A DNA stretch of 64,000 nucleotides from a virus: the IMG/VR virus record IMGVR_UViG_3300017991_000003, positions 96,001 through 160,000 of that record; one strand, 5' to 3'. Below the pieces are notes generated by a model. The model did not search any database and had not been told where the DNA came from. It saw nothing but the letters and a program-made list of their open reading frames with translations. Below are positions 1 to 64,000 of the stretch, piece by piece. The position numbers were made by a program, and so were the translations under genes. Within the stretch, counting starts at the first letter, position 1. Each line of letters opens with the position of its first letter.

Positions 1-549
1 GACCAGGAGGCTCCGGGGGCGGAGGTTGATGTTCAGATTGGAGGCTATGCCCCGTAGCACCGGTGGACGGGACCGGGCCGCGTGGACGGCGAAGGCGATT
101 GAGGCTAGCCGGTGGTTGTTGTCGGCCGCAGACGGTGTGGTGGTGGCGGGGTTGTGCTTGCGGAGCGGGTCCGTGTCGGGGACCGGGTCGGGCAGCACCA
201 GGGGACCTACGCCGTTTTTGGCCAATCGGTGGTAAAGGCTTAGAGCTGCCAAAGCCCCGAGTCCCATAGCCGGCAGCAATGCGCGGTTGGAGACTCGAGC
301 GGGGCGTGGTGCGTCGACTGAGTCGGTCGACCACCAGGCGGACAGCCCTTCACGAACGGGCCCTTCATAGAGGGGCCACGTCTTCGTCAAGGCATCAATG
401 ACGGGGACGTACATTCAGATCCGGATAGGGAGGTGGAGATGTGTTCGTGTCGGCAAACAGTGGCTCACAGGACTCATGCCATGTCTGTTAGGTCTTTTCA
501 TGCGGGCCCCCAGGCGCTATCCTGAGCCTGTCAACAACTGGAGACGACC

Positions 550-1218
550 ATGTCGCAACGACCCACAGGTTCTCGCCCCGCCCCGCGCGGCTCGATGATG
601 TCCGCTGACGCCGCTGCCGCCGACGTGCGGGCTCGGCAAGAAGCCGCAGCCCAGGAGCAGCTACAGCAGCAGGCCCAGGCGGCCAATGAGGCTCCCTCTG
701 AGGAGCAGACCGAGCTCGACGAGGCCATCAGCTCCCAGATCCCCAAGGAGGTTCAAACCTCCCGCGGGATGCGCCCCTACGCCCAGTTCAAGAAGGAGTT
801 CGACGAGGTCTATGAGCAGGTCCGTGACAAGGACCACCTGCTCTCTGGTCGAGTGACATACTCGACCGAGCTGGCTGGTCTTCCTATCACCATCCAGAGC
901 CTGCGCCAACGGGACCGGCGGCTGCTGGCGGCCTGGGCCCCTGACGCCCGGGATGAGCATCGGGCATTCATGGATGGGGAGTTCCAGTACCGCTCCCGCC
1001 TGATGGTCCTGTCCCTGGTCCGGGTTGGGGATGTGGAGTTCCCGAGCCTGCCGATCAAGACGGATCCGGAATCTTGGGAGAAGCAGGACCCGATCCAGCA
1101 GGCCCTGTCCTACGTTGAAGACTGGGACGAGACCCTGTTCAACGTGATCTTCGGGCTCCTATCTGACCTCGAGACCGCCAAGCACTTCGCGCTGCTGGAG
1201 AACCTGGGAAACCCCTAG
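550..1218 (+). CDS. hypothetical protein (222 aa)
   Basis: ORF track; ATG at 550; Q/E/A-rich N-terminal region; no recognisable motif. Confidence 0.5.
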   Translation: MSQRPTGSRPAPRGSMMSADAAAADVRARQEAAAQEQLQQQAQAANEAPSEEQTELDEAISSQIPKEVQTSRGMRPYAQFKKEFDEVYEQVRDKDHLLSGRVTYSTELAGLPITIQSLRQRDRRLLAAWAPDARDEHRAFMDGEFQYRSRLMVLSLVRVGDVEFPSLPIKTDPESWEKQDPIQQALSYVEDWDETLFNVIFGLLSDLETAKHFALLENLGNP

Positions 1219-1265
1219 CCACCCCGCTCGCGTACTACCGAGTCCGCCTGCTGCTGCGGGGCGGG

Positions 1266-1559
1266 GTGGATCTAGCGGAGTTCTCCTTCCTCGAGCAGCA
1301 AGACTTCATCGAGTACGAGCGGAAGGAGCAGGCGATGCGGTTCGTCGAGCAGGCGACCCAGATCTACGCCACCGCCAAGGATACGGAAAGTGCTAAGGCC
1401 CTCGTTGAGCGGCTCCGGGAGGAGCTCTTCATCGGCCAGGCCCAGGCCAAAGCTGAGCGCACCAAGCGTCTGAGTGACGAGCTGGTCGAGGCGATCCACA
1501 AGACCTATTCGATCACTACGGCCGGCGGAGCCGCTATCCTTGAGGTGAGCAATGACTGA
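1266..1559 (+). CDS. hypothetical protein (97 aa)
   Basis: ORF track; apparent GTG start; 3' end overlaps next start (ATGA). Confidence 0.35.
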   Translation: MDLAEFSFLEQQDFIEYERKEQAMRFVEQATQIYATAKDTESAKALVERLREELFIGQAQAKAERTKRLSDELVEAIHKTYSITTAGGAAILEVSND

Positions 1560-2112
1560 ATCTTTCACCTCCCAGGTCCTCCGGCAGACCATCAAGCAGG
1601 TGCGGGCCGGGTCTCGAGACCTGACCAGCACCCGGCTTGAGCCTTACTACCGAGGGACGCGGCGCCTCTCGGCGGAGGAGGTGGCCAGCCGAGCCGCGGC
1701 CTCGGCCGCTTTTCGGCAGGAGGCTGGATTCCGACCTCTCTCCACGGCTGAGGCGGCCCAGCAGATCGGGGACAGCGGGGGCCGGGCCCTGTTCCTGACC
1801 CTCATGAGCGGGCTGGGACTGGAGCGTGAGTACGACGAGGACGTCGTCTCTCAGGATGCTGTGGAGGGGGTCCCGGATCTCGGGGACCGGACGACCTTTG
1901 CGGACACCAAAGCCGCCTCAGGCGCCTCGCTGACGGTCCAGGAGGCCCGTGCCGGCCTGCGGGCGGTCGAGGGCCTAGCCAGCCGCCTCCCCACGGGCGG
2001 GCAGGTCAAGCACATCCTTGAGCCCGCGCAGCCGGCCCTGGCGGATGATGATTCCGTGGTCCAGGAGCGGCTCGAGAAGATGTGGGACTACGTCCGCGAC
2101 CTGTTGCCGTAG
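1552..2112 (+). CDS. hypothetical protein (186 aa)
   Basis: ORF track; ATG start overlapping upstream stop. Confidence 0.5.
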   Translation: MTESFTSQVLRQTIKQVRAGSRDLTSTRLEPYYRGTRRLSAEEVASRAAASAAFRQEAGFRPLSTAEAAQQIGDSGGRALFLTLMSGLGLEREYDEDVVSQDAVEGVPDLGDRTTFADTKAASGASLTVQEARAGLRAVEGLASRLPTGGQVKHILEPAQPALADDDSVVQERLEKMWDYVRDLLP

Positions 2113-2163
2113 GTCCGGTCGGAGCGGGGGTTTATACTCCTAGCAGGCGTAGGAGCCGCTTCT

Positions 2164-2186
2164 CTGGCACTGGGTGCCAGTGCCAG
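2164..2186. repeat. palindromic element copy 1 (CTGGCACTGG-GTG-CCAGTGCCAG), perfect 10-bp arms
   Basis: read directly; lies 7 bp upstream of ATG 2193. Confidence 0.8.
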
Positions 2187-2192
2187 TAAACC

Positions 2193-4247
2193 ATGCCCGA
2201 CCCCTATCCGAACCAGAACCAGGCGCTGTACGCCCTCCAGCAGCGGATCCAGGCCCAGCAGCAGCAGCAAATGCGGGCTGAGTCCATGGCCGTGGGGGGC
2301 ACGAACTCCATGGCCACTGAGTCCATGCGGGTCTCGATGATGCTGCAACAGCAGCAGCTTCAGCTCCAGATGCAGCAGCAGATGCAGCAGCTGCGCTCGT
2401 CCATGTACGGGACGTTCACGGCTGGGGCGGGCGCCGCATCCCCGGTCATGCGCCAGAACTTCGGCTCTCTGGTGATGGGGGCTGGGGTGGCTCGGGGCGT
2501 CAACACGATGACCGGCGGGCTCCTATACCCGGACTACAACTACCATTGGGGCCTCACCCGGGCTCGGATGGAGCAGGACGCGTCGGACGAGCTCCGTCAG
2601 CGGATGTTCAGCGATGTCGGGAACGAGTTGATCGCTGGCCTGGTCCCGGACGTGATCCGACGCCGGACCGGGGCGGCCTTCGCAGGCTCGAGGCCTGAGT
2701 TTGTGCGGGCAGCTTATGCTCGCTACTCCGGTTTGCGGGGCGGGGACGTGGCCGCGTTCGGCGGTGGAGGTAACGTTGACGGACCTGGTCTGCGATTGCG
2801 GGCTGACGCGACACAGAGCTCAGCGCGGGCGTTCGAGGCCGGGCTTTTGAACCTCAACCGCCGGCTTGGGTATGCCCTCGGTAGCGATGAGGTGAGCATG
2901 CTCCAGGACGTCACGGCAGGCCTCTCGGTCCACCAGGCCTTCCGAGGTCAGCGCGCTGGGGAGTCGGTCCTTGCCTCGGATAACCGCCAGGTTCAGAGCC
3001 TGATTAGCAGCATTCATGACCTGAGTCGTGCTCTCCAGCTGAACGTTGATCAAACGCGCGAGATGGTGAACATGGGCCGGCAGCACGGCTTGATGCCTAA
3101 CAGCTCGGCGTTCCAGGCTCTGGGAGCCATCGGCCAGGGCGGAAACCTGATCCAGATGAGCAACGCGGATCGGGCCCGGTACGCTATGCCGATCATGGCT
3201 CAGGCCCGCGGGATGGGCATGGACGCGGTCACCGCAGTCAACCGGCGGTTCGGTAGTGCGGAGGGCGTCCTAGGCCGCTACCGGGCTGGCCTCATGTCTG
3301 ATGCGCAGCTGTTCCGATTCGGCGGGACCAGTGAGGACGACGCCGCGATGCGCGTCGCGGAGTATCAAGAGCGGCTCGGTCTGGGATACGCCTCGCGGTT
3401 CGGAGGCAGTCTTGGGGCACTCTCCTATGCGGGGCAGTCTGTCGGAGGTGCTATCAGCACCGGGGCCCGGTTGGGTGCGGTTCTTGGATCCAACCCTCTG
3501 GCAGGTTTGCGTGCTTCTATGAGTGGGGCGGTGCGCTCGAACATGGCAGGCTCGATGCAGATGGATGCTTACGCCTATGCGCAGGATGCCTACCGCATCG
3601 GCGAATCGATTCAACCGGGCGGCGGTGAGGTACTTGCCGCTCGAGTATTCGGCCAGATGATCGGTGAGTCTGACCCGGTTCAGGCTATGAACATGTATCG
3701 GCAAATTGCCGGTGAGGTCGGCGCTGTCCAGCGTGGTACGTCGCTCAGTGGGGCAGAGTCTCTGCGGTTTGTCCGTACCCGTCGAATGATGCAGCAGGTG
3801 ACCGGCGAAGCCCCGGATATGTTGGATACAGCTAGGCTGTATCAATCTTTGGCGGGACGGGATGTGACCGCGGTGAGTGTTGCCCGGGCGCTAGCCCTCT
3901 CGGGAGCAGGCAGCAACACGCAGACGTCGCGCGAGTCTATCAACAGTGGCTATCGACAGGCGTCCGTGGATAAGTTCCGAAAGCTGATTACGGGACAGAC
4001 GGATCCGTCGCTCCTAGCCGTGATTGCCGAGATCTCCAACCTAGATGGGACGGGACTATCGGTGGATGTTCTTCAGGACATGGCCATCAACAAGAACAGC
4101 TCTGGGTGGAACACCGACGCTGTCAGTGTTCGGGAGCTCCTGACGATGGATCAGTTCCTCGGTAACTTTGGGAAGATCAACAAGAACCCAGACAAGCCCC
4201 CGAGCGGGACTGAGAACAATCCGATCTACGTGAAGACGGTGAGCTGA
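2193..4247 (+). CDS. large hypothetical protein (684 aa), poly-Q/M-rich N-terminus, G/A/S-rich; possible virion or morphogenesis protein
   Basis: ORF track; ATG 2193; long uninterrupted frame; function is a guess from size and composition only. Confidence 0.6.
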   Translation: MPDPYPNQNQALYALQQRIQAQQQQQMRAESMAVGGTNSMATESMRVSMMLQQQQLQLQMQQQMQQLRSSMYGTFTAGAGAASPVMRQNFGSLVMGAGVARGVNTMTGGLLYPDYNYHWGLTRARMEQDASDELRQRMFSDVGNELIAGLVPDVIRRRTGAAFAGSRPEFVRAAYARYSGLRGGDVAAFGGGGNVDGPGLRLRADATQSSARAFEAGLLNLNRRLGYALGSDEVSMLQDVTAGLSVHQAFRGQRAGESVLASDNRQVQSLISSIHDLSRALQLNVDQTREMVNMGRQHGLMPNSSAFQALGAIGQGGNLIQMSNADRARYAMPIMAQARGMGMDAVTAVNRRFGSAEGVLGRYRAGLMSDAQLFRFGGTSEDDAAMRVAEYQERLGLGYASRFGGSLGALSYAGQSVGGAISTGARLGAVLGSNPLAGLRASMSGAVRSNMAGSMQMDAYAYAQDAYRIGESIQPGGGEVLAARVFGQMIGESDPVQAMNMYRQIAGEVGAVQRGTSLSGAESLRFVRTRRMMQQVTGEAPDMLDTARLYQSLAGRDVTAVSVARALALSGAGSNTQTSRESINSGYRQASVDKFRKLITGQTDPSLLAVIAEISNLDGTGLSVDVLQDMAINKNSSGWNTDAVSVRELLTMDQFLGNFGKINKNPDKPPSGTENNPIYVKTVS

Positions 4248-4948
4248 TGGGGAGCATCGACGACGTCCTGTCTGGCACCGGCCCCGACGATACGGATCTG
4301 ACCCAGGGTCCGCAGGTGTCGAGCTCGGATGATTACGAGATCGTGCTTGGGTACGATCCTGCGGATTATCGCCACCTGGGTGCGGCGATGGGGGCGGAGT
4401 ACGACAAGGTCCCTGCCACGCTGGTAGTTCGCGACATCGGAGACGCGGCCACGGCGCAGGAAGGGATCATCGATGCAGCCAGCACAGCGTTGGCTCAAGT
4501 ACTGCCCTTCCCGCTCGGTCTGGTAGCTAATGCTGGGCTCGAGATCGCGCTCTCGCCGATCGTATTCATCACAGACAAGCTGATCCTTACCAGCGCGGTC
4601 GAGCCTCGCAGCGCCCGATCGGCTATGGTGATGAGCTTCAATCAGCCGACGGTCTACACGTCGGGCATGCAGCCCTACATTTTCCGGTACGCGGGTCACG
4701 TGTTGATCAACGAGCTGGATGGGGACGGGCGCAACCAGTTCTACGCTGCCTACCGGGAGTACCTGCGCGCCTCAGCTAGCCTGGTCGGGGCGGAGCGGCA
4801 GACCATGCCGTGGGTCGTAGAGCTCACCTTCCGAGATATGTTCCGCGCCGGGTATGTGGTCGACCTGTCGATGTCGATCAACGCAGCAGAGCCTAGCAAG
4901 GCTGACATCTCGTTCACCCTCTTCGTGATCGATGACCGGTTCTCCTGA
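4247..4948 (+). CDS. hypothetical protein (233 aa)
   Basis: ORF track; start overlaps upstream stop. Confidence 0.55.
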   Translation: MGSIDDVLSGTGPDDTDLTQGPQVSSSDDYEIVLGYDPADYRHLGAAMGAEYDKVPATLVVRDIGDAATAQEGIIDAASTALAQVLPFPLGLVANAGLEIALSPIVFITDKLILTSAVEPRSARSAMVMSFNQPTVYTSGMQPYIFRYAGHVLINELDGDGRNQFYAAYREYLRASASLVGAERQTMPWVVELTFRDMFRAGYVVDLSMSINAAEPSKADISFTLFVIDDRFS

Positions 4949-5502
4949 TGGCCTTTGAACCTCGAGACACCGAGCTGCGGGAGCGCTTCGGCGAACAGGC
5001 CCAGGAGCTCTACGAGGGCGACCGGGCGGCTGTCCGTGTCTTCCCCCTGGATGCGACAGGGGCTCTGGTTTTGACCAATCCGGTGGCCGAGTTCGATCAG
5101 CTCTTGATCGGACGAGTCGAGGAGCCGGATCGGGAGCGGGTGCAGTACAGCCAGTCGTTTGACGGCAACAAGCTCTACGCCTACGGCAACGATCACCGGG
5201 TCTATGCGATCTCCGCGGCCTTGCTCGATACGGACCTGGGGACGACGATTCAACCCCCATCAGGCAGCGAGGCGAGCGCGTGGGAAGGGCGCGGGCATCG
5301 TGACTGGGTGCAGTTCTTCGAGCAGTACGCTAGTCTGTGGGCATGCGCTCGGGATCGTCTGCTGGTCCAGCTGACCTACGGTCGGCGCCAAGTCTACGGG
5401 GCCTTCCTTGAGTCGACGCCCAACCTCGTGGCCTCAGCGCCGCACCGGCTGGATCTCCTGCTCTCCTTTTACGTGACCCACAGTCAGCCCATCGAGTTCT
5501 GA
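4948..5502 (+). CDS. hypothetical protein (184 aa)
   Basis: ORF track; start overlaps upstream stop. Confidence 0.55.
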   Translation: MAFEPRDTELRERFGEQAQELYEGDRAAVRVFPLDATGALVLTNPVAEFDQLLIGRVEEPDRERVQYSQSFDGNKLYAYGNDHRVYAISAALLDTDLGTTIQPPSGSEASAWEGRGHRDWVQFFEQYASLWACARDRLLVQLTYGRRQVYGAFLESTPNLVASAPHRLDLLLSFYVTHSQPIEF

Positions 5503-8500
5503 TGACTGCCGAGACCCGAGCCGGCCTCCTAGCATCCCAGTGGAAGATCTTTCTGGATGGCGTGGAGGTTCCGCACCATGGGTTCAGCATGGTCATGTCT
5601 CAGGATCAGGTCAGCGAGGTGATGCTGAGCCTGGAGCCGGACAAGATCCTGCTCGAGCTTCGGCCGCAGACGATGGTGCACATCTTCGCCAAAGATCGAT
5701 TCCCTGACCCGGCTCCTGGGCAGGAGGATGAGGAAGGTGGTGTGCAGTTTGCCAAGACCTATACCTCGGACGAGGACGAGCTCAAGGACACGTGGCACCT
5801 GTTCTGGGAGGGCGTGGCCGCTGGGCGCACCCACCAGAAATCCAAGGGCAATAGGTCCATCCAGGTTCGAGCACGAGCCTTGGTAGAGAGCCTAGAGCGC
5901 ACCCCGGCCTTCATGATGGGTATGGGAGGGATCGAGTACAGCTCTATTGCTTCCGGCAGCCGACTGCCTGCGACTGTGGCGGGTGTGATCGAGGGCGGCG
6001 GGCCTTCGTCGGTAGACACGCTCAGCCTGTTCACGCTGGCGGATCTCTTCACTAACGACGGGGAGACCGGTTCCGATGTTCCTGGCCGTGATAGCGCTAC
6101 TCCGCGGTTCGCTGAGCGCTTGATCCGCTTGATCACCTACCTCAGTAGTTACAACGGGGTGCTACGTCAGCACGTGGTCCGTGGCCGGCTCCTGAACAAG
6201 ATCGCGTCTATCCCGGATAGCATCCTCGAAGGGATCCTCGAACGATCTGTGGGCCTGAGCCTGCTGGGCGACATGCAGAACCGAATCACGTCGCGCAGCT
6301 CGGTGCTCGACATCATTCGGCAGGTGATGTCCTATGGGTTCTATCACCTGGTCCAGGTCCCTATGCCTTACCGGCCGAGTAAGCAGCCGGAGATGGGATC
6401 GATGATCCCTACTCTGACCGGGAAGCAGGATGAGGAGCAGGCTACCGCCCACCAGATTCCCTACGAGTACTACCGGAACGACTACGTGTTCGTGCCGGAG
6501 ACGTACTACGCGCTGCCGCCTCCGTGCAACTTCGTGTTCCCGGATGAGATGGCAGACCTGTCCATCGGGCGGGAGTTCCAGTCGGAGCCGACGCGGCACC
6601 TGGTACAGGACCCGCACCTAGCCTCCTTCGTTGGTAACTTCTTCTACTGGCTGGCTCCTGAGGACATCATCCGCAAGGCGCGGGAGGGTGCTGGTGATGA
6701 CGTGACCTCGGCGAACCTCTTCGCCATGGCGTCCACGTTTGGCCGCTCGATCAACGTGAGCGGGGCCACGTCACCGTACGCATACCCGGACTCCGCCGAC
6801 TTGGAGAGCGGGTCGGTGCGTAGCCTCCTTGGCGCTGTATCGGACCTAGAGCTGGAGAAGGGTATTGTCCCGAGCTTCGGGCAGAACCGGTTCGAAGCCT
6901 TGGCAGCCGCGGCGTACCTGAGCCGCACAATCCCACGCACGGAGGACCAGGCCACGGCCCAGTCGATCGAAGACTTTGCTAACCCGGAAAATGCTGCGTA
7001 CGCCGACCTGATGGCGGCGGTGGCTAACTACCAGCTTCAGCTGATGCGCTACCGGCGCCAGGGCCAGGTCTCGATGCTTGGGCACCGGTGGATCATCCCC
7101 GGGCTTCCAACCATCATCTTCGACTCGGACATCTCGTACTTTGGTCAGGTCGTGTCGACCACCTTCGTGGTCAACTCTGATGGCCAGGAGTCGACGACTC
7201 TTCAGCTGGATCGTACTCGGCCTGTTCCGAAGATGGAGATCGAGGAGATCCGAGCCGCGCTCGAGGGCCTCTCCACGAAGCTCCAAGAGCTGCAAACCCA
7301 GAAGAGCAAGGTTGCGGACCAGGCGCTGGGGCAGACGATCTCCTCGGCGCTCTCAGGCCCCCTCGCGTCTCAGACTACGCAGTACGGCGGGCTGGGCGCC
7401 AAGATCGAGCAGACTCAGTCCGCGCTCCAGAACTGGAACACGTACATCGGTGGAGATACCGTCGACCTGGTTACGACGACGGGCGCTCCGATCCAGGAGA
7501 CTCTGACGATTGAGGGCACGCAGTTCGATGGGACCGGCTTGACGACCTACTTCCAGGACCTATCGACGGAGGCTGCGGAGATTCAAGCAGGCCTGGATGA
7601 GCTTCTGGTCGATGGGGCGGCTGTCGCAAAGGCTCTCAATACTGGGGAGATCGCTGTTGGCGGATCTGCTTTCTCCACGACCCTGACCAAAGGTGACCAG
7701 ACCATCTACGCGGCGGGCAATGTCAGTCCAGCGTACTTGGCATACCTGTTCCTCGACGTCCCGGTCCTGGTTGATACGACTGGGCAGATCACAGCAGCCA
7801 AGGCGGCGTTGGGTGACGGCTTCTCGGTGTCGGGACTCAAGAGCGCGCTAGGCTCCATTGTCAACGGCGGCGCCTCCAGCGACGTGTTTACAGGTGGCGA
7901 GGCCCCGAACACCGTGGCCGGTGCCCTCGCGGTCCTGACCGTGGCGGCGACGTACTACGAGCTGGCCACGGCGGCGATTGTCGAGTGGCTTACGATTCAG
8001 AAGGACATCGCAGATTCTGGCGAGAACTTGGACTTCCTCGATCTCCCGCCCTCGACCCAGGCTGCGGCTGATCAATCCTACAAAGACCAGTACCAGACGA
8101 TCGTCGACACACTGACGAATGAGATCATCGAGGACGGCCAGAAGGTCCTTGAGGACTTCGATACCCGCTTGGACTGGCCGGCGCCCCCGGCCTTCTTCTC
8201 TGAGGACTTGATTGCCACGGAGAAGTTGGATGACCTGTACCAGACCTCTTTCGGATGTAAGCCGTTCTACACCGGCCCGTACACGGCGACAGCAACGAAC
8301 GAGACTGTAGCGGCCATCCGAGCATCCTTGACTGAGTTGGATCTTGGGGAGCTTGAGACTGAGTCGGGCCTGAGTATGCAGGATCGACTGGAGTACTACC
8401 TCGAGTATCTGTCCGGGGTCTCGGCGTTGAACAACGTCTACCCCATCCTGGAAGGGCAGGAGGAGCTGACGGACGACGTGGCCCCGCCGCCTAGCTGGCA

Positions 8501-8981
8501 TGACGTGGCGGCAGCTGGTGGTGGGCAGGCCACGCCTTTCGAGTGGGCGCATCGGACGTTCCTCAAACGAGAGGCCACGAGCTTGGGGCAGTTCCTCGAG
8601 GATCACAAGCTCGAGCTCGTGACGCAGTTTGCCGACCGACCCACCACCAAGGAGTTCTATCAGATGCGTCCGGTCTCAGGATCGCAGACGACAACCGGAG
8701 CTGGGCTGGTATTCGACGATAGCCTCTTCAGTAAGCTGGTGGATGAGAAGAAGATGACCAACCCTGCATCCACTGTGGTTAGTGATGTTCTTGAGCAGGT
8801 TCTTCCTGGACCCTTCAACGCGGTGGCCGCCTCCGCGGTAGACGCGGCTTCAAGCGATCCATTGATCCAGGAGGCTCGAGAGCAGGCCACCAACAAGTAC
8901 CTGACCACTCAAGCACGGCAGGAGTTGATCCTGTCCTATGCCCGCAAGCACTTCGGCGACCGAGGTTTCGATGGCACGTGA
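5502..8981 (+). CDS. very large hypothetical protein (1159 aa); possible structural protein
   Basis: ORF track; 3.5-kb uninterrupted frame; no catalytic motif recognised. Confidence 0.65.
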   Translation: MTAETRAGLLASQWKIFLDGVEVPHHGFSMVMSQDQVSEVMLSLEPDKILLELRPQTMVHIFAKDRFPDPAPGQEDEEGGVQFAKTYTSDEDELKDTWHLFWEGVAAGRTHQKSKGNRSIQVRARALVESLERTPAFMMGMGGIEYSSIASGSRLPATVAGVIEGGGPSSVDTLSLFTLADLFTNDGETGSDVPGRDSATPRFAERLIRLITYLSSYNGVLRQHVVRGRLLNKIASIPDSILEGILERSVGLSLLGDMQNRITSRSSVLDIIRQVMSYGFYHLVQVPMPYRPSKQPEMGSMIPTLTGKQDEEQATAHQIPYEYYRNDYVFVPETYYALPPPCNFVFPDEMADLSIGREFQSEPTRHLVQDPHLASFVGNFFYWLAPEDIIRKAREGAGDDVTSANLFAMASTFGRSINVSGATSPYAYPDSADLESGSVRSLLGAVSDLELEKGIVPSFGQNRFEALAAAAYLSRTIPRTEDQATAQSIEDFANPENAAYADLMAAVANYQLQLMRYRRQGQVSMLGHRWIIPGLPTIIFDSDISYFGQVVSTTFVVNSDGQESTTLQLDRTRPVPKMEIEEIRAALEGLSTKLQELQTQKSKVADQALGQTISSALSGPLASQTTQYGGLGAKIEQTQSALQNWNTYIGGDTVDLVTTTGAPIQETLTIEGTQFDGTGLTTYFQDLSTEAAEIQAGLDELLVDGAAVAKALNTGEIAVGGSAFSTTLTKGDQTIYAAGNVSPAYLAYLFLDVPVLVDTTGQITAAKAALGDGFSVSGLKSALGSIVNGGASSDVFTGGEAPNTVAGALAVLTVAATYYELATAAIVEWLTIQKDIADSGENLDFLDLPPSTQAAADQSYKDQYQTIVDTLTNEIIEDGQKVLEDFDTRLDWPAPPAFFSEDLIATEKLDDLYQTSFGCKPFYTGPYTATATNETVAAIRASLTELDLGELETESGLSMQDRLEYYLEYLSGVSALNNVYPILEGQEELTDDVAPPPSWHDVAAAGGGQATPFEWAHRTFLKREATSLGQFLEDHKLELVTQFADRPTTKEFYQMRPVSGSQTTTGAGLVFDDSLFSKLVDEKKMTNPASTVVSDVLEQVLPGPFNAVAASAVDAASSDPLIQEAREQATNKYLTTQARQELILSYARKHFGDRGFDGT

Positions 8982-9711
8982 TACGACTGATCGGCCGAGT
9001 AAGGCCATCCGAGACGCCCGGAAGGATACCGATCTAGGTCTGGTAGAGCGGGCGCAGAAGGGCGACAAGGAGGCGCTGAACCGGCTGATCCGTAGCCACA
9101 TGGATCTGATCCAGATGAAGGCCCGCGGGTTCCGTAACGCCCCCATCCCAATCGCGGCGATCGAGGGTGAGGGTATGCGGCTTCTGGCTTTGGCGGTTAC
9201 CAAGTTCGACCCGTCCCAGGGTGTGGCCTTCCGCACGTTCCTCGACAACTACCTGCGCGGGCTCTACCGCTACGTCAACAGCAACAAGCGCGTGGACCGG
9301 GCGCCGGAGCACAGGCACCTGCGCTTCCACCGGTACGAGGCGGTCAAGGGCCTCCTGCGGGTGGAGCATAGTCGAGAGCCCACGGTGGCCGAGCTCTCCG
9401 ATGCGTTGGGCTGGAGCCCTACGGATGTGAAGCAGATGGACCGGATGATGTCCCAGCGTAGCCTGGCGGGCAGCGGCCTCGAGAACGTCAAGGCACTGGA
9501 CCAAGCGCACAGCCGGTACCAGGAGTCGGTTGAGCTGGCGTACGCGGGGTGGACCAAGCAGCAGCAGGCTGTCTACGATCTCAGCATGGGCGCGCACGGT
9601 AAGCAGCGCCTATCATCTGTGCCGGCCATCGCCCGCACCCTTGGGATCACGGCCGACAAGGTCTACAAGATCAAGCGGGAGCTGGCCCAGGAGCTTGGTA
9701 GTTCCCTATGA
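8971..9711 (+). CDS. sigma-70 family RNA polymerase sigma factor (phage-encoded)
   Basis: internal ATG at 8971 (GAGG 8 nt upstream) preferred over ORF-track start 8938; region-2-like LVERAQKGDKEALNRLIRSHMDLI...GMRLLALAVTKFDPSQGVAFRTFLDNYLRG and region-4-like HTH VPAIARTLGITADKVYKIKRELAQEL. Confidence 0.65.
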   Translation: MARDTTDRPSKAIRDARKDTDLGLVERAQKGDKEALNRLIRSHMDLIQMKARGFRNAPIPIAAIEGEGMRLLALAVTKFDPSQGVAFRTFLDNYLRGLYRYVNSNKRVDRAPEHRHLRFHRYEAVKGLLRVEHSREPTVAELSDALGWSPTDVKQMDRMMSQRSLAGSGLENVKALDQAHSRYQESVELAYAGWTKQQQAVYDLSMGAHGKQRLSSVPAIARTLGITADKVYKIKRELAQELGSSL

Positions 9712-10019
9712 GGATTCAGGACACACCAGAGAGTCTGCGCTTCAGTCACGTCCGCCGGCGGCCTCGATCCGAGTGGCCGAACAACTGGCTCAAGGGCGGG
9801 TCGGAGCCCGGCGACATCATGCTGCTCGAGGGAGACTGGGGGAAGATCGGCGGCATCCTCTGCTTGACCAAGACAGGGCGCTACATGGCGTTGACCGTGG
9901 CCCAGGTCTTCGAAGGCGCTGAGATCGAGTGGCCTGAGCCGGGGGCTGCCTTCTCGATTCACCTCATCGGCGACGCCGTCCAGCTAAAAGTAAAAGAAGA
10001 GCCCGAAGGCCCTTCCTGA
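9708..10019 (+). CDS. hypothetical protein (103 aa)
   Basis: ORF track; ATGA overlap with sigma gene. Confidence 0.4.
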   Translation: MRIQDTPESLRFSHVRRRPRSEWPNNWLKGGSEPGDIMLLEGDWGKIGGILCLTKTGRYMALTVAQVFEGAEIEWPEPGAAFSIHLIGDAVQLKVKEEPEGPS

Positions 10020-10033
10020 GCCCCGAGAGGCTC

Positions 10034-10252
10034 TCACAGGTCGCGGACGGTGAACCCGTACTGCTGGAACGTGGACCAAGTGTACGGGCTTGCCGTGCGT
10101 TCGGCCCAGTGCTTGGAGCAGTAGTAGGTCGTCTCGGTCCGGGTCAGTGCCTTAGTGGCCGGGGCATCGCACCGACCGCAGGGGATGCTGGCCCCGCCGC
10201 AGCTGGTGGCGACTAGCACGAGGAGCGCGAGCGTGGTGAGGAATCGTCGCAT
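10034..10252 (-). CDS. small secreted Cys-rich putative lipoprotein (72 aa)
   Basis: internal ATG at 10252 by codon counting; signal peptide MRRFLTTLALLVLVATSC with lipobox-like ATSC; 6 Cys; promoter-like motif upstream. Confidence 0.45.
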   Translation of the reverse strand: MRRFLTTLALLVLVATSCGGASIPCGRCDAPATKALTRTETTYYCSKHWAERTASPYTWSTFQQYGFTVRDL

Positions 10253-10302
10253 GACTATGTCGGGTGAGGGTGGTGGTTGGGGTATACACTCCCCAGTCAC
10301 CA

Positions 10303-10313
10303 TACTCATGCCC
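10303..10313 (-). promoter_or_regulatory. promoter-like motif copy (plus strand ATACTCATGCC)
   Basis: variant of the recurring GGACTYATGMC motif; 51 bp upstream of ATG 10252. Confidence 0.4.
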
Positions 10314-10337
10314 GACAGGCTCGCCGCTCTTGCTGGT

Positions 10338-10847
10338 TTAGGTGTCGAGCGTGCGAAGCGCCTCCCACTGCTCTTCCCACTTCTCAGCGTCGAAGATGCG
10401 GCGGTACTGCTCCACGGCTTCCGCCTCAGGAAGCGTTGGCATGACCGAAGTCTTGAACCAGTCCTCGATGCGCTGGAACAGCGGCCAGATGGAGCCGGTC
10501 CTTGGGTACACGTGAGCGCAGATCCGAGAACGCCTAGCAATCGTCTTTCGGGTCAGACGGGTGACTTCGAAGAAGGTCCAGTCTGAGGGGATCTGCCCAT
10601 CGTAGAGCAGTGGTGTCCCTGTCGGCCCGGTAGGGTGGAACCGCCACCCATCGCCGACCGGCGGCGCACCTAGCTCAGCTACATCGCCCCATGTTGCGAA
10701 CCCACGCAGGGGGTTCACGGTGAGGATGTCATCACGGACGCGGACATCCGGCCGCAGATCGAAGTGCACAGGGGTTAGTCCATCCATCAGGTGCATGATG
10801 ACTGGGCGCCAGATGTAGTCACCTACGCTGGTCTTGGGGAGGCTCAT
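10338..10847 (-). CDS. hypothetical protein (169 aa)
   Basis: ORF track; start overlaps stop of upstream gene. Confidence 0.5.
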   Translation of the reverse strand: MSLPKTSVGDYIWRPVIMHLMDGLTPVHFDLRPDVRVRDDILTVNPLRGFATWGDVAELGAPPVGDGWRFHPTGPTGTPLLYDGQIPSDWTFFEVTRLTRKTIARRSRICAHVYPRTGSIWPLFQRIEDWFKTSVMPTLPEAEAVEQYRRIFDAEKWEEQWEALRTLDT

Positions 10848-11401
10848 CAGAGGAAGTCGTCAAGGGCGTCAAGGGGATCGGTCGGCTTCGGTTTCTTTTT
10901 GCGGCGAGGAGCTCGCTTGGAGAGTGCCTCTCGAACCTGAGCCAGCGTGGCATCTCGAACGGCCACGTCAAAGGATAGCGGGTCTTTCCCAGCAGCCCGA
11001 TCGGCCGCAGCCTCCATACGAAGGTTTAGGTTGACCCATGCAGTCTCAGGTGTCGAGATAGTCTTGGTGCGCGGGAGGCGCCCAGCTGCTACGACAGGGA
11101 TTCGCGGTATCCCTTTGTAGATCCAGTACTTAGAGTAGAAGTGTCGGCCGACTGCGAGTTTGGCTCCCTGCTTCTGTACGTAGGCGCGTAGGCGCGCCCG
11201 CTGCTGTGCTGTGAGCGCGCTGAATCCTGCGACCAGGCTGCGCACGATCCATACGGCCGGCTCCTTGGTCGGGTGGCAGGCTCGATAGAAGCAAGGGGAG
11301 CAGGTGGGTTTGGCTCCCGGTCCGCCGAGATGCCCAGCAGCGGTGCAGCGTACCAGGTCCTCTTTGGCGGTAGGCCTGCCGCAGCGGCTGCACTTACTCA
11401 T
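10847..11401 (-). CDS. hypothetical protein with N-terminal Cys cluster (184 aa)
   Basis: ORF track; CxxC...CxxC near N-terminus; basic C-terminus. Confidence 0.5.
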   Translation of the reverse strand: MSKCSRCGRPTAKEDLVRCTAAGHLGGPGAKPTCSPCFYRACHPTKEPAVWIVRSLVAGFSALTAQQRARLRAYVQKQGAKLAVGRHFYSKYWIYKGIPRIPVVAAGRLPRTKTISTPETAWVNLNLRMEAAADRAAGKDPLSFDVAVRDATLAQVREALSKRAPRRKKKPKPTDPLDALDDFL

Positions 11402-11798
11402 TGGGCGAGATCAGGTCGAGCGGCTCCTCGGTGATTCCGGCCATTTCGAGGATCTGAATCGGGGTCAGCGCCTCGGTCGGGTCGTCGCTCCAGGTCATAC
11501 CGCCCGTGAGGAGGTAGACGCGCTTGTCGATGAGCAGCGTCCCCACGTCTCGGCGGTTGCTGTTCAGCACGTCGATCGCGCCCTTGATCGTTTCACTCAT
11601 CTCATCCAGGCGATCGTCCTCTGCATCGTCCTCGCCCCAGATGATGCTGCACATATCCAGCAGCCGGTCACGGGTCAGCGTCTCCGCCCTCTTCTCGAGC
11701 TCTTCGACGCCGTCAGGGTGGTCGGTGATGCAGTAGATCGTCTTACCGTCGTTGAAGGTCGGTAGCTGTGTGATGGCGAAGTTGAAGAATGCACCCAT
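11394..11798 (-). CDS. hypothetical protein (134 aa)
   Basis: ORF track; ATG at 11798. Confidence 0.5.
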   Translation of the reverse strand: MGAFFNFAITQLPTFNDGKTIYCITDHPDGVEELEKRAETLTRDRLLDMCSIIWGEDDAEDDRLDEMSETIKGAIDVLNSNRRDVGTLLIDKRVYLLTGGMTWSDDPTEALTPIQILEMAGITEEPLDLISPNE

Positions 11799-11821
11799 AA
11801 GAGAAAGAGGTGGGGGAGGTG

Positions 11822-11843
11822 CCCCGACCGGTGAGGGTCGGGG
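11822..11843 (-). terminator. terminator-like hairpin
   Basis: CCCCGACC-GGTGAG-GGTCGGGG; weak T-rich tail on minus strand. Confidence 0.35.
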
Positions 11844-11862
11844 CAGGATGGTGGTTGGTCGA

Positions 11863-12348
11863 TCAGTGCGTGTTGCCGGGGGCGGCCCAACCCGCGTGGG
11901 CGGGCACGGGATCGGCCGGCGGGTCCTCGACGGTGGTGGCCTCCGCGGGGAGCTCCGGCGGGTCCTCGTCGACCTCGGGGTGCTCGGCCGCCACGATCTC
12001 GTGGGCCGGCAGCACCTCGGTCGAGGCCGCGTGGACGAGGAAGACGTGACCGGCGGCGTTCGCGTTCTCCTCGGGGTAGAAGAGGTCCGTCCGCTCGACC
12101 ATCGCCAAGGCGAGGGCCTTGGGGACGATGAACACGGTGTCGTCCTCCCGCTCGTCGGGCATGTTGGCGACCTGGATCTGGACCTTCTTGATGTTCAGGT
12201 CCTGCGCGGGGTCGCCGGCCTCCTCGGGCATGTCGGCGAGGATGGGGTTGATCTCGACGGGGTCGATGTCGGCGGGGCGCTCGAGCATCAGGGTCCCCAA
12301 GGTGGTGAGGACGCGGACGGGGGCGGGAAGCAGGTTGATGATGCGCAT
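11863..12348 (-). CDS. hypothetical acidic protein (161 aa)
   Basis: internal ATG 12348 (MRIINLL) chosen; promoter-like motif 49-59 bp upstream; CA-rich leader. Confidence 0.5.
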   Translation of the reverse strand: MRIINLLPAPVRVLTTLGTLMLERPADIDPVEINPILADMPEEAGDPAQDLNIKKVQIQVANMPDEREDDTVFIVPKALALAMVERTDLFYPEENANAAGHVFLVHAASTEVLPAHEIVAAEHPEVDEDPPELPAEATTVEDPPADPVPAHAGWAAPGNTH

Positions 12349-12396
12349 GGTGGTTGTGGGTGGTTGAGGCTCCTGTGAGCCAAATCGGGGTTCAGG

Positions 12397-12407
12397 GGAC
12401 TCATGAC
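12397..12407 (-). promoter_or_regulatory. promoter-like motif copy (GGACTCATGAC)
   Basis: 49 bp upstream of ATG 12348. Confidence 0.5.
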
Positions 12408-12528
12408 TGATTTCACCAGGAATGTAGGAGAGGCTTGCAGGCCGGGCCCACTTCGGCCTATGCTTGACATGTCGCCACTGTGACGACACTTCTGGGCCGC
12501 GGCCCACAACCCAAGAAAGAGCAAGCAC

Positions 12529-12846
12529 ATGCCGCCTGAACTAGATATCAAGTGGGACCAGGTCCGTGACAGCCTGGCTCTCCAACTGAAGGACGAGGCC
12601 CACGCGCTTCTGGAGTCCACTGATGGGGACCTCGGAGGCTGGGCCGCCCAGATCGCTGCTGACATCGTGGAGGCCGCCTCCCTGGGGCGTGACGATCTCC
12701 TCGAGCACCTCAAGTCTCAGATGCGTACCCTAGCTGGCTCTAAGCGGGTCGAGATCCGTGAGGCCGGCTGGCGCACCCTGGACGCGGCCGTGGGAGCGGC
12801 GGTCAACGTCATGTCCACCATGGTCCGAGCCGCGGTGGTGGCCTGA
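12529..12846 (+). CDS. hypothetical protein (105 aa)
   Basis: ORF track; ATG 12529. Confidence 0.45.
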   Translation: MPPELDIKWDQVRDSLALQLKDEAHALLESTDGDLGGWAAQIAADIVEAASLGRDDLLEHLKSQMRTLAGSKRVEIREAGWRTLDAAVGAAVNVMSTMVRAAVVA

Positions 12847-13283
12847 TGAGTCGCCTCAAGACGCTTCTGACGGGCGCGGCTCTGCTAGTGGTTGCCGCCA
12901 GCTGCATCACTCCGCGCGCTACCGTCATCCTGGATGACGTGGAGGACTCCTCGATGCTAGTCATCGATGAGCACGATGCTTACGTCGCCCGTACAGATGG
13001 TGAGGGCTCCTGGGCTAGCATCGACGAGGCTGAGGCTGAGGCTATGCTCTCGCAGTCCGCGCTGTTCGCCGAGCTGTTCGCGGATGCCGACGGGACGGGC
13101 TACGTCCAGGTCTCGGTGTTCGAGGGCTTCGCTGACCCGGTGTTCGACCGCTACGTGGGCTGGGTCTCTGAGGAGTTCCCGTACGACCCCGCCGTCGACC
13201 CGATCGAGCCGCTCGACCGTCGAGTTAGGCTTCGAAGCGTCGCGCTGGTCCGTGATTACATCGAGCGGGTCAAAGGCGAATAG
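12846..13283 (+). CDS. putative lipoprotein (145 aa)
   Basis: signal peptide MSRLKTLLTGAALLVVAASC with lipobox-like AASC; acidic mature part. Confidence 0.5.
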   Translation: MSRLKTLLTGAALLVVAASCITPRATVILDDVEDSSMLVIDEHDAYVARTDGEGSWASIDEAEAEAMLSQSALFAELFADADGTGYVQVSVFEGFADPVFDRYVGWVSEEFPYDPAVDPIEPLDRRVRLRSVALVRDYIERVKGE

Positions 13284-13374
13284 CTCCGTCCGTCGAACCG
13301 GCCGAAGGCCCTGGAGTGCGATTTCCTCGTACTCCGGGGCCTTGCTCTATACTTGGGGGTGTGGAGGTAACCCC

Positions 13375-13641
13375 ATGACACCCGGTACGAAGAGCAGCGA
13401 GTACTCACTGACCAAAAATGCAGGCGCCGCGGGAGCGGCCGGTCTGTTGATCGCCTTGTTGACGGCGCTGCTCCAGGACGGCGGGATCCAGGATCTCGAG
13501 CTGACCTGGCCTGTGGCCGTGATCCTGGCTACCAGCATCGTAAGCCTGGCTGCCGTGGTCGTCAGCTATAACGTGTCCCGCGGCCTGGCTAAGAGCGAGG
13601 CGAGGGTCCCTGAGGATTACAAGAAGCCTGAGGGCTCGTGA
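13375..13641 (+). CDS. small membrane protein, two predicted TM segments (88 aa); holin-like by topology only
   Basis: internal ATG 13375 by codon counting, GGAGGT 8 nt upstream; hydrophobic stretches GLLIALLTALL and VAVILATSIVSLAAVVV. Confidence 0.45.
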   Translation: MTPGTKSSEYSLTKNAGAAGAAGLLIALLTALLQDGGIQDLELTWPVAVILATSIVSLAAVVVSYNVSRGLAKSEARVPEDYKKPEGS

Positions 13642-14069
13642 CCGGCCGCCTGATCCTCCTGCTCACGCTCGTCAGCTGTGCGGTGTTTCAGCCGGACGAG
13701 CTGTCGATGACCTATGAGCGCGGCTTCGGCCACTATGATGCCGACCCCTGGGAGGCGCCGATCTCGGAGGATCAACACACGATCGGGTTCGGTTTGACGT
13801 GGTACATCGGTACCACAATGCCACCGGCTAGGGCTGCTGTTCTTCAGCCAGGCCTGCTCGAGGATGACGAGCCCCCTAAACCGGCCCCACCCCAGCCGCC
13901 CGCCAGTGTGGCACCGGCTACCAGTGCCACAGAGCCGTACAGCCCGGCCATGGATCGGGCCCTGATCTACCAGATCACCACGCTGCTCGGTGCGTTCGTG
14001 GTGGCTTACCAGAACCGTCAGCGCCTCCCAGGCGTGAAGAAGGCCTCGGACGAGGGGAGCGCTGAATGA
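13638..14069 (+). CDS. Pro-rich putative lipoprotein (143 aa)
   Basis: GTG start overlapping upstream stop (GTGA); signal peptide with lipobox LVSC; Pro-rich linker. Confidence 0.45.
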   Translation: MTGRLILLLTLVSCAVFQPDELSMTYERGFGHYDADPWEAPISEDQHTIGFGLTWYIGTTMPPARAAVLQPGLLEDDEPPKPAPPQPPASVAPATSATEPYSPAMDRALIYQITTLLGAFVVAYQNRQRLPGVKKASDEGSAE

Positions 14070-14509
14070 GAGTTAGTCCAGACATCGTGTTCGGGATGCT
14101 TTGCGGCCTGGAGAAGCAGGCCGAGGAGCGTGAGGAGGTTACGGCCGAGGAGCTCGAGGAGGTTATCCCCGAGACGGACGATGAGCGAGACCTGCTCCAG
14201 CACATGATGCGGGTCGTTTGGGACTGCGGGGCTCGCCCGCTCCCGACCATGCCGCTGCTCTCCGAGAACGCCAAGCAACTAGAGAACACGGTTCTGCTCA
14301 GGGCCCTGGATCGAGCCAACAAGCGGCTCCTGCCAGGCGCCAAGCTGATCCGTAGCGGTCGTCCGATCACGGACATCTTGAAGAAGTTCAAGAAGATCCA
14401 GAGACGTGCCCTCAAGGGCTCGATGATCGGATTCCGCAAGACGATGAAGGCCAATCAGAAGGCTTTGATCACATCCGCGCGCCGCAGCGCCCGCTCCGCG
14501 TATCGATAG
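14066..14509 (+). CDS. hypothetical protein (147 aa)
   Basis: ORF track; ATG with GGGGAG upstream. Confidence 0.45.
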   Translation: MRVSPDIVFGMLCGLEKQAEEREEVTAEELEEVIPETDDERDLLQHMMRVVWDCGARPLPTMPLLSENAKQLENTVLLRALDRANKRLLPGAKLIRSGRPITDILKKFKKIQRRALKGSMIGFRKTMKANQKALITSARRSARSAYR

Positions 14510-14578
14510 TCTCGACGGCTCAGTTCGGCTGAGCGCTTCGGGGTATCGGTGCAAGGGGATCAACCACAGTAACTGCCC

Positions 14579-14872
14579 ATGACCAAAGCCAAGAAGAATG
14601 CCCGCGTCTTCGACTTCATTCAGTCTGAGTCGGAGCGAAAGCGCAAACGCCCCTGCCATGCCTGCATGACCGCCAAGGCTAAGCCTCAGGTGGACGAGGA
14701 TATTCGAGCGTGGCTCGAAGCCTGGTCGGCCGGCGAGGCTGGCGATACCACGTGGACTCGCTTCGTCGAGTGGCTCAAGCAAGAGCATGACATCAACCAT
14801 GGTCGCGTTCATCTAGCCAGGCATGCCTCGGAGTGTCTCGGCCTACCCAACCCAACGAAGTCCTATGCCTAG
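14579..14872 (+). CDS. hypothetical protein (97 aa)
   Basis: ORF track; ATG 14579. Confidence 0.4.
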   Translation: MTKAKKNARVFDFIQSESERKRKRPCHACMTAKAKPQVDEDIRAWLEAWSAGEAGDTTWTRFVEWLKQEHDINHGRVHLARHASECLGLPNPTKSYA

Positions 14873-15941
14873 CCGTAAGCCCAAGAAAGAGCCGGACACG
14901 CTTCTCCGCATGGAGAAGGCGGAGCACCAGGAGACGCGAGCCAAGATGGAGCGCGCAGCCCGTGCGCATCGGGCCGAGACGACAGAGCTTCGCCTCCTAC
15001 TCAAGCACGCTGATAAGCGTCGGGAGGAGCTCGAGACTGAGATCGATGCCTATTCCCACGCCCTTCGGCCGATCCGCCCGCCGAAGAAGATCCGGCCCCG
15101 CAAGAAGTCCAGCGTCAGCGAGTCGGTCCCGATCGTACTGGCCTCGGATTGGCACCTAGAGGAGCTGGTCCCTAGGGAAACGGTACAGGGGCTCAACGAG
15201 TACAACCCCGAGATCGCGGAGAAGCGAGCTGAGCGGTTCTTCACCAGTGTCCTGCGGCTGATCAATCTGAACAGGCAGCACACGCGGATTGACGACATGA
15301 TCTTGTGGTGCGGCGGCGATTTCATCACCGGCCACATTCATGAGGAGATGAAGGAGACGACGGCGATGGCCCCGCTAGAGGCGGTGGACTTCGCCGCTCG
15401 CCTTTTGCGGCGTGGCTTCGAGTTCCTGCTCAACCATGGAAAGCTCGACAGGATCATCGTTCCATGCTCCTTCGGCAACCACGGCCGCCTCACCCGCAAA
15501 CCCTTCACGACGAAGGCCGCGGAGCACAACCTCGAGTGGTTCATGTATGCCCAGCTGCGGCAGGCCTTCGAGAGTGACGATGCGATCGAGTTCCACGTCA
15601 CCCGTAGTCGGCTGCATGACACGGTCTCGGTCTTTGATCGAAGGATCCGGTTCCACCACGGGGAGGACCTCAAGTACGCCGGGGGCCAGCAAGGCGTCTA
15701 CGGCCGGCTACACAAGGCCCACCAGGCCTGGAACCAGACACGGCCCTGCTACCTCACGTGTGTTGGGCACTGGCATCAAGCCAAAGCATTCCAGGACCTG
15801 GGGATGATGAACGGATCGTTGATTGGCTACTCTGCCTATGCTCAGCTGCTTCAGTGTCAGTTCGAGCCGCCCCGTCAGATGATGTGCTTGGTCGAGAAGG
15901 ACCACGGGATGACGGGGTCCCACCCGGTATTTGTCGAGTAA
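14865..15941 (+). CDS. calcineurin-like metallophosphoesterase (possible nuclease or phosphatase)
   Basis: motifs SDWHLE (D-x-H), GGDFITGH (GD...H), FGNHG (GNH), GHWH; ATG 14865 preferred (8-nt overlap) over ORF-track 14823. Confidence 0.6.
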   Translation: MPSRKPKKEPDTLLRMEKAEHQETRAKMERAARAHRAETTELRLLLKHADKRREELETEIDAYSHALRPIRPPKKIRPRKKSSVSESVPIVLASDWHLEELVPRETVQGLNEYNPEIAEKRAERFFTSVLRLINLNRQHTRIDDMILWCGGDFITGHIHEEMKETTAMAPLEAVDFAARLLRRGFEFLLNHGKLDRIIVPCSFGNHGRLTRKPFTTKAAEHNLEWFMYAQLRQAFESDDAIEFHVTRSRLHDTVSVFDRRIRFHHGEDLKYAGGQQGVYGRLHKAHQAWNQTRPCYLTCVGHWHQAKAFQDLGMMNGSLIGYSAYAQLLQCQFEPPRQMMCLVEKDHGMTGSHPVFVE

Positions 15942-15943
15942 CT

Positions 15944-16282
15944 ATGAAGACTCAAGAACTCACCGTCGCCCGTGGTGACATGTACGGGCATCCTCTGGAT
16001 CACTTCTCCACCTCCGAAGAGCTCTACCAGCTGTGGCTCAAGCACTTCCGACACGAGCGTGAGTTGCTTGCCGAGGCCCTCTCAGGGATGCAGGCGGTGG
16101 ACGGTCGTCGGTACCTCTCAGATGAAGAGGCCCTTGCTATCCAACATGCGGCCAAGTTCGTGATCGACAAGCTGGTCCGAGCTGCGCGGTCGCCTCGGTA
16201 CGAAGATCATTGGGATGACATTGCCGGGTACGCCCGCACCGCCAAGATGGTTCTAGGCCTGATCCAGGAGGATGATGGCTAA
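15944..16282 (+). CDS. hypothetical protein (112 aa)
   Basis: internal ATG 15944 immediately after upstream stop. Confidence 0.45.
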   Translation: MKTQELTVARGDMYGHPLDHFSTSEELYQLWLKHFRHERELLAEALSGMQAVDGRRYLSDEEALAIQHAAKFVIDKLVRAARSPRYEDHWDDIAGYARTAKMVLGLIQEDDG

Positions 16283-16592
16283 GTTCGACAACAAAGAGTG
16301 GCGAGCCGCAATCCGTGCGCTGAAGGTGCTGTGCCCTTTGAGCGCTCGGGTTTCTGTCACTCGCGTCGAACTACCCGACGGTGATCTAGGCGACTGCGAC
16401 AACCGTCACGGCCGCTACTACATTCGGGTTCAGAAGATGGAGGACCTAGCCTTGTCCCTTCTGATCCTGACCCACGAGTGGGCTCACGCCATGATCTGGC
16501 CCCTGTACAAGGACCGCGACCCAGACCACACTGGGCACTTCGGGATTGCGTGGGCAGAGGCCTACCGCACCGTCTTCCACAACAACAAGTAG
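16272..16592 (+). CDS. small protein with HExxH motif (possible minimal zinc metallopeptidase-like)
   Basis: LTHEWAHAM HExxH motif; ORF track. Confidence 0.4.
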   Translation: MMAKFDNKEWRAAIRALKVLCPLSARVSVTRVELPDGDLGDCDNRHGRYYIRVQKMEDLALSLLILTHEWAHAMIWPLYKDRDPDHTGHFGIAWAEAYRTVFHNNK

Positions 16593-16593
16593 C

Positions 16594-17451
16594 ATGGTTC
16601 ATATTCAGTCGGTCAAGGCCGCCCGCACGAGCATCAACCGGCGGCGCGAGGATATCCAGGCGTTCGCCGCGGCTCCGAACCTTGACATGAAGGACAAGGT
16701 GGTGGTCATCCTCGGCAACAGCCCAGCCCTCAAGGAGGTTGACCTGTCTGTTCTGGACGACGTAGTTACCATCGGGGTCAACCGAGTCGCGGGGGTCTAC
16801 AAACCATCGGCGCTCTTGTTCACCGATCCACCGATCTACTACGTCGAGAAGGAGACCTACGACACTTTCGAGGGTCCCATCTTCACATGGCATGGGATCA
16901 CGCACAGCCTCGAGTGCTTGAAGCGGCCGAACGTCCGGTACTTCAATCTCCAGCCGGAGATCATGAACCTCAAGCACATCAAGTGGCCGTCGACACTCGA
17001 CGACCCTCTGATCCGTGAAGGAACCACCCCACCCTACGCTATCCAAATGGCAGTGCTCGGAGGCGCCAAGGCGGTGGGTATCCTCGGTGTCGACCACAGT
17101 GCGCCCGATCGGCATGCCCGTGGGCAGGAGACGCACTTCTTCGGAACTGTGCGCGGGTCCTGGTACTGCCGGGCCTGTACCCAGTGGTGCGGTCCTAAGC
17201 AGGTGGTTCGGCGTAACCGGGCTCGAGTCTGCCCGAACTGTCGAGCTGAGAATCAGCTGATGCGCCTAGCCAGCACAGGTGGGGGAGGGTGGACTAAGGT
17301 TCACGATGCGTTCTACAAGCAGTGCCGCCAGTGGGCGGCTGCTCGCGGTACCGCCATGTTCAACCTGTCGCCCTTTGCCGACACGCTAATCCATAAGGCT
17401 GAATGGCCTAAAATGACGTGTGAGGACCTAGTCCGCACACATCATGGCTGA
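16594..17451 (+). CDS. GT42-sialyltransferase / DUF115 (MptE-like) fold protein with C-terminal zinc ribbon
   Basis: N-terminal VVVILGNSPALKEVDLSVLDDVVTIGVNRV resembles the G-N-G-P-S-L...N motif of this family; GILGVDH; CRAC...CPNC; internal ATG 16594. Confidence 0.45.
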   Translation: MVHIQSVKAARTSINRRREDIQAFAAAPNLDMKDKVVVILGNSPALKEVDLSVLDDVVTIGVNRVAGVYKPSALLFTDPPIYYVEKETYDTFEGPIFTWHGITHSLECLKRPNVRYFNLQPEIMNLKHIKWPSTLDDPLIREGTTPPYAIQMAVLGGAKAVGILGVDHSAPDRHARGQETHFFGTVRGSWYCRACTQWCGPKQVVRRNRARVCPNCRAENQLMRLASTGGGGWTKVHDAFYKQCRQWAAARGTAMFNLSPFADTLIHKAEWPKMTCEDLVRTHHG

Positions 17452-17695
17452 TCGCTTTGAGCCGCCGACCACCCCGCCGGCATCCCTACCGCCCTCCGAC
17501 TTCTACCTCGGAGCGAAACTCGCGTATCAGCGCCCTCCCCAGGTCCGCCGTCGTCCAGAAGTTCGAGATCGCACTCGACTTCCCGGCTACATGAACGAGG
17601 CCCGTGTAGCTGAGCAGTGGGACGAGGCCAATCCCACTCGAGGTTCTCAGTTCGGTCACCCCAACGACGAGGCTCATCTATGGGCATGGATCTGA
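17444..17695 (+). CDS. hypothetical protein (83 aa)
   Basis: ORF track; Pro/Arg-rich, low confidence. Confidence 0.3.
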   Translation: MADRFEPPTTPPASLPPSDFYLGAKLAYQRPPQVRRRPEVRDRTRLPGYMNEARVAEQWDEANPTRGSQFGHPNDEAHLWAWI

Positions 17696-18039
17696 AAGTC
17701 ACGGACAAGGAGTGGACCGACGTCTCGTTCAAGACGGTCTCCGAGGTGCTTGAGGCCTGCTCAAGCCTGTTTGGGAAGATCATCCGCACGGTGCACGGGC
17801 CGTTTGGTGATGTGTACGTGGAGTACGAGGCGCACAACTCCGCCGCGTCGGCGGCGTTGAACCTGATCCCTGACACGATCATCACTGTATGGACTTCGAC
17901 CCAATCCACGGGTACCAAGACCCTCAAGATCCAGGCCAGCTACGACGACGTCGATGTGCACGAGCTCGTACTCGATCTGTTCGACATCGTCGACAAGTAC
18001 GTGGACGATCCGGCCCCCTCCCACCACTCGGTGCCGTGA
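17680..18039 (+). CDS. hypothetical protein (about 119 aa)
   Basis: internal ATG 17680 (or 17686) by codon counting. Confidence 0.4.
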   Translation: MGMDLKVTDKEWTDVSFKTVSEVLEACSSLFGKIIRTVHGPFGDVYVEYEAHNSAASAALNLIPDTIITVWTSTQSTGTKTLKIQASYDDVDVHELVLDLFDIVDKYVDDPAPSHHSVP

Positions 18040-18494
18040 AGTGCGACGCTCAGGTCACTCGGTTCGTGCATCGCCCCTACCGGGTGCCTGAGAAGGGTTA
18101 CAGGGTCACAGAGGATCAGGACTACGACTTCACGCGTTGCTACAGGGTGTTCGTCGCTCGCGGTACCGCGGAGGCGCGCAAGCTGGTCGACGTCGTAGCA
18201 CTAGCCGATCGAGACTGCCCTAGCGGTCATCGATCCTTTCAGGTGGTGCGTACCTTCTCCTTCGGGGCGGAGGATGACCTGGACCGGTATCTGCTTTGGC
18301 TCTTCGAGGAGTCGCTGATCGACTCGTTTGGTAACCGACCCCAGCTCGTCGTAGCCGAGCAGTGGAGTGTGACTGCTCAGGAAGAGCTGTCGGCCAAGAA
18401 TCTCCGGACGGCCTTCATCCATCCGGGCCGCCTCGATGAGTGGGGCGTGCTCTCCGGGGACACTGCGCGTAAAGGCGACCTGTCGATGTACTAA
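18036..18494 (+). CDS. hypothetical protein (152 aa), GTG start
   Basis: no in-frame ATG; GTG overlapping upstream stop (GTGA). Confidence 0.35.
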   Translation: MKCDAQVTRFVHRPYRVPEKGYRVTEDQDYDFTRCYRVFVARGTAEARKLVDVVALADRDCPSGHRSFQVVRTFSFGAEDDLDRYLLWLFEESLIDSFGNRPQLVVAEQWSVTAQEELSAKNLRTAFIHPGRLDEWGVLSGDTARKGDLSMY

Positions 18495-18517
18495 AAAGAG
18501 ACGCCTCAGCGTCTCTA
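18493..18517 (-). terminator. rho-independent terminator (minus strand)
   Basis: GAGACGC-CTCA-GCGTCTC hairpin with T-tract on minus strand. Confidence 0.55.
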
Positions 18518-18521
18518 CGCC

Positions 18522-18896
18522 CTAGGCGCGGTTCTTCAGGATCCAGTCGACGGGTATCTGAGCCAGCTCGGCGCTGTGCTTGGTGTAGGCTCGCCAGAAC
18601 CAGTCAGAGGTGAGCGCTCTCTGCTCCTCGTTGAGTGCGGGGTTCTCGTCGATAAGCGCTAGGATCTCGTTGATGAGGCGGTAGACGTCGAGCTCATGCC
18701 GCTGTTGCTGTGTTGCCTTGATAGCCAGGCGCCGATGCTGCTCGAAGTCGATATCTCGAAGGGCTGCTGACTGATTGATTAGTCGAACGAGCCCTTCGGA
18801 CGGGACCCACTCGGTGCGGGCGTAGCTGATCAGGTGTAGGAGGCGCTGGTTGATCTCCAGGCGCATCTCCACCTCGGGGCGTGTCGCTAGTTTCAT
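18522..18896 (-). CDS. hypothetical protein (124 aa)
   Basis: ORF track; ATG 18896; followed by hairpin terminator. Confidence 0.5.
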   Translation of the reverse strand: MKLATRPEVEMRLEINQRLLHLISYARTEWVPSEGLVRLINQSAALRDIDFEQHRRLAIKATQQQRHELDVYRLINEILALIDENPALNEEQRALTSDWFWRAYTKHSAELAQIPVDWILKNRA

Positions 18897-18929
18897 TACA
18901 TGAGTCTACCCGCTCGGGGCAGCTCTAGG

Positions 18930-18958
18930 CAAAAGAAGAAGGGCGCTGGTGGGCGCCC
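18930..18958 (-). terminator. rho-independent terminator (minus strand)
   Basis: GGGCGC...GCGCCC hairpin followed on minus strand by TTCTTCTTTTG. Confidence 0.5.
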
Positions 18959-18980
18959 CTCTTCGGGGATGGAAGAGCGG

Positions 18981-19352
18981 CTACTTGCCGTCCACCTCCT
19001 TGGCCTCCTCCTCGGGGGCCGGGACCTCCTCGAGCTCGACGCCGGCGGCGTTGCCGAGGGCCGCGTCGAGCTTGGCGCGGTTGCGCTCGTTGGCGATGTG
19101 CATGTCGGTCAGCTCGTTCTGCTTGGCCTGACCCCTCACGTACCTGTACACGAAGTAGGTGAAGGCGCACGCGGTCAGGAGGCTCGCGCCGGCCTGGGCG
19201 TAGTTGAGCCGGCTGGCCGACTTGGCCACGCCGACCTCGGCGTTGACCAGCTGCTGGGTCTGGTCGTCGGTGAGGGCGCCCAACCCTTCGAGGGGGTTGA
19301 CGGCGTCCAGGGAGGTGTCCAGGTCGGAGGCGATGCGGTTGATCGTTTCCAT
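18981..19352 (-). CDS. hypothetical protein with one predicted TM segment (123 aa)
   Basis: internal ATG 19352 (METINRI); CA-rich leader; terminator downstream. Confidence 0.45.
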   Translation of the reverse strand: METINRIASDLDTSLDAVNPLEGLGALTDDQTQQLVNAEVGVAKSASRLNYAQAGASLLTACAFTYFVYRYVRGQAKQNELTDMHIANERNRAKLDAALGNAAGVELEEVPAPEEEAKEVDGK

Positions 19353-19421
19353 GATGGGTGTTGATGTTGGGTGGTGCAGCGGATCTAGCCCCGTCTGGGC
19401 TGGAAAGATCCCCCGCTCACC

Positions 19422-19432
19422 AGACTCTTGCC
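19422..19432 (-). promoter_or_regulatory. promoter-like motif copy, variant (AGACTCTTGCC)
   Basis: 70 bp upstream of ATG 19352. Confidence 0.35.
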
Positions 19433-19560
19433 ACACAGCCCCCTGTTTTTGGCTTTCTAGGTACCACCAGGAGGCCTAAACTGGCTGTGTGCCCTCGACG
19501 TCGACTTTCCACTACGAGCATGTCTTTGACCCGTCCCAGACCGTCCTCAAGGGGCGGTCT

Positions 19561-20151
19561 ATGGATAGTGGCCACGGGACTGATCACGGATCTGGTCGTG
19601 GACGGCACGCTGCGGATGAGCCGCCGGAGCGCGTAAGTAAGGCGAGGAGGCTGAGTTACCGCGAACGACGTAAGCGCGGGCTGTCGCTGGCTGAGAGCTG
19701 GCTCACGGAGGATCGACCGGTGGAGCAGATGAACGACGAGGGTGCCAAGTACGGCGAGGCCAAGATCCGCACCTACCACCCATCCGGCCGGGTCACGGAC
19801 AAGAAGCATGTTCAACACCGCACCAAGCAGGGGAAGAACCCGGCGGGGCTCCAGCACAAGGAGACGGGTAGCACACCTGGCGGCCCTAAATGCAACGGCG
19901 GTAACCCCATGGTGAAGCGAGGGATGTCGGTGGCGGATGTGCGTCGAGTGGTTGAGGAGCCGCGCCTCGAGGGGATGGGGGAGAAGCTGGCTGAAGAGTT
20001 GGCTCCTGCGATTGATCCTGCGACCCGTATCCCGGGTGAGGACCCGAAGAAGCGGCTAAAGCGTCAGGCAGTTGCTTACGCCCATGAGGGGCTCCAGGCG
20101 CGGCGCAAGCTCGAGGCTCACTATCAGAATCGAGCGTTGAGGAATGGCTGA
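19561..20151 (+). CDS. hypothetical basic protein
   Basis: ATG 19561 with AAGGGG upstream; ORF track gives alternative GTG start at 19489. Confidence 0.4.
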   Translation: MDSGHGTDHGSGRGRHAADEPPERVSKARRLSYRERRKRGLSLAESWLTEDRPVEQMNDEGAKYGEAKIRTYHPSGRVTDKKHVQHRTKQGKNPAGLQHKETGSTPGGPKCNGGNPMVKRGMSVADVRRVVEEPRLEGMGEKLAEELAPAIDPATRIPGEDPKKRLKRQAVAYAHEGLQARRKLEAHYQNRALRNG

Positions 20152-20350
20152 GCGACAGTCTCGAGCGGTAGGTCGGCGACAGCGGCACGGCATCCCGGTC
20201 TCTGTCCCTCTCCCTAAGTTCTTGAAGCCAGCCAACTTGCGTCGAATCTCAGAGCGCAAACAAGAGAGCCCGGGTCGGACGTGGCCAGAGCTGATCCGCG
20301 AGGAGATCCTCAAGAGCGCCAAGAGCAAGAAGGCAGCCCGCCCGAACTAA
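20144..20350 (+). CDS. small basic protein (68 aa)
   Basis: ORF track; ATG overlapping upstream stop. Confidence 0.35.
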   Translation: MAERQSRAVGRRQRHGIPVSVPLPKFLKPANLRRISERKQESPGRTWPELIREEILKSAKSKKAARPN

Positions 20351-20429
20351 AAAACAGCTAGACCCCGAGGGAGGGGCCTAGCTGCGGGCAAGGAGGCCCG
20401 AAGGCCCCTCCTGCCCCACCATCACCTGG

Positions 20430-20918
20430 TCACGCGAGCTGCTCGGTCGGGATGACCCGGCCGTTCTGGCTCGCGCGGTGAGCGCGTCGGACCACTTCGG
20501 GGTCCTGGTGGGGGTGGTGGTCGTCGACGGTTCCGACGACCGGGAAGGTCTGCCGCTTGCGCGGCACGGCGATCCTGACGAGGCTGAAACCTTCCTTGCG
20601 GCAGTTCTTCTGCCACGTCCGTGCCTTCTGATCGATGAGCATGTCGCCGAGATCGTCGACGGTGATGGTCATGCGCAGCAGCCAGGGCGCGGCCTTGGCC
20701 AGCTGATCCAGGTCGAGGAGGAGAACGACCGGCATCTGGTCGCCCTTGAACCAGACCTCGTAGGCCTGGTACGCCTTCTGGCTGTCCCCGACCGTGATGA
20801 GGTCGTTGGGGTTCAGGGGGATTGCCGCGAAGATGCGGTCGGCCTGGCAGGCGAACTTTACGGCGTGCCCGCCGCGGAGTTCGAAGGCCCGGAACAGCCG
20901 GGGTTTGTAGTTAGCCAT
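20430..20918 (-). CDS. hypothetical protein (162 aa)
   Basis: ORF track; ATG 20918; promoter-like motif 40 bp upstream. Confidence 0.5.
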   Translation of the reverse strand: MANYKPRLFRAFELRGGHAVKFACQADRIFAAIPLNPNDLITVGDSQKAYQAYEVWFKGDQMPVVLLLDLDQLAKAAPWLLRMTITVDDLGDMLIDQKARTWQKNCRKEGFSLVRIAVPRKRQTFPVVGTVDDHHPHQDPEVVRRAHRASQNGRVIPTEQLA

Positions 20919-20957
20919 GGGTGGTGTGATGGTGGTGGGGTGAAACGGATCGTCACC

Positions 20958-20968
20958 CTACTTATGCC
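20958..20968 (-). promoter_or_regulatory. promoter-like motif copy (CTACTTATGCC)
   Basis: 40 bp upstream of ATG 20918. Confidence 0.5.
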
Positions 20969-20970
20969 AC

Positions 20971-21642
20971 CTACCCCTCCTCTTCTGGCCGGTCAGGGTC
21001 CACGACCCGGTCAGGGTCCAGACCCTCGACCTTGATGACCTCGGCAGCCGACAACCACTCCACACTGTCCACCGGGACGGCATAGGTGCCTACGGATTGA
21101 TAGTGCTTCTCGCTTAGCATCGTCATCAAGCCGAGGTACTCCGTAGAGTCGCGCAGGCGCAGCATGACTTGCGTGTGGTGCGCGGGGCAGATCACGTGGT
21201 AGACGAGGGTCTCGTGATCATCCAGCTCTTGCTGAGCCCTGTGCCACGTTTCTGGCTCAGGCTTCAGAGCTCGGCCGATAATCCCGCGGCTGATCATGGA
21301 GGCACCTTCTTGATCCGCAGCCTGGGCGCGGTGTAGGGCCTCAGGGATGGGGGGTGCCTCGTCGACGGCGCCGGCGATCATCACGATCGGCTTGTCCCCG
21401 AGCATCTGAACCATGCCCAGCGAGATGTCTATGTCAGGATCTCGGCCCAATAGCCTCTCGGTGATCCGCAAGATCTGATTGGGGTCGATCTTGACGCCTA
21501 CCTCGATACGCAGCGTTCGCCCCTCGTACCCCTCCTTGAGGATGGCGAAGGGCATGGAGCTGTCGATCAGGTAGTTCAGGACAATCTGAACCAGCTCGTG
21601 ATCGTTTCGAGCCAGGTGGATGGTGTTAGCCATGTCGGTCAT
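20971..21642 (-). CDS. hypothetical protein (223 aa)
   Basis: internal ATG 21642 in ATGA overlap with upstream gene. Confidence 0.5.
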   Translation of the reverse strand: MTDMANTIHLARNDHELVQIVLNYLIDSSMPFAILKEGYEGRTLRIEVGVKIDPNQILRITERLLGRDPDIDISLGMVQMLGDKPIVMIAGAVDEAPPIPEALHRAQAADQEGASMISRGIIGRALKPEPETWHRAQQELDDHETLVYHVICPAHHTQVMLRLRDSTEYLGLMTMLSEKHYQSVGTYAVPVDSVEWLSAAEVIKVEGLDPDRVVDPDRPEEEG

Positions 21643-21935
21643 CAGGCGCCCTCCGGAGAGCAGTAGATTACCCACTGGGTCCCTTTGGGGAGACCCGGGA
21701 TCTCGGTGTAGGACAGGCCCCCGCCGACCAGGGCGAACAGCTGATCGAGCTCGTTGCCGAAGACGGAATGCTCAGGCACCTCGAGGCCGTATGTGTCACT
21801 GTACGTGACTTCGAGGGCGGTGATGTGCTGCATCTGGCCATTGATGGTGAGCCACATCCCGTCCTTAGGGAGCGCTCGGCCGGGGTGATCGGGGTCGAGC
21901 TCCCAGTCTGGGAGCAGGTTGACGATGTTCGTCAT
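21642..21935 (-). CDS. hypothetical protein (97 aa)
   Basis: internal ATG 21935 (MTNIVNLL); promoter-like motif 34 bp upstream. Confidence 0.45.
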   Translation of the reverse strand: MTNIVNLLPDWELDPDHPGRALPKDGMWLTINGQMQHITALEVTYSDTYGLEVPEHSVFGNELDQLFALVGGGLSYTEIPGLPKGTQWVIYCSPEGA

Positions 21936-21968
21936 GGTGGTTGTAGGGGGTAAAGGGGGCGCGTCACT

Positions 21969-21979
21969 GGACTTATGAC
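21969..21979 (-). promoter_or_regulatory. promoter-like motif copy (GGACTTATGAC)
   Basis: 34 bp upstream of ATG 21935. Confidence 0.5.
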
Positions 21980-21981
21980 CC

Positions 21982-23907
21982 ATGCGTCCGCGCGCTTGGC
22001 TTACACTTTTGGACGTGGCTACGATCAAGAACACCCCGCAGAGCGAGCTCATCGAGAGCCAGACCTGTCCCTCGGCTCTCCAGGAGCTTGTGGACCTAGT
22101 AGATACCCAGCTGGAGACCGTCCTAGGGCCGCTGGGGTTCGATCTAGAGATCATCTACGCGGAGATCAAGGGCAAGCAGGCGGGGGATCTCTGGGACGCG
22201 GTGGTGACGGGCCCTCTCGAGGCGGCAGGCTCGGCGGTGGAGGAGGCGTTCGGATACGACCCGACGTCCATCTCAGCTAGTAAGGCGGAGATCGAGAACG
22301 CGCTCACGGCCATCGTGGATCCGAACAACATCCTGGCGGCCCTCACCCCAATCAAGGAACTAGGCGGGGCGCTCCTGTCTACGGACAAGCTGGTAGAGGG
22401 GGATCTGAGCCCTACGGGGCTGATCAACCAGATCCTGGACCCGACCAAGGAGAAGCAGCTCGACGGTCTTACCGAGTGCAATGAGAACGTGGTCACGGCC
22501 ACGGCGGCAACGATCACTCAGGTTGTAGCCGGTGCGGCTAACGAGGTGCTCAAGAAGGTGGGGGCAGCTCAGTCGATCCTCAGCATGGGTATGTCGCAGC
22601 TGGAGAACTTCGGCGAAGGCCTCTTCCTGCTCGCGGGAGACGCGCTGAACACGGTTCACAACGCTGAGATCATTCTTATCGACCAGATCCTCGACGTCCT
22701 CGTTGAGATGCGAGCGCTGGTGGAGGAGATGGGGAACGAGCCCTTCGGTTTCAACCACTCCAAGGTGGTGCAGGCGGCTCAGACCAACCTGCTCCAGGCG
22801 GACTCCCTCCTGTCGGCGGTCCAGGCAAAGATCGAGACTCGAGCGGGGTTTGACGGCACCTCCTACGACGCGGCTCGATCGATCATCCAGTACGTAGAGG
22901 AGCTCTTGTGCGAGGCGTCAGATGAGTTCGATCTCGGCTTTAGCTCGAAGCCGTATCGACTCCTGTCCCTGGTCTTGACCCTCGAGGCCTACCAGGCTCT
23001 CTGGTATGCCCGGGCTCAGAAAGGGGAGAGCAGCGCGGAGGGGTTGATCAGCTTCCCTGGCAGCCTGCTGAGCCAGCTCCAGACGGATAACTTCTTCTCC
23101 CCGATCATCGCTCTGGTTCGTTGCCAGTTGAACAAGGTGATCCAGGACATGGCGGATACGGACATCCGCGGCGAGCTCCTGCTCTACATCACCAAGGAGA
23201 AGAAGTGGTGCCTCGAGCTCAAGGTCCTGAACGAGACGATGAAAGCCTCGCGCAGCCTTCTTGAGGCGGGAGATGAGGCAGCCGAGTTCTCGGATCTGAT
23301 CCTGGAGGGTGTGGAGACCTACGAGGATACCAAGAAGCTGGTTACAGCTACCGCAGCCGAAGCGCAGGAAAGCATCACAGATGTCCTCACCTACGCACGA
23401 CTCAAGGTCCAGAACCAGTTGACCCCCACTAACCGAGTGACCTCTCGAATCGACGAGGCGGTATCCATCCTCACGCTTCGACGCTCTCAGATCCAGGCGC
23501 AGAGCCAGGCGCTCCTCAGCCTGCTCGGCTTGGGTAACACTGATTTCCTGCAAGGGCTGGCCTACGCCAAGCAGTTCGCAGAGTTCCTATCAGGCAAAGG
23601 CCTGGACGCCATGCTAGGGAGCCTACTTGACGGGGACTTCGACGGTGTCTTCGGGGCTGACGCCTTGACAGCCTCGATAGGCGGCAAGGTAGAGGCCTAC
23701 GCCACCAAGGTCCTCGGCTGTCTAGACACCCAGGACCCAAGCGCGACTGACAAGCTATACACAGTAGCAAAGCAGGCCAACGACGATCTTCGGGCCCAGG
23801 ACGTGCTCGTCAATCTCATCGACGGCTCTGCTTCGCTGTTTGCTCAGGGGGCGCTACTTGAGGCGCAAGAGCGCAGCGTCGACCTGAGCACGATCGAGCT
23901 AAGCTGA
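21982..23907 (+). CDS. large hypothetical protein (641 aa), L/A/E/Q-rich, probably alpha-helical
   Basis: ORF track; ATG 21982; palindromic element overlaps its stop. Confidence 0.6.
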   Translation: MRPRAWLTLLDVATIKNTPQSELIESQTCPSALQELVDLVDTQLETVLGPLGFDLEIIYAEIKGKQAGDLWDAVVTGPLEAAGSAVEEAFGYDPTSISASKAEIENALTAIVDPNNILAALTPIKELGGALLSTDKLVEGDLSPTGLINQILDPTKEKQLDGLTECNENVVTATAATITQVVAGAANEVLKKVGAAQSILSMGMSQLENFGEGLFLLAGDALNTVHNAEIILIDQILDVLVEMRALVEEMGNEPFGFNHSKVVQAAQTNLLQADSLLSAVQAKIETRAGFDGTSYDAARSIIQYVEELLCEASDEFDLGFSSKPYRLLSLVLTLEAYQALWYARAQKGESSAEGLISFPGSLLSQLQTDNFFSPIIALVRCQLNKVIQDMADTDIRGELLLYITKEKKWCLELKVLNETMKASRSLLEAGDEAAEFSDLILEGVETYEDTKKLVTATAAEAQESITDVLTYARLKVQNQLTPTNRVTSRIDEAVSILTLRRSQIQAQSQALLSLLGLGNTDFLQGLAYAKQFAEFLSGKGLDAMLGSLLDGDFDGVFGADALTASIGGKVEAYATKVLGCLDTQDPSATDKLYTVAKQANDDLRAQDVLVNLIDGSASLFAQGALLEAQERSVDLSTIELS

Positions 23908-23926
23908 CACTGGGAGGGAGTGTCAG
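23904..23926. repeat. palindromic element copy 2 (CTGACACT-GGGAGGG-AGTGTCAG)
   Basis: overlaps stop codons of the convergent genes 21982-23907 and thyX. Confidence 0.8.
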
Positions 23927-24780
23927 TAAGGCTGCGTCTGCATGCCTGTGATCTCCAGAAGTCCGTCGACCTCTTCGGTCTGAGCATCGAACAAGAGGCC
24001 CGGGCACTGCTCCATCAGGATCTCGTAGACCTGGTTGAAGATCAGGCGGATTTCCCATTCGGCATGCCGGGAGGTGCGCATCATCAGCATGTGCCGCAGG
24101 GAGCGGACGTTAGCGGACCACCCCAGCTCGTTGGCTTGCCCGTTGGGAAGGACGCGTCGCAGGGCCGAGGTGACCTTCTTCTTGGTAGCGAAGTCCCGGA
24201 TCGGCTCGTCCGGTAGGGCTGATGGGTCTCCCCAGCTGCGGCGCGCTTCCTCGAGCTCGTCATCGGAGCAGACGCCCAAGCGGAGCCGCATCGCGTCGTA
24301 GTGGTCTGTGATGGCGTTGATGACTAGCTCTACTTCATCCATGACCGGAGCCAGGATAGGGTCGACGACGACGTCCAGCTGATCCGTGCGGACGTACCGA
24401 CCACTGGTTTGACTGAAGGCCGTGCCGGCGCGATGCCGAACCATCTCGTGGGTGAAGACGCGGGAGCAGTTCGTGGTTACGAAGTTGAAGGACACATGCT
24501 CGAAGACGCTGCCGTGTCCGTGCTCCAGGGTGGCTCGCACGTTGTCGGCGATGTCACGCGTGCGGCTGATGTTCTCGTTCTTGCCTGGGGTCAGGGCGCT
24601 GTAGCAGAGCTTGGCGTAGAAGCTCGAGATGATCTCCAGATCAGACAGCCCCTGCTGCCTCGCCTTGGCGATGTCAGCCAAGAAGGAGGATTGGTTCGTG
24701 GCTCGGAGATACCCGCTGACAGCGTGGAGGTCCAGCTGGGTGCATCCGATGAGGTGTGTGGTGGGTTCGACGATGGTCAT
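23923..24780 (-). CDS. thyX: flavin-dependent thymidylate synthase ThyX
   Basis: ThyX signature R-H-R-x7-S in HEMVRHRAGTAFSQTSGRY; internal ATG 24780 (MTIVEPT) preferred over ORF-track 24864. Confidence 0.8.
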   Translation of the reverse strand: MTIVEPTTHLIGCTQLDLHAVSGYLRATNQSSFLADIAKARQQGLSDLEIISSFYAKLCYSALTPGKNENISRTRDIADNVRATLEHGHGSVFEHVSFNFVTTNCSRVFTHEMVRHRAGTAFSQTSGRYVRTDQLDVVVDPILAPVMDEVELVINAITDHYDAMRLRLGVCSDDELEEARRSWGDPSALPDEPIRDFATKKKVTSALRRVLPNGQANELGWSANVRSLRHMLMMRTSRHAEWEIRLIFNQVYEILMEQCPGLLFDAQTEEVDGLLEITGMQTQPY

Positions 24781-24896
24781 AGGTGTAGGGGGCTGCGGGG
24801 TTGAGGCTCCAGTAAAGCAGATGGGACCGGCTTCTGCCTTGTTCTTGTCTCTTTTTCTTGACAAGCAGGCACACGCGCAAGAGACTGAGTCAGATC

Positions 24897-24908
24897 GGTC
24901 ATGAGTCC
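24897..24908 (+). promoter_or_regulatory. promoter-like motif copy in plus orientation (GGTCATGAGTCC)
   Basis: same core CATGAGTCC on the coding strand, about 95 bp upstream of exonuclease ATG 25001. Confidence 0.4.
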
Positions 24909-25000
24909 TATGAGGCCACCGGTGTTGATCACATCCCTAGGCCACACCCGAACTAGGTGAGAGCCGGCTCCTGCCGGCCCTTCTGTTTTTGGAACCAAGC

Positions 25001-25792
25001 ATGAAACGACCCTTCGCTCCCTTTGACATCGAGACCGCCAAGGTCCTTCCAGAGGATGTCGAGGACATCCGAGAGCATCGCCCGCTGGGAGTCTCCTGCG
25101 CCGTCCTCGTGGTCGGTGATTCGGTCCCTCTTCGTTTCTTCAACCCCGACGATCTCGCGTGGACCCAGGAGCATGCGCAGATGTTCCTGACCACGCTCGA
25201 GCAACACATCGAGGACGGCATCCGCGTGGCTAGCTGGAATGGTCTTGGCTTTGACCTTGACATCCTGGCCGAGGAGGCTGGGGAAGGGGAGTGGCGCGAG
25301 AAGGCCCGCAAGATCGCACTCAACCACTACGACTTGATGTTCCAGGTCATGTGCACCAAGGGCTATCCGGTTAGCCTCCAGAACTCCTGCAAGGGCTTCG
25401 GCCTCGAGGGTAAGCTGGCATCGGTCGGCGGCGCCAAGGCCCCCGCCATGTGGGCGGAGGGGCATAGGCAGGAGGTCCTGGACTACTGTGCTCAAGACGT
25501 GAAGGCGACCCTCGAGGTCTTCGAGTCTGTGGAGTATGCAAGCGAGTTCCGGTGGATCTCTAAGAAAGGGCGCCCGAACTCGTTCGACTGTCCGGAGCTC
25601 CTGACGGTTTCGCAGTGCTTGGAGCTCCCGGAGCCGAACACGAGCTGGATGGACAACCCTATCCCGCGGACGGCTTTCACCCACTGGCTGTACGAGGATG
25701 TCGAGCGTCCGATGCAGCAACCTGTCACGAAGCCCGCAGACCCCACTCCAACAGGGTTTGGTGAGCTGGACTTCATTCAACCCAGGCAGTAA
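25001..25792 (+). CDS. DnaQ-like 3'-5' exonuclease
   Basis: FDIET (Exo I D-x-E) and YCAQDV motifs; ATG 25001 (ORF-track start 24989 is TTG). Confidence 0.55.
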   Translation: MKRPFAPFDIETAKVLPEDVEDIREHRPLGVSCAVLVVGDSVPLRFFNPDDLAWTQEHAQMFLTTLEQHIEDGIRVASWNGLGFDLDILAEEAGEGEWREKARKIALNHYDLMFQVMCTKGYPVSLQNSCKGFGLEGKLASVGGAKAPAMWAEGHRQEVLDYCAQDVKATLEVFESVEYASEFRWISKKGRPNSFDCPELLTVSQCLELPEPNTSWMDNPIPRTAFTHWLYEDVERPMQQPVTKPADPTPTGFGELDFIQPRQ

Positions 25793-25794
25793 TC

Positions 25795-26106
25795 ATGGCC
25801 ACACACTTCTGCGTCCTTCAAGACGCTATTCGACCTCTGAGTTCCGAAGAGGACGCGACCCTCCTGGCGTTCCTTCAATGGTGCCGAGAGAGCGAGACCC
25901 GCGCTGCGTGGGTAGATGCCTCTGCTTACGTGCTCGAGGGCACGCATTCCGTCATCATTGATGCAGGACTTCTGCGGGGTAACCTGGAGTCTGCGTACTC
26001 ACTCAACCAAGGAGAGCTTCCCTGCCCGGACGCTGTTCGAGACGTCCTCCCCATCCTGGCCAAGCTCTGTGATCAGGATACTCCCCTCGTCTGGCTCAGT
26101 TGGTAA
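25795..26106 (+). CDS. hypothetical protein (103 aa)
   Basis: ORF track; ATG 25795. Confidence 0.45.
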   Translation: MATHFCVLQDAIRPLSSEEDATLLAFLQWCRESETRAAWVDASAYVLEGTHSVIIDAGLLRGNLESAYSLNQGELPCPDAVRDVLPILAKLCDQDTPLVWLSW

Positions 26107-26109
26107 CCC

Positions 26110-26343
26110 ATGCAAGACAAAACTCACATCGTCGTGATGACTGTTACGAGCGGCCGACCCTCCGATGAGGTGGCCAAGCAGGTCCGGCAGCAGTTGGCTC
26201 ACGCAGACTGCCCGTTCACGACCACGCGCGTGCAGGCGGCAGAGCTACCGGAGCACGCGCAGATCACGCAAGTAACGGTGGGGGCCAAGACGCACCCCGA
26301 GTCCCTGATCTTTCCCATCGAGCTGGTCTCGAGCAATGACTGA
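26110..26343 (+). CDS. hypothetical protein (77 aa)
   Basis: ORF track. Confidence 0.4.
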   Translation: MQDKTHIVVMTVTSGRPSDEVAKQVRQQLAHADCPFTTTRVQAAELPEHAQITQVTVGAKTHPESLIFPIELVSSND

Positions 26344-26869
26344 GCATCTATCCCTCACGCCTAGGGTCAAAGGCGCGCATGCCTTCGCAACCGCGGCCCA
26401 CATGGGCCAAGAGCGCTTCACCGGTGAGAACTACATCACCCACCCTGAGGCCGTGGCCGAGATCGTCTATCAGGCCTTTGGCCACGAGGCGATGATCGAG
26501 TCGCTCCTCATCCTCGCGCTGCTTCACGACGTCTTGGAGGATCAAGGGGAGCACATCTTTCTCGAGGAGCTCCAGGTCGTCGACGGGTTCAGCTACAAGC
26601 TGGTCCTTGAGAAGGATGTGGGGATGATCAAGCTGGCATCCGAGGTCTTGCTCCGTCGTGATGAGATGGGCGCCCTCTGGGCTCTAACTAAGGGATCGAA
26701 AGAGCCGTACGACCAGTATGTCGATCGGTGCCTAGGTAACGCGCTGGCTCGCAAAATCAAGTGGGCCGACACGACGCACAACCGGAGCACGTTGCCCGAG
26801 GGGCACAGCCTCTTCGCGCGCTACAACAAGACCCTGGCCCGTCTAGACGAGGTGCTGTCCGATGAATAG
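26336..26869 (+). CDS. HD-domain hydrolase, SpoT/Mesh1-like (putative (p)ppGpp alarmone hydrolase)
   Basis: N-terminal AHMGQERFTGENYITHPEAVAEIV followed by LALLHDVLEDQ (HD motif in RelA/SpoT hydrolase context). Confidence 0.6.
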   Translation: MTEHLSLTPRVKGAHAFATAAHMGQERFTGENYITHPEAVAEIVYQAFGHEAMIESLLILALLHDVLEDQGEHIFLEELQVVDGFSYKLVLEKDVGMIKLASEVLLRRDEMGALWALTKGSKEPYDQYVDRCLGNALARKIKWADTTHNRSTLPEGHSLFARYNKTLARLDEVLSDE

Positions 26870-27098
26870 CCACCCGTACCTAGAGCGGTGCCCGTGCTGC
26901 GGGGATGCGCCGTTCGATCCGTTCATGTACGGGTCAGTGTTCCTCGATGGCTGGCAGCGTGTCTGGGAGGGCATCAAAGCCTTCCTCGGGCGCCGCCCCC
27001 CGCGGTACATGACCCTCATCTGCTGGAAGTGCAAACACATCGTCGCCCACGTAGGGATCGACGGCGGCATGAACATGGAGAAGAAGCATGGCTCGTAG
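26862..27098 (+). CDS. small zinc-ribbon protein (78 aa)
   Basis: CPCC...CWKC cysteine pairs. Confidence 0.45.
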   Translation: MNSHPYLERCPCCGDAPFDPFMYGSVFLDGWQRVWEGIKAFLGRRPPRYMTLICWKCKHIVAHVGIDGGMNMEKKHGS

Positions 27099-27621
27099 CT
27101 GGACGCAGTTCGAGCAGCAGGTAGCTAGCCCCCCGTACGCGCTGTCCGAGGAGGCAGCGAAGGACTGGGTTACTCACGCTGAAGCCGGGAACATCGAACT
27201 CTGGGTCAACAACCTCTACCTGGTACTGATCTACCGAGGCGACATCGTCCCGTGCGACGACGCCCTTCGCCCGCGTAACCCGGTGTGGTTGAGCATCCGG
27301 CGTGTGGAGCGCGGGAAGCTACCTCGAGACTGGCGTGACCTCCAGAGGATCAAGAATGAGATCCTGGGTACGCAGTACGAGCTGGTTGAGCTCTTCCCTG
27401 CTGAGGAGCGGCTCGTGGACGAGGCGGATCAGACGCACCTCTGGGGCTTCGAGTCTGTCGGCGCGCGCTTCCCGTTCGGCTACACCGAGCGGGTCATCGG
27501 TACCCCTGAGCAGGCTGAGTCTCTTGGTGGAACCCTACGTGAGTTTGAGTACAAGCCTGGCGAGTGGCATCACCCGCCGGCTCGCGAGCGTCGTGAGGCG
27601 CAGGAGGGCTCTGATGCCTGA
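27088..27621 (+). CDS. hypothetical protein (177 aa)
   Basis: ORF track; GGAG upstream of ATG. Confidence 0.5.
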   Translation: MARSWTQFEQQVASPPYALSEEAAKDWVTHAEAGNIELWVNNLYLVLIYRGDIVPCDDALRPRNPVWLSIRRVERGKLPRDWRDLQRIKNEILGTQYELVELFPAEERLVDEADQTHLWGFESVGARFPFGYTERVIGTPEQAESLGGTLREFEYKPGEWHHPPARERREAQEGSDA

Positions 27622-27805
27622 GTATCGTGTGTATGCCCTTGTGCGCGGTTCTAAGTACCTCGGCACGGTCGAGGCTGACAGCAAGGAAGAGGCCGAGAAG
27701 GTCGCATGGAATGAGCTCGATCACTTCGTGGGGCTATGCCATCAATGCTCCAAAGAGATTGATGATCCTGAGGTCGATGAGCTCGACATCCTGGAGAACG
27801 AATGA
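27614..27805 (+). CDS. hypothetical protein (63 aa)
   Basis: internal ATG 27614 overlapping upstream stop; contains CHQC. Confidence 0.4.
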   Translation: MPEYRVYALVRGSKYLGTVEADSKEEAEKVAWNELDHFVGLCHQCSKEIDDPEVDELDILENE

Positions 27806-27823
27806 GTAAGAAGACGAGCGCTG

Positions 27824-28084
27824 ATGAGTGACGCAACCAAGCAGAGGAGTCTGGATCGAGAACTGTGTGGCGTTCCACGCTACGAGCTGTGGCTGGAGTA
27901 CCCTGAGAGCGATTCATGGAGGTGCCTTGATCTGCGGCAAGAGCATCGCTTCAGCAGCAAGAAGAAAGCCTTCCAAGACGCTAAGTACTACACCCAATGG
28001 CATCCAGATCGTGGACGTGCCTGCGTGTTCGATCGTAAGACAGGACATGTCATAGCGGTTTTCTACCCGGAGCAAGGCAAATGA
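27824..28084 (+). CDS. hypothetical protein (86 aa)
   Basis: ORF track; preceded by a 9-codon mini-ORF that duplicates the start of the next gene. Confidence 0.4.
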   Translation: MSDATKQRSLDRELCGVPRYELWLEYPESDSWRCLDLRQEHRFSSKKKAFQDAKYYTQWHPDRGRACVFDRKTGHVIAVFYPEQGK

Positions 28085-28332
28085 GTAAGAAGATGAGCTC
28101 GGCTGTGGCCGAGGCTTTGAACATCAAGCGGGCTCATCGAGCCATCACTGCGCTCGCCGCGTACAAGCAAACGCAGCTCGGCGAGTCTGGTCCTGTGTGT
28201 CGGGATACCCTTGTTGACCTGTTGGTTGATCTGCGGCACGCGCTGGACGTCGTGGATCTAGGCATCACGCTCGAAGAGGCTCTTCGGATCTCCGAGGACC
28301 ACTACACCATCGAATCCGCCGAGGCCGAGTAG
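28081..28332 (+). CDS. hypothetical protein (83 aa)
   Basis: ORF track; GGAG upstream. Confidence 0.45.
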   Translation: MSKKMSSAVAEALNIKRAHRAITALAAYKQTQLGESGPVCRDTLVDLLVDLRHALDVVDLGITLEEALRISEDHYTIESAEAE

Positions 28333-28366
28333 CCTCACAACCCTGGGACCTAGGTCCCTTTTAGCC

Positions 28367-30778
28367 ATGCACCGAGCCACACTCATTACCACCGTCCCCA
28401 ACCTCCCCAAGTTCATCCTACGCGGCGTTGTACCACTGCCGCGTGGCTACACATTCGGCGGACCCGGCCAGGACTGCCCTTTTACCATCAAACACCCCCT
28501 GCTGGATGAGAACTGCCCGACGCAGTGGCAACCGGTAAGCTACTACCCGTCGGAGGTGGGACAGGACGCCGAGGTCGCGTCGGCCGAGATTCTTGCCGTG
28601 ATCGACCGCGATGATCTTCCGCCGGGTGTGCGCGCCTTCTTCCAGCTACATGAAGAGGCCAGTGCCTGGTCGTACCCCGAGCCGGCCACCGAGGCGATCC
28701 TGATGACGCAGATGAAGGACGCGGTGCGTCTGCGCGCTACGGATTTCTTCGGCAACGTCTACGAGGCATCCCTGTCTCGCAACATGTTTGCGCAGGTCCC
28801 CGGAGGCCCGAGCGGGCTACCCACCGGTCCGGGAACGATCCTCGACACGCGGACGCATCGCATGGGCTGTGCGATGGGCACGGTGGAGACACACGGGTGG
28901 CTTGACAAGAAGGGCCCGGGTACGGCGGAGGCCCTGCCGTGGTTCTTGGGCTGGCAGGCATTCTTCTCTGTCCGCACCGGCTCGGACGTGGTCGAGCTCG
29001 CGCTCAACGTGCACAACGCCTTCAGCCCTCCCAAGAATCTGTCGGACCCTGCGGGCCATATGTACTTCAAGGAACTCAGCCTGGTGGTGCCCAAGGGCTG
29101 GGCGATCATGTCGGAGTGGCCAGAGCCGTCGATGGGTTCTCCGAAGCCTGATGACAACGACGCCTTCTACGTCATCCCGCTGGTGGCGGCCAATGAGGAC
29201 GGCACGATGCATATGATGGCGCAGCAGGCGGAGCGGGAGTGGCGCCTAGTCCTCTTTGAGGAGGGGAACCAGAGCAACGCACAGGAGGTGCTCAACCAGT
29301 ATGGTTGGGCTGTCCCCGCGCACGACACTGCCGAGGCGGGCCTTGAGAATCCCTGGTGCTGGCAGAACGAGGAGACGGGGAACTACCAAGCACAGCGTTT
29401 CCCGGTCCCGTCCCTGGACCCGCAAGCCTGCCTGGAGCGCACCCTCGTCGAGTACTCGAAGATCCGGGCGGCGTTGGCCTCTCGTACGGCGGTGCAGTAC
29501 CCCGACGCCAAGCCTTATGGTTACTTCCATCCCTACGGCGTGTCCTATGGTGGCATGACTGGGGGCAGCGAGATCTTCCCCTTCGACGGTCTCGTGGAGC
29601 TTACGGCCGGGTCGGTCGAGGGCTTGCTCTACACCCGAGCGCTGCACTTCATGTACAGCTGTCGTCAGCAGGGGATGATCTACAACATCAAGGGCAAGCC
29701 GACCCGCTTCGAGGACTACCTCAAGGATGGGACGTGCGACTGGCACTACCTCAACGCCAAGTGGTATCCCGGCTATGACGGGGACTACGACTTCCTGAAC
29801 GCTGTCTCGACACACCGGCCGGCCATCGAGGCCGCGGGACAGCTCCCGGTCTACGAGCCGCAGGTGACTCGCGAGTATGGCAGCTACTCTTCGTACTATC
29901 AGCCGCAGGACTTCCAGCACTACGTCCGACGCACGCGTAGCTGTCGGACGCTGGCGTGGCTGGACAACGACCCGCTAGCCAAGCGCAAGCTCGAGATGCT
30001 CGCCGAGATCGGGCTGATGTGGTACCACGACATGCCGAGCAACTCGGCGGCCGGCGTCTTCGGCCACCTCTCCACGGAGATCACCGACGGCGGCGACGGC
30101 ATGACCATCCCCGAGGGGCGTGGCGCTGCTTGGGTCATGGACACGGCGGCCGCGGCCTATGCCGTAGGTGAGAAGAGCTGGCGAGACCGCGCTGTCGTCC
30201 GCTCCTGGTTCGAGGCGGTGACCTTCGTACTACGCTCAAGCCTGACCCCGGCCGGCATCTGTCAGGGCTACCGCAAGGGCAAGATGGTCACCATGCACCC
30301 CTTCCTGGGGCAGTACGTCGTCTGCCACCCGTTCGAGCAGGGCCTCCTAGCCCACGGCATGCAGGCCATCCTCAAGTCGGTGTGTGAGGGGCTCGAGGGC
30401 GCCGAAGAAGGACTCTGTCGTGAGTTCCTCCAGATCCAGGCTGATGGGCTGGCCCGCTACATGTGGCGTGACGGTACTGGCGGCGCGTGGACGAAGATGG
30501 CGGTGGGCCCACTCGATGGTGAGCCCTTCGAGTCCATTGACGAGGTCCCCGAGGACGGGTTCTATGGCCCCTACCCCGAGGTCTGGCAGATCGTTCCCGG
30601 CATGGCCTACGCGCTGGCCGATCCCGAGCTCTCCAACGTGACGCGCACCGCACTCATGGCTCGGGTCACGGACTATGCTGGCGGGCACCCGGATCCTGTG
30701 GAGTGGTTCGAAGGGCAAGGCCTGAAGATGATCGAAAACCGGGCGCCGCTGCTTGCATGGCTCCAGTTGAACGACTAG
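28367..30778 (+). CDS. large hypothetical protein (803 aa), W/Y/G-rich; possibly enzymatic or structural
   Basis: ORF track; ATG 28367; followed by hairpin plus T-tract terminator. Confidence 0.65.
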   Translation: MHRATLITTVPNLPKFILRGVVPLPRGYTFGGPGQDCPFTIKHPLLDENCPTQWQPVSYYPSEVGQDAEVASAEILAVIDRDDLPPGVRAFFQLHEEASAWSYPEPATEAILMTQMKDAVRLRATDFFGNVYEASLSRNMFAQVPGGPSGLPTGPGTILDTRTHRMGCAMGTVETHGWLDKKGPGTAEALPWFLGWQAFFSVRTGSDVVELALNVHNAFSPPKNLSDPAGHMYFKELSLVVPKGWAIMSEWPEPSMGSPKPDDNDAFYVIPLVAANEDGTMHMMAQQAEREWRLVLFEEGNQSNAQEVLNQYGWAVPAHDTAEAGLENPWCWQNEETGNYQAQRFPVPSLDPQACLERTLVEYSKIRAALASRTAVQYPDAKPYGYFHPYGVSYGGMTGGSEIFPFDGLVELTAGSVEGLLYTRALHFMYSCRQQGMIYNIKGKPTRFEDYLKDGTCDWHYLNAKWYPGYDGDYDFLNAVSTHRPAIEAAGQLPVYEPQVTREYGSYSSYYQPQDFQHYVRRTRSCRTLAWLDNDPLAKRKLEMLAEIGLMWYHDMPSNSAAGVFGHLSTEITDGGDGMTIPEGRGAAWVMDTAAAAYAVGEKSWRDRAVVRSWFEAVTFVLRSSLTPAGICQGYRKGKMVTMHPFLGQYVVCHPFEQGLLAHGMQAILKSVCEGLEGAEEGLCREFLQIQADGLARYMWRDGTGGAWTKMAVGPLDGEPFESIDEVPEDGFYGPYPEVWQIVPGMAYALADPELSNVTRTALMARVTDYAGGHPDPVEWFEGQGLKMIENRAPLLAWLQLND

Positions 30779-30824
30779 ATTGAGGGTCGATCGCAGGTAG
30801 GCATCTGTGGTCGGTGTAGAGGTA

Positions 30825-30863
30825 GGCCCGGTACCGCACGCAGCGGCGCCGGGCCTTCTTTTT
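30825..30863 (+). terminator. rho-independent terminator-like hairpin plus T-tract
   Basis: GGCCCGG...CCGGGCC followed by TTCTTTTT after stop of 28367-30778. Confidence 0.55.
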
Positions 30864-30865
30864 AG

Positions 30866-30888
30866 CTGGCACTGGCTAGGAGTGTCAG
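30866..30888. repeat. palindromic element copy 3 (CTGGCACT-GGCTAGG-AGTGTCAG)
   Basis: sits between a plus-strand and a minus-strand hairpin terminator at a convergent junction. Confidence 0.8.
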
Positions 30889-30912
30889 TAAAAAGAGAGC
30901 CCCGAAGGGCTC
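30889..30912 (-). terminator. rho-independent terminator (minus strand)
   Basis: GAGCCC-CGAA-GGGCTC hairpin followed on minus strand by TCTTTTT. Confidence 0.6.
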
Positions 30913-30944
30913 CGGCCCCTGAGGGCTCCGGCCCCGCAGGGGGC

Positions 30945-31286
30945 CTACTGGTCTCGGCGCTTCTTGAGATCCTCGATCCAGCGGGAGACCGCTTCGATCA
31001 TCTCGTACGGCACGCCCTCGTGCCGAAGGATCGCCTCGGCATCGGCGATCTGCTGGTTGAGCTCCGGGCGGGCCAGCTCCGGTTCGGGCTCCGGCTCCGC
31101 CGTCTTCGCGGTGCTGGCGCCGCAGGCCGCGAGACCCATGACGGCCTCGCCGACCTTGGCGATCTCGCCCGCGAGCTCGACGACGTTCCCCTCGAGCTCC
31201 CAGCTCGAGGCGCTTTTGAGGACCTCGCGACCGTCATCGGTCAGGACGGTGAGGGTGTAGGCGGGGATGTTGATCGAGATTTTCAT
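30945..31286 (-). CDS. hypothetical protein (113 aa)
   Basis: internal ATG 31286 (MKISIN); own promoter-like motif, conserved leader hairpin and terminator. Confidence 0.5.
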   Translation of the reverse strand: MKISINIPAYTLTVLTDDGREVLKSASSWELEGNVVELAGEIAKVGEAVMGLAACGASTAKTAEPEPEPELARPELNQQIADAEAILRHEGVPYEMIEAVSRWIEDLKKRRDQ

Positions 31287-31305
31287 CTGGGTGGGTGGTG
31301 GTGAT

Positions 31306-31335
31306 GGTGTCTCCGGAGTAGACATCTCCGGATCA
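31306..31335 (-). promoter_or_regulatory. conserved 5' leader element with hairpin (stem TCCGGA/TCCGGA, loop GTAGACATC)
   Basis: aligns with the 46202 and 47869 copies; stem differs by a compensatory pair of substitutions. Confidence 0.55.
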
Positions 31336-31337
31336 CT

Positions 31338-31348
31338 AAACACATGCC
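31338..31348 (-). promoter_or_regulatory. promoter-like motif copy, variant (AAACACATGCC)
   Basis: 52 bp upstream of ATG 31286. Confidence 0.4.
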
Positions 31349-31385
31349 CCACAACCCCCTCTTAGTTGCTGTTTCAGGTACCAGC

Positions 31386-31407
31386 TAAAAGAGGGGCCGA
31401 AGCCCCT
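31386..31407 (-). terminator. rho-independent terminator (minus strand)
   Basis: AGGGGC-CGAA-GCCCCT hairpin with TCTTTTAG on minus strand. Confidence 0.5.
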
Positions 31408-31429
31408 AGCCGGCTTACGGGCCGGCGAC

Positions 31430-31627
31430 CTAGCTCACGATAGCGGCATAGAGTGCACCTGATCCCAGGGCCATCCACAGGATGACACCCACGATCATGG
31501 CTCCGATGAAGAGCCAACTCACAGTCGCCTCATACCAGTCGGCGTCCGCGCCGGGTCTGAGATCCTCTCTGCCGCGGATCAGCCACGGGATGAACTTGAA
31601 GGCCATGACGAGGGCGAAGGCCAGCAT
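31430..31627 (-). CDS. small membrane protein (65 aa)
   Basis: ORF track; two hydrophobic segments; hairpin terminator downstream. Confidence 0.4.
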   Translation of the reverse strand: MLAFALVMAFKFIPWLIRGREDLRPGADADWYEATVSWLFIGAMIVGVILWMALGSGALYAAIVS

Positions 31628-31662
31628 AGGAGCCCAACTACCCAGCAGAACAATACCATGGT

Positions 31663-32067
31663 CTATACCTCCTCCTCGAAGAGCTTCCAGACCTCGAAGT
31701 CGCTGAGCCGGCGCCTCGAGCCGTCCTGCATGACCCAGCAGGGATCACCCATCACATCGAACTGGGCCAGCGTTACGCGGTCGTTCACGTCATGCCACGT
31801 CTGGGCTACATGCACCGGGTGAGACCGGAGCGTCGTCGGCACGACCCGGGGCAGGACCTGGTCCGTGCGGCTCCACAGCTTGGTGGATGGCGTGCGGCTG
31901 AAGGTCAGCTGACCGTCCAGCAGGATCTTCTCGAGTCGACGAACGTCCTCAGCCATTCGGTCCTCACCAGCGGCCTCAAGGCTTTCTCGATCGGCAGCCA
32001 GCATCTTGTAGAGCAGGGTGACAAGCTCGAGTTCCATCTCGAAGGCGAAGATCGCTGTGTTACTCAT
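31663..32067 (-). CDS. hypothetical protein (134 aa)
   Basis: ORF track; ATG 32067. Confidence 0.45.
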   Translation of the reverse strand: MSNTAIFAFEMELELVTLLYKMLAADRESLEAAGEDRMAEDVRRLEKILLDGQLTFSRTPSTKLWSRTDQVLPRVVPTTLRSHPVHVAQTWHDVNDRVTLAQFDVMGDPCWVMQDGSRRRLSDFEVWKLFEEEV

Positions 32068-32118
32068 CGGGCATCTCCAGGCTCTGGAAGCAGTCTTCGG
32101 TGCGTTTTCGGATAGTCA

Positions 32119-32355
32119 TCAGGAGTCCTCGTCAAGCGGCCCAAGACCGAAGAAGTCGGGATCACAGGCGAGGGCTTCACAGGCCTCGTGTGCCGCTGCT
32201 TCGGTCAGGATGCGGTGTTCCAGGACTTCCCAGGACAAGGCCCAGTCGCCCTGTTCGCTTTCGCGAACCATGTGCTCCAGGCTCGTGGCCTCCCACCTCA
32301 TATCCCCTTCGGGAACGAGGAGGGTGACCGCGATCTGGATCTTCTGAAGGCCCAT
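32119..32355 (-). CDS. hypothetical acidic protein (78 aa)
   Basis: ORF track; start overlaps upstream stop. Confidence 0.4.
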   Translation of the reverse strand: MGLQKIQIAVTLLVPEGDMRWEATSLEHMVRESEQGDWALSWEVLEHRILTEAAAHEACEALACDPDFFGLGPLDEDS

Positions 32356-33530
32356 TAGAAGGCGATCTTCTTGAGGACCTTGCCGCCGGCCGTCTCGAGG
32401 GTGACCTTCTTGTCGCCGTGCGGGATGTCCCGCGCCAGCTCCGTCAGACCACCGACGAACGCCCAGGCCGTGAGGGGATCGCCGTAGCGGTCCTCACGCT
32501 CAGCAGCACGATCGAGCCCGTCTCGGATCAGGCCGAGCGGGAGCCCGAGCTTCTTGTCCGAGAACAGGAAGTCCTCGGCCTCGTCACGATCGTCGCCCAG
32601 CCTGAACCGGCGAGCCGCCTCGATGGCGTTCTCCTCCGTATCCGTTCGGCTGTTCATGTAGTTCGTGACCTTGCCGCGGGCCTCACCCCAGCGCGCTTTG
32701 ACGCTGCCGACGTGACGCAGGCGGAACTCGAGGCTCTGCTGCACACCCCAGATGATGTGGTTGCCGCAGACGCCATCGAAGATGAACGCGAGGCCCACGA
32801 GGGCACCGTCGCCCACCTCGGAGTTACGCCAGATCATGCCGCGCATGAACCTGTCCTCCTCCCCGAACGAGCGCTCGGGGTGGACCATCAGGAAGAAGCA
32901 GTCGTGGTCCGACACGTAGACACCGGCGGGGGCGATCATGTCCCCCTCCTTCACCTGGATACCGCCCTTGTTGCCCTCGATCAGATCGTCGGCCGTAGCC
33001 GGGCGGGCACGCGGGTCGTCGGGGTTGGCCGGCCGTGCCGGCGGGACCTTCCAGCCCAAGTTGGTGAAGGGTAGCAGCCTGTCGGCCACCTCCCAGTTCC
33101 AGATGCGGGCGTACCGGTCAGACGTCCACGAACGCAGCGTCAGGACGTCCTCCCCGTCCTGGTGGAAGAGGAGCTGCTTGACGGGTTCGTCGTCGACGTC
33201 CTGGGCTTGGAGGTTGTAGTTGAGGTTCTGCGCGGCCATGGAAGTCGGCAGCCGGCGCATGTAGTCGGCAGGAACCCGCATGGATCGGCACAACTGCCCA
33301 AAGGCGTAGTGCGTCATCATCGCGGGCTGCCCGTTGGCGCCGACTAGGCGTAGGTCACGCTGGCCTTCGTCGCCCACCTCCCGCACACGCAGGACGCTGG
33401 GACGAGCAGCTGATTCGATAGCACGCTCGGCGTGCTCGTAGGCGGCGACGCGCGCTTCTTGAATGGTCCAGAAGCGCTCATCGTCAGGGCGGGTGAGCCA
33501 TTGGCTCGCCGCGGTCATGATCTCGGTCAT
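32355..33530 (-). CDS. hypothetical protein (391 aa); weak resemblance to DUF932 phage/plasmid family
   Basis: ORF track; ATG 33530; motifs VSDHD and VCGNH recalled as DUF932-like, not verified. Confidence 0.55.
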   Translation of the reverse strand: MTEIMTAASQWLTRPDDERFWTIQEARVAAYEHAERAIESAARPSVLRVREVGDEGQRDLRLVGANGQPAMMTHYAFGQLCRSMRVPADYMRRLPTSMAAQNLNYNLQAQDVDDEPVKQLLFHQDGEDVLTLRSWTSDRYARIWNWEVADRLLPFTNLGWKVPPARPANPDDPRARPATADDLIEGNKGGIQVKEGDMIAPAGVYVSDHDCFFLMVHPERSFGEEDRFMRGMIWRNSEVGDGALVGLAFIFDGVCGNHIIWGVQQSLEFRLRHVGSVKARWGEARGKVTNYMNSRTDTEENAIEAARRFRLGDDRDEAEDFLFSDKKLGLPLGLIRDGLDRAAEREDRYGDPLTAWAFVGGLTELARDIPHGDKKVTLETAGGKVLKKIAF

Positions 33531-33542
33531 ATTGTCCGTGGG

Positions 33543-33896
33543 TTAGATATCACAAGGACCCCAGTACAGCCGCTTGCGACGACGTGTTGAGAGGCCTGGG
33601 GGCGGTCGCAGTGTGGGGTCTTGCTGTAGCGCGTCGTACATTAGGTCTTGTACCTGCTCGCCTAGCTTGATTTCTGTGACCCCGTTCCTGGAGCAGAAGA
33701 AACCAGAAGCGCCCTGCTCGTAGGTTTTCAGGACTGCGGTGTAGCGCACCGCGATGAAGGTCACGACATCCGGAAGATCAAAAGTCTTCAGGAAGTCGTG
33801 GATGAGTTGAGCGGCAAACTGAGCTACGCCGTGTTGATCACCGTCGATACGTAGCCAGACATGTTGTGGGAGTGGCCTCTTGTCTTGATCGAGCAT
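33543..33896 (-). CDS. hypothetical protein (start ambiguous)
   Basis: ATG 33896 chosen; ORF-track start 34073 would give an 8-nt overlap with the upstream gene and is equally possible. Confidence 0.4.
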   Translation of the reverse strand: MLDQDKRPLPQHVWLRIDGDQHGVAQFAAQLIHDFLKTFDLPDVVTFIAVRYTAVLKTYEQGASGFFCSRNGVTEIKLGEQVQDLMYDALQQDPTLRPPPGLSTRRRKRLYWGPCDI

Positions 33897-34065
33897 GGTA
33901 GGCTCAATAGTGATGATCAGGTCTTGCTGCGGCGTGCCCGCTCTTGGAGTCGCGCTGACGGAGTGCCTTTGATCTGTGCCGGGCCGCCATTGAGCGATCT
34001 GTTGCTGCCACCACTGAACGTGCGCTGGCGCTGGGGCGGGTACGGAGGTGCAGAGCTGTGTGTAC

Positions 34066-34518
34066 CTATTCATTGACCTGCTGCTGCTGTTGCCGGGCCT
34101 GCTCGCGTTGATTCAGGATGTACCGAACCCCGGCATCGCCTAGCTCGTGGATGCTCTTGAACTCGACCCCTTCTCTGCTGATGAGGGCGACGGACGCTAC
34201 CTGCTCATTGAGTGCCGGCTTAGAGCACCATCCCACGACGATCACGTACCTGACGTCGTTGCGGTTGAAGTACTCTAGAAACTCGCTGACCTTGTTGGCG
34301 GCGGGCTCTAGCTCCGAGCCCTGGTCGTCACAGTAGAACCACACCTGTTGCGTCTCGATCTCGAAGTCGAACCGCCACTCGTCATCGATGTCGTAGTCCA
34401 CCGCGTCGGCGTGCTCGGCGTGCTCAGCCTGCTGTGCCTTTACGTCGTACCACCAGTCGAGCTCCTCTTGATCGGTTACGGGGATCTCGAAGGAGAACTG
34501 GGAATAGTACTCAGCCAT
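34066..34518 (-). CDS. hypothetical strongly acidic protein (150 aa)
   Basis: ORF track; every codon checked against the sequence; D/E-rich, W-rich. Confidence 0.5.
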   Translation of the reverse strand: MAEYYSQFSFEIPVTDQEELDWWYDVKAQQAEHAEHADAVDYDIDDEWRFDFEIETQQVWFYCDDQGSELEPAANKVSEFLEYFNRNDVRYVIVVGWCSKPALNEQVASVALISREGVEFKSIHELGDAGVRYILNQREQARQQQQQVNE

Positions 34519-34795
34519 CAGCCGGCGCCTCCTCGGGCTTGTTCTTCTCGAGGAAGTCCTCGACGTACTCGTTGATGATGGTCATGGCCGACGCGGTGTC
34601 ACCGGTGTCCTTGATGAGATCGCTTGCCTTGAAGAGCACGTTGATCGGGCCCATGGCGTCGATCTTGTCGCGCGCCTCCATGAGCTCGCAGATCCAATCC
34701 ACGATCTGGTCGTGGCGTTGGCGGACGATGGTGGTGCACCCGAGGATCTCGGAGAGGCGCTTCTCGACTTCGGCTTTGTGCTTGCTGTTGGTCAT
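34511..34795 (-). CDS. hypothetical protein (94 aa)
   Basis: ORF track. Confidence 0.45.
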   Translation of the reverse strand: MTNSKHKAEVEKRLSEILGCTTIVRQRHDQIVDWICELMEARDKIDAMGPINVLFKASDLIKDTGDTASAMTIINEYVEDFLEKNKPEEAPADG

Positions 34796-34797
34796 GA

Positions 34798-34959
34798 CTA
34801 ATCGGCCTCGGTGACGTCGACGGCCATGTGTACGGTGAGGGTGGAGGGGTCGTCTCCGCCGAGAATCTCTCGGATGGCCGCTTGCTGGTTCTCGGTCGGG
34901 ACGAGCGTGACAGCGTCGTCGGTGTTGTTGAGGATGACGATGGAGTAGATGATTTCCAT
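34798..34959 (-). CDS. small hypothetical protein (53 aa)
   Basis: C-terminal part of a longer R/P-rich ORF; start re-set to internal ATG 34959. Confidence 0.3.
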   Translation of the reverse strand: MEIIYSIVILNNTDDAVTLVPTENQQAAIREILGGDDPSTLTVHMAVDVTEAD

Positions 34960-34961
34960 GA

Positions 34962-35492
34962 CTACATCTGGATCTTGACGGCGGCGATGAGCCCGGTGAG
35001 GACCGGGTCGCCCAGCTGGGCGGCGTACGTCTCGAGAGCCTCGAGGAGGGACGGCAGCGCGTCCGCGCTCTGGCCGTTGGTAGCGGGAGCGGCCTTGGCC
35101 GGCTTGTCGAAGTCGAGCTGCCCCTGCTTGGCGCCGGCGTAGCGCAGCGGGTCCGCGATGCGGCCGGCGTCCTCGGGCGAGTTGCCCTCGGCCAGGGCCC
35201 GCAAGTACGGCCACGCGAGCCTGTTGCGGTTGCGGTTGCGGTCGATCAGCGTCTGGCCAAGCTCGGTCAGCTTGACGTTGTGGAAGCGCGAGTACTCGAT
35301 TGCCCCCGTCTTGCGGATCTGATCCCGACGCGAGCCGGCGCTGCTCAGTCGGCGGAGCGGGTCGTCGGGGATGGAGAACTGCATGGCGTGGTTGTCCGGC
35401 CAGCTTCCGGTCATCTCCTTGTGGTGCCACATGAAGAGCAGGGCGGTCAGCAGGTTCTGGGTCACGGGCTTGGGCTTGTCTTGAGTGGTCAT
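34962..35492 (-). CDS. hypothetical protein (176 aa)
   Basis: ORF track; ATG 35492. Confidence 0.5.
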   Translation of the reverse strand: MTTQDKPKPVTQNLLTALLFMWHHKEMTGSWPDNHAMQFSIPDDPLRRLSSAGSRRDQIRKTGAIEYSRFHNVKLTELGQTLIDRNRNRNRLAWPYLRALAEGNSPEDAGRIADPLRYAGAKQGQLDFDKPAKAAPATNGQSADALPSLLEALETYAAQLGDPVLTGLIAAVKIQM

Positions 35493-35821
35493 AGGTGGTC
35501 GGGGTTCGGGACGGTGTTGGTGAGGAGGATGTGCATCCAGGTACGTAGGGACTGCCAGCAGGGGTCGATGTGCTTCCCTTGCTGTCTATCCCACGTCGCC
35601 AGGGCGTGGAGCGTGTTCATCAGATTCATGGGAGGGCCCGGCAGGTACTCATCATCTTCGAGATGCTTGGGGCGCGCCCCCTCGACTAGGGCGTCGTAGC
35701 CCTTCTCGGTCACGAAGGTGATTTCTTGGAGGGCTACTCCCTCCCAGGTCTCGCCTCCGAAGTCGACCTGGACCGGGATGATCGGCGTACCCGGCTCGAG
35801 GTTTTGAAAGGTGAGGCTCAT
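35489..35821 (-). CDS. hypothetical protein (about 110 aa)
   Basis: ATG 35821 in ATGA overlap (ORF-track start 35827). Confidence 0.45.
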   Translation of the reverse strand: MSLTFQNLEPGTPIIPVQVDFGGETWEGVALQEITFVTEKGYDALVEGARPKHLEDDEYLPGPPMNLMNTLHALATWDRQQGKHIDPCWQSLRTWMHILLTNTVPNPDHL

Positions 35822-36357
35822 ACCCACTTCTCCTCGATGAGCTTACGGAGGGCCTTCAGGCACATCCGCTGCCGACCGGCGGTCATACGCATCTTCGTGA
35901 ATCGGTGACTATCGATCAACCGATCAACAAGGATCAGGGCGAGGCCCTTGTTCTCGTCGCCCGCTTGAACAGGGATCGACATCTTCTTGGGCTTCTGCGC
36001 CTTCTTACGCCCTTTCTTGAGGGCCTTCACCGCAGCGGGCTCCGAGGCGTAGCGCATGGCGTGCTTGATGACCGGCCACTCGTCCGGGTGAGCTCCGACT
36101 TGCTGAGCCAGGCGTTTACCAAGCTCGGTCAGCTCGCCACGGTCCCGGCCCACCGTACGCATCAGGCCCATGTTCTTGAGCTCGGCCTTGTAGGTTCCGA
36201 CGGTCGACGCCTTGAGCAGCGTCTTACCAGTCCCGCGTGGGAACCGGCGTGTGATCTGAACGCAAGGCCATCGCTTGACCTGCTGCTGGTAGTGGTAGTA
36301 GAAGGCTAGCAGGTCCTGCTGCCGCTTGCTCAGCTCTCGGATTGTTTCGACAAGCAT
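35818..36357 (-). CDS. hypothetical basic protein, possibly DNA-binding (179 aa)
   Basis: ORF track; K/R-rich; promoter-like motif 33 bp upstream. Confidence 0.5.
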   Translation of the reverse strand: MLVETIRELSKRQQDLLAFYYHYQQQVKRWPCVQITRRFPRGTGKTLLKASTVGTYKAELKNMGLMRTVGRDRGELTELGKRLAQQVGAHPDEWPVIKHAMRYASEPAAVKALKKGRKKAQKPKKMSIPVQAGDENKGLALILVDRLIDSHRFTKMRMTAGRQRMCLKALRKLIEEKWV

Positions 36358-36389
36358 GGGTAGGTGGTGGGGTAGAGGTGATCGACATG

Positions 36390-36400
36390 AGACTTATGCC
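36390..36400 (-). promoter_or_regulatory. promoter-like motif copy (AGACTTATGCC)
   Basis: 33 bp upstream of ATG 36357; terminator of the tRNA unit lies just beyond. Confidence 0.5.
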
Positions 36401-36411
36401 ACAGTCCCTGG

Positions 36412-36450
36412 TCTAAAAAGAGAGCCCAACCCGAGGGGGTTGAGCTCTCT
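36412..36450 (-). terminator. strong hairpin plus T-tract terminator ending the tRNA transcription unit
   Basis: 13-bp stem with one mismatch (GAGAGCCCAACCC / GGGTTGAGCTCTC), followed on minus strand by TTTTTAGAC. Confidence 0.6.
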
Positions 36451-37003
36451 GGAAGTGCCCGGGCCCGCCCCTTTCATCGCAGTCCAACGAGTGGGACAAG
36501 GGGGATGCCGTAAGGGCCCGGGCTTGTAGGTGCGGAGCCGTGCCAGGATCACGGCCCCGCGGTGCTGTGGAAGTAGCTTGGCCCCCCAAGGAGGTGGGAT
36601 GAGCCGCCGTAGCTACGATGAGGCTCGCAGTCGGGCATGGTGCTACCCGGCCAACAGCGTGGCGATACGCCGAGACCCGGATCGCCGCCGGATAAGGTGG
36701 CCCCCGTCGTGACGTGCTCAGCTCACGCTCGAGGGGTTGGAAGACCTGCCATCTAGGATCAGTGGGATCCCCATCCCTTTGCACTCCTCGGAGAGTGTGC
36801 CGCTCCTGCGGCTGATGTGATGGCAGGTGGAAGACACCCACAGGTAGCAAGAACCGGCCTGGATGACCTCTTCGTTGCCCTAGGACCGGGGTCAGAGCCT
36901 TCCGGGCGCGCCTGTGGGTGATTGGGAAAGCCGAGCACGTCATCAACGCCGCTTGTGCGTCTGCTTGGTTGGTGGAGACGTGTGACGCTGCTCGGCTTTT
37001 GTA

Positions 37004-37090
37004 TGGTGCAGGAAGGGGGACTCGAACCCCCACGCCCGGGTGGGCACGTGGACCTAAACCACGGGCGTCTACCGATTCCGCCACTCCTGC
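37004..37090 (-). tRNA. tRNA-Leu (anticodon TAG)
   Basis: cloverleaf read by hand on minus strand: acceptor GCAGGAG/CTTCCTGC, anticodon loop TTTAGGT, long variable arm, T-arm GGGGGTTCGAGTCCCCC, encoded CCA. Confidence 0.8.
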
Positions 37091-37164
37091 ATGTAAAGGC
37101 ATCGATGACCCGTGGGAGAGTTTCCCCACTCTGTGTTGAGCCCACAGATCATCGATGTGATTGA

Positions 37165-37250
37165 TGGTGCGGGAGGAGGGACTCGAACCCTCACGCCCGA
37201 AGGCAGTGGATTTTGAATCCACCGTGTCTACCGATTCCAACCACCCCCGC
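37165..37250 (-). tRNA. tRNA-Leu (anticodon CAA)
   Basis: acceptor GCGGGGG/CTCCCGC, anticodon loop TTCAAAA, long variable arm, T-arm GAGGGTTCGAGTCCCTC, encoded CCA. Confidence 0.8.
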
Positions 37251-37504
37251 AGAGGGAGTGCCCCGCCGGCCGGAGCCGACGGGGCGAGTGCCTGTCTTTC
37301 CAGACTGTCCGCCCCGTTCGTATCATGCGCTAGGGGCTCTCGACAGTTCACTACGCCGCCATGCGGACGTCGGTGTTGGCATTTGAAAGCCAGAAGGTAC
37401 AGACGCCACCGGGCAACTATTCTCTGCTCGTAACTATACCCGCGAGCACGTCGGGTTGAAAGGTGGGCTGCCGAGGACGCGCCTCGACAGCCCGTGGGGG
37501 ATCA

Positions 37505-38125
37505 TCAGAAGTCGGGACGCAGCGTGTCTGCCGCGATCAACGTCAACTCCGGAGCGGACGGAGCTCCGGTCACGACAGCCTGGGGATCCATCTGCGCCAC
37601 GGAGTGCAGCTCGTGCGTCTCCATGAGTCTAAGTAGCGCAAAGAATCCGTAGGCGCGCAGCTCGTCCTCTTCTGAGTCGGAGCGCGGCGCGTGCCTGATG
37701 AGGGCCCCCGGGACGAGGTCTGCGTCGGACAGCACCACCCAGTGATCTGTCCAGACAATCGGCTCCAGTTGAGGAACCAGCTGCGAAGCCACCAGGTCGG
37801 CTAGCCCTTCACTCAGCGGGAAGGGACGCTGAGGAGCGCACAGGTGCGTAAGCTCATGTGCGATCACGAAGCGCTGCCGGTACGGCGGCTGATCAAGCCA
37901 GTTCGGATGGAGCACGAGGTAGACCTCGTCCGCGGCATGGGCCACCAGAGCAAGCCTGTCGATCTCACTCGACACGCACACCTGGGGGACCACACCTCGG
38001 TCATGCCCGATCATCTGCACCACCTGTGGACGCAGTTCATCGAGCAGACCCTCAGCACGCTCGACGGCTGGGTGAGCGCTGGCGCAGGCAGCCAGCGGCA
38101 GGCAGGAGATGATCAAGGACTTCAC
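37505..38125 (-). CDS. putative lipoprotein with HExxH motif (possible secreted zinc metallopeptidase-like)
   Basis: GTG start in GTGA overlap; signal peptide MKSLIISCLPLAAC (lipobox LAAC); FVIAHELTHL. Confidence 0.5.
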   Translation of the reverse strand: MKSLIISCLPLAACASAHPAVERAEGLLDELRPQVVQMIGHDRGVVPQVCVSSEIDRLALVAHAADEVYLVLHPNWLDQPPYRQRFVIAHELTHLCAPQRPFPLSEGLADLVASQLVPQLEPIVWTDHWVVLSDADLVPGALIRHAPRSDSEEDELRAYGFFALLRLMETHELHSVAQMDPQAVVTGAPSAPELTLIAADTLRPDF

Positions 38126-39024
38126 GGGATCGGAACCCCCTGCTTCTCGATGGTCAGCGGGGTCACGAACCGCTCGCCCTGCGCGTACTGCATCAGGTCG
38201 AAGCGGATGCTCTCGAGCAGTCCCTCGCTGCCGAGGGGTAGGAGGCCGGCGTCGATGACGACCTCGCTGCCCCACAGCGCGGAGCCGGCCCGGGTCTTGG
38301 ACCAGGCCAGGGCGTGCTGGCTGCCGTCTTGGTAGCCGAGGCTACCGCTGGCGACCATGTCGGAGCTGTCGTTCAGCGCCCGGATCAGGAGCTTGCCCTG
38401 CCCGTGGTCGACGTAGGCGGTGACGGTGTAGGCCCAGAGAACGTCGTCGATCAGCTGGTTGATGGCCCAGTCCTCGCCGCCTGTGAGGTACCAGGCCTGC
38501 ACGATGGCGTGGGCCTCGACCTCGCTGGCGGCGGTCACCAGGAACTCACCGTAGGCGTCCATGTCGTCCTGGTGGTCGTAGGCGTCCACGGACGTCAAGG
38601 AGACCAGGAACTGCTGGAGCTCGTGGGGCTTGCTGAGATCGATGATCACCTGGTTGCCGCCGAGGGGACCGGACGTGGGTCGGCCGACGAGCTCGAGCTG
38701 CTGGGTCGCGTCGGCCAAGGTGCCTGAGAAGGTGGTGACCACGGAGCCCTCCGGAAGGAGGACCGCCGTACCGGGGGCGTACACCCCGGCGTAGCGGGCG
38801 CCGGACTTGGTGATGACCTCGACCCGGAGGTTGGTCGGGATGTCGGCCGGCACGTCACCTTGGAGGGTGCCGTCACCCTTCTTCTCCAGGCTGGCTTCCC
38901 AGCCCGAGAGCTGGACGGTGATGCCGTCACCCTCTTCGAGGTCGAGGACTTCCTCAGTCGCCGTACAGGCGACGAAGCTGAACATCAGCAGGATGAGGAG
39001 GATGAACGTGTGTTGGATGCGCAT
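38122..39024 (-). CDS. putative lipoprotein (300 aa)
   Basis: internal ATG 39024 with AGGAGA 5 nt upstream; signal peptide MRIQHTFILLILLMFSFVAC (lipobox FVAC). Confidence 0.55.
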   Translation of the reverse strand: MRIQHTFILLILLMFSFVACTATEEVLDLEEGDGITVQLSGWEASLEKKGDGTLQGDVPADIPTNLRVEVITKSGARYAGVYAPGTAVLLPEGSVVTTFSGTLADATQQLELVGRPTSGPLGGNQVIIDLSKPHELQQFLVSLTSVDAYDHQDDMDAYGEFLVTAASEVEAHAIVQAWYLTGGEDWAINQLIDDVLWAYTVTAYVDHGQGKLLIRALNDSSDMVASGSLGYQDGSQHALAWSKTRAGSALWGSEVVIDAGLLPLGSEGLLESIRFDLMQYAQGERFVTPLTIEKQGVPIP

Positions 39025-39109
39025 GGCGTCTCCTGTTGGGTTGGGTGGGAACAGTGGAGGCTCGAAGCCTCGGGGTATCAGTAGACTCGTGACACAAACC
39101 CGATAAGGT

Positions 39110-39541
39110 TTACAGCGAATCCAGGGCATCTAGGGCGTCTGTGAGGCCCTCAGCAGCCTCTTGAGCAGCGTCCGCCTTGGCGCTCTTCTTCCGCTTCTTC
39201 CCCTTCTTCTTGTGATGCAGGGCGGCCAGGCGAGCCCCCTGCTCCCGCTGAGCGTCCGTCACGGACTCCTCGCATAGGGTCTTGTACTCCGCCTCGGTGG
39301 GGATGACGCCCTCGGGTCGCGTCTTGGTGTCCGCGTAGGGGCGGTGGGCCCAGAAGAAGCAGACGTGGTCCGGGCAGTTCTTGATGGCGTCCCGGTAGCC
39401 CTCGTTGCCGACACAGGCTCGGCAGTTGAGGTCGACAGCGGATCGGAGGCTGCTACCGTGATCAGCTTTGACGGCGACGGTGGGGCGGGCGAGGCGGACG
39501 TCGTTCTCGACGCAATCGATGATGTCAGGCTTGGTGGTCAT
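39110..39541 (-). CDS. hypothetical protein with Cys pairs and K-rich C-terminus (143 aa)
   Basis: ATG 39541; palindromic element lies immediately 5' of the start. Confidence 0.45.
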   Translation of the reverse strand: MTTKPDIIDCVENDVRLARPTVAVKADHGSSLRSAVDLNCRACVGNEGYRDAIKNCPDHVCFFWAHRPYADTKTRPEGVIPTEAEYKTLCEESVTDAQREQGARLAALHHKKKGKKRKKSAKADAAQEAAEGLTDALDALDSL

Positions 39542-39543
39542 GT

Positions 39544-39566
39544 GTGGCACTGGCTAGGAGTGTCAG
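39544..39566. repeat. palindromic element copy 4 (gTGGCACT-GGCTAGG-AGTGTCAG)
   Basis: divergent region; immediately 5' of ATG 39541 (minus) and just upstream of a TTGACA hexamer preceding the GroES-like gene. Confidence 0.75.
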
Positions 39567-39625
39567 GGTGGGAAAACTGTCTCCATATCTTGACAGAGGG
39601 GCGCCGGCTAGGCACGATCCCTGGC

Positions 39626-40141
39626 ATGGAAACGACAACGACAGAGGCCCGCCCTGAGCTACAGCTTCGGCCGTTGGCCGGGCGGGTGATGATTCGAGTG
39701 GACGAGGCCCCCACGATGAGCGCAGGTACGCGAGGCCGTCAGGTCTATCTACCCGAGAGCGTCCAGAAGGAGGAGAAGGCGAACTACCGGTTCGGTACGG
39801 TCGTGGCCCTAGGGGACCCCGCGCTGCATCCGAAGACCGGCAGGCCGATCCCGTGGGCTGTGCATGTAGGCACCAAGGTCTGCTTCCAGTTCGGGGCTGA
39901 CCTTACAGGTGAGCGAGAGCTCCAGTACACAGGAGGCGTGGCCCATGCGGTGTGCTTTGCTGAGGATCTGATTTACGCCATCGAGGATGATTATGAGATT
40001 CAGCCGACTCCCGTATGCCCCAACAGCGTAGGGGTTGCGCTACGCCGCGCTCTGATGAACGACGACTGGCTGACCGAGGAGCAGGTTGACACCCTGAGCC
40101 GGCGGCTCGCGTGCACGATTGCCGGGGTTGTGCCCGCGTGA
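39626..40141 (+). CDS. GroES/Cpn10-like protein with C-terminal extension
   Basis: LRPLAGRVMIRVDE...SAG...GTVVALGD...VHVGTKVCF pattern resembles co-chaperonin GroES; internal ATG 39626. Confidence 0.45.
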   Translation: METTTTEARPELQLRPLAGRVMIRVDEAPTMSAGTRGRQVYLPESVQKEEKANYRFGTVVALGDPALHPKTGRPIPWAVHVGTKVCFQFGADLTGERELQYTGGVAHAVCFAEDLIYAIEDDYEIQPTPVCPNSVGVALRRALMNDDWLTEEQVDTLSRRLACTIAGVVPA

Positions 40142-40776
40142 GAATCGGCCGCACTTCCGATCTAGCGCCCTGGCCGCTCTTCATCGGCTTCTACACCCCG
40201 GAGTACGAGGAAGAGGCCGGGGAGCTTCGTAAGACCCTGGACGCGTTCGGGCTGCCACACGAGATCGAACCCGTCGAGTCCACGGGTAGCTGGTGGCTCA
40301 ACACGCAGATCAAGGCTCAGATCATTTTGCTCAAGCTACGGGATCACCTGGGTCGACCGCTGGTCTACCTGGACTGCGATGCCCGAGTCAGGCAGGCTCC
40401 TACCTTGTTCCGCTCCCTGCATCACCAGTGCGACTTCGCGGCTCACTTCCGACCGGATCGACGATTCGAATGCGGTCGAGAGCTTTTGAGCGGGACGCTG
40501 TACTTCAGCGGCTCGCCGGCTTGCCAGGGCCTGGTACAGGCTTGGATCGATGAGAATGAGCGCCAGGCTGCGATCAAGAGTAGCAACAAGCTCCGCCTCA
40601 TGGATCAGAGAACCTTGCAGACGGTCCTGGCTAAGGAGATCGAGGAGTACGGTCTTATGTTCACCGAGCTCCCTGCTACCTACGTTCAGATCTTCGACAT
40701 CATGCGCGACGCCGGCGACCCGGTGATCGAGCATCTCCAGGCCAGCCGCCGATTGAGGAACAAGGTTGGTCACTAG
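40138..40776 (+). CDS. hypothetical protein, possible glycosyltransferase-like
   Basis: GTG start in GTGA overlap; YLDCDARV acidic motif; assignment weak. Confidence 0.4.
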   Translation: MRIGRTSDLAPWPLFIGFYTPEYEEEAGELRKTLDAFGLPHEIEPVESTGSWWLNTQIKAQIILLKLRDHLGRPLVYLDCDARVRQAPTLFRSLHHQCDFAAHFRPDRRFECGRELLSGTLYFSGSPACQGLVQAWIDENERQAAIKSSNKLRLMDQRTLQTVLAKEIEEYGLMFTELPATYVQIFDIMRDAGDPVIEHLQASRRLRNKVGH

Positions 40777-40788
40777 ACTCATGACTCA

Positions 40789-41547
40789 ATGAAGCGACTG
40801 ATCTACCAGGTCTGCGTTGGCCCGCCTGACCCGCTCTACGACAAGTGCACGCGCACTGTTGCGGCCTACTGCAAGCGCCTCGGCATCGCGTACATCAAGC
40901 AGACCGAGCCGGTCCTGAAGATCCGCCCGAACCCCGCTACGAGCGGGAGAAGCCAGAACGCTGTTGAACGACTAGGGTACCTGCCGATCTTCGAGAAGGA
41001 GAACGCACTCGCCCACCTTGGTGAGTTCGATCAGGTGGCCATTATCGACTCCGATATCTGGATCAGGGAGGAGGCACCCAACATCTTCGAGGAGCTCGAG
41101 GAGGGTGTTGACTTCATGGGGGTGGTCGAGCGAACCGCACCCATCACGCCGCAGTATGATCGGAAGCTCAAGAGCTACGCGCGCGGCCAGTACGGTCGTC
41201 CGGACTTCCCCTTCATGAACATGGGGCTCATGCTCATGAACAAGAGCCTGCGCCGCTTCTGCCCCGAGCCTCCTCGGGAGTTTCTGGCGCGTCCGGAGTT
41301 CCAGGCCTTCGTGGATGGGCGGGGGGCCTACAAGTGGAGCACGGACCAGACCCTGCTCAACACCTGGTTGACCAGCGATCCCGACATGGTCGTGAAGCCT
41401 CTCGACTGGCGGTGGAACGCCCTGTACGGGGCGCTGGTGCCCGGGTCGATAGAACAGGCCCACTTCGTTCACTTCTTCCTCAAGAACCACCTGGATAGCC
41501 AGGATCCCGACAAGCTCCTTCAGACACAAGGCCGCAAACGCGTTTAG
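40789..41547 (+). CDS. putative glycosyltransferase (nucleotide-diphospho-sugar transferase, DxD type)
   Basis: AIIDSDIW DxD-like motif; ATG 40789. Confidence 0.45.
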   Translation: MKRLIYQVCVGPPDPLYDKCTRTVAAYCKRLGIAYIKQTEPVLKIRPNPATSGRSQNAVERLGYLPIFEKENALAHLGEFDQVAIIDSDIWIREEAPNIFEELEEGVDFMGVVERTAPITPQYDRKLKSYARGQYGRPDFPFMNMGLMLMNKSLRRFCPEPPREFLARPEFQAFVDGRGAYKWSTDQTLLNTWLTSDPDMVVKPLDWRWNALYGALVPGSIEQAHFVHFFLKNHLDSQDPDKLLQTQGRKRV

Positions 41548-41551
41548 CCCC

Positions 41552-42229
41552 ATGAGCAAAGTACCACCCCTATTCATTCACGTACCGAAGACCGGTGGCA
41601 TGTCCGTGCACCATGGACTAGGCCGCCTGATCCGAGAGACGCTGTCTCGAGACAAGCTGAAGTCTCTGGACTACGCGGCGACGATCGAGCAGCACATGCG
41701 CTCCAAGGGTGAGCCTACTCCGGGGTACCGTCATGCCCGGTGGCGTGACGTCAAGCCGGGGTGGCGGGATAAGGGCCGCTGTTTCACGGTGCTGCGCAAT
41801 CCGTGGTCCCGTGTGGTCAGTCGCTACCGGTTCGGACTCAATACCTGGGCGACGCGTCCCTACAACTACACGAACTTCGAGGAGTTTCTTGCGGAGCATG
41901 AGGAGTGGGGCCAAGAGCCGTACTACTGGCACCGCGCCGTGCGGGGCTGGTACCCTGCGGTGGATCACGTGACGGACGGCCAGGGCAACCTCAAGTGCGA
42001 TGTTCTGCGTACGGAGCACCTGGACGATGACATCTGGGCCTACTTCGGGAAGCGGCTACCTCCGCGCCGACGCAACGTCACGCGCGGCGATGCCGTGGAC
42101 TACAAGACCTTCTACGACGATCGAACCATCCAGCTGGTGGCAGACTGGTATGCCGAGGACATTGAGATGTTCGGCTTTGACTTCGACACGCCGGCGACGA
42201 AGAACCTGTGGGAGGGCCTAGGAGCATGA
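41552..42229 (+). CDS. sulfotransferase family protein
   Basis: FIHVPKTGGMSV (HIPKTGG-type PAPS 5'-phosphosulfate binding motif) and RNPWSRVVSRYRF. Confidence 0.6.
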   Translation: MSKVPPLFIHVPKTGGMSVHHGLGRLIRETLSRDKLKSLDYAATIEQHMRSKGEPTPGYRHARWRDVKPGWRDKGRCFTVLRNPWSRVVSRYRFGLNTWATRPYNYTNFEEFLAEHEEWGQEPYYWHRAVRGWYPAVDHVTDGQGNLKCDVLRTEHLDDDIWAYFGKRLPPRRRNVTRGDAVDYKTFYDDRTIQLVADWYAEDIEMFGFDFDTPATKNLWEGLGA

Positions 42230-42783
42230 TGGTTGGCAAGAACCAGGGCAGTCTCCTGGTTGTGCAGCAGATCCCAGAGAACAGCGTGGGTGCCGAGCTC
42301 GGCGTCTGGCGCGGGGACACATCAGCCCGCTTCCTAGCTAGCGGTAAGATCAAGCACTTGCACCTGGTGGATGCTTGGAGTCCCGACCCTTACTACGGCA
42401 TCGAAGGCTACCGAGAGAAGTACGCCAAGCTGGTCGGATCGGGTGATCTCGACGCCTTTCGCGCCTACTACGACGCGGTCCTAGCCGGTGTCCGCAGGCG
42501 GTTTCAAGGCCAGCCCGTTACGATCCACCAAACCACTGTGCACGAGTTTCTGACTGAGCCCCCGGAGGATCTCGACTGGGTCTACGTGGACGCGAGTCAC
42601 GAGTACCTCGACGTCCTTGATGATCTCGAGCGCTGTGCCCGTCACGTGGATCTGATCTTTGGGGATGACTACGGCAACAAGCCAGGGGTGGTTCGCGCTG
42701 TCGACGAGTTTGATCGGACGCACCCCGAGTGGCACCTCCAGGTCCTGGGCAAGAACCAGTACCGCCTCGATAGGAAGGTCTGA
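42226..42783 (+). CDS. class I SAM-dependent methyltransferase (TylF/O-methyltransferase-like)
   Basis: ELGVWRGDTS and VYVDASHEY; ATG 42226 in ATGA overlap. Confidence 0.5.
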   Translation: MMVGKNQGSLLVVQQIPENSVGAELGVWRGDTSARFLASGKIKHLHLVDAWSPDPYYGIEGYREKYAKLVGSGDLDAFRAYYDAVLAGVRRRFQGQPVTIHQTTVHEFLTEPPEDLDWVYVDASHEYLDVLDDLERCARHVDLIFGDDYGNKPGVVRAVDEFDRTHPEWHLQVLGKNQYRLDRKV

Positions 42784-43289
42784 TGCACCCATCAAGCAAG
42801 GCCAATATGAGGGAGGCCTGGGCACTCGTTCCCGACCCCCACCGCGTCGGGGACGTCCTTGATGTAGGCGGCGGTCGTGGCGGGGAATACCAGGAAATCT
42901 GGAAAGGGTGTGCTAGCTACCGAACGGCTGACATTGCAGGTGACTGCGACCTCTTGATGCCTGGTGAGTACGAGATTCCACTTCCGGATGATTCGATCGA
43001 TGTGGTGATTAGCGGCCAGACACTGGAGCATGTCCGCAACCCTTTCCGCCTCGTCACCGAGATGCGCCGGGTACTGAAGCCCGGTGGCTACGTGGTGATC
43101 ATCGCCCCGTCCGCGGGCCCGGCCCATTTCAAGATCGACTGCTGGCGCTTCGTCCGGGATGCGTTCCGGGCCATCGCCCACGAGTGCGATCTAGAGGTTG
43201 TTGCCGATTGGATCTATACCGGGGACTCTGGCCGAGGTCCTAACAAGCAGTGGAACGATCACACCTTCGTGGGGAGGAAGCCCGAGTGA
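42783..43289 (+). CDS. class I SAM-dependent methyltransferase
   Basis: VLDVGGGRGG (motif I), VISGQTLEHV, LKPGGYVVI. Confidence 0.6.
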   Translation: MHPSSKANMREAWALVPDPHRVGDVLDVGGGRGGEYQEIWKGCASYRTADIAGDCDLLMPGEYEIPLPDDSIDVVISGQTLEHVRNPFRLVTEMRRVLKPGGYVVIIAPSAGPAHFKIDCWRFVRDAFRAIAHECDLEVVADWIYTGDSGRGPNKQWNDHTFVGRKPE

Positions 43290-43987
43290 ATGCGTATGCC
43301 ATCACGCTCTTCGGTAACGAGACCAGCACCCAGAGCGTTGACAAGCTCTTTGAGTCCCATGTGGCGCTTGAGCAGCATTTCGATCTGATCCGCTTCCCGG
43401 CCATCACTCCTGACCAGAACCAGGAGATCATGGCGGAGGAGCGCCTGGTGTGGACCTATCCCTGGGAAAACAACCGGCTGGATGGGATCACTGGCTTGAA
43501 GCTGCATCCCTACGCCACACGTGATCGGGGTGCGCGGATCGCCTGCTTCCTATCGCACTACCACCTCTGGAAGCTGGCCTGCGAGACTGGGGAGTGGGTG
43601 ATGATCCTGGAGGACGACACGGTATTCACCAAGCACCTAGACCTAGACAGCCTGCCTTACCGTGAGTGGAGCGCCGTCGGCATCAACAACCCACTAGGGG
43701 CGACGCGTCGAGCGCCTGTGTTCCACGACAAGGTCGTGGCGCAGCGTCCGACTCCGATCATCGAGACCCCGTGGGTTGATGATGAAGTCAGGACCCCGCA
43801 GGGGCTGGCCGGCCACAGTGCCTACATGATCAGCCCTGAGCTGGCTAAGGACCTGATCCATCGAGCCCGTCATGCGGGTTGCTGGCCTAACGACGCATTG
43901 ATGTGCAAGCAGCTGTACCCTGGGAAGCTCGGGGTCACAACCGAGTTCTACACCCGAGTCCAGCAGACCCCGAGTACTCTGGCATGA
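43286..43987 (+). CDS. glycosyltransferase family 25-like
   Basis: GTG start (GTGA overlap); ACFLSHYHLWK and ILEDDTVF motifs. Confidence 0.5.
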   Translation: MNAYAITLFGNETSTQSVDKLFESHVALEQHFDLIRFPAITPDQNQEIMAEERLVWTYPWENNRLDGITGLKLHPYATRDRGARIACFLSHYHLWKLACETGEWVMILEDDTVFTKHLDLDSLPYREWSAVGINNPLGATRRAPVFHDKVVAQRPTPIIETPWVDDEVRTPQGLAGHSAYMISPELAKDLIHRARHAGCWPNDALMCKQLYPGKLGVTTEFYTRVQQTPSTLA

Positions 43988-44646
43988 AGGCGCGCGTCAT
44001 CACCCTGATCCACAACAAGCGATCTGTTCAGGTAGCGAATCGGTGCATTGAGAGCGCTGCAAGGTTCGGCGTTGAGGTTGATATCTTCCCGGCCATCAGG
44101 GCGGCGGATAACCCCAAGGCCCTGATGTTCGAGCGGAAGTTCTCGATGAAGGGGTTTGAGGACAATGAGTACTCGCGTCTTGAGCCGTGCCTGGCTACGT
44201 TCCTCTCCCACTCTCGCCTATGGGAGCTTGCGGTGCTGCTAAAGGAGGCAGTCCTGATCCTCGAGCACGACGCTGTGTTCCAGGCTCCGCTCCCGGAGAT
44301 GATCGAGGAGCGGGTGAAGATGCTCTGCAATCTGGGCAAACCGAGCTTCGGCTCCTTCAAGACCCCGAAAGAGGGGCTAGGCCCGTTCGTGTCCAAGCCC
44401 GGCGGCTATCTAGGCGGCGCCCACGCGTACCTGGTCCAGCCTGAGGCCGCTGAGGTGATGTTGGAGAAGGCCAAGACAGAGGCGGAGCCGGCCGATGTGT
44501 TCATCCAGAAGAAGCGCTTCCCCTGGATGACTGAGTACTACCCGTGGCCGGTGATCTGCGATGACTCCTTCTCCACCATCCAGAAGCCCGCAGGTTGCAC
44601 GGCCAAGCACAACAAGGTCGAGATCATCGATCAGGATGAATCGTGA
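43984..44646 (+). CDS. glycosyltransferase family 25-like (paralogue of previous)
   Basis: ATG 43984 in ATGA overlap; ATFLSHSRLWE and ILEHDAVF. Confidence 0.5.
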   Translation: MKARVITLIHNKRSVQVANRCIESAARFGVEVDIFPAIRAADNPKALMFERKFSMKGFEDNEYSRLEPCLATFLSHSRLWELAVLLKEAVLILEHDAVFQAPLPEMIEERVKMLCNLGKPSFGSFKTPKEGLGPFVSKPGGYLGGAHAYLVQPEAAEVMLEKAKTEAEPADVFIQKKRFPWMTEYYPWPVICDDSFSTIQKPAGCTAKHNKVEIIDQDES

Positions 44647-44879
44647 GGCTGCTAAGTCGCGCCTACTGGGCGGAGGTCGTCGAGTGCGACTACTGCCCTA
44701 ATCCTGAAGAACCGCCCGCGCTTGTTTGTGGTGTCTGCGGCGATACGGGGAAAGCCCCGCGATGGCGTCGGGCTTGGCGCGATGTCTTCCGGTGTAGTGC
44801 TCTGGTGGGCCATCCTGATAGGAGCCCTGCTTGTGGGGGCGTTGGCTCAGTAAAAACAACGCGTTGTTTTGTCGGGTAG
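44643..44879 (+). CDS. questionable Cys-rich small ORF
   Basis: ORF track; reads through an AT-rich palindrome; may be non-coding. Confidence 0.2.
   Translation: MRLLSRAYWAEVVECDYCPNPEEPPALVCGVCGDTGKAPRWRRAWRDVFRCSALVGHPDRSPACGGVGSVKTTRCFVG
44853..44870. repeat. AT-rich perfect palindrome AAAACAACGCGTTGTTTT
   Basis: stands out in GC-rich context; convergent junction between the glycan island and the HTH operon. Confidence 0.7.
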
Positions 44880-44885
44880 GTAGCT

Positions 44886-44901
44886 AAAACAACGTGTTGT
44901 T
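44886..44901. repeat. AT-rich near-palindrome AAAACAACGTGTTGTT
   Basis: second copy 33 bp from the first. Confidence 0.65.
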
Positions 44902-44939
44902 AGGCACCCCAGCGCCCGAGGGCGCCGGGGGCCTGGTTC

Positions 44940-45197
44940 TCAGGGGCGGAGCCGCAGCCCCCGAGAGGTGACCAGCACCTTACGGTGCGGGACCTTGGGG
45001 AGCTTCGGCAGGGGCGGGAGGTCGACGTCGGTGTCGACGACCGCCTCCACCAGGGACTCGCCGTCCGCCCCGCTGATGTGGAGGCGGCGGTGCTCGCTGT
45101 TCTCGGTCACGTGGACCGAGCCCAGCGGGGTTTTGACCTTGGCGATGGTTCGCTCGGGGGCGATCCACGCCAAGATCTCGTCGAAGAACCCCATCAC
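44940..45197 (-). CDS. hypothetical protein (85 aa)
   Basis: ORF track; last gene of a 5-gene overlapping operon. Confidence 0.4.
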   Translation of the reverse strand: MMGFFDEILAWIAPERTIAKVKTPLGSVHVTENSEHRRLHISGADGESLVEAVVDTDVDLPPLPKLPKVPHRKVLVTSRGLRLRP

Positions 45198-45376
45198 TTG
45201 CAGAGCAGCGGGTTCTTCCCCCGCTGCTTGATGCGGCGCACCCTCGCGCGGAGGGTGTGCTCGATGGAGAGGGGCTGCCCGCGGAGGCGGGAGGTGACGG
45301 CGATGTCTAGGCCGCGCATGGGGGAGATCTTCCCCCGGCGGACCTTGAGCATCACCTGGCGACTGAGATTGCTCAT
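45194..45376 (-). CDS. hypothetical basic protein (60 aa)
   Basis: ORF track; overlapping start/stop. Confidence 0.4.
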   Translation of the reverse strand: MSNLSRQVMLKVRRGKISPMRGLDIAVTSRLRGQPLSIEHTLRARVRRIKQRGKNPLLCK

Positions 45377-45573
45377 GTGGTCAGGTGGTCGGCGAAGGCC
45401 CAGGTGACGGCCTCCGCGAAGTTGGGGGTGAGGGTGGCGTAGCCCGTCTCTACGTGGGAGACGTGGGACTGACTGAACCCGATACGCGCAGCGAACTGCG
45501 CTTGGGACAGGCCCAGCCCCTTCCTGATCCAGCGGACCAGGCGGGGGCTGAGCTCGACGGTGGTGGCGATCAC
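45373..45573 (-). CDS. XRE-family helix-turn-helix transcriptional regulator
   Basis: LGLSQAQFAARIGFSQSHVSHVETG HTH pattern. Confidence 0.6.
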   Translation of the reverse strand: MIATTVELSPRLVRWIRKGLGLSQAQFAARIGFSQSHVSHVETGYATLTPNFAEAVTWAFADHLTT

Positions 45574-45857
45574 GACGCCTCCTCCGCGTCCGCCCAGGCT
45601 CGGGCGATCTGACGCATGGGAGCCCTCTGGGAGAGGGGCCGGACGGTCACGAGAGTGATGAGACGCTTGTGGCCGATCGTGATGAGCGGCTGCTCGTAGC
45701 CGCCCCGCGAGGCGGCCTCACGCACCTTCTTTTTGAAGGTGGTGAGCTGCGGGCTGTGAGCAGGCAGGCCGATCAGGGATTGACCTACTTCCTCGAACAC
45801 CTCGCAGATGACCTCGGGCATGAGGGGCCGCAGCGGTTCTCGCATGGGGTTCTTCAT
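45570..45857 (-). CDS. hypothetical protein (95 aa)
   Basis: C-terminal protein-like part of a longer R-rich ORF; internal ATG 45857 in ATGA overlap. Confidence 0.4.
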   Translation of the reverse strand: MKNPMREPLRPLMPEVICEVFEEVGQSLIGLPAHSPQLTTFKKKVREAASRGGYEQPLITIGHKRLITLVTVRPLSQRAPMRQIARAWADAEEAS

Positions 45858-46198
45858 CGGATCTCGAACCCCAGCTTTTCGGCGAGTTCGACCGTGGCGG
45901 TGCGGCTCGTGTGGTGGCGGGAGAACGCCACCTCGCCGGTGGCGAGGTCCACGTACCAGCGGTTGCCGCCGCCAATGCCGTAGATCGTCACGTGACCGGA
46001 CTGGCCACGCATACGCAGGGCGTGGCCCCACGTGTATTGAGAGGACTCGGGGTCCTCGATGGAGTCCATCTGGCTCAGGAGCCAGGCGACCCCGTTTGCG
46101 TCGCGGCGCTCCTCGTCGTAGGTCGACGAGAAGCCCTCGACTTCTGCCATGTCGATGAGCGTCTCGGCGCTCATGATACGACCGGTCAGGGTGGTCAT
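45854..46198 (-). CDS. hypothetical protein (114 aa), first gene of operon
   Basis: ORF track; ATG 46198 directly abutting the conserved 42-bp leader cassette. Confidence 0.5.
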   Translation of the reverse strand: MTTLTGRIMSAETLIDMAEVEGFSSTYDEERRDANGVAWLLSQMDSIEDPESSQYTWGHALRMRGQSGHVTIYGIGGGNRWYVDLATGEVAFSRHHTSRTATVELAEKLGFEIR

Positions 46199-46201
46199 GG
46201 T

Positions 46202-46243
46202 GTTGGGTGGTGAGGGTGTCTCCGGGTAGACATCCCCGGATCA
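46202..46243 (-). promoter_or_regulatory. 42-bp leader cassette GTTGGGTGGTGAGGGTGTCTCCGGGTAGACATCCCCGGATCA with hairpin
   Basis: identical over 42 bp to 47869-47910; abuts start codon. Confidence 0.6.
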
Positions 46244-46245
46244 TT

Positions 46246-46256
46246 AGACTTATGCC
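46246..46256 (-). promoter_or_regulatory. promoter-like motif copy (AGACTTATGCC)
   Basis: 48 bp upstream of ATG 46198. Confidence 0.5.
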
Positions 46257-46357
46257 CTAACCTCTCCCCCTCCTGGCGCTTTTGGTCCATACTGGGGGCA
46301 CAACTTGACGCCCTTCGGGGCCGTCTCCCACGGATAACACAACTCCAGGAGAAGAGC

Positions 46358-47062
46358 ATGCTGCTCAACAACTTCAGCGTCCGCGTGCCTGAGGGACGCG
46401 AGCACCACCAGTACGTGGAGCTCCAGCACGACACCAAGTACAGCCTCGTCCTCGCCAACAAGAACACCGAGGACTGCGACGCCCGGGTAGAGATCGATGG
46501 GCAGGCTGTTGGGACCTGGCGGATCAAGGCCAAGTCCACGGTCCGGCTCGAGAGGCCGGTTGACTCGGAGGGTAGGTTTACCTTCTACAAACAAGGCACC
46601 GAGGAGGCGAGCAAGGCTCAGCTCGAGGCAGTCGGCGAGGACAAGCTCGGCCTGGTCTGCGTGTGGTTCACCCCGGCTAAGCGACAGCAGGTACCGCAGT
46701 GGATCAGTACCCCGCAGTGGGGCAGTCACTACCCGTCGCCTACGCCCCCGCCGATCCCCTTGGATTACCAAGTCGACTGCAACACGATCCAGACGGCTTT
46801 CTTCTGCGCGAGCTCTGCGGATATGCCTTCGATGAGCCAGAAGAGCGTGGGCTCGATCACGCGAGAGGCGCGCCTTATGTCTTCAGGAGGCACGGGCCTC
46901 TCGGGTAAGAGCACACAGCAGTTCGTTGAGGCTCAAGAGCTCGACCTAGACATGGATCGACAGACCTTCATCGCCCTGCGCCTCGTGTGCGTGGAGAAGG
47001 AGGAGTCGGACATCCGTCCTCTGGTGCAGCGAGCCACCCCTGTACCGCCGCCCCTGAAGTGA
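46358..47062 (+). CDS. hypothetical protein (234 aa)
   Basis: ATG 46358 with AGGAGAAGAG upstream. Confidence 0.55.
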   Translation: MLLNNFSVRVPEGREHHQYVELQHDTKYSLVLANKNTEDCDARVEIDGQAVGTWRIKAKSTVRLERPVDSEGRFTFYKQGTEEASKAQLEAVGEDKLGLVCVWFTPAKRQQVPQWISTPQWGSHYPSPTPPPIPLDYQVDCNTIQTAFFCASSADMPSMSQKSVGSITREARLMSSGGTGLSGKSTQQFVEAQELDLDMDRQTFIALRLVCVEKEESDIRPLVQRATPVPPPLK

Positions 47063-47076
47063 GGCAAAAAAGAAGG

Positions 47077-47099
47077 CTGGCACTGGCTCCCAGTGTCAG
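47077..47099. repeat. palindromic element copy 5 (CTGGCACTGG-CTC-CCAGTGTCAG); likely also a bidirectional terminator
   Basis: flanked by AAAAAAGAAGG upstream and TCTTCTTCT downstream at a convergent junction. Confidence 0.75.
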
Positions 47100-47114
47100 T
47101 CTTCTTCTCGCGGC

Positions 47115-47483
47115 TCACTCGGAGACGGCTCCAGCGGCTCGCATGGCCAGCGAGTGCAGGTAGTCGTACCGGTCCTTGAAGACATCGAAGGCCACAGTGC
47201 GGAGCTCGGCCTGGACCCAGGTGGCGTACTCGACCGGCGGTTCTTTCTGGATCAGCTCTTCAACGATCTCCCGAGGGAGGTAGGCGATGATCCAGTTCAT
47301 GTCGTCCACGCGTCCCCCAGATCCCGGAGGTCCGAAGCCCAGCTGGTGCACAGCGTACTGAGCGCTTTCGATGAAGTCCTCGGGAACGTCGAAGTCGTCT
47401 CGCCGGCCAGCAGCGAGCACCATGGCGGCCCAAGCCGCGTGGATACCTTGCCGGTACCCGCGCAGGTATTCGTCTTTAGTCAT
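47115..47483 (-). CDS. hypothetical protein (122 aa)
   Basis: ORF track. Confidence 0.5.
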   Translation of the reverse strand: MTKDEYLRGYRQGIHAAWAAMVLAAGRRDDFDVPEDFIESAQYAVHQLGFGPPGSGGRVDDMNWIIAYLPREIVEELIQKEPPVEYATWVQAELRTVAFDVFKDRYDYLHSLAMRAAGAVSE

Positions 47484-47868
47484 GGTTAGGAGGGGTTTGG
47501 CAGGTCTGGTAGATGCGGGCCATCTGGTCGAGCGCCGTCAACCGGATGGTGATGATCTTGCGGGCCACGTTTGCGACGGTCGCGCCACTGCCCTGCCGCA
47601 TCGACAGCTTGTGCGGCCGGGTCTGAAGGAGCTCAACGAGGTCCGTGTGAGCGAGGCGCTCGCGGAGGTCGGTGACGTACTCCGTGAGGAAGCCCTGAAG
47701 CTCCCCCGGCGGGTTGGCGGTCAGGACTGCCTTGGCCCTCGTGGGCGCGGTCCCGTCGAGCTGGCTCTGGAGGCGATCCCCGAAGGGAATCTGGGAGACC
47801 AGCTCGGCCCAGAGCCAGTCCCGGGCCAGGACCGCTGCCTGGCTGTAGATCTTGTCGGCGTGCTTCAT
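47476..47868 (-). CDS. hypothetical protein (130 aa), first gene of operon
   Basis: ATG 47868 abutting the conserved 42-bp leader cassette. Confidence 0.5.
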   Translation of the reverse strand: MKHADKIYSQAAVLARDWLWAELVSQIPFGDRLQSQLDGTAPTRAKAVLTANPPGELQGFLTEYVTDLRERLAHTDLVELLQTRPHKLSMRQGSGATVANVARKIITIRLTALDQMARIYQTCQTPPNHD

Positions 47869-47910
47869 GTTGGGTGGTGAGGGTGTCTCCGGGTAGACAT
47901 CCCCGGATCA
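47869..47910 (-). promoter_or_regulatory. 42-bp leader cassette, second identical copy
   Basis: identical to 46202-46243. Confidence 0.6.
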
Positions 47911-47912
47911 AA

Positions 47913-47923
47913 GGACTCATGAC
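47913..47923 (-). promoter_or_regulatory. promoter-like motif copy (GGACTCATGAC)
   Basis: 45 bp upstream of ATG 47868. Confidence 0.5.
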
Positions 47924-48050
47924 AGACCCAAGAGATGGGTTTGGCCCGCTAGTCCCTGGCACACATCCCGGCCTAGGCCCTAGACTTAGGACGAACCCTA
48001 AGGGCTCTTTCTGGGCCCCAAGTCCCCTTCTAACCGGATCCTGAGACACC

Positions 48051-48320
48051 ATGGACGCCGCCACTCTGTTCGAATCCCAGCTCCGCGAGAGCCTGGAGCG
48101 CCACAACACCCCCTCCATCATGGACAAGATCGCCGCTTTCCACGCGGAGCAGGGCGATCTCGTCGAAGACGTTGTTGAGGAGCTCCCCCTGGAAGACCGA
48201 CTCGCCAAGGTCGCTGAGGCCATCTCTGCTCGCCTGAACAGCGAGCCCGAGGAGCCCGAGGAGCCCGGGGAGGTCGAGGAGACCCCCGAGCAGAGCCTGC
48301 TCGAGCGCCTCCGCGGCTAG
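48051..48320 (+). CDS. hypothetical acidic protein (89 aa)
   Basis: ORF track; ATG 48051. Confidence 0.45.
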   Translation: MDAATLFESQLRESLERHNTPSIMDKIAAFHAEQGDLVEDVVEELPLEDRLAKVAEAISARLNSEPEEPEEPGEVEETPEQSLLERLRG

Positions 48321-48324
48321 ACCG

Positions 48325-48729
48325 GTGGATCTGGGGGTCGTTCAGGTCTCTGATCAAGTCCTGACCCCGGGCCTGGGGGACGCTCCGGTCCGGGTGTCAG
48401 GTCTTCGTGCCCTCGTACAGCAGGCGGTCATCGAGCTCATCTCGAACCCCCTGCCGGAGCGAGGGCGCGGGGCTGGGCTAGCTCAGCTCGTTGCAGCCCT
48501 GCCTCCCCAGAACCAGGCACAAGCTCGTGGCACCTTTGCGCAGGCCGTGAGCTCCGCCAAGACGCACATCTTGGCCAACCAGCGCTACGCTTCCAACCTC
48601 ACCGCGAACGAGCGGCTGCAAGACATGACCCTGCTTCGGGCCGAGCTCAATGGGCTCGTCTGGGAGATCGACATCAGGATCACCAACGTAGCCGGCGAGT
48701 CCGCCACCTTTGCCCTGCCGGTCAGCTGA
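48325..48729 (+). CDS. hypothetical protein (134 aa)
   Basis: ORF track; apparent GTG start. Confidence 0.4.
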   Translation: MDLGVVQVSDQVLTPGLGDAPVRVSGLRALVQQAVIELISNPLPERGRGAGLAQLVAALPPQNQAQARGTFAQAVSSAKTHILANQRYASNLTANERLQDMTLLRAELNGLVWEIDIRITNVAGESATFALPVS

Positions 48730-49796
48730 TGACGTCCCACAAGAGTACCCACAAGGACAAACTACCCGGCGGACTTGCGGACAAGATGCGAGATGCCGTC
48801 TTCGCGGCCTCCGCCCTCAAGGCGGGAACCAAGGTGGAGATGGAGCATACTGATGATCCGCAGCTAGCCAAGGAGGTAGCTAAGGACCATCTCGCCGAGG
48901 ATCCGCAGTACTACAAGAAGCTGCGGAAGATGGAGAAGAAGGCCGGTGGCTACGCCACCGGCTCGGTTGAGGTCGCCTCGCAGGTAGGTCGTAGGGTCTT
49001 GCCCGCCTGGAGCCGGTCGAAGAAGATTCCCGCGGGAGCGAAGCGTGCCGCAGGTATGGTTAGGCAGCAGCCGTTCGCCCCTGGTGGGAAAAACAGCCTG
49101 ATCCCCGCTTCGTCGACGACTCGCAAGCCGCTCCCGACCTTCACCTCGACATCCAAGCCGATGAGCATGGCCAAGGCCGCGATGCTGCAAGGCATGGTGA
49201 ACACGCTGGCTAAAGAGGCGGGGTGGGTGGATAAGCTCAAAGGCGGAGCCAAGAAGGCTCCCGGTGTGATCGCCCGAGAGGGCGCAGGCATCGCAACGTG
49301 GGGAGTCGGGGAAGGGGTGGCCAACAAGCTCATTCCCCGGTGGAAGCCCCCGACCCCGCGCGTGAAAGTGGCTGGGGTTGATAAGGAGGCCATCCTTCAG
49401 GCCTTGCTATGGGCGCCGGCCCTGTATGAAGGGGCCAAGGCCGCCGGCCGCGTAGCGGCTAAACCGTTCAAATCCCTCAAGCGTGGGCTAGCCCCGAAGA
49501 GCCCCAAGATCCAAGGACCGCACCCTGAAGTGCGCGCTGCGAACACCCCTGAGGTGGCTAAGGTCGCGGTATGGGGGACGCTCGCCCGTGTGGCTACTAA
49601 GCTGGCCCCTCGATTGGCTAAGGTGGCTCCGAAGACGAGTGCCCGTCTAGCGACGGCTACGCCGCAATCTACCAAGGCGCTCGCAGGACGCGCCGGTAAG
49701 GCGGCTGCTAGGGATGCGGCGCTGGGAGCCGGTACGATGGGCGCAGCTAACGCGGCAAGCCACGTGGCCCGACCGAAACGCCCTAACCCTCTGTAG
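48729..49796 (+). CDS. basic A/K/P-rich protein (355 aa); possible nucleic-acid-binding or internal virion protein
   Basis: ORF track; composition only. Confidence 0.5.
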   Translation: MTSHKSTHKDKLPGGLADKMRDAVFAASALKAGTKVEMEHTDDPQLAKEVAKDHLAEDPQYYKKLRKMEKKAGGYATGSVEVASQVGRRVLPAWSRSKKIPAGAKRAAGMVRQQPFAPGGKNSLIPASSTTRKPLPTFTSTSKPMSMAKAAMLQGMVNTLAKEAGWVDKLKGGAKKAPGVIAREGAGIATWGVGEGVANKLIPRWKPPTPRVKVAGVDKEAILQALLWAPALYEGAKAAGRVAAKPFKSLKRGLAPKSPKIQGPHPEVRAANTPEVAKVAVWGTLARVATKLAPRLAKVAPKTSARLATATPQSTKALAGRAGKAAARDAALGAGTMGAANAASHVARPKRPNPL

Positions 49797-49805
49797 GGAT
49801 TAGAG

Positions 49806-52800
49806 ATGGCTGAGTTCAAGGACTGCCAGAGCCCGAGCCCCCTGACCGGGCGGATCGGCCCCGATCTGATCGAAGAGGTTGGCGGGGTCTCTCTGGCAGG
49901 TGTGTTGGCAGGCACGGAGACGCTGCCGGTTGGTGCAATCCCTGTCACAGCCCCGCTTTATGACAGTCCGAGCCCTACAGGTACGGCTATTGGACTGCGG
50001 TTGGATTCGAGCCTGACGGTTGATGCCCAGGGCCGGCTCAGTATTGCTGGAGCCCCATCGCCCGCGGCCCACGCCTCGAGCCACGAGCCTGGCGGGTCTG
50101 ATCCGATCACCCCTGCTGCCTTTGACGGGCTTATCACCCCGCCGGTCGCCACGACGGTTGTCCTTGGCGGTGTCAAGGACGGTGACGGCGTCTCGATCGC
50201 CGGTGACGGCACCCTGACCCTCGATCTGGCCGCCGCCAGTGGCCTCGAGATCAGCGGCGGGACCCTGAGACTGGCACTGGGTACCGGTGTCAGCTTCAGC
50301 GGCAACGATCTGGTCCTGGACGAGGCCACGGACTCCACGCTGGGCGGCATCATCGCCGGCACGGGTCTATCAGTCAGCTCGGGTACGGCGAGCCTCAACG
50401 CCCCCCAAGTCACGGGAGCCTCCCTAGCGGGCAGCACTCTGGTCTGGGATACCAGCCCGAGTGCCCAGAGTCCCAGCCCTGCTCTGAGGCTTCCGGCGAG
50501 CTTCACGTACACCAAGGCGATCCCGCAGTCGCAGCTGCCGACCGCGGCCTACGGCAGCCCGGGCAGCTCGAGCCCCAGCCCGCAGCTCGGCCTTGTCCGC
50601 ATCTATGGCCCGAGCGAGGGCCTGACGCTTAGCGATGGGCTCCTGTCGCTGGCGACTCCGATCAGCACGGATCACCTACCCACCGCTACTGGTCTAGGTG
50701 GGCGAGGCATCGTCCGCGCGGGCCTACTTGACGGTACGGGCGTCTACGTCTCCAACAGTACGACCGGCCAGCTGGCGATCCTGATTGACGCCACGTCGGA
50801 CACGTTGGCGTTGTCGTCGAGCGGGATCAAGGTCAAGTCCAATCGCTTCCTGGCGCTGACTGGCACCGGTAACCTCCCCAGCCCCGCGGCGAGCCCGAGC
50901 CCGGGGACTGACGGCTGGATGACCGGGTCGGTTCGATTCACCAACGACCTGGGTGAGCCTGCGATCCGCACCGGTAACCAGCGGATCCGCTACGAGTTCG
51001 GGGCCAGCCCGTCTCCCGGGGCGATCCTGGCATCGGCTGATCTAAGCGATCTACTAACGTACCAGGAGATCAGCACACTCATCTCCCAGGCTGAGCTTGG
51101 TGTCGAGGTTTGGACTCCTGGGCGACCTGTGCAGGCAGAGCCGGGTACGAGCCTAGGTGCGTTGGCGGAGCTCTCGGCCGGGGATCGGTTCCTTACGAGC
51201 ACGTCGTCCAACACCAACCCCGGCGGTGACTGGAATGCGCACAACTGCGTGTTCGCGGTCTGGACGGAAACGGCTCCCGATACCTTTACCTGGGTCTATG
51301 AGACCCCCACGGTCAACACCTGGTTCACAGACGACGTAACTGGGGACACGTGGGCTGTTGTTGTCGGCTCCCCCTCCCCGAAGTCGCCCTCACCGAACCC
51401 GTCGCGAGAGGCTTTCCGGTATCGCGCTCGTCAAGATGACACAGCATCGACGGCCCGAGCTGGTCGCGTGCGTGTCCCGACGACCAGTGGCCTCGTCATG
51501 GACGGCGAGGATATTCGGCTATCCCTCGCCTCGGACATCGGGGTCAGTACGGGCCTGCGTCTGATCACCCGAGCTCGCAACAACGCGCTAGCTCTCGATC
51601 TCAGCCGGTCCCAAGGGATCTTGGAGCTCAACTCCGACGGGCGCCTTCAGGTTGCCGCGTCCTCGATCCAGGCCACGGAGATCGCGGACAACACCATCGT
51701 CCTCGACAACCTGGCCGCGGATCAGGTGACAGGCGGTACCAAAGACTTCATCGCCACGCAGTACGACGGGCTATCCGTCCGGCTGGTGGGGGACTCGGAA
51801 GACTTCCGCGTCACTGGGGCGCCTGTCAGCACGGCTACGACCATTCTGATCCACACCGAGGACGGTATCGGTGTGGCGGAGGAGTCGATCAACACTGACG
51901 CTCTCTCGGACGAGGCGGTTAGCTACAGCAAACTCCTGATGCCCACGGCCTCCGGTCTGGAGGACAACGGGCAGGACAAGGTCCGGGTCAAGCTCCAGAC
52001 CCGCAGCGGCCTCGAGCGAACGGTGGATGGCCTGGCGGTCAACATCCATGACGTGGTGGACGATGCCACGATTGAGCTCGACACATCCACGGGCGGCTTG
52101 CGCGTCAAGACAGGTAGCCTGACGTCGTCGTACTTCGCGTCGGGCCTGGCGATCTCGGCCTCGGTCCTCACGCTGGGAGCCCCTATGCTCTCGTCGAGCG
52201 GGCTCCTGACCTTCTGCTACCAGAGCCCTCTGGTCCTGACCGGCAGCCCCGGCTGCTTGACGATCGGCGAAGGCTTGATCAGCTCGCCGTATCTCGGCAC
52301 CGGGTCGGTCAGCTACGCCAAGCTCAAGCTGGCGAGCCCCTCCGGCATCACGCAGACGGCCGGCGGTATCAAGGTCGACATCTCGACGGGTCTCGCCTTC
52401 AGCGGCAACCAGATCGTGGTCGACCAGGTGCCGGCAGACGCGATGGCACTGGATGCGGATTCGGCGTTGTACGCCGCTAGCCCGACCAGTCCGCTGACGC
52501 AGCTGGAGCTGAGCATCCGGGTCAGCAGCCCGTTCACGCAGACGGGTGGTACGCTGGATCTAGCGGACGAGGGTGTTCAGGTGAGTCACCTGGATCGCTC
52601 CAAGCTGCGCGGTAGCTTCCTGGCCAGCGGCCTCGAGGCCGGCCTAGGTACCCAGACCAGTCCCTTCGACTCTTGGGTCACGAGCCCGGCGTTCTACACC
52701 GGCTCGGACGCCCCGGGTATGCGGGTGGCTACGCGGACGCGATCCGATCACGACTACCTGGATGCGGCGGGTCAGGGACAAGGCACGTTCGAGCCCTATA

Positions 52801-53594
52801 GCTTGACGCTGCTTCAACTTGGTGGCACGCCCTCGGGCAGCGACTACCAGAACCGACTGGCCCCGACGCTCAACAGCATCGGTCTTCCGCACCTAGCCCT
52901 CGGCAACGAGACCCTGGCCCCCACGGACTCCGATCGGCTGCCGACTGGTTTCGGTAGCTACAAGGCGCTGGTCCAGAGCGGGAAGCTGCCCACGAGCCCG
53001 GTGACGAGCCGCGGCTGGGCAGTGGCTAACCTGTCGGAGAACATCCCAGCTGTCCGAGTCGGTCCGGGCCTCAGCATCACGGCTGCGGGCTTCGTGGTTC
53101 CGAGCGATGTCCAGGCGGATCAGATCCTCCTGGGCACCACGTCTCGCGAGACCAGTCCGCGCGGGGTCTCGAGTCTTGCGCTTGTGCGTGACGGGGGATT
53201 GAGCAGCCCGGTCACGGATGGGGCGCTGGCGCTCGGCTACGACGTATCGGACTTCGAGGTCACCTCGGCGCTTGGCCTTGGCCGACGTCAGGCGTACCAA
53301 GAGGAGTACACGGGCGCCTCGGTTCCCGCAGCGGCGAGCGGGTACTACACCTTCGCTCTGACGCTGGGGAGCTCGCAAGGCCTTGTGCCCGGCACGGTGT
53401 CGGTCCACGTCAACGGCCTACGTCTCGAAAGCCCCTTCTTCAGCTACACCAGCCCCTCGATCACCTCGAAGGAGGTGTACCTCAACGAGTCGGCAAGCCC
53501 TGGCCCCAACCTGGCCTACACGTTGAGCCAGTCTACTAGCCCGGACGTTCTTGACCGGGTTGTCATTCGCTATCGAACCCGTCCGACCTCATGA
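49806..53594 (+). CDS. giant S/T/G/P-rich fibre-like protein (1262 aa); putative tail fibre or adhesin
   Basis: ATG 49806; recurrent SPSP motifs; Gly/Ser/Thr-rich repeats. Confidence 0.6.
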   Translation: MAEFKDCQSPSPLTGRIGPDLIEEVGGVSLAGVLAGTETLPVGAIPVTAPLYDSPSPTGTAIGLRLDSSLTVDAQGRLSIAGAPSPAAHASSHEPGGSDPITPAAFDGLITPPVATTVVLGGVKDGDGVSIAGDGTLTLDLAAASGLEISGGTLRLALGTGVSFSGNDLVLDEATDSTLGGIIAGTGLSVSSGTASLNAPQVTGASLAGSTLVWDTSPSAQSPSPALRLPASFTYTKAIPQSQLPTAAYGSPGSSSPSPQLGLVRIYGPSEGLTLSDGLLSLATPISTDHLPTATGLGGRGIVRAGLLDGTGVYVSNSTTGQLAILIDATSDTLALSSSGIKVKSNRFLALTGTGNLPSPAASPSPGTDGWMTGSVRFTNDLGEPAIRTGNQRIRYEFGASPSPGAILASADLSDLLTYQEISTLISQAELGVEVWTPGRPVQAEPGTSLGALAELSAGDRFLTSTSSNTNPGGDWNAHNCVFAVWTETAPDTFTWVYETPTVNTWFTDDVTGDTWAVVVGSPSPKSPSPNPSREAFRYRARQDDTASTARAGRVRVPTTSGLVMDGEDIRLSLASDIGVSTGLRLITRARNNALALDLSRSQGILELNSDGRLQVAASSIQATEIADNTIVLDNLAADQVTGGTKDFIATQYDGLSVRLVGDSEDFRVTGAPVSTATTILIHTEDGIGVAEESINTDALSDEAVSYSKLLMPTASGLEDNGQDKVRVKLQTRSGLERTVDGLAVNIHDVVDDATIELDTSTGGLRVKTGSLTSSYFASGLAISASVLTLGAPMLSSSGLLTFCYQSPLVLTGSPGCLTIGEGLISSPYLGTGSVSYAKLKLASPSGITQTAGGIKVDISTGLAFSGNQIVVDQVPADAMALDADSALYAASPTSPLTQLELSIRVSSPFTQTGGTLDLADEGVQVSHLDRSKLRGSFLASGLEAGLGTQTSPFDSWVTSPAFYTGSDAPGMRVATRTRSDHDYLDAAGQGQGTFEPYSLTLLQLGGTPSGSDYQNRLAPTLNSIGLPHLALGNETLAPTDSDRLPTGFGSYKALVQSGKLPTSPVTSRGWAVANLSENIPAVRVGPGLSITAAGFVVPSDVQADQILLGTTSRETSPRGVSSLALVRDGGLSSPVTDGALALGYDVSDFEVTSALGLGRRQAYQEEYTGASVPAAASGYYTFALTLGSSQGLVPGTVSVHVNGLRLESPFFSYTSPSITSKEVYLNESASPGPNLAYTLSQSTSPDVLDRVVIRYRTRPTS

Positions 53595-54130
53595 CTCTCA
53601 AGCGCGTCACTTGGGTAGGTGATCGTCACCGCCCCCGTCCTCGCTACCGCGGTTTCCGTCGCGGCGTCCCTCAGCTAGTGACCAAAGAGGTTGCTGATCT
53701 CATGATTCGGGATCACGGTCCTGATGTGATCGTGGCTGATCGACTAACTAAGGTGGCTGAGCATGTGGGCGTTGATGTCGAGCGTCGCGAGTTTGAGCAG
53801 ACTACCCGCGGCGAGGGCGATGAGCGTCCGCGGTGGCGCGGTCCTGAGGCTAACGCTCCCGCGTACCGAGGCACCCCATCGCACCGGATCAACTTCTCGT
53901 GGTCGGCTCGAGGAGCTACCTTTCGGCCTGTGCAATACCGAGTGTACCGCGGGACAAGCCTGGATAACCTCCAGCTCCTGACCACGCAGGACGCTGACTC
54001 AGCTCGAGTGAGCGTTGATACCACAGTCGCGGGCCGCACGACGTACTACTACGGTGTGTCCTATGTCGACAACCGCGGCTTCGAGAGCGAGATCACGATC
54101 GCTGGATCAGCCACCACACCCACTTTCTGA
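53591..54130 (+). CDS. hypothetical protein (179 aa), tandem paralogue A
   Basis: shares KRV(T/S)W(V/F)GDR, VVAD...VAEH(V/I)G...(E/D)R(R/K)EF, Y(R/Q)(V/L)YRGT and Y(Y/I)Y(G/S)V(S/T)Y with the next ORF. Confidence 0.5.
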   Translation: MTLKRVTWVGDRHRPRPRYRGFRRGVPQLVTKEVADLMIRDHGPDVIVADRLTKVAEHVGVDVERREFEQTTRGEGDERPRWRGPEANAPAYRGTPSHRINFSWSARGATFRPVQYRVYRGTSLDNLQLLTTQDADSARVSVDTTVAGRTTYYYGVSYVDNRGFESEITIAGSATTPTF

Positions 54131-54149
54131 CCTCTAACCCCACAGACTC

Positions 54150-54692
54150 ATGACGACCTCTATTCGAAAGCGGGTGAGCTGGTTCGGTGACCGGACCACG
54201 CGCATCCCCAAGCATCGCGGGCTTCACCCGAGCGGTACTCCGACGGAGATGCCTGAAGATGATGCCAACGACCTGATCCGAGACTATCCCAGTCACCTCG
54301 TGGTGGCTGACCCGATCACGTTGGTTGCGGAGCACATCGGTGAAGAGGTGGACCGGAAGGAGTTCTACGACGCTGGATACCGCTCCTACGGTACGCAGCC
54401 TGTGAAGTGGAAAGGCCCTGCGGTGACCTCGGTCACGCCGACGGCCAGCCCGGCTACGTCGCCTACGATCGTGTGGGACGCGATGCCCGCTCGGTTTGCT
54501 CCTCAGAGCTATCAGCTGTACCGAGGTACCGCGGCAGCGCCGAAAACGACGCTGGTGGGCTCGACTACCCTCCTGACGCTCAGCGAGGCCCCGCCGGCTC
54601 AAGGCACCTACATCTACAGCGTGACCTACACGGATCCCCACGGGTATGAGAGCGACGTCGGTACGTCGGTGTCTCACTACTCGTCTCCGTGA
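54150..54692 (+). CDS. hypothetical protein (180 aa), tandem paralogue B
   Basis: see paralogue A. Confidence 0.5.
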   Translation: MTTSIRKRVSWFGDRTTRIPKHRGLHPSGTPTEMPEDDANDLIRDYPSHLVVADPITLVAEHIGEEVDRKEFYDAGYRSYGTQPVKWKGPAVTSVTPTASPATSPTIVWDAMPARFAPQSYQLYRGTAAAPKTTLVGSTTLLTLSEAPPAQGTYIYSVTYTDPHGYESDVGTSVSHYSSP

Positions 54693-54715
54693 TACGATCC
54701 CACTAACGACACGTC

Positions 54716-55738
54716 ATGGTCCACATCAAACAGGTTCGTGGGGTCCCCAGCTATCTGAGCTTGGCGACCCCGCTCACCCCGCAGGGTGACACGGTGACCC
54801 AGGTCATCACTGGGCAGAAGACGTGGACCACGAGCGCGAGCACTAACGACCGTAGCGCGCTGGCCGCTAGTGTCCCCGGACGCTTCGACTCGAACGGTAC
54901 GGACGAGGCTGCTGCGGCGTTGTTCGGGGCCTCAAGCGGTATCTTCCGCTCGACGCTCGGGTTCTGGGGTAACAGCGAGGCCAATGGCATGCTGTCCTGG
55001 GCGCCGATCGCCACCCCGGTCAATCAGGACTTCGGCCGGTTCATGATCACCAACAGCCGCACGGCTACTGGTGATGCTTGGGACCCCGCGACTAATGGTG
55101 GTGCGGATACCGGCGTCAGCGGCTTGGTGCAGTACTACGCGGAGTTCCCGGCGCTGCGGCAGTCCGTGCCTGTGGCTTCGCCATCTGACTACGCAGATGA
55201 GACGGGGCTACCGGCGCCTCCTCTTACTTTCGGCCACCTCAAGCTGTTCGCTCGTCAGGGCAACCCAGCCTACGGGTATGAGGCAAGCCCTGGGCGGGAG
55301 TTCGGGCTTAGCTACCTGTCCTACAGCGTTCCTTCGGGATCGATCGAAGAAGACATCGCGACATATCAGCGCGCTGATGTGCGGTACGGGGCGGCTCAGG
55401 TATCGCACATCCATGTGGACACGTGGAGCCCGTCGACCACGATCTACCCCTTCGTGGCTCCGGGAGACGTTCGCATCACGCAGCTTGCTCTCATCGGGTC
55501 AGCAACCGTAGCCACATCTACCCTATCTGGCTACAACCACGCGCAGGTGAGTCCGGGCTACCTCTTCTCCGCAAGCCCTGTGTCGGCTATTGGCGCCGGC
55601 TCCCCGGTGAGCTACTCGCCTGATCAGTACCGAACGATGGCCCAGGGGGATTGGCTCAGCCTTAGCTGGGCCGGCTCCTCGAGCCCCCTCACCAACCTGA
55701 CGATCAGCGTCTCCTATAACCCCATCTATCCGAGCTGA
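54716..55738 (+). CDS. hypothetical protein (340 aa), S/T/G-rich
   Basis: ORF track; ATG 54716. Confidence 0.5.
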   Translation: MVHIKQVRGVPSYLSLATPLTPQGDTVTQVITGQKTWTTSASTNDRSALAASVPGRFDSNGTDEAAAALFGASSGIFRSTLGFWGNSEANGMLSWAPIATPVNQDFGRFMITNSRTATGDAWDPATNGGADTGVSGLVQYYAEFPALRQSVPVASPSDYADETGLPAPPLTFGHLKLFARQGNPAYGYEASPGREFGLSYLSYSVPSGSIEEDIATYQRADVRYGAAQVSHIHVDTWSPSTTIYPFVAPGDVRITQLALIGSATVATSTLSGYNHAQVSPGYLFSASPVSAIGAGSPVSYSPDQYRTMAQGDWLSLSWAGSSSPLTNLTISVSYNPIYPS

Positions 55739-55740
55739 CT

Positions 55741-58029
55741 ATGTCGAAGAACCCCCTGAACCTGGGTAAGCACGCGGCACACTACGGTCAGATCGAAATG
55801 ATCGACGGGGCCTACCTGCTGAAAGGCACCGCCACCACGTACATGGTCCTGTACGGTGCCGGCACTGCGCTGGATCGGGGTCAGGTGACTGTGCTGGACG
55901 CTATTTCCGGTTACGCAGTGATCGACCGAGCTCTGGTAGGGGTACGCGGGGCTGGTAAGCTCAAGCCCGCAGCGCCGGTCGCGGCGATAAGCCATGAGGT
56001 CAAGGTGAGCGCTAAAGGCCCCATCCTGTCGACCTTGTATGAGGATGTCATTGACGGCATCACCCGCCGCCGGGAGCACGCCTACTGGGTTGAGGGTAAC
56101 TGCGTGCATGTGCTGATCTCTCAGCAGGGCGCGGGATCAACCGAGTATGAGTCCAACTACTCAGGGGTCTACGGCGGTCGCTTTGATGATGAGCTCGCCG
56201 CGGATCTGGTGGAGATGACGGGCACGCTGACGGTCCCCACTGTGTCGGCGATGATCAAGGAGTCGGGAGAGCCCGAGAAGCCGCGGTTCTTCTCGCACAT
56301 GATGGACCTTGGCTGGTCACACGCTTCGGCGTTTGATCTGCCTAACCCAGCTGTGGTCGAGGATCCACACGCCTGGACGTACTCTACTGCGGGTAAGTAC
56401 AAGAAGAACACCGCTGGAGCCCTGCAAGGGCCTCTTCAAGAGATGCTGCTGGGGTCCGCGTCGTATGACATCGTCGACTGCTTGGTCCACCCAGCACAGT
56501 CCGCTCCCCGTATTCCCAAGCGATCACTACAGCCTTGGACGCTCTTGACCAGTCGCGGCGAGTCGTGGGATCACTTCGAGAAGTACCTCGAGTGGCGTGC
56601 GGAGATGGGTATGACCAGTGGGGTGATCTACCCCATGTTCTGGTGGCAGGAGATCAACTACCCTCCGAGCGTGGTTCAGGCCAACGGCCAGCACTGGTAT
56701 CCCGCCGGCGATCACGAGGGTTTCGCCAGCTTCTGCGCTATGGCCCGTGCGCTTGGCTTCGACGTCGGCGGCTACACCTTGTGGGGCATTCAGAAGGAGA
56801 CTGTCCCTAACTACAACCCAGGTGATCGGGTACTCGAGAGCAGCGGTGCCCCGCGCCCGTCGGTGTGGGAGTCCAATGTGTGGCTTAGTCGGGAAGAGCA
56901 GACGCAGAAGTACATGGACCTGTACCTGCCTAAGCTTCGAGATGAGTACCACTGGAGCATGATCTTCTACGACGTGGAGACCTACGCAGATCCCACGCAC
57001 GGCAACGGGGATCACGTGGACATGACGGCCGGCAGCCTGTGCGGAACGCTGGCTGGCTGCATCGCTGCGCGTCGAGAATGGATGCAGTACGGACAGGACG
57101 TCCTAGGCCCGGACGCGTTTGCTCATGGCGAAGGTAGTCGAGGCGGCTACCTAAATGATCAGGAGTACCTGTGGGCCGGTGTGATGACTGGCTTGAACAA
57201 GTCGATCAACACCAACAGCGGTAAGGAGGAGATCCAGACCACCGACCCTGATCGCACGATGCTCAGCTGGCCTATGGCTCTTGAGTACGTGTGGGCCGTG
57301 GAGAACCAGGTGTTCGCTCATACGCCTAACTTCCCAGGACGCACCTTCTCCCCCAACGACGCGAGTCTCCAAGACCCCGGAGTCGGCGGCCTCTTCCCAT
57401 TCAGTGTGAAGATGGTGGATGCGCTACGAGCTGTGAACTTGATGCACGGCCGTATGGGTGCTCTTCCGATCAATGGACAAGGGCACGAGGCTTTCCTGTC
57501 AAAGCGCGAGCAGGTCAAGGAGTACTACATCGCCTCGGCGATCTCAGCCTTCACGCGTGACCTCAGCGTCCCCACGATCCACTACCACAGCGACGAGCAC
57601 GGCTATGAGACCTTCTCGCAGCGCTACGCTCGTACAGGTCTAGACGGCTTCCGCCGTACACGTGTACGCCTGGTCTTCGAGTCAGGTCTCGAGGTCTATG
57701 TGAGCCTGGACAAGCAGCCGTGGGTTCTGCCTGACCGGTTTGGTGTGACGATCGAGGAGTTCGGCTACTTCTGCTTTGGGTCGGTCAACAACACGCTGGT
57801 GGTGGGCGGTAGTTGCTCCGCTCCCGTCACAGGCAACAAGCGGGTTGACTTCGTCATGATCCCCGGCGTGCTCACGGCGGTGGATGGTCGCGGTGAGGTG
57901 ACGAACTTCCTCGGCATGCCCGTGCCCGGAGGCCGGCTAGTGGTGCGCGACTACAAGAGGCAGTTCGTGATCAATGAGGGCACTGACGGGGTGCTGCACA
58001 AGTCGCTGACTACCTCGCACGGGTTCTAG
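55741..58029 (+). CDS. large hypothetical protein (762 aa); possibly tail-associated enzyme
   Basis: ORF track; W/Y-rich central region; functional guess from context only. Confidence 0.6.
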   Translation: MSKNPLNLGKHAAHYGQIEMIDGAYLLKGTATTYMVLYGAGTALDRGQVTVLDAISGYAVIDRALVGVRGAGKLKPAAPVAAISHEVKVSAKGPILSTLYEDVIDGITRRREHAYWVEGNCVHVLISQQGAGSTEYESNYSGVYGGRFDDELAADLVEMTGTLTVPTVSAMIKESGEPEKPRFFSHMMDLGWSHASAFDLPNPAVVEDPHAWTYSTAGKYKKNTAGALQGPLQEMLLGSASYDIVDCLVHPAQSAPRIPKRSLQPWTLLTSRGESWDHFEKYLEWRAEMGMTSGVIYPMFWWQEINYPPSVVQANGQHWYPAGDHEGFASFCAMARALGFDVGGYTLWGIQKETVPNYNPGDRVLESSGAPRPSVWESNVWLSREEQTQKYMDLYLPKLRDEYHWSMIFYDVETYADPTHGNGDHVDMTAGSLCGTLAGCIAARREWMQYGQDVLGPDAFAHGEGSRGGYLNDQEYLWAGVMTGLNKSINTNSGKEEIQTTDPDRTMLSWPMALEYVWAVENQVFAHTPNFPGRTFSPNDASLQDPGVGGLFPFSVKMVDALRAVNLMHGRMGALPINGQGHEAFLSKREQVKEYYIASAISAFTRDLSVPTIHYHSDEHGYETFSQRYARTGLDGFRRTRVRLVFESGLEVYVSLDKQPWVLPDRFGVTIEEFGYFCFGSVNNTLVVGGSCSAPVTGNKRVDFVMIPGVLTAVDGRGEVTNFLGMPVPGGRLVVRDYKRQFVINEGTDGVLHKSLTTSHGF

Positions 58030-58030
58030 C

Positions 58031-58053
58031 TAAAAAAGAGCCCCGAAGGGCTC
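58031..58053 (-). terminator. rho-independent terminator (minus strand), same hairpin as 30897-30912
   Basis: AAAAAAGAGCCCCGAAGGGCTC; T-tract on minus strand. Confidence 0.6.
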
Positions 58054-58074
58054 CTAGACCTTGTTCGGGCCTAA

Positions 58075-58578
58075 CTAGGGCGAGCTCTCGTTGATGCGTA
58101 GCTGGGCTACGATCGGCCAGTACAGGCAGTTCGAGACGCTGTTGTAGACGACATACGAGATGTGATCTCGAGGCTCAGCTCGTCGATTGACGCTCTGCGC
58201 AATGAAGCGAGCTTGTCGGCAGTCTGCACGCTGTAGCGCGGGAAGCAGCCAACCAGCAGGCTCTGTGCGGGATCCCTCTTTCCGTGGGACGCGTCCGGCT
58301 TCGATCGTGGCGACGACCGTACCTGTTCGACGACCTGTCTTGGACGAGGGTCGCCAAACCACCTGATCCCCTACCGCGAAGTCCGCGTAGCCACGCAAGG
58401 CTGGGAGGATCGGAACAGGTTGAAGGTACCAATACACGGTGGCGTCTGTGGCGTAGCGCGGGTTCGTTTCGTAGTAGCGCTTCTTGGCCATGTCCAGGCG
58501 GCGGATGGCCGCGGCCTCTGAGTACAGAACGACACCGATGGGGGTGTCGTTCTGCATCAGAACGTATGCGAGCTTCAT
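58075..58578 (-). CDS. hypothetical protein (167 aa)
   Basis: ORF track; C-terminal half paralogous to 58974-59531. Confidence 0.5.
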   Translation of the reverse strand: MKLAYVLMQNDTPIGVVLYSEAAAIRRLDMAKKRYYETNPRYATDATVYWYLQPVPILPALRGYADFAVGDQVVWRPSSKTGRRTGTVVATIEAGRVPRKEGSRTEPAGWLLPALQRADCRQARFIAQSVNRRAEPRDHISYVVYNSVSNCLYWPIVAQLRINESSP

Positions 58579-58730
58579 CCTTGATCAGCGTCGCAGTTGG
58601 TGCACAGCTTGACCGGAGCGGTCTTGCAGCCGTCGTCGACCGCAGCGTCCTCCTCTACGTGCCCGCAGTACAGGCACTTGAAGACGAGGACCTCGTAGTG
58701 GTCTTCCGTTCGGATGGTGTCGAGGTACAT
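58575..58730 (-). CDS. small zinc-ribbon protein (about 51 aa), not in ORF track
   Basis: hand-translated MYLDTIRTEDHYEVLVFKCLYCGHVEEDAAVDDGCKTAPVKLCTNCDADQG; ATGA overlap with downstream gene. Confidence 0.35.
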   Translation of the reverse strand: MYLDTIRTEDHYEVLVFKCLYCGHVEEDAAVDDGCKTAPVKLCTNCDADQG

Positions 58731-58753
58731 GGGTGGTGTCAAGGGATGGGCGG

Positions 58754-58984
58754 TCAGAGGGAGTACCGACTCGGCCGGCCGCAGTGCTTGCAGTACATCT
58801 GGCTGTACAGCCGGAACTTGAGCATGACGAGCTCGCCTGAGTCACCGGGCCGCGGCATCTCCGCCCCGGAGGGTTGGATGCCTTCGTCGGCCTTACAAGT
58901 CCAACTGTGGTTGCCGAACAGACAGCCAAGGGCGACTCCTAGGCGTTTGATGCGCGCCCAGAGCCTGGTGAGCCTAGCAGACAC
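58754..58984 (-). CDS. questionable small ORF (76 aa)
   Basis: ORF track; start uncertain. Confidence 0.25.
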   Translation of the reverse strand: MSARLTRLWARIKRLGVALGCLFGNHSWTCKADEGIQPSGAEMPRPGDSGELVMLKFRLYSQMYCKHCGRPSRYSL

Positions 58985-59531
58985 GATCGACCTCCTTCAT
59001 GTAGGGCTCCTTGTGAGTGTGCCGGCCGGTCATGGTCTGGCAGTCGATGAGGCGAGCAGGCCTGAGAGCCGATACACGCGGCCAGTACAGGTGGTTACCG
59101 ACGAGGACGAGGTAGGACACGTGATTGCGTCCGTACCCGCCTCCGAGCTTGGCAGTGCTGTAGCGATCGAGGCCCAATCTCTTGAGCTTGTCGTTCAGCA
59201 GCCCGCCGTGAGAGCACTGACCACGTGTCGGACGCACGCCTGCCGGGACGATCGCAACGACCTGTCCGGTCTTCTGAGTGGTGTAACCACTTGAGGAACT
59301 CTTCCAGGTCACCCTGGACCCGACGATGAAGTCAGACTGCAACTCCTCTGTGTGCTGCTTAGCCAGAAGGAGGAGCTTCTCGACACCGCGCGGAGCGTGC
59401 TTCTTGAGGAACTCATCGAGCTCTCGTAGGTGTATCGTCTCGGTCGCGCAACCAGTAGCTGCGATCGTGAGGCGGGGAGGCAAGATCACATCGTCTTGGA
59501 TGTGAACTTGGTCAGTGAAGTGGTGCTCCAT
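58974..59531 (-). CDS. hypothetical protein (185 aa)
   Basis: internal ATG 59531 (MEHHFTDQ); motifs G.(Q/R)V.W...S..........TG.VVA and H(V/I)SY.V......LYWP.V..LR shared with 58075-58578. Confidence 0.5.
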   Translation of the reverse strand: MEHHFTDQVHIQDDVILPPRLTIAATGCATETIHLRELDEFLKKHAPRGVEKLLLLAKQHTEELQSDFIVGSRVTWKSSSSGYTTQKTGQVVAIVPAGVRPTRGQCSHGGLLNDKLKRLGLDRYSTAKLGGGYGRNHVSYLVLVGNHLYWPRVSALRPARLIDCQTMTGRHTHKEPYMKEVDRVC

Positions 59532-60145
59532 CAGAAGCCTCCGAACAGGGAGTTGGCATTGTCGATCCGCAGCGCCGCGGCCACGGTTTCGAAGCCTCCG
59601 GAGAACTCGCTTAGGGCGCGAGCGATCAAGGCATCGGCATCGGCGGCAGTCATGGGGCTGTTGAGATCCCGACAGATAAACACGCCAAAGAAACCACCGC
59701 CATCCTCGAAACTGGAGAACGTCAGCCGCGTGACGCCGCTGATGTTGTTGTAGGTGACCAAGGCGCGCTCCCGCTGGGACTCGGTCAGCAGCGGGTTGAG
59801 GGGGCGGGCGGCCATCAGGAGCAGTCGGGGCACCTCGTTCTCTACCTGAGGCTCGTCGATCGCGCCGCTGAGGAAGAAGAGGGTGCCTTCGACTCGTTCG
59901 GTCCACCCGAAGGCGGTGCTCTGGTCTTCTCCCTCGGTGATGGGGATGACGGCCTCGCGGTGCTTGAAGGCTTTCGAGATCTCGCGAGCGTTGGCCTTGG
60001 TCGTGAAGTCCTCGTTGTAGTAGTAGGTGTCCTTCTCAGCCGGCACGACTGCCAGCTGACCTTGGAGAGGCGACTTCTGGTCGGAGGACAGGCAGGTGAT
60101 GAAGAGCGAGGCGACGAGCGTCAGTGCGAGGTTGGTGTATTTCAT
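59531..60145 (-). CDS. putative lipoprotein (204 aa)
   Basis: signal peptide MKYTNLALTLVASLFITC (lipobox FITC). Confidence 0.55.
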   Translation of the reverse strand: MKYTNLALTLVASLFITCLSSDQKSPLQGQLAVVPAEKDTYYYNEDFTTKANAREISKAFKHREAVIPITEGEDQSTAFGWTERVEGTLFFLSGAIDEPQVENEVPRLLLMAARPLNPLLTESQRERALVTYNNISGVTRLTFSSFEDGGGFFGVFICRDLNSPMTAADADALIARALSEFSGGFETVAAALRIDNANSLFGGF

Positions 60146-60186
60146 GGTTGGGTAGTGTTGTTAGGCGTTGGGGTTTACTGTGTGGG

Positions 60187-60372
60187 TCACGGCCTCACCC
60201 CACGGATCTTGTAGTAGGCCAAGGCGCAGGCCCCGAGGGGCCATAGCGCGACGGCACTGAAGGTCGGGGTGCCCTTCATCCGGGCACGGTCACAGGTCTT
60301 GGCGAGGGCCAGGAGTTCGTGGGAGACGACGGCTCCAAGGGCGTAGAGGGTGGTGAGGGCGAGGTAGATCAC
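60187..60372 (-). CDS. small membrane protein (61 aa), GTG start
   Basis: hydrophobic VIYLALTTLYALGAVV and AVALWPLGACALAYY; GTGA overlap with upstream stop. Confidence 0.3.
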   Translation of the reverse strand: MIYLALTTLYALGAVVSHELLALAKTCDRARMKGTPTFSAVALWPLGACALAYYKIRGVRP

Positions 60373-60761
60373 GGCTTGTCCTCCGGTGCGGGTGTAGGTG
60401 GGGCGGGGATGGGGAGGTAGCCGACGTACCAGGAGTCGTCCGCGTTGAAGTACTCTCCGTAGCGACAGGTAGATGTCCATTCGGTTCCGTCCCACCGGGC
60501 GACAACACAGGCCAGGGAGTCGCGCTCGCATAGCAAGACCTCGCGCCCGTCCCGAGGCGCACTCTCCATGTCCCGCCACTCGGTAGCCTCGGCAAGCTGG
60601 CGGCGGGCCTCGCGCCACATCTTCATCGCGGCCCTCCGGCGCTCTTGGTCGTGCTGGGCGTCGGCCTCCAGGTCGGCCACTAGGGCCAGGAGGGCACCGC
60701 GGCGCCCCGTGAACATGGTGGCCTTGGCCAGCAGCGCCCGCGCCTCGTCGAGCCTACTCAT
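60369..60761 (-). CDS. hypothetical protein (130 aa)
   Basis: ATG 60761 (8-nt overlap) preferred over ORF-track 60806. Confidence 0.45.
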   Translation of the reverse strand: MSRLDEARALLAKATMFTGRRGALLALVADLEADAQHDQERRRAAMKMWREARRQLAEATEWRDMESAPRDGREVLLCERDSLACVVARWDGTEWTSTCRYGEYFNADDSWYVGYLPIPAPPTPAPEDKP

Positions 60762-61413
60762 CGCTTCCTCCCAGGCCAGCGGCCCGTGCGGCGGCGCGGG
60801 CTTCAAAGAGACTGTTGTAGTGGATGTGGGGTTCGTCGAGCCACCGCTCGACCTTGCCGAACAGCTCCTCCCCCGCCGCGACCTTGGCCCTCAGGGCGGC
60901 CCAGGCTTCACGCGGGTTGGCGTTGGGGCACAGGTCTTCGTGCATCACGGAGTCGCAGCCGTCCAAGCAGTCAGGCCCCTCGTTGATGATGGCGGTCAGC
61001 CGTTCGACCTCGGCGCGGGTTTCGGCAAGCTGCGCGGAGGCTTTGACCGCTTCGTCCCAGCCGCGCTCGGGCTCGGTGTGGGCGAGGGCGGCGTCGATGT
61101 CGTCGATCCTCCCGGTGTCGTCGTCGCAGAAGTCGCACTCGTAGAACTTGGCGAGGAGCCAGCGAACGTCCTCCTCTAGCACCCGGACGCGCTCGGCCAG
61201 GGCGTCGCGATCGCGCCAGAGCCCGGCCAGAGCCTCATTGGAGATCGGGGACTCGACGACCCGCTCGCGCTCGGTGGATTCGCGGGCGATAGCGTCTCGG
61301 AGGGCCCGGCGATCCGACGCCATCTCGGGCGAGTCCTCGTCGTAGTTGATCGCGGTGCAGATCAGGTTGTCGATGCACTCCTCGACGCTCGGGGTGGAGT
61401 GATTAGTGGTCAT
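60754..61413 (-). CDS. coiled-coil Cys-rich protein, paralogue family member
   Basis: internal ATG 61413 (MTTNHSTPSVEE) with GGAG upstream; shares N-terminal motif and ALAHTEPE block with 61403-62377. Confidence 0.5.
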   Translation of the reverse strand: MTTNHSTPSVEECIDNLICTAINYDEDSPEMASDRRALRDAIARESTERERVVESPISNEALAGLWRDRDALAERVRVLEEDVRWLLAKFYECDFCDDDTGRIDDIDAALAHTEPERGWDEAVKASAQLAETRAEVERLTAIINEGPDCLDGCDSVMHEDLCPNANPREAWAALRAKVAAGEELFGKVERWLDEPHIHYNSLFEARAAARAAGLGGSDE

Positions 61414-62377
61414 TTTGAATCTCCGGGGCGGTGTGGTCAGTACAGAAACGGCTACCCTCAATGGTGTCGGCGTTGCACCGGGGCTCCCCGATAGGGTGGA
61501 CGGGACACTTGCCCGGGGCGGCGGGCTCGGTGCGGGCGGCCTCCTCGTCGAGGCGCTCCTCGTCGTCCACGAACTTGCACGACGGGCAGAACGGGCCGGG
61601 GTGGTTATGCCCGGCGGTGAACGGACCAACCGTGTCGTCGCAGGACACGCAAGTCAGGGGCCCATCCGGGGCGGCGGGGCGGTTATCCCACCATGCAGCA
61701 CCTTTCGGGTTGCCGTGGCCGCACCCATCCTCCGAGGAGCCGCACTCCTCACAGAAGGTGTCGCCCGGCAGCGGCTGATCATGCAGGTCGCACGGCCCCG
61801 CCTCGAACGGTAGGCGTTTGAAGCGGGTGGCGTTCACCGCCTCGATGGCTCGCTCGGACCACGGGTTGACCTCGGGCTCGGTGCGGGCCAGGGCGGTGTC
61901 GAGGCGTTCCCAGAAGTCCCCAGGCGCGGGGCGGGAAAAGTAGCTCATCTTGGGCGACCGGGAGTGCTGTTTCATCTCGGCACCAAGCGCCTCCAGCGCC
62001 CGGATCCGCTCGGCCAGGGCGTTGCGCTCGGCTTCGAGTTCCCGCTCGCGCTCGGCGGACTCGACGCGGAGTTTGACGTACCCAGCGCCCACCTCTTCGA
62101 GCTTGCGTTGGAGGTCGGCCTCGCGTTCGGCGGACTCCTCGACCTGTACGGCCATGACCTTCACGCAGTCGTTCACGTTGTCGTGCGGGCAGTCGCCGGT
62201 CGCGCAGCCGTGCCATTGGGGCTCGCGCTCGGCGGGCTCGCGGCCAGCACGGATCAGGCGGGCGGCATTGTGGTAGTTAGCCTGGTCCTCCGTGTTGCCT
62301 TGTAGGCGCGACTCCTCCTCTCGGAGCGCCAGGAACTCCAGCGTCCACTCGAGGCTCGGGGTGGGGTGGTTACTCAT
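61403..62377 (-). CDS. coiled-coil protein with multiple Cys clusters, paralogue family member
   Basis: internal ATG 62377 (MSNHPTPSLEW); ALARTEPE block; several CxxC pairs; N-terminal part of ORF-track frame is R-rich and rejected. Confidence 0.5.
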   Translation of the reverse strand: MSNHPTPSLEWTLEFLALREEESRLQGNTEDQANYHNAARLIRAGREPAEREPQWHGCATGDCPHDNVNDCVKVMAVQVEESAEREADLQRKLEEVGAGYVKLRVESAERERELEAERNALAERIRALEALGAEMKQHSRSPKMSYFSRPAPGDFWERLDTALARTEPEVNPWSERAIEAVNATRFKRLPFEAGPCDLHDQPLPGDTFCEECGSSEDGCGHGNPKGAAWWDNRPAAPDGPLTCVSCDDTVGPFTAGHNHPGPFCPSCKFVDDEERLDEEAARTEPAAPGKCPVHPIGEPRCNADTIEGSRFCTDHTAPEIQNDH

Positions 62378-62534
62378 CGGTCTGCTCCGGTGTGTAGGGG
62401 TTGTCGGTCGGGTCCTGGCCGAAGGCGTGGTTCCACCCCAAAGCGTACGCCTCGGCCTTCGCGGCCTGGATCGCGGCGTAGAGGGCGGACTCGGCGGCGT
62501 CGCGGTCCCGCATCCTCCAAGGGCGTGGGTCCAT
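62370..62534 (-). CDS. small hypothetical protein (start ambiguous)
   Basis: ATG 62534 or GTG 62600; only the C-terminal part of the ORF-track frame looks protein-like. Confidence 0.3.
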   Translation of the reverse strand: MDPRPWRMRDRDAAESALYAAIQAAKAEAYALGWNHAFGQDPTDNPYTPEQTDE

Positions 62535-62592
62535 GCAATACTGCGACTGCGCCGAGATGGCCTGGCGGACCTCCTTCTCGCACGGTCGGGGG

Positions 62593-62916
62593 CTATCCAC
62601 GGGCGGCCTCCTGCGCGGCCCGACGGACCGCATCCAGCTCCTTCTTCCTGGTTGCCGCCCAGTCCTTCGCTTTGAAGTAGGCGGACTCGGCCACGCGCAG
62701 CGCCCGGTCCCACGCCTCGGCCTCCGTCGGACACCAATCCTCGATCGAGACCGTGGTGAGGTGCTCGGTGGCGCGGCACCGCTCCACGCGGATCTGCTTC
62801 GCGGTCCGCTTGAGGACGGGGACGACGAAGCACTTGGGTGTCGGGTCGTTGTAGCTCGCGGACCGCACAACGTAGTGGAACTCTTCGTCTTGGTTCGGGG
62901 TCGGTTGGTCACTCAT
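62593..62916 (-). CDS. hypothetical protein (107 aa), N-terminal motif family member
   Basis: internal ATG 62916 (MSDQPTPNQDEE); start region AGACCGATGAGT shared with 62377. Confidence 0.45.
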   Translation of the reverse strand: MSDQPTPNQDEEFHYVVRSASYNDPTPKCFVVPVLKRTAKQIRVERCRATEHLTTVSIEDWCPTEAEAWDRALRVAESAYFKAKDWAATRKKELDAVRRAAQEAARG

Positions 62917-62953
62917 CGGTCTTGTCCTCCTTGGGGTCGAGCCAGGGGGCGGC

Positions 62954-63151
62954 TCATTGGAAATCCTCATGCCCCGAGTCGCGGAGCCTCTTGATTTCGC
63001 CCTGTGCCCAGTCCAGGCACTCACGAGAGTGGGCAATCAGCGCTTCAGCCTTGTGAATCGACTCCCTGTGCTTCTTGACCCATGCTGTGAGGCTGTCACG
63101 TATGGATTCGTCGCGCGGGCGAAGCCCATGGAATCTGTAGAAGGCGATCAT
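62954..63151 (-). CDS. hypothetical protein (65 aa)
   Basis: ORF track. Confidence 0.4.
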   Translation of the reverse strand: MIAFYRFHGLRPRDESIRDSLTAWVKKHRESIHKAEALIAHSRECLDWAQGEIKRLRDSGHEDFQ

Positions 63152-63393
63152 CGCGGGCCCTCCTGCTCCAGGTGGGCGTCGATCAGGTCCAGCATTTCCA
63201 GGGCATCCTGGAGGGCTTCCTCCTTAGAGTAGCGCCACTCCCTCTCCCCGCTGTAGGAGAGGAAACCCTGCCAGAACCCGCCGGCCATGCGGTCGAGGCG
63301 GTCTCGGCGGACTTCTTTCGGAGATTGAGGGGCCGGCAGGACCCCCTCGGCGACGAGGTTCCTCACGACAAACTCAATGTCATTGCTATTCAT
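63148..63393 (-). CDS. hypothetical protein (81 aa)
   Basis: ORF track; overlapping start/stop. Confidence 0.4.
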   Translation of the reverse strand: MNSNDIEFVVRNLVAEGVLPAPQSPKEVRRDRLDRMAGGFWQGFLSYSGEREWRYSKEEALQDALEMLDLIDAHLEQEGPR

Positions 63394-63757
63394 CGCTTCC
63401 CCCCTGCTCCCCGAGGAGCGCGGCGAGGCGAGTTGAAACGGTAGCGGTGTGGTTCGTCTTCATTGGATACCCCACGTGGTGCAGGAAGGGTTGCAGCTGG
63501 AACAACACCTCCCGGGCCTCAAGGGCGTAGGCCAGGAGGGCGGGGGCGGCGGCAAGAAGTGCGACGAAAGCGTCCAACTCTTTACGAGGCACATCATGAG
63601 GCGCACTACACGACGCCATGAACTTGTTCTCCTTCGTGGGCTTGTCTAGCCGCACGGAGTCGCGAAGCGTGTAGATCAGGCGGTCTTCGACAAGGAGTTC
63701 GGGTATGTGTCCGGCCAGTGCGTCCAGGTCGAGCTCGTTGTAGTGGGTGGGGTTCAT
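63386..63757 (-). CDS. hypothetical protein (123 aa)
   Basis: internal ATG 63757 (MNPTHYNELDLD); promoter-like motif 35 bp upstream. Confidence 0.45.
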   Translation of the reverse strand: MNPTHYNELDLDALAGHIPELLVEDRLIYTLRDSVRLDKPTKENKFMASCSAPHDVPRKELDAFVALLAAAPALLAYALEAREVLFQLQPFLHHVGYPMKTNHTATVSTRLAALLGEQGGSDE

Positions 63758-63791
63758 TGTTCGGTCCGTGGTAAGAGAAACAGGCGTCAGT

Positions 63792-63802
63792 GGACTTATG
63801 CC
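63792..63802 (-). promoter_or_regulatory. promoter-like motif copy (GGACTTATGCC)
   Basis: 35 bp upstream of ATG 63757. Confidence 0.5.
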
Positions 63803-63819
63803 ACGGACGCCTGCTCTAT

Positions 63820-63842
63820 CTGGCACTGGTACCTAGTGTCAG
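63820..63842. repeat. palindromic element copy 6 (CTGGCACT-GGTACCT-AGTGTCAG)
   Basis: overlaps stop of the HTH gene 63839-63988 and abuts the promoter-like motif of the next gene. Confidence 0.8.
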
Positions 63843-63988
63843 CCTTCGTACAGCTTCTGGACCGATGTCCCCAGCGCCTTGGCGATCTTGCTCATGGTCG
63901 GCCACTTAGGGATGAAGCGGCTGTGCTCGGCAGCGTTGATGTACTGACGCTCTTTACCTACACGTCGACCCAGCTCAGCTTGGCTCAT
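63839..63988 (-). CDS. XRE-family (Cro/CI-type) helix-turn-helix regulator (49 aa; may extend beyond window edge)
   Basis: hand-translated MSQAELGRRVGKERQYINAAEHSRFIPKWPTMSKIAKALGTSVQKLYEG; classic HTH_XRE pattern; not in ORF track. Confidence 0.55.
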   Translation of the reverse strand: MSQAELGRRVGKERQYINAAEHSRFIPKWPTMSKIAKALGTSVQKLYEG

Positions 63989-64000
63989 ATTTTTAGCCTC

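What the first reader, a model, noticed from the sequence alone, without database searches (positions are those of the whole stretch)
63757..63988. Cro-like HTH gene followed by a palindrome and a promoter-like motif in operator-promoter order
On the minus strand the order is HTH gene (63988 to 63839), palindromic element (63842 to 63820, overlapping the HTH stop), promoter-like motif (63802 to 63792), then the next gene at 63757. This is the textbook arrangement for a regulator controlling the adjacent promoter. The HTH gene may extend beyond the window edge.
Basis: partly seen in the sequence, partly recalled or inferred. Interest (0 to 1): 0.45.

Follow-up and report, generated by a model that had tools for sequence, protein, structure and literature searches.

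The report
Phage transcription-unit boundary after regulator gene
In a large, previously undescribed phage genome, the short gap after a small DNA-binding regulator gene most likely holds the stop signal of an early operon overlapping the start signal of the next gene block, plus one copy of a 23-base repeat of unknown role found at least 14 times in the genome; the layout is ordinary, but the promoter consensus and the repeat are new.

Summary
The HTH gene encodes an Xre/HTH_3 regulator cut by the window edge. Its true length is 66 aa, and the ATG at 63988 is internal. It is the second gene of a two-gene operon driven by a TTGACA-17-TATCTT promoter beyond the window, in an ORFan-rich phage genome of at least 174 kb. 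The "promoter-like motif" fails a sigma-70 scan. However, it is one of at least 15 copies of a bipartite phage-specific element, GCCARR-N15/16-GKCATRAGTC-N3-TGA. All copies are intergenic and nearly all are gene-oriented, 28-88 nt before start codons. The phage also encodes its own sigma factor. This is one of seven strong terminator-like structures, all just after stop codons. The palindrome is one of at least 14 copies of a 23-bp polar near-palindrome. Here it overlaps both the HTH stop codon and the -35-like box. Best reading: a compact transcription-unit boundary, with the early-operon terminator overlapping the next unit's promoter. Control by the HTH protein through the palindrome remains possible but unsupported: most copies are not at promoters, and none lies at the HTH operon's own promoter.

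The parts
63839..64000 (-). 3' part (54 of 66 codons) of an Xre/HTH_3-family regulator gene. The true start is 39 nt beyond the window edge, and the stop TGA is at 63841-63839.
   Evidence: Pfam HTH_3 E 7.8e-9 from profile position 6. Full 66-aa protein on contig L001 9719-9919, HTH_3 E 2.7e-11. Nearest solved structures are the 65-66-aa PbsX-family protein 9k3w and CylR2.
63820..63842 (.). One copy of a 23-bp polar near-palindrome family, CTGRCACTGG-N3-CCAGTGYCAG. It overlaps the HTH stop codon (the TGA inside CTGA) and supplies the -35-like box of the downstream promoter.
   Evidence: As RNA it folds at -12.8 kcal/mol (z -3.1) on the + strand but only -5.7 (z -0.36) on the HTH-sense strand.
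63819..63824 (-). -35-like box GCCAGA of the phage-specific promoter.
   Evidence: GCCARR lies 15-16 nt upstream of the core in 6 of 15 promoter copies, against a background of 0.005 (P 7.5e-11).
63787..63802 (-). Promoter core GGCATAAGTC-CAC-TGA (family consensus GKCATRAGTC-N3-TGA).
   Evidence: PWM score 25.3; the 15 best hits are all intergenic.
63781..63813 (-). GC-rich hairpin (13-nt arms, 7-nt loop). Inferred intrinsic terminator of the 285-aa/HTH operon. Its loop and 3' arm carry the promoter core.
   Evidence: I1, 92% complementary. (-24.5 kcal/mol, z -5.9). (one of 7 strong intergenic hairpin + T-tract structures).
63773..63780 (-). T-tract TTTCTCTT directly after the hairpin.
   Evidence: Sequence.
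63758..63786 (-). Predicted unstructured, C/A-rich leader without a Shine-Dalgarno sequence for the 123-aa gene. It contains CCACGGAC (63771-63764), which can alternatively pair with the 5' arm of the hairpin.
   Evidence: searches (-1.6 kcal/mol, z +0.85; I2), and leaders of other genes.
63386..63757 (-). 123-aa ORFan gene, the first gene of the next inferred transcription unit.
   Evidence: Gene calls in three assemblies. No homologue among 5.8 billion proteins.
2164..2186 (.). Palindrome family copy with a perfect G-C at positions 4/20. It ends 6 nt before the ATG of the 684-aa gene.
23904..23926 (.). Palindrome family copy at a convergent junction. Both stop codons (the 641-aa gene and ThyX) are the TGA inside its CTGA arms.
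30866..30888 (.). Palindrome family copy lying between two convergent intrinsic terminators.
39544..39566 (.). Palindrome family copy in a divergent spacer, 2 nt upstream of the ATG of the 143-aa gene.
47077..47099 (.). Palindrome family copy at a convergent junction, with an A-tract before it and TCTTCTTCT after it.
50271..50293 (.). Palindrome family copy inside the 1262-aa gene.
465..483 (-). Promoter family copy.
   Evidence: score 25.5.
10297..10315 (-). Promoter family copy.
   Evidence: 25.2.
12392..12410 (-). Promoter family copy.
   Evidence: 23.5.
19417..19435 (-). Promoter family copy.
   Evidence: 25.0.
20953..20971 (-). Promoter family copy.
   Evidence: 21.4.
21964..21982 (-). 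Promoter family copy. It is the closest relative of the HTH-adjacent copy and has a weaker inverted repeat around its core.
   Evidence: 27.8.
24895..24913 (+). Promoter family copy, the only strong one on the + strand.
   Evidence: 27.0.
31333..31351 (-). Promoter family copy, preceded by a terminator-like hairpin with TCTTTTAG.
   Evidence: (16.7).
36385..36403 (-). Promoter family copy, preceded by a terminator (36449-36420 followed by TTTTTAGA).
   Evidence: (24.9).
39078..39096 (-). Promoter family copy (not in the training set).
   Evidence: 21.8.
46241..46259 (-). Promoter family copy.
   Evidence: 27.5.
47908..47926 (-). Promoter family copy.
   Evidence: 26.9.
8971..9711 (+). Phage-encoded sigma-70-family factor. 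It is a candidate reader of the GKCATRAGTC promoters; this link is inferred, not shown.
   Evidence: Pfam Sigma70_r3 30.8 bits against a 25.3 cut-off. NCBIfam RpoD/SigA-family matches over residues 23-237, E 3.8e-12.

Best explanation
The 81-bp spacer between the HTH gene and the next gene is a compact transcription-unit boundary in a large, novel phage genome.

Shown: a host-type promoter (TTGACA-17-TATCTT) lies about 1.1 kb upstream, just past the window edge, in a divergent spacer. It precedes a two-gene block: a 285-aa acidic ORFan followed by the 66-aa Xre/HTH_3 protein, whose ATG is 4 nt after the upstream stop.

Inferred: this is an early operon, and its transcripts end at the 13-bp-arm hairpin plus UUUCUCUU at 63813-63773.

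Shown: the loop and 3' arm of that hairpin carry the core of a recurrent, bipartite, phage-specific promoter-like element, GCCARR-N15/16-GKCATRAGTC-N3-TGA.

Inferred: this element starts the next unit (the 123-aa gene and those downstream), with a start site near the conserved TGA (about 63788). Such transcripts would lack the hairpin's 5' arm, so they escape termination and carry an unstructured leader. The element may be read by the phage's own sigma factor.

Shown: the 23-bp palindrome is one copy of a genome-wide polar repeat. Here it overlaps the HTH stop codon and the -35-like box.

Inferred: whatever binds the repeat would also shut this promoter. Whether that protein is the HTH is open.
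For: Operon structure and sigma-70-type promoter: (10/12 match, the only strict intergenic hit in 78 kb).

HTH identity.

Terminator:
- Inverted repeat of 13 nt, 92% complementary.
- -24.5 kcal/mol with z -5.9, followed by UUUCUCUU.
- Genome-wide relaxed scan: hairpin + T-tract with dG <= -20 occurs 7 times in 4.3 kb of intergenic DNA, always 0-81 nt after a sense-strand stop, against 3 times in about 74 kb of coding DNA. The HTH hairpin is one of the 7.

Promoter:
- Exact CATAAGTC is 4/4 intergenic and gene-oriented.
- The 15 top PWM hits are all intergenic, 13 of them upstream of minus-strand genes, and 4 were not in the training set.
- An independent copy lies elsewhere in the genome, at L007:3121.
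- The -35-like GCCARR sits at 15-16 nt in 6/15 copies, P 7.5e-11.
- The phage encodes a sigma factor.

Recurrent layout: a terminator followed by this promoter also occurs at about 36.4 kb and about 31.4 kb.

Leader: the predicted start site gives an unstructured leader resembling the C/A-rich leaders of other genes behind this promoter.
Against: - No transcript data exist. Start and end points are inferred from sequence alone.
- The U-tract is interrupted (UUUCUCUU), unlike the TTTTTAG-type tails of the cleanest terminators here. The consensus terminator scan did not flag it, because of the mismatch in the stem.
- A weaker inverted repeat also flanks the core of the most similar promoter copy (21982). 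That copy lies in a divergent spacer with no upstream gene to terminate and no T-tract, so the repeat could have a promoter-linked or operator role instead.
- The promoter PWM was trained on intergenic hits, so it is partly circular. The unbiased support comes from the exact-word test, the non-training hits and the -35 box statistic.
- No related genome exists to test conservation.
Confidence: 0.55

Rival explanations
1. The 66-aa HTH protein binds the 23-bp near-palindrome as a dimer. At this locus it occludes the -35-like box and represses the adjacent promoter. At the other 13 or more copies it acts as a roadblock or boundary factor, in the manner of stoperators.
For: - The palindrome overlaps the -35-like box GCCAGA.
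- Arm sequences are conserved as sequence, not merely as pairing, which fits a sequence-specific protein.
- The CACTGG-N3-CCAGTG core has the half-site geometry used by small Xre-type dimers (own knowledge). The nearest solved relatives are 65-66-aa proteins such as CylR2.
- On the HTH-sense RNA the palindrome does not fold better than shuffles (z -0.36), so a DNA-level role is more likely than an mRNA hairpin.
Against: - There is no evidence of binding.
- Only 1 of at least 14 copies overlaps a promoter, and none of the other 14 promoter copies has the palindrome.
- No copy lies at the HTH operon's own promoter.
- 12 of 14 copies carry the same G.T/A.C asymmetry (P 0.0065), which a symmetric homodimer site does not predict.
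- A second, unrelated 66-aa HTH protein (45373-45573) is an equally good candidate.
Confidence: 0.2
2. The 13-nt inverted repeat around the promoter core (63813-63781) is a DNA-level operator for the HTH or another regulator, centred on the -10-like element, rather than an RNA terminator.
For: - The inverted repeat is centred exactly on the -10-like core.
- A third half-site, CCACGGAC, lies 22 nt downstream (I2).
- A weaker repeat surrounds the core of the sister promoter at 21982, in a divergent spacer where no termination is needed.
Against: - The half-site GTCNGTGG is not enriched in the genome (16 observed against 15.4 expected).
- The repeat is followed immediately by a T-tract, and it belongs to the class of strong hairpin + T-tract structures that lie almost exclusively just after stop codons.
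- Part of the 3' arm is simply the promoter consensus (C-N3-TGA).
Confidence: 0.12
3. The palindrome plays no part in regulating this promoter. It is a strand-polar, hairpin-forming element that acts on single-stranded DNA or antisense RNA and is tied to replication or strand asymmetry. It happens to sit at a gene boundary here, as it does elsewhere. This reading is compatible with the best explanation.
For: - 12 of 14 copies have G.T on one strand and A.C on the other.
- Three further transition asymmetries fall on the same strand, 3/3.
- The well-pairing form is on the + strand for all 8 oriented copies left of 64 kb, and on the - strand for the 4 copies at 67.9-71.1 kb.
- GC skew switches sign at about 65.5 kb.
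- The stable fold occurs only on the + strand at this locus.
- The copies inside the 3406-aa gene are maintained at DNA level: rare ACA and AGT codons in 4/4, with unrelated flanks.
Against: - The 4 right-hand copies are all in one gene, so they are not independent.
- The skew switch also coincides with a change of gene class and orientation, so it need not mark a replication origin or terminus.
- The orientation of L005, L007 and L011 relative to the window is assumed from L006.
- Arm sequences are conserved rather than covarying, except for one GG/CC to CC/GG copy.
Confidence: 0.3
4. GKCATRAGTC-N3-TGA is not a promoter. It is a regulator-binding site or a 5'-leader RNA element shared by a set of genes.
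For: It does not match the sigma-70 consensus. No transcription start sites are known.
Against: - It has a bipartite structure with a second box at sigma-70-like spacing.
- Its distance to start codons varies (28-88 nt), which is unlike a ribosome-linked element.
- It is asymmetric, unlike typical dimer operators.
- It has no Rfam match.
- It is always oriented with the downstream gene.
Confidence: 0.12

Closest known systems
Small single-domain Xre/HTH_3 regulators (PbsX-family protein 9k3w, CylR2, 434 Cro-type proteins)
   Same: Length of 65-66 aa, and a full HTH_3 domain. These proteins act as dimers on inverted repeats near promoters (own knowledge).
   Different: No homologue closer than about 30% identity was found. 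The DNA target is unknown. The gene is not part of a cI/cro-type divergent switch.
Lambda PR-cro-tR1 layout: an early regulator gene followed by a terminator that separates immediate-early from delayed-early genes (own knowledge)
   Same: An early host-type promoter, a small regulator gene, an intrinsic terminator, and then the next gene block.
   Different: Here the next block appears to have its own phage-specific promoter embedded in the terminator, rather than depending on antitermination. No nut-like element or N-like protein was identified. The regulator is the second gene of its operon.
Phage-encoded sigma factors with their own promoter consensus, for example SPO1 gp28 or T4 gp55 (own knowledge)
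   Same: The phage encodes a sigma-70-family protein and has a recurrent non-host bipartite promoter-like motif.
   Different: The link between this sigma factor and this motif is inferred only. The consensus GCCARR / CATRAGTC-N3-TGA matches none that I know.
Cluster A mycobacteriophage stoperators (PMC9283540)
   Same: Many copies of one short site are spread through the genome, often in short spacers or at stop codons, and one overlaps a promoter.
   Different: Stoperators are 13-mer asymmetric sites bound by a monomeric 183-aa two-domain repressor and oriented with transcription. Here the sites are 23-bp near-palindromes. Their polarity does not follow transcription (3 sense against 6-7 antisense). 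Several lie inside genes. The candidate protein is 66 aa.
Polar or strand-specific hairpin elements: REP/BIME, IS200/IS605 ends, Ter sites (own knowledge)
   Same: An imperfect palindrome with a built-in strand asymmetry, whose orientation correlates with a compositional strand switch.
   Different: No HUH enzyme, transposase, Tus-like or RTP-like protein was identified. Copies are embedded in frame in coding sequence. No mobility is evident.

Membership tests
Xre / HTH_3 (PF01381) DNA-binding proteins | HTH_3 domain above Pfam's gathering score | tested here: met
   43.8 bits against a 23 cut-off, covering the whole domain (1-55) on residues 9-63 of the 66-aa protein. The in-window fragment scores 35.9 bits.
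Cro-type lysis/lysogeny switch (lambdoid) | Regulator is the first gene of an operon divergent from a repressor gene | tested here: not met
   The HTH gene is second, after a 285-aa ORFan. The divergent genes are 685 aa and 3406 aa with no HTH domain.
Cro-type lysis/lysogeny switch (lambdoid) | Repeated operators in the shared promoter region | tested here: not met
   There is no copy of the 23-bp family and no significant palindrome in the 88-bp divergent spacer.
Intrinsic (factor-independent) terminator | GC-rich stem-loop directly followed by a U-rich tract on the sense strand | tested here: met
   -24.5 kcal/mol with z -5.9, then UUUCUCUU (6 of 8 U, interrupted). The strict consensus scan missed it because of one stem mismatch.
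Intrinsic (factor-independent) terminator | Position just downstream of a stop codon, in the sense orientation | tested here: met
   The hairpin ends 59 nt after the HTH stop. All 7 strong intergenic candidates lie 0-81 nt after a sense-strand stop.
Intrinsic (factor-independent) terminator | Transcript 3' ends at the U-tract | not testable with these tools
   No transcript data are available.
Canonical sigma-70 promoter | TTGACA-16/18-TATAAT match at 63802-63792 | tested here: not met
   0 hits in 62000-64000. By contrast the operon's upstream promoter scores 10/12.
Phage-specific promoter family GCCARR-N15/16-GKCATRAGTC-N3-TGA (defined here) | Recurrence restricted to intergenic DNA, oriented with the downstream gene | tested here: met
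Phage-specific promoter family GCCARR-N15/16-GKCATRAGTC-N3-TGA (defined here) | Second conserved box at sigma-70-like spacing | tested here: met
   6/15 copies, including this one, P 7.5e-11.
Phage-specific promoter family GCCARR-N15/16-GKCATRAGTC-N3-TGA (defined here) | Transcription start just downstream of the core; dependence on a given sigma factor | not testable with these tools
   Needs 5'-end mapping and in vitro transcription.
Stoperator system | Many copies of one site across the genome, including promoter and gene-end positions | tested here: met
   At least 14 copies. Three stop codons are embedded in the arms, and one copy overlaps a -35-like box.
Stoperator system | Asymmetric 13-mer whose orientation follows the direction of transcription | tested here: not met
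   The site is a 23-bp near-palindrome. Its polarity is sense in 3 copies and antisense in 6-7. Stoperator features were taken from PMC9283540.
Stoperator system | Two-domain monomeric repressor of about 183 aa | tested here: not met
   The candidate is a single-domain 66-aa protein.

The most novel reading that the evidence does not exclude
The 23-bp element is a new kind of phage genome-wide cis element. It is a strand-polar hairpin or near-palindrome, kept at DNA level even inside coding sequence. Its polarity flips at the compositional strand switch next to the HTH operon. It would be read either as a single-stranded hairpin during replication or by a small dimeric protein such as this HTH, and so would couple replication direction or fork passage to the boundaries of transcription units, including shut-off of the promoter at 63787-63824.
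Probability: 0.2. Interest if true: 0.7.

Novelty: new variant of a known kind. Interest (0 to 1): 0.4.

Why it matters
At the level of this locus the result is ordinary: an early regulator gene, a terminator and the next promoter. Its value is as an entry point to the transcription programme of a phage lineage that is essentially uncharacterised: at least 174 kb, almost no detectable homologues, and no match in catalogued phages. Three things came out of the analysis from sequence alone. They are a host-type early promoter, a new bipartite promoter consensus that may belong to the phage's own sigma factor, and a clear class of intrinsic terminators. The 23-bp polar repeat is the unexpected part. 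If its polarity really tracks replication, or if the small HTH protein binds it, it would be a new example of a genome-wide cis element organising a large phage genome.

Tried and rejected
- DNA similarity of the last 4 kb to 50,697 phage records: no match.
- PHROGs and Pfam on 30 or so window proteins: almost nothing apart from the HTH, ThyX, DUF5661, DUF932, glycosyl- and methyltransferases and a sigma factor.
- Relatives of the HTH, 123-aa and 285-aa proteins in IMG/VR and among 5.8 billion proteins: none usable. L008-L010 share only 32-45% identity within the HTH domain. No comparative or covariation test was therefore possible.
- The other assemblies (L002, L003) are 100% identical across this region.
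- Motif scans of IMG/VR and metagenomes: the strict palindrome occurs only in this phage in IMG/VR. The looser pattern and the metagenome scan gave unrelated single hits.
- Rfam: only the two tRNAs.
- Half-site GTCNGTGG of the terminator stem as a recurrent operator: not enriched.
- A palindrome copy, or any significant inverted repeat, in the HTH operon's own promoter: none. The 10-bp repeat I4 is at chance level for the region.
- The palindrome as an RNA hairpin in the HTH mRNA: rejected (z -0.36).
- The palindrome copies in the 3406-aa gene as protein repeats: rejected. The peptide motif occurs only at the four copies, uses rare codons in 4/4, and has unrelated flanks.
- An N4-like template-strand hairpin promoter read by a giant virion RNA polymerase: considered because of the adjacent 3406-aa gene and the 3-nt loops. 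However, polarity fits gene direction in only 7 of 10 copies, and nothing identifies the giant protein. Left untested.
- GTG at 63826 as the start of the next gene (146 aa): rejected in favour of ATG 63757, which was called in three assemblies. The extension would run through the palindrome and the hairpin.
Full report
**What is in the sequence.** On the minus strand the last 240 bases of the window read as follows:
- the end of an open reading frame, with its stop TGA at 63841-63839;
- CTGACACTAGGTACCAGTGCCAG (63842-63820);
- ATAGAG;
- CAGGCGTCCGTGG (63813-63801);
- CATAAGT (the loop);
- CCACTGACGCCTG (63793-63781);
- TTTCTCTT (63780-63773);
- ACCACGGACCGAACA;
- ATG at 63757.

The reading frame is open to the window edge. 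Pfam HTH_3 aligns from profile position 6 at the very first residue, so the gene is cut by the window.

**Beyond the window edge.** An exact look-up of the downstream 123-aa and 81-aa proteins returned a 174,660-bp metagenomic contig (locus L001) and two shorter assemblies, all 100% identical here. A cluster record mentions a 193-kb contig.

On L001 the HTH gene is 66 aa (MSDSPGDRIAQLREAKNMSQ...). Its ATG lies 4 nt after the stop of a co-directional 285-aa acidic ORFan. That gene is preceded by an 88-bp divergent spacer containing TTGACA-17-TATCTT, a 10/12 match. This is the only strict sigma-70-type hit in any intergenic region of the 78 kb I could assemble. The divergent genes encode 685-aa and 3406-aa proteins with no Pfam domains.

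**Genome context.** The window is 60-67% GC and has no DNA match in 50,697 phage records. It has almost no PHROG or Pfam hits. It does carry ThyX, two tRNA-Leu genes and a glycosyl-/methyltransferase block, and its left end overlaps an IMG/VR viral contig. It is a large, very novel phage genome. Neither the HTH protein nor its neighbours have detectable relatives, so all the evidence below comes from within this genome.

**The 'promoter-like motif'.** A consensus scan finds no sigma-70 promoter in 62000-64000. While surveying hairpins in every intergenic region, I noticed that GGCATAAGTC recurs. The evidence that it is a promoter is as follows:
- Exact CATAAGTC occurs four times in 78 kb. Every copy is intergenic (5.5% of the sequence), on the strand of the downstream gene, and 41-56 nt from its start codon.
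- Allowing two mismatches and aligning the intergenic copies gives G[GT]CAT[AG]AGTC-N3-TGA.
- A PWM of this core separates cleanly. The 15 best hits are all intergenic, 13 precede minus-strand genes at 28-88 nt, and four were not used for training.
- One more copy lies in another part of the genome (L007:3121).
- A second box, GCCARR, sits 15-16 nt upstream of the core in 6 of 15 copies, against a background of 0.5% (P 7.5e-11). Measured from the CATRAG hexamer this gives a 17-18-nt spacer, which is sigma-70-family geometry.
- The phage encodes a divergent sigma-70-family protein at 8971-9711. Sigma70_r3 scores above the Pfam cut-off, and NCBIfam RpoD-family matches cover residues 23-237.

I conclude that the motif is very probably a phage-specific promoter. 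That the phage sigma factor reads it is inference.

The promoter core lies in the loop and 3' arm of a 13-nt-arm inverted repeat (92% complementary). As RNA on the sense strand it folds at -24.5 kcal/mol (z -5.9) and is followed directly by UUUCUCUU (in a wider context z -3.5).

A relaxed genome-wide scan, allowing one mismatch or bulge, found 80 hairpin + T-tract candidates. With dG <= -20 there are 7 in the 4.3 kb of intergenic DNA, all 0-81 nt after a sense-strand stop codon. Only 3 lie in about 74 kb of coding DNA. The HTH hairpin is one of the seven. Its U-tract is interrupted, so it may be leaky.

Two other co-directional junctions show a terminator followed by the same promoter type (about 36.4 kb and about 31.4 kb). 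Here the two overlap. If transcription starts about 7 nt past the CATAAG hexamer, near the conserved TGA, the transcript lacks the 5' arm and cannot form the terminator. The resulting leader (63790-63758) is unstructured (-1.6 kcal/mol, z +0.85). It is also C/A-rich with no Shine-Dalgarno sequence, like the leaders of other genes behind this promoter.

**The palindrome.** Searching for it revealed a family:
- The consensus is CTGRCACTGG-N3-CCAGTGYCAG, with the outer 8-nt arms best conserved.
- There are 11 copies with at most one mismatch in 73.7 kb, against 0.03 expected, plus three more in other parts of the same genome.
- A half-site PWM shows a discrete family, with nothing intermediate.
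- In IMG/VR the strict pattern occurs only in this phage. Metagenome hits are unrelated.

Placed on the gene map, the copies lie:
- at three of nine convergent junctions (23904, 30866, 47077);
- 6 nt and 2 nt before two start codons (2164, 39544);
- after the HTH gene (63820);
- inside the 1262-aa gene (50271), inside an ORF on L007, and four times inside the 3406-aa gene.

Three stop codons (HTH, the 641-aa gene, ThyX) are the TGA inside a CTGA arm. The four copies in the giant gene share a reading frame (LTLxxSA[ST]). However, that peptide occurs nowhere else in 2234 residues, all four copies use ACA (8% of Thr codons) and AGT (9% of Ser codons), and the flanks are unrelated. The constraint therefore acts on the DNA.

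**Polarity of the palindrome.** In 12 of 14 copies, position 4 and its partner form G.T on one strand and A.C on the other (P 0.0065 for a symmetric site). Three further transition asymmetries fall on the same strand. At this locus the + strand folds at -12.8 kcal/mol (z -3.1), while the HTH-sense strand is no better than shuffles.

The well-pairing form is on the + strand for all eight oriented copies left of 64 kb. It is on the - strand for the four copies at 67.9-71.1 kb. GC skew changes sign at about 65.5 kb, at the divergent promoter spacer. Polarity does not follow transcription (3 sense, 6-7 antisense).

There are caveats. The four right-hand copies are in one gene. The skew switch also coincides with a change of gene class. 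The orientation of three loci is assumed. I cannot explain this element.

**Does the HTH protein control the adjacent promoter?**

For:
- The palindrome's last five bases plus A are the -35-like box of this promoter, so a bound protein would block it.
- The arms are conserved as sequence.
- The CACTGG-N3-CCAGTG core suits a small Xre-type dimer. The nearest solved relatives are 65-66-aa proteins such as CylR2.

Against:
- Only this copy of the palindrome meets a promoter, and none of the other 14 promoter copies has one.
- No copy lies at the HTH operon's own promoter.
- The systematic asymmetry is not what a symmetric dimer site predicts.
- A second, unrelated 66-aa HTH gene (45373-45573) is an equally good candidate.

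**Comparison with known systems.**
- The protein is a member of the Xre/HTH_3 family (tested, met).
- The locus is not a Cro-type switch: gene order, divergent partner and operators were all tested and not met.
- The layout works like lambda's PR-cro-tR1 boundary (own knowledge). The difference is that the next block has its own promoter embedded in the terminator.
- The repeat resembles cluster A mycobacteriophage stoperators in copy number and in sitting at gene ends. It fails their defining features: an asymmetric 13-mer, orientation with transcription, and a two-domain monomeric repressor (PMC9283540).

**Verdict.** The best explanation is a compact transcription-unit boundary, with an early-operon terminator overlapping a phage-specific promoter (confidence 0.55). 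One copy of an unexplained genome-wide polar repeat sits on the -35-like box. The locus itself is ordinary. The promoter consensus and the repeat are new and worth following up.

Noticed in passing
window 2164, 23904, 30866, 39544, 47077, 50271, 63820; beyond the window at equivalents 67900, 68323, 69520, 71083 (L001); L005:6134, L007:5735, L011:3371: The 23-bp near-palindrome family is strand-polar (G.T on one strand in 12 of 14 copies). Its polarity flips between 63.8 and 67.9 kb, where GC skew also changes sign (about 65.5 kb).
   Followed up: partly
window 8971-9711 (+): A divergent sigma-70-family protein of 246 aa. Sigma70_r3 scores above the Pfam cut-off, and the protein shares only 24-29% identity with sigma factors of catalogued phages.
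   Followed up: partly
window 45373-45573 (-): A second 66-aa HTH_3/HTH_31 gene in another minus-strand cluster. It is only distantly related to the first (26% identity over 27 aa) and resembles HipB/MqsA-type antitoxins in NCBIfam.
   Followed up: partly
L041:3151-4254 (-), about 250-1350 nt left of the window start: A 367-aa reverse-transcriptase gene (RVT_1). A diversity-generating retroelement or a retron-like system is possible. I did not look for template or variable repeats.
   Followed up: no
window about 46199-46245, 47869-47912 and 31287-31335 (-): Three promoters of the family share a conserved leader, TGA-TCCGG(G/A)GATGTCTAC(C/T)CCGGAGACACC. It contains a hairpin that shows one compensatory G-C to A-U change. 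The copies at 46259 and 47926 have near-identical promoter + leader sequences.
   Followed up: no
upstream of most minus-strand genes, e.g. window 36358-36385, 20919-20950, 12349-12375: Leaders are C/A-rich (CACCACCC-type) and lack a purine-rich Shine-Dalgarno sequence. This suggests SD-independent initiation, or a host that makes little use of SD.
   Followed up: no
window 36413-37351 (-): The called 312-aa ORF contains two tRNA-Leu genes (37004-37090, 37165-37250) and is probably spurious. A clean terminator (36449-36420 followed by TTTTTAGA) follows the tRNAs.
   Followed up: partly
window 40770-40788 (-) and 54136-54154 (-): Good copies of the promoter core sit in tiny spacers between plus-strand genes and point antisense to them. 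They could be antisense promoters or chance matches.
   Followed up: no
window 18501-18529, 20354-20385, 30896-30929, 58039-58072 (-) and others: The canonical intrinsic terminators in this genome share a (C)TCTTTTTAG-like tail after the hairpin.
   Followed up: partly
L001:1-6704 (window-equivalent 67054 onward, + strand): A 3406-aa gene with no detectable domains lies next to the early divergent promoter region. Its size recalls virion-packaged giant proteins, but nothing identifies it.
   Followed up: no
window 12464, 24858, 39590 (+) and 529, 64961 (-): TTGACA boxes occur in several divergent spacers but lack a canonical -10 at 16-18 nt. Only the one before the 285-aa/HTH operon has a good -10.
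   Followed up: partly

What the first reader, a model, noticed from the sequence alone, without database searches (positions are those of the whole stretch)
63792..63802. Recurrent promoter-like motif G(G/T)CAT(A/G)AGTC 33-70 bp upstream of at least 10 start codons
Plus-strand GGACTYATGMC or close variants occur at 10303, 12397, 19422, 20958, 21969, 31338, 36390, 46246, 47913 and 63792, always upstream of a minus-strand first gene, plus one plus-oriented copy at 24897 upstream of the exonuclease gene. It does not match TTGACA/TATAAT well. A phage-encoded sigma factor (8971-9711) is the obvious candidate recogniser. The leaders between the motif and the ATG are C/A-rich and mostly lack a Shine-Dalgarno sequence.
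Basis: partly seen in the sequence, partly recalled or inferred. Interest (0 to 1): 0.6.

Follow-up and report, generated by a model that had tools for sequence, protein, structure and literature searches.

The report
Phage-specific promoter motif, non-canonical -10
A 17-20 base signal repeated in front of about a dozen small gene units of an uncultivated large phage is almost certainly a phage-specific promoter, most likely read by the sigma factor the phage itself encodes; this is a new example of a well-known way in which phages time their genes.

Summary
In gene orientation the motif is C-M-A(a)(a)-N15-(T)G-K-C-A-T-R-A-G-T-C-Y-N2-3-T-G-A. The strict 11-mer occurs 6 times against 0.16 expected. 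A 17-nt matrix gives 15 hits of at least 14 bits against 0.75 expected. Thirteen sites lie in intergenic DNA 29-89 nt upstream of a same-strand first gene, and four form complete promoter-gene-terminator units.

The motif recurs at equivalent places in four related metagenomic phage lineages (sigma identity 76-44%, GC 55-62%) while the flanking sequence has diverged. It is asymmetric, bipartite and at a variable distance from the start codon, so it behaves as a promoter, not as an operator or a translation signal.

It cannot be aligned to TATAAT with both A-11 and T-7 kept. Separate candidate sigma-70-like promoters (for example TTGCAG-N18-TATGCT) sit before other operons, including the operon that holds the phage sigma gene. 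That gene encodes a three-domain sigma with altered -10 recognition residues, conserved together with the motif.

That the phage sigma reads the motif is the best inference (about 0.6) but is not shown. The C-rich, G-poor leaders without a Shine-Dalgarno sequence are confirmed. This is a new member of a known kind, of moderate interest.

The parts
464..480 (-). Motif site GGCATGAGTCCTGTGAG. The -35-like block TGAAA is at 496-500. Heads a minus-strand operon (200-aa ORF, then a reverse transcriptase and further genes).
   Evidence: conserved in lineage B
10296..10312 (-). Motif site GGCATGAGTATGGTGAC, followed by a 72-aa ORF with a lipoprotein-like N-terminus read by eye (10034-10252) and a terminator at 10017-9994.
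12391..12407 (-). Motif site GTCATGAGTCCCCTGAA, heading the operon that starts at 12348.
   Evidence: orthologous sites in lineages B, C and D
19416..19432 (-). Motif site GGCAAGAGTCTGGTGAG, followed by gene 18981-19352 and a terminator at 18964-18935.
20952..20968 (-). Motif site GGCATAAGTAGGGTGAC, followed by gene 20430-20918 and a terminator at 20385-20354.
21963..21979 (-). Motif site GTCATAAGTCCAGTGAC, followed by gene 21642-21935. It lies in a 46-bp divergent gap.
24898..24914 (+). The only plus-strand site, GTCATGAGTCCTATGAG. It heads the exonuclease operon (24989/25001 to 30778). A candidate TTGACA-N17-GAGACT lies 11 nt upstream of it.
   Evidence: orthologous plus-strand sites L021 12289 and L023 13101
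31332..31348 (-). Motif site GGCATGTGTTTAGTGAT, then a 5' hairpin at 31313-31331, gene 30945-31286 and a terminator at 30913-30896.
36384..36400 (-). Motif site GGCATAAGTCTCATGTC, followed by gene 35818-36357.
39077..39093 (-). Motif site GTCACGAGTCTACTGAT (18.3 bits), followed by a gene that then starts at 39024.
40769..40785 (-). Near-perfect motif GTCATGAGTCTAGTGAC (25.7 bits) without the -35-like block. It is antisense between plus-strand genes 40111-40776 and 40789-41547. Candidate antisense promoter; unexplained.
46240..46256 (-). Motif site GGCATAAGTCTAATGAT, then a 5' hairpin at 46222-46239 and gene 45854-46198.
47907..47923 (-). Motif site GTCATGAGTCCTTTGAT, then a 5' hairpin at 47889-47906 and gene 47476-47868.
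63786..63802 (-).
8938..9711 (+). Phage sigma-70-family protein (257 aa from ATG 8938, or 246 aa from ATG 8971). It is the candidate recogniser and the second-to-last gene of plus-strand operon 550-10019.
   Evidence: Pfam Sigma70_r3; phrog_351; PDB sequence hits to sigmaS, sigmaF, sigma32 and sigmaA; Foldseek full-length matches to sigma factors; conserved in every motif-bearing lineage
12435..12464 (+). Candidate sigma-70-like promoter of a second class, TTGCAG-N18-TATGCT, before plus-strand operon 12529-18039. TTGC and TATGCT are invariant in lineages A, B and D while the spacer differs.
495..523 (+). Candidate sigma-70-like promoter TTTTCA-N17-TATCCT before plus-strand operon 550-10019, which contains the sigma gene. 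It stands back to back with motif site 464 and shares the A/T tract.

Best explanation
The motif is the core of a class of phage-specific promoters.

Host core RNA polymerase, carrying the phage's own sigma-70-family factor (8938/8971-9711), binds a bipartite site. The site has a short upstream block (C-M-A, about -34 to -32) and, 15 nt further on, a long composite -10 region (T/G-G-K-C-A-T-R-A-G-T-C). Transcription starts at the conserved T-G-A about 6-7 nt downstream.

In the register that puts the start at the G of TGA:
- T/G-15 and G-14 look like an extended -10 element.
- CATRAG occupies -12 to -7.
- A-11 is kept, but the normally essential T-7 is an invariant G.

The transcripts are mostly short units: one to a few small genes of unknown function, a reverse-transcriptase operon and the exonuclease/replication operon. 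Several end at intrinsic terminators. In this phage they carry G-poor, C/A-rich leaders with no Shine-Dalgarno sequence.

The sigma gene sits in an operon behind a candidate canonical-looking promoter. The likely order is therefore: host sigma first, then the phage sigma, then the motif-driven genes.

Shown here: the motif, its placement, its bipartite form, its conservation, and the sigma fold. Inferred: the start site, the identity of the sigma that reads it, and the temporal order.
For: Enrichment:
- Searches show enrichment far above chance.
- All 13 gene-proximal sites are intergenic and point at the next start codon.

Bipartite form:
- The second block sits at a fixed distance: C at -20 in 23 of 30 sites and A at -18 in 25 of 30 sites.

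Transcription units:
- Four promoter-gene-terminator units are seen.

Conservation:
- A matrix built only from the window finds 17 further sites in lineages B, C, D and L019.
- Checked against the called genes, at least 14 of these lie upstream of a same-strand called gene.
- In alignments the motif is conserved while the flanks diverge.

The sigma factor:
- The phage protein is a full sigma2-sigma3-sigma4 factor.
- The positions that align with the WW and RQ residues of sigma-70 region 2.3/2.4 are N-Y and R-G with a one-residue deletion. These are conserved across the clade.

A separate, canonical-looking promoter class:
- TTGCAG-N18-TATGCT, conserved in three lineages.
- TTTTCA-N17-TATCCT before the sigma operon.
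- TTGACA-N17-TATCTT just beyond the window.

No phage polymerase seen:
- No RNA polymerase family was found among the ten largest ORFs.
- No DxDGD catalytic motif (which includes DFDGD) occurs in the six frames of the window.

Precedent:
- Promoters for a phage-encoded sigma were inferred in the same way for phage 7-11 and matched to the experimentally established phiEco32 consensus (PMC4331800).
Against: - There are no transcription start or expression data, and the host is unknown.
- Co-occurrence of sigma and motif is equally expected if related phages simply share related hosts.
- Motif-driven genes look like early or middle genes (small ORFans, nucleotide metabolism, replication). Early genes are usually read by the host sigma.
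- The sigma gene lies at the end of an operon whose neighbours in lineage C carry SASA and Laminin_G_3 domains, which I read as tail-fibre-like. That would be odd for an early operon.
- The second, canonical-looking class rests on a handful of sites. The loose pattern TTGNNN-N16-18-TANNNT is not enriched in intergenic DNA.
- Only 64 kb plus about 18 kb of a genome of at least 130-190 kb was seen. Another sigma or polymerase could be encoded elsewhere.
Confidence: 0.6

Rival explanations
1. The motif is a promoter, but it is read by a host sigma factor. That could be the primary sigma helped by a phage co-factor (in the manner of T4 MotA/AsiA sigma appropriation), or a host alternative sigma of the group 3 kind. 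The phage sigma would then serve another, unseen promoter class such as late structural genes.
For: - The motif-driven genes look like early or middle genes: small ORFans, thymidylate-synthase and exonuclease neighbourhoods, and defence-related domains in relatives.
- From my own knowledge, known phage sigmas often drive late genes.
- The motif loosely resembles composite -10 regions of group 3 sigmas. It shares ATAA with the sigma28 element GCCGATAA and CAT with the sigmaG element CATnnTA (again my own knowledge).
- No motif was found before the large plus-strand operon 48051-58029, nor in 17.8 kb of flanking sequence.
Against: - In no register does the motif keep both A-11 and T-7.
- G at the -7 position of register 1 is invariant in 30 of 30 sites.
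- Candidate canonical TAnnnT promoters exist beside it.
- The motif persists in phages with GC content from 55 to 63% and sigma identity down to 44%, always together with the phage sigma.
- No homologue of this sigma clade was found in 185,579 species genomes; the best match was 33% identical over a fragment.
Confidence: 0.2
2. The motif is the binding site of a phage DNA-binding regulator (a repressor or activator) that overlaps otherwise unremarkable promoters. This would resemble the asymmetric 13-bp 'stoperators' of cluster A mycobacteriophages.
For: - The site is asymmetric, occurs in many copies and has a fixed orientation relative to transcription.
- HTH_3/CI-like genes occur in this phage and in its relatives.
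- The copy at 40769 lies inside a transcribed plus-strand operon.
Against: - A second conserved block lies at a fixed 15-nt distance, and a conserved TGA lies 3 nt downstream. Both are typical of promoter geometry.
- No other promoter-like sequence is visible in gaps as short as 46-85 bp.
- Sites occur only at the heads of units, apart from 40769. They are not spread along operons.
Confidence: 0.1
3. The motif acts at the RNA level, as a 5'-UTR processing, stability or translation-enhancer element that compensates for the missing Shine-Dalgarno sequence.
For: - The leaders lack a Shine-Dalgarno sequence.
- Several leaders carry a conserved stem-loop just after the motif.
Against: - The distance to the start codon varies from about 30 to about 90 nt here, and is about 235 nt at the orthologous L021 12289 site.
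- Relatives with normal GGAGG sites keep the motif.
- Conservation extends upstream to a block 34 nt before the presumed start, which is hard to reconcile with an RNA element.
- The motif has no structure of its own.
Confidence: 0.05
4. The motif is the promoter of a phage-encoded RNA polymerase, either single-subunit or a divergent multisubunit enzyme, encoded outside the window or by one of the unannotated large ORFs.
For: - There is a continuous conserved block of about 19 nt that includes the presumed start site. From my own knowledge, T7-like promoters have this form.
- Large ORFs (1159, 1262, 803 and 762 aa, and a 3406-aa ORF just outside the window) have no family assignment.
Against: - No RNA polymerase family hit was found, and no DxDGD motif occurs in the window.
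- The phage carries a sigma factor, which implies use of the host core enzyme.
- The bipartite form with a -35-like block is not typical of single-subunit polymerase promoters.
Confidence: 0.05

Closest known systems
Promoters of the phage-encoded sigma factors of coliphage phiEco32 (gp36) and Salmonella phage 7-11
   Same: - A lytic phage encodes its own sigma-70-family factor.
- A short, well conserved, low-copy motif in intergenic regions differs from the host consensus and marks a temporal class.
- Host-type promoters coexist with it.
- In 7-11 the motif was found from sequence alone and checked against the phiEco32 consensus (PMC4331800).
- Salmonella phage Arash, annotated with an RNA polymerase sigma factor, is among the best phage-database hits of the sigma protein, at 29% identity.
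   Different: - The motif sequence is unrelated: TG-TGATGT-TATA in 7-11, against GKCATRAGTC here.
- Here there is also an upstream block at a fixed distance, and the presumed start site is conserved.
- The sigma proteins are only distantly related.
- In 7-11 and phiEco32 the long motifs drive structural genes. Here they drive small units of unknown function and the replication operon.
Composite -10 promoters of group 3 alternative sigmas (sigma28/FliA TAAA-N15-GCCGATAA; Bacillus sigmaF/sigmaG with CAT-containing -10 elements; sigma32 CCCCATnT). The consensus sequences are recalled from my own knowledge.
   Same: - A short -35 block, a spacer of about 15 nt, and a long -10 region with conserved bases upstream of the hexamer.
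- The protein is about 245 aa with regions 2, 3 and 4 and no region 1.1, like group 3 sigmas.
- The FliA/WhiG, SigB/F/G and RpoH models are among the best, though far below their cut-offs.
   Different: - There is no match to any of these consensus sequences beyond 4-6 bases.
- The sigma scores far below every subfamily cut-off (for example 40 bits against 190 for FliA/WhiG).
- It forms a clade of its own, found only in phage contigs.
Extended -10 (TGn) sigma-70 promoters
   Same: If transcription starts at the G of TGA, then T/G-15 and G-14 precede the hexamer and A-11 is kept. Domain 3, whose region 3.0 reads the TG element in sigma-70 (my own knowledge), is the best conserved Pfam domain in the protein.
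   Different: The hexamer is CATRAG, with C-12 and an invariant G-7 in place of T-12 and T-7. T at -15 is present in only 16 of 30 sites.
Stoperators of cluster A mycobacteriophages and start-associated sequences of cluster K (recalled from my own knowledge)
   Same: Short, asymmetric, oriented repeats in intergenic DNA of a phage with high GC content.
   Different: - Stoperators are spread along operons and bind the repressor.
- Start-associated sequences abut the start codon.
- Here the sites head transcription units, lie 29-89 nt from the start codon, and have promoter geometry.

Membership tests
Sigma-70-family-dependent bacterial promoter | Two conserved blocks (-35 and -10) at a fixed spacing, on one strand, upstream of and pointing at genes | tested here: met
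   The C-20/A-18 block and the GKCATRAGTC block keep a constant register in 30 sites. All gene-proximal sites in the window are intergenic and correctly oriented.
Sigma-70-family-dependent bacterial promoter | A -10 hexamer of the TATAAT type with A-11 and T-7, and a -35 element of the TTGACA type (primary sigma consensus) | tested here: not met
   The tool's consensus scan finds none at the sites. CATRAG keeps A-11 but has G-7. The alternative register ATRAGT keeps T-7 but has T at -11.
Sigma-70-family-dependent bacterial promoter | Transcription starts 5-9 nt downstream of the -10 element | not testable with these tools
   No transcript data are available. The only hint is the conserved T-G-A 4-6 nt after AGTC.
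Promoter class of a phage-encoded sigma factor (phiEco32/7-11, SPO1, T4 late type) | The phage encodes a sigma-70-family protein able to bind core polymerase and DNA | tested here: met
   Sigma70_r3 is above its Pfam cut-off. phrog_351 matches at 9e-19. PDB sequence hits are to sigmaS, sigmaF, sigma32 and sigmaA. The AlphaFold model (mean pLDDT 77) matches sigma chains over about 230-270 alignment columns with probability 1.0. Core binding itself was not tested.
Promoter class of a phage-encoded sigma factor (phiEco32/7-11, SPO1, T4 late type) | The motif differs from host-type promoters that coexist in the same genome | tested here: inconclusive
   Candidate host-type promoters are TTGCAG-N18-TATGCT (invariant in 3 lineages), TTTTCA-N17-TATCCT and TTGACA-N17-TATCTT. 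They are few, and the loose pattern is not enriched in intergenic DNA. The host is unknown.
Promoter class of a phage-encoded sigma factor (phiEco32/7-11, SPO1, T4 late type) | The motif and the sigma factor are conserved together among relatives | tested here: met
   Lineages B, C, D and L019 (sigma identity 76, 55, about 75 and 44%) all carry the motif. Contigs with sigmas of 33% identity or less do not. This is correlation only.
Promoter class of a phage-encoded sigma factor (phiEco32/7-11, SPO1, T4 late type) | Initiation at the motif depends on the phage sigma | not testable with these tools
   This needs in vitro transcription or genetics.
Operator or stoperator (regulator binding site) | Dyad symmetry (operator), or copies spread within transcribed operons (stoperator) | tested here: not met
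   The A variant GGCATAAGTC has no dyad, and only TCATGA in the G variant is palindromic (read directly from the sequence). Thirteen of 14 strong sites head transcription units.
Translation initiation signal (Shine-Dalgarno or start-associated sequence) | A fixed short distance to the start codon | tested here: not met
   The distance from the presumed start to the start codon is 29-66 nt on the minus strand and 77-89 nt for the plus-strand copy. It is about 235 nt at L021 12289.
Promoter of a phage-encoded RNA polymerase | An RNA polymerase gene in the phage | tested here: inconclusive
   None was found in the window. More than half of the genome was not seen, and several large ORFs are unassigned.

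The most novel reading that the evidence does not exclude
The phage sigma has a changed -10 reading chemistry. It accepts an invariant G where sigma-70-family factors insert T-7 into a pocket, and the tryptophan pair of region 2.3 is replaced by N-Y.

In addition, the transcripts it makes carry G-depleted leaders that resemble the anti-Shine-Dalgarno sequence itself (CACCTCC and CCACC runs). Transcription and Shine-Dalgarno-independent translation of one gene class would then be coupled as a takeover strategy in this lineage.
Probability: 0.25. Interest if true: 0.65.

Novelty: new member of a known kind. Interest (0 to 1): 0.45.

Why it matters
If confirmed, the motif gives the recognition sequence of a sigma-factor clade known so far only from metagenomic phage contigs. 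The largest contigs are 130-193 kb, and no cultured relative was found in the phage, plasmid-free genome or species-genome collections searched.

It would let the genes of these phages be sorted into temporal classes from sequence alone.

It would add a natural example of a sigma-70-family -10 element without the canonical T-7, which is useful for understanding and engineering promoter specificity.

The C-rich, G-poor leaders without a Shine-Dalgarno sequence behind a single promoter class are a small, testable case of Shine-Dalgarno-independent initiation.

It is not a new principle. Phage-encoded sigmas with their own promoters have been known since SPO1 and T4.

Tried and rejected
- Nucleotide search of 12 kb of the window against 50,697 phage records found no match. 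A protein search with the 803-aa ORF also found none. With the sigma protein the best hits were only 24-29% identical. No cultured relative is therefore available to borrow annotation from.
- Identifying the host failed. The sigma alignment against 185,579 species genomes gave only distant sigmas. Thymidylate synthase homologues carry no organism names.
- Pfam and PHROG searches of 11 motif-driven first genes gave no function; one matched a PHROG family of unknown function. The temporal class could not be fixed from function.
- A literature search for the motif as a string returned only primers.
- A search for a template/variable repeat pair near the reverse transcriptase found nothing convincing.
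- I first suspected that the reverse complement of the motif abutting start codons (18896, 21982, 40789, 54150) had a function of its own. At 18896 it is better explained as a TTGCCT-N18-TAGACT promoter of a leaderless mRNA. The other three remain unexplained.
- A GGTACC block about 30 nt upstream of some sites, and a TTGAC word before some plus-strand operons, were examined. GGTACC is confined to a subfamily. TTGAC[AG] is not enriched in intergenic DNA (6 of 57 copies).
- An ECF-type reading (AAC ... CGTC) was rejected. The spacing would be 24 nt, and the protein has a domain 3.
- A sigma54-like reading of TGGCAC at 2164 was rejected. It is one arm of a hairpin and the GG-GC spacing is wrong.

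Full report
**1. What the window is**

The window has 62.7% GC. It is identical to the 91.6-kb IMG/VR contig IMGVR_UViG_3300018080_003942 wherever the two overlap, but it runs past the end of that contig at window position 12230. The same phage also lies on ENA contigs of 174-193 kb.

The phage collection holds no near relative at the nucleotide level. A protein search with the 803-aa ORF found nothing, and the sigma protein found only hits of 24-29% identity. Most ORFs have no Pfam or PHROG assignment.

Recognisable genes:
- a sigma-70-family protein (8938-9711);
- two exonucleases;
- a thymidylate synthase of the Thy1 family (PHROG match here; Pfam PF02511 on the identical database protein);
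- a phosphohydrolase and a DNA methyltransferase;
- a Cpn10-like protein (39626-40141);
- two tRNA-Leu genes.

Genes are arranged in many short alternating plus- and minus-strand units.

Yes.
- The strict pattern GGACTYATGMC occurs 6 times against 0.16 expected.
- A 17-nt matrix built from 12 sites scores each site at 14 bits or more even when that site is left out.
- The window holds 15 hits of at least 14 bits against 0.75 expected, and 14 hits of at least 18 bits against 0.055 expected, in first-order Markov sequence.
- The 8-mer CATRAGTC occurs 12 times, with essentially none inside coding sequence.

- 464-480, which heads an operon of a 200-aa ORF and a reverse transcriptase;
- 39077-39093, which moves the start of the downstream gene to 39024;
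- 40769-40785, a near-perfect copy that points antisense into a plus-strand operon.

About 14-15% of the window is intergenic. All 13 gene-proximal sites lie there and point at the next start codon. The leaders run 29-66 nt from the presumed start on the minus strand, and 77-89 nt for the plus-strand copy.

**3. Anatomy**

I pooled the 13 window sites with 17 sites from relatives. Read in the direction of the gene, the consensus is:

C(-20) M A(-18) a a, then 15 nt (ending t-a-T-g-t), then G1 K C A T R A G T C10, then y-n-n, then T14 G15 A16.

- C-20 is present in 23 of 30 sites and A-18 in 25 of 30.
- G1, C3, A4, A7, G8 and T9 are nearly or fully invariant.
- No shift in spacing is needed. 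A Gibbs search that allowed shifts found nothing sharper.
- The site is asymmetric.

If transcription starts at G15 (a purine after a pyrimidine, 7 nt after G8):
- CATRAG occupies -12 to -7;
- T/G-15 with G-14 resembles an extended -10 element;
- CMA falls at -34 to -32.

A-11 is then kept, but -7 is an invariant G. If the start is A16, the hexamer is ATRAGT, with T-7 kept but T at -11. Either way one of the two key positions of a primary-sigma -10 element is lost.

The tool's consensus scan finds fewer sigma-70-type promoters than chance in the first 60 kb: 0, 2 and 0 found, against 3.3, 3.5 and 2.5 expected.

**4. Evidence that it is a promoter**

- Four sites (10296, 19416, 20952, 31332) are followed by a single gene and then a strong intrinsic terminator on the same strand.
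- Some gaps that hold a site are only 46-85 bp long and contain nothing else that is conserved.
- The sigma protein led to four further lineages. These are B (L002/L021, 76% identity, 57% GC), C (L005/L011, 55%, 58% GC), D (L023, 62% GC) and L019 (44%, 55% GC).
- The window-derived matrix finds 17 sites in those lineages. Checked against the called genes, at least 14 lie upstream of a same-strand gene. Several are at orthologous positions.
- In alignments the motif stands out from diverged flanks.
- Contigs whose sigma is 33% identical or less, which are AT-rich, show only isolated hits or none.
- In 17.8 kb flanking the window in the same phage there are no further hits. That stretch is long operons with few gaps.

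**5. Who reads it?**

The phage protein is a genuine sigma factor.
- Sigma70_r3 scores above its Pfam cut-off, while regions 2 and 4 are weak.
- phrog_351 matches.
- PDB sequence matches are to sigmaS, sigmaF, sigma32 and sigmaA.
- An AlphaFold model (mean pLDDT 77) matches sigma chains over its whole length.
- It belongs to no curated subfamily; every NCBIfam score is far below its cut-off.
- In region 2.3/2.4 the canonical F-S-T-Y-A-T-W-W-I-R-Q is F-R-T-F-L-D-N-Y-L-R-G. This is conserved across the clade, which fits an altered -10 specificity.

A second, canonical-looking promoter class exists.
- TTGCAG-N18-TATGCT lies before operon 12529-18039. Both hexamers are invariant in lineages A, B and D while the spacer varies.
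- TTTTCA-N17-TATCCT lies before operon 550-10019, which contains the sigma gene. In lineage B it reads TTTTCT-N17-TATGCT.
- TTGACA-N17-TATCTT lies just beyond the right end of the window.
- Weaker candidates lie at 39590, 24858 and 18903.

Together these suggest a cascade: host sigma, then phage sigma, then the motif-driven units.

This remains inference.
- The second class is small and not statistically enriched.
- The host is unknown.
- The motif-driven genes look like early or middle genes, which leaves room for a host sigma or for sigma appropriation.
- No RNA polymerase gene or DxDGD motif is present in the window, but more than half of the genome was not seen.

**6. The leaders**

The 30 nt before the 13 motif-driven start codons are 50% C, 25% A and 12% G. 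Pairing with the anti-Shine-Dalgarno sequence is worse than at random positions: median +0.7 against -3.5 kcal/mol. Other genes in the window are no better than random, so the whole phage uses Shine-Dalgarno sites weakly. Several leaders contain the anti-Shine-Dalgarno sequence itself, for example GATCACCTC at 36384.

In lineages B, C and L019 the same promoters are followed by GGAGG-like sites. The host ribosome can therefore use Shine-Dalgarno sites, and the C-rich leaders are a trait of lineages A and D.

G depletion prevents secondary structure. From my own knowledge of the field, unstructured leaders allow initiation without a Shine-Dalgarno sequence, and that is the likeliest reason here.

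About nine leaders begin, 2-4 nt after the TGA, with a stem-loop CCGGRG-(A)TSTGTMTA-CYCCGG. The stem shows compensatory changes and the loop is conserved. This stem-loop belongs to a subfamily, not to the motif itself.

**7. Comparison with what is known, and verdict**

The closest precedent is the set of promoters for the phage-encoded sigma of phiEco32 and 7-11. These are also short, low-copy intergenic motifs unlike the host consensus, and they were found from sequence (PMC4331800).

In architecture the site resembles the composite -10 promoters of group 3 sigmas, but it matches none of their consensus sequences (recalled from my own knowledge).

It fails the tests for an operator, a stoperator, a start-associated translation signal and a primary-sigma promoter.

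The finding is a real feature that is new in sequence but known in kind. I put the probability that it is a promoter class at about 0.85-0.9, and that the phage sigma reads it at about 0.6.

Noticed in passing
window 1-414 (-), continued in L035 13-8863: The 464 promoter heads a long minus-strand operon: a 200-aa ORF, a 367-aa RVT_1 reverse transcriptase, ORFs of 280, 141 and 632 aa, a ThiF-domain protein and more. It may be a diversity-generating retroelement next to ORFs I read as tail-fibre-like from their SASA and Laminin_G_3 domains in lineage C. No template/variable repeat pair was found in the 12 kb searched.
   Followed up: partly
window 37004-37090 and 37165-37250 (-): Two tRNA-Leu genes (anticodons TAG and CAA) lie in a 1.7-kb stretch (36358-38121) with little coding potential. 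No motif or other promoter was recognised upstream of them.
   Followed up: partly
window 12435-12464 (+), 495-523 (+), 39590-39618 (+), 24858-24886 (+); L033 8426-8454: A second promoter class that looks sigma-70-like (TTGCAG-N18-TATGCT, TTTTCA-N17-TATCCT, TTGACA-N17-CACGAT, TTGACA-N17-GAGACT, TTGACA-N17-TATCTT). The first is invariant in three lineages. It is followed by a hairpin with compensatory changes (GTCGCC...GACGAC, GTCGCC...GGCGAC, ATCGTC...GACGAT). The site at 495-523 stands back to back with motif site 464 and shares its A/T tract.
   Followed up: partly
window 18903-18932 (-): TTGCCT-N18-TAGACT ends 6 nt before the ATG of gene 18522-18896. This makes it a candidate promoter of a leaderless mRNA. 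It also explains the isolated CATGAGTC core at 18899 on the other strand.
   Followed up: partly
window 40769-40785 (-): The second-best scoring motif copy (25.7 bits) lies between two plus-strand genes and points antisense. It lacks the upstream C-M-A block. It may be an antisense promoter; nothing tested.
   Followed up: partly
window 21975-21984, 40781-40791, 54150-54152 (+): Three plus-strand genes (21982, 40789, 54150) start 0-4 nt from the 5' edge of a motif copy on the other strand. Their start regions therefore read RGACTYATGAC(N0-3)ATG. At 40781 a three-codon mini-ORF (ATG ACT CAA TGA) overlaps the real start. Unexplained.
   Followed up: no
window 31313-31331, 46222-46239, 47889-47906 (-); also L021 near 7538 and L023 near 9137, 18911, 19068: A conserved stem-loop lies at the very 5' end of a subset of motif-driven leaders (CCGGRG-ATSTGTMTA-CYCCGG). 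The loop sequence is conserved and the stem varies in a compensating way. It may be a stability element or a protein-binding element.
   Followed up: partly
window 19453-19460, 31369-31376, 63823-63828; L021 and L023 equivalents: A GGTACC(T)(A/G)AAA block lies about 27-35 nt upstream of some motif sites, often right after the terminator of the preceding unit (TTTTAGCTGGTACCTGAAAC). It is a conserved terminator-promoter junction, or possibly an UP-like element.
   Followed up: no
window 2164-2186 (+); also 30866, 47077, 50271, 63820: A perfect 10-bp inverted repeat, CTGGCACTGG-GTG-CCAGTGCCAG, lies just before gene 2193. The 10-mer CCAGTGCCAG or its complement recurs six times in the window.
   Followed up: no
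window 39626-40141 (+): A Cpn10 (GroES)-like ORF (Pfam PF00166, E = 2.8e-06) heads plus-strand operon 39626-44646. My own codon-score gene caller missed it; it lies inside listed ORF 39344-40141.
   Followed up: yes
window 12230: The IMG/VR and JGI contig of this phage ends at window position 12230, yet the window continues without a break. Longer ENA assemblies (174-193 kb) carry the same sequence, so the genome is much larger than the 91.6-kb record.
   Followed up: partly
L033 1-6340: Just beyond the right end of the window the same phage encodes a 3406-aa ORF with no family assignment.
   Followed up: no
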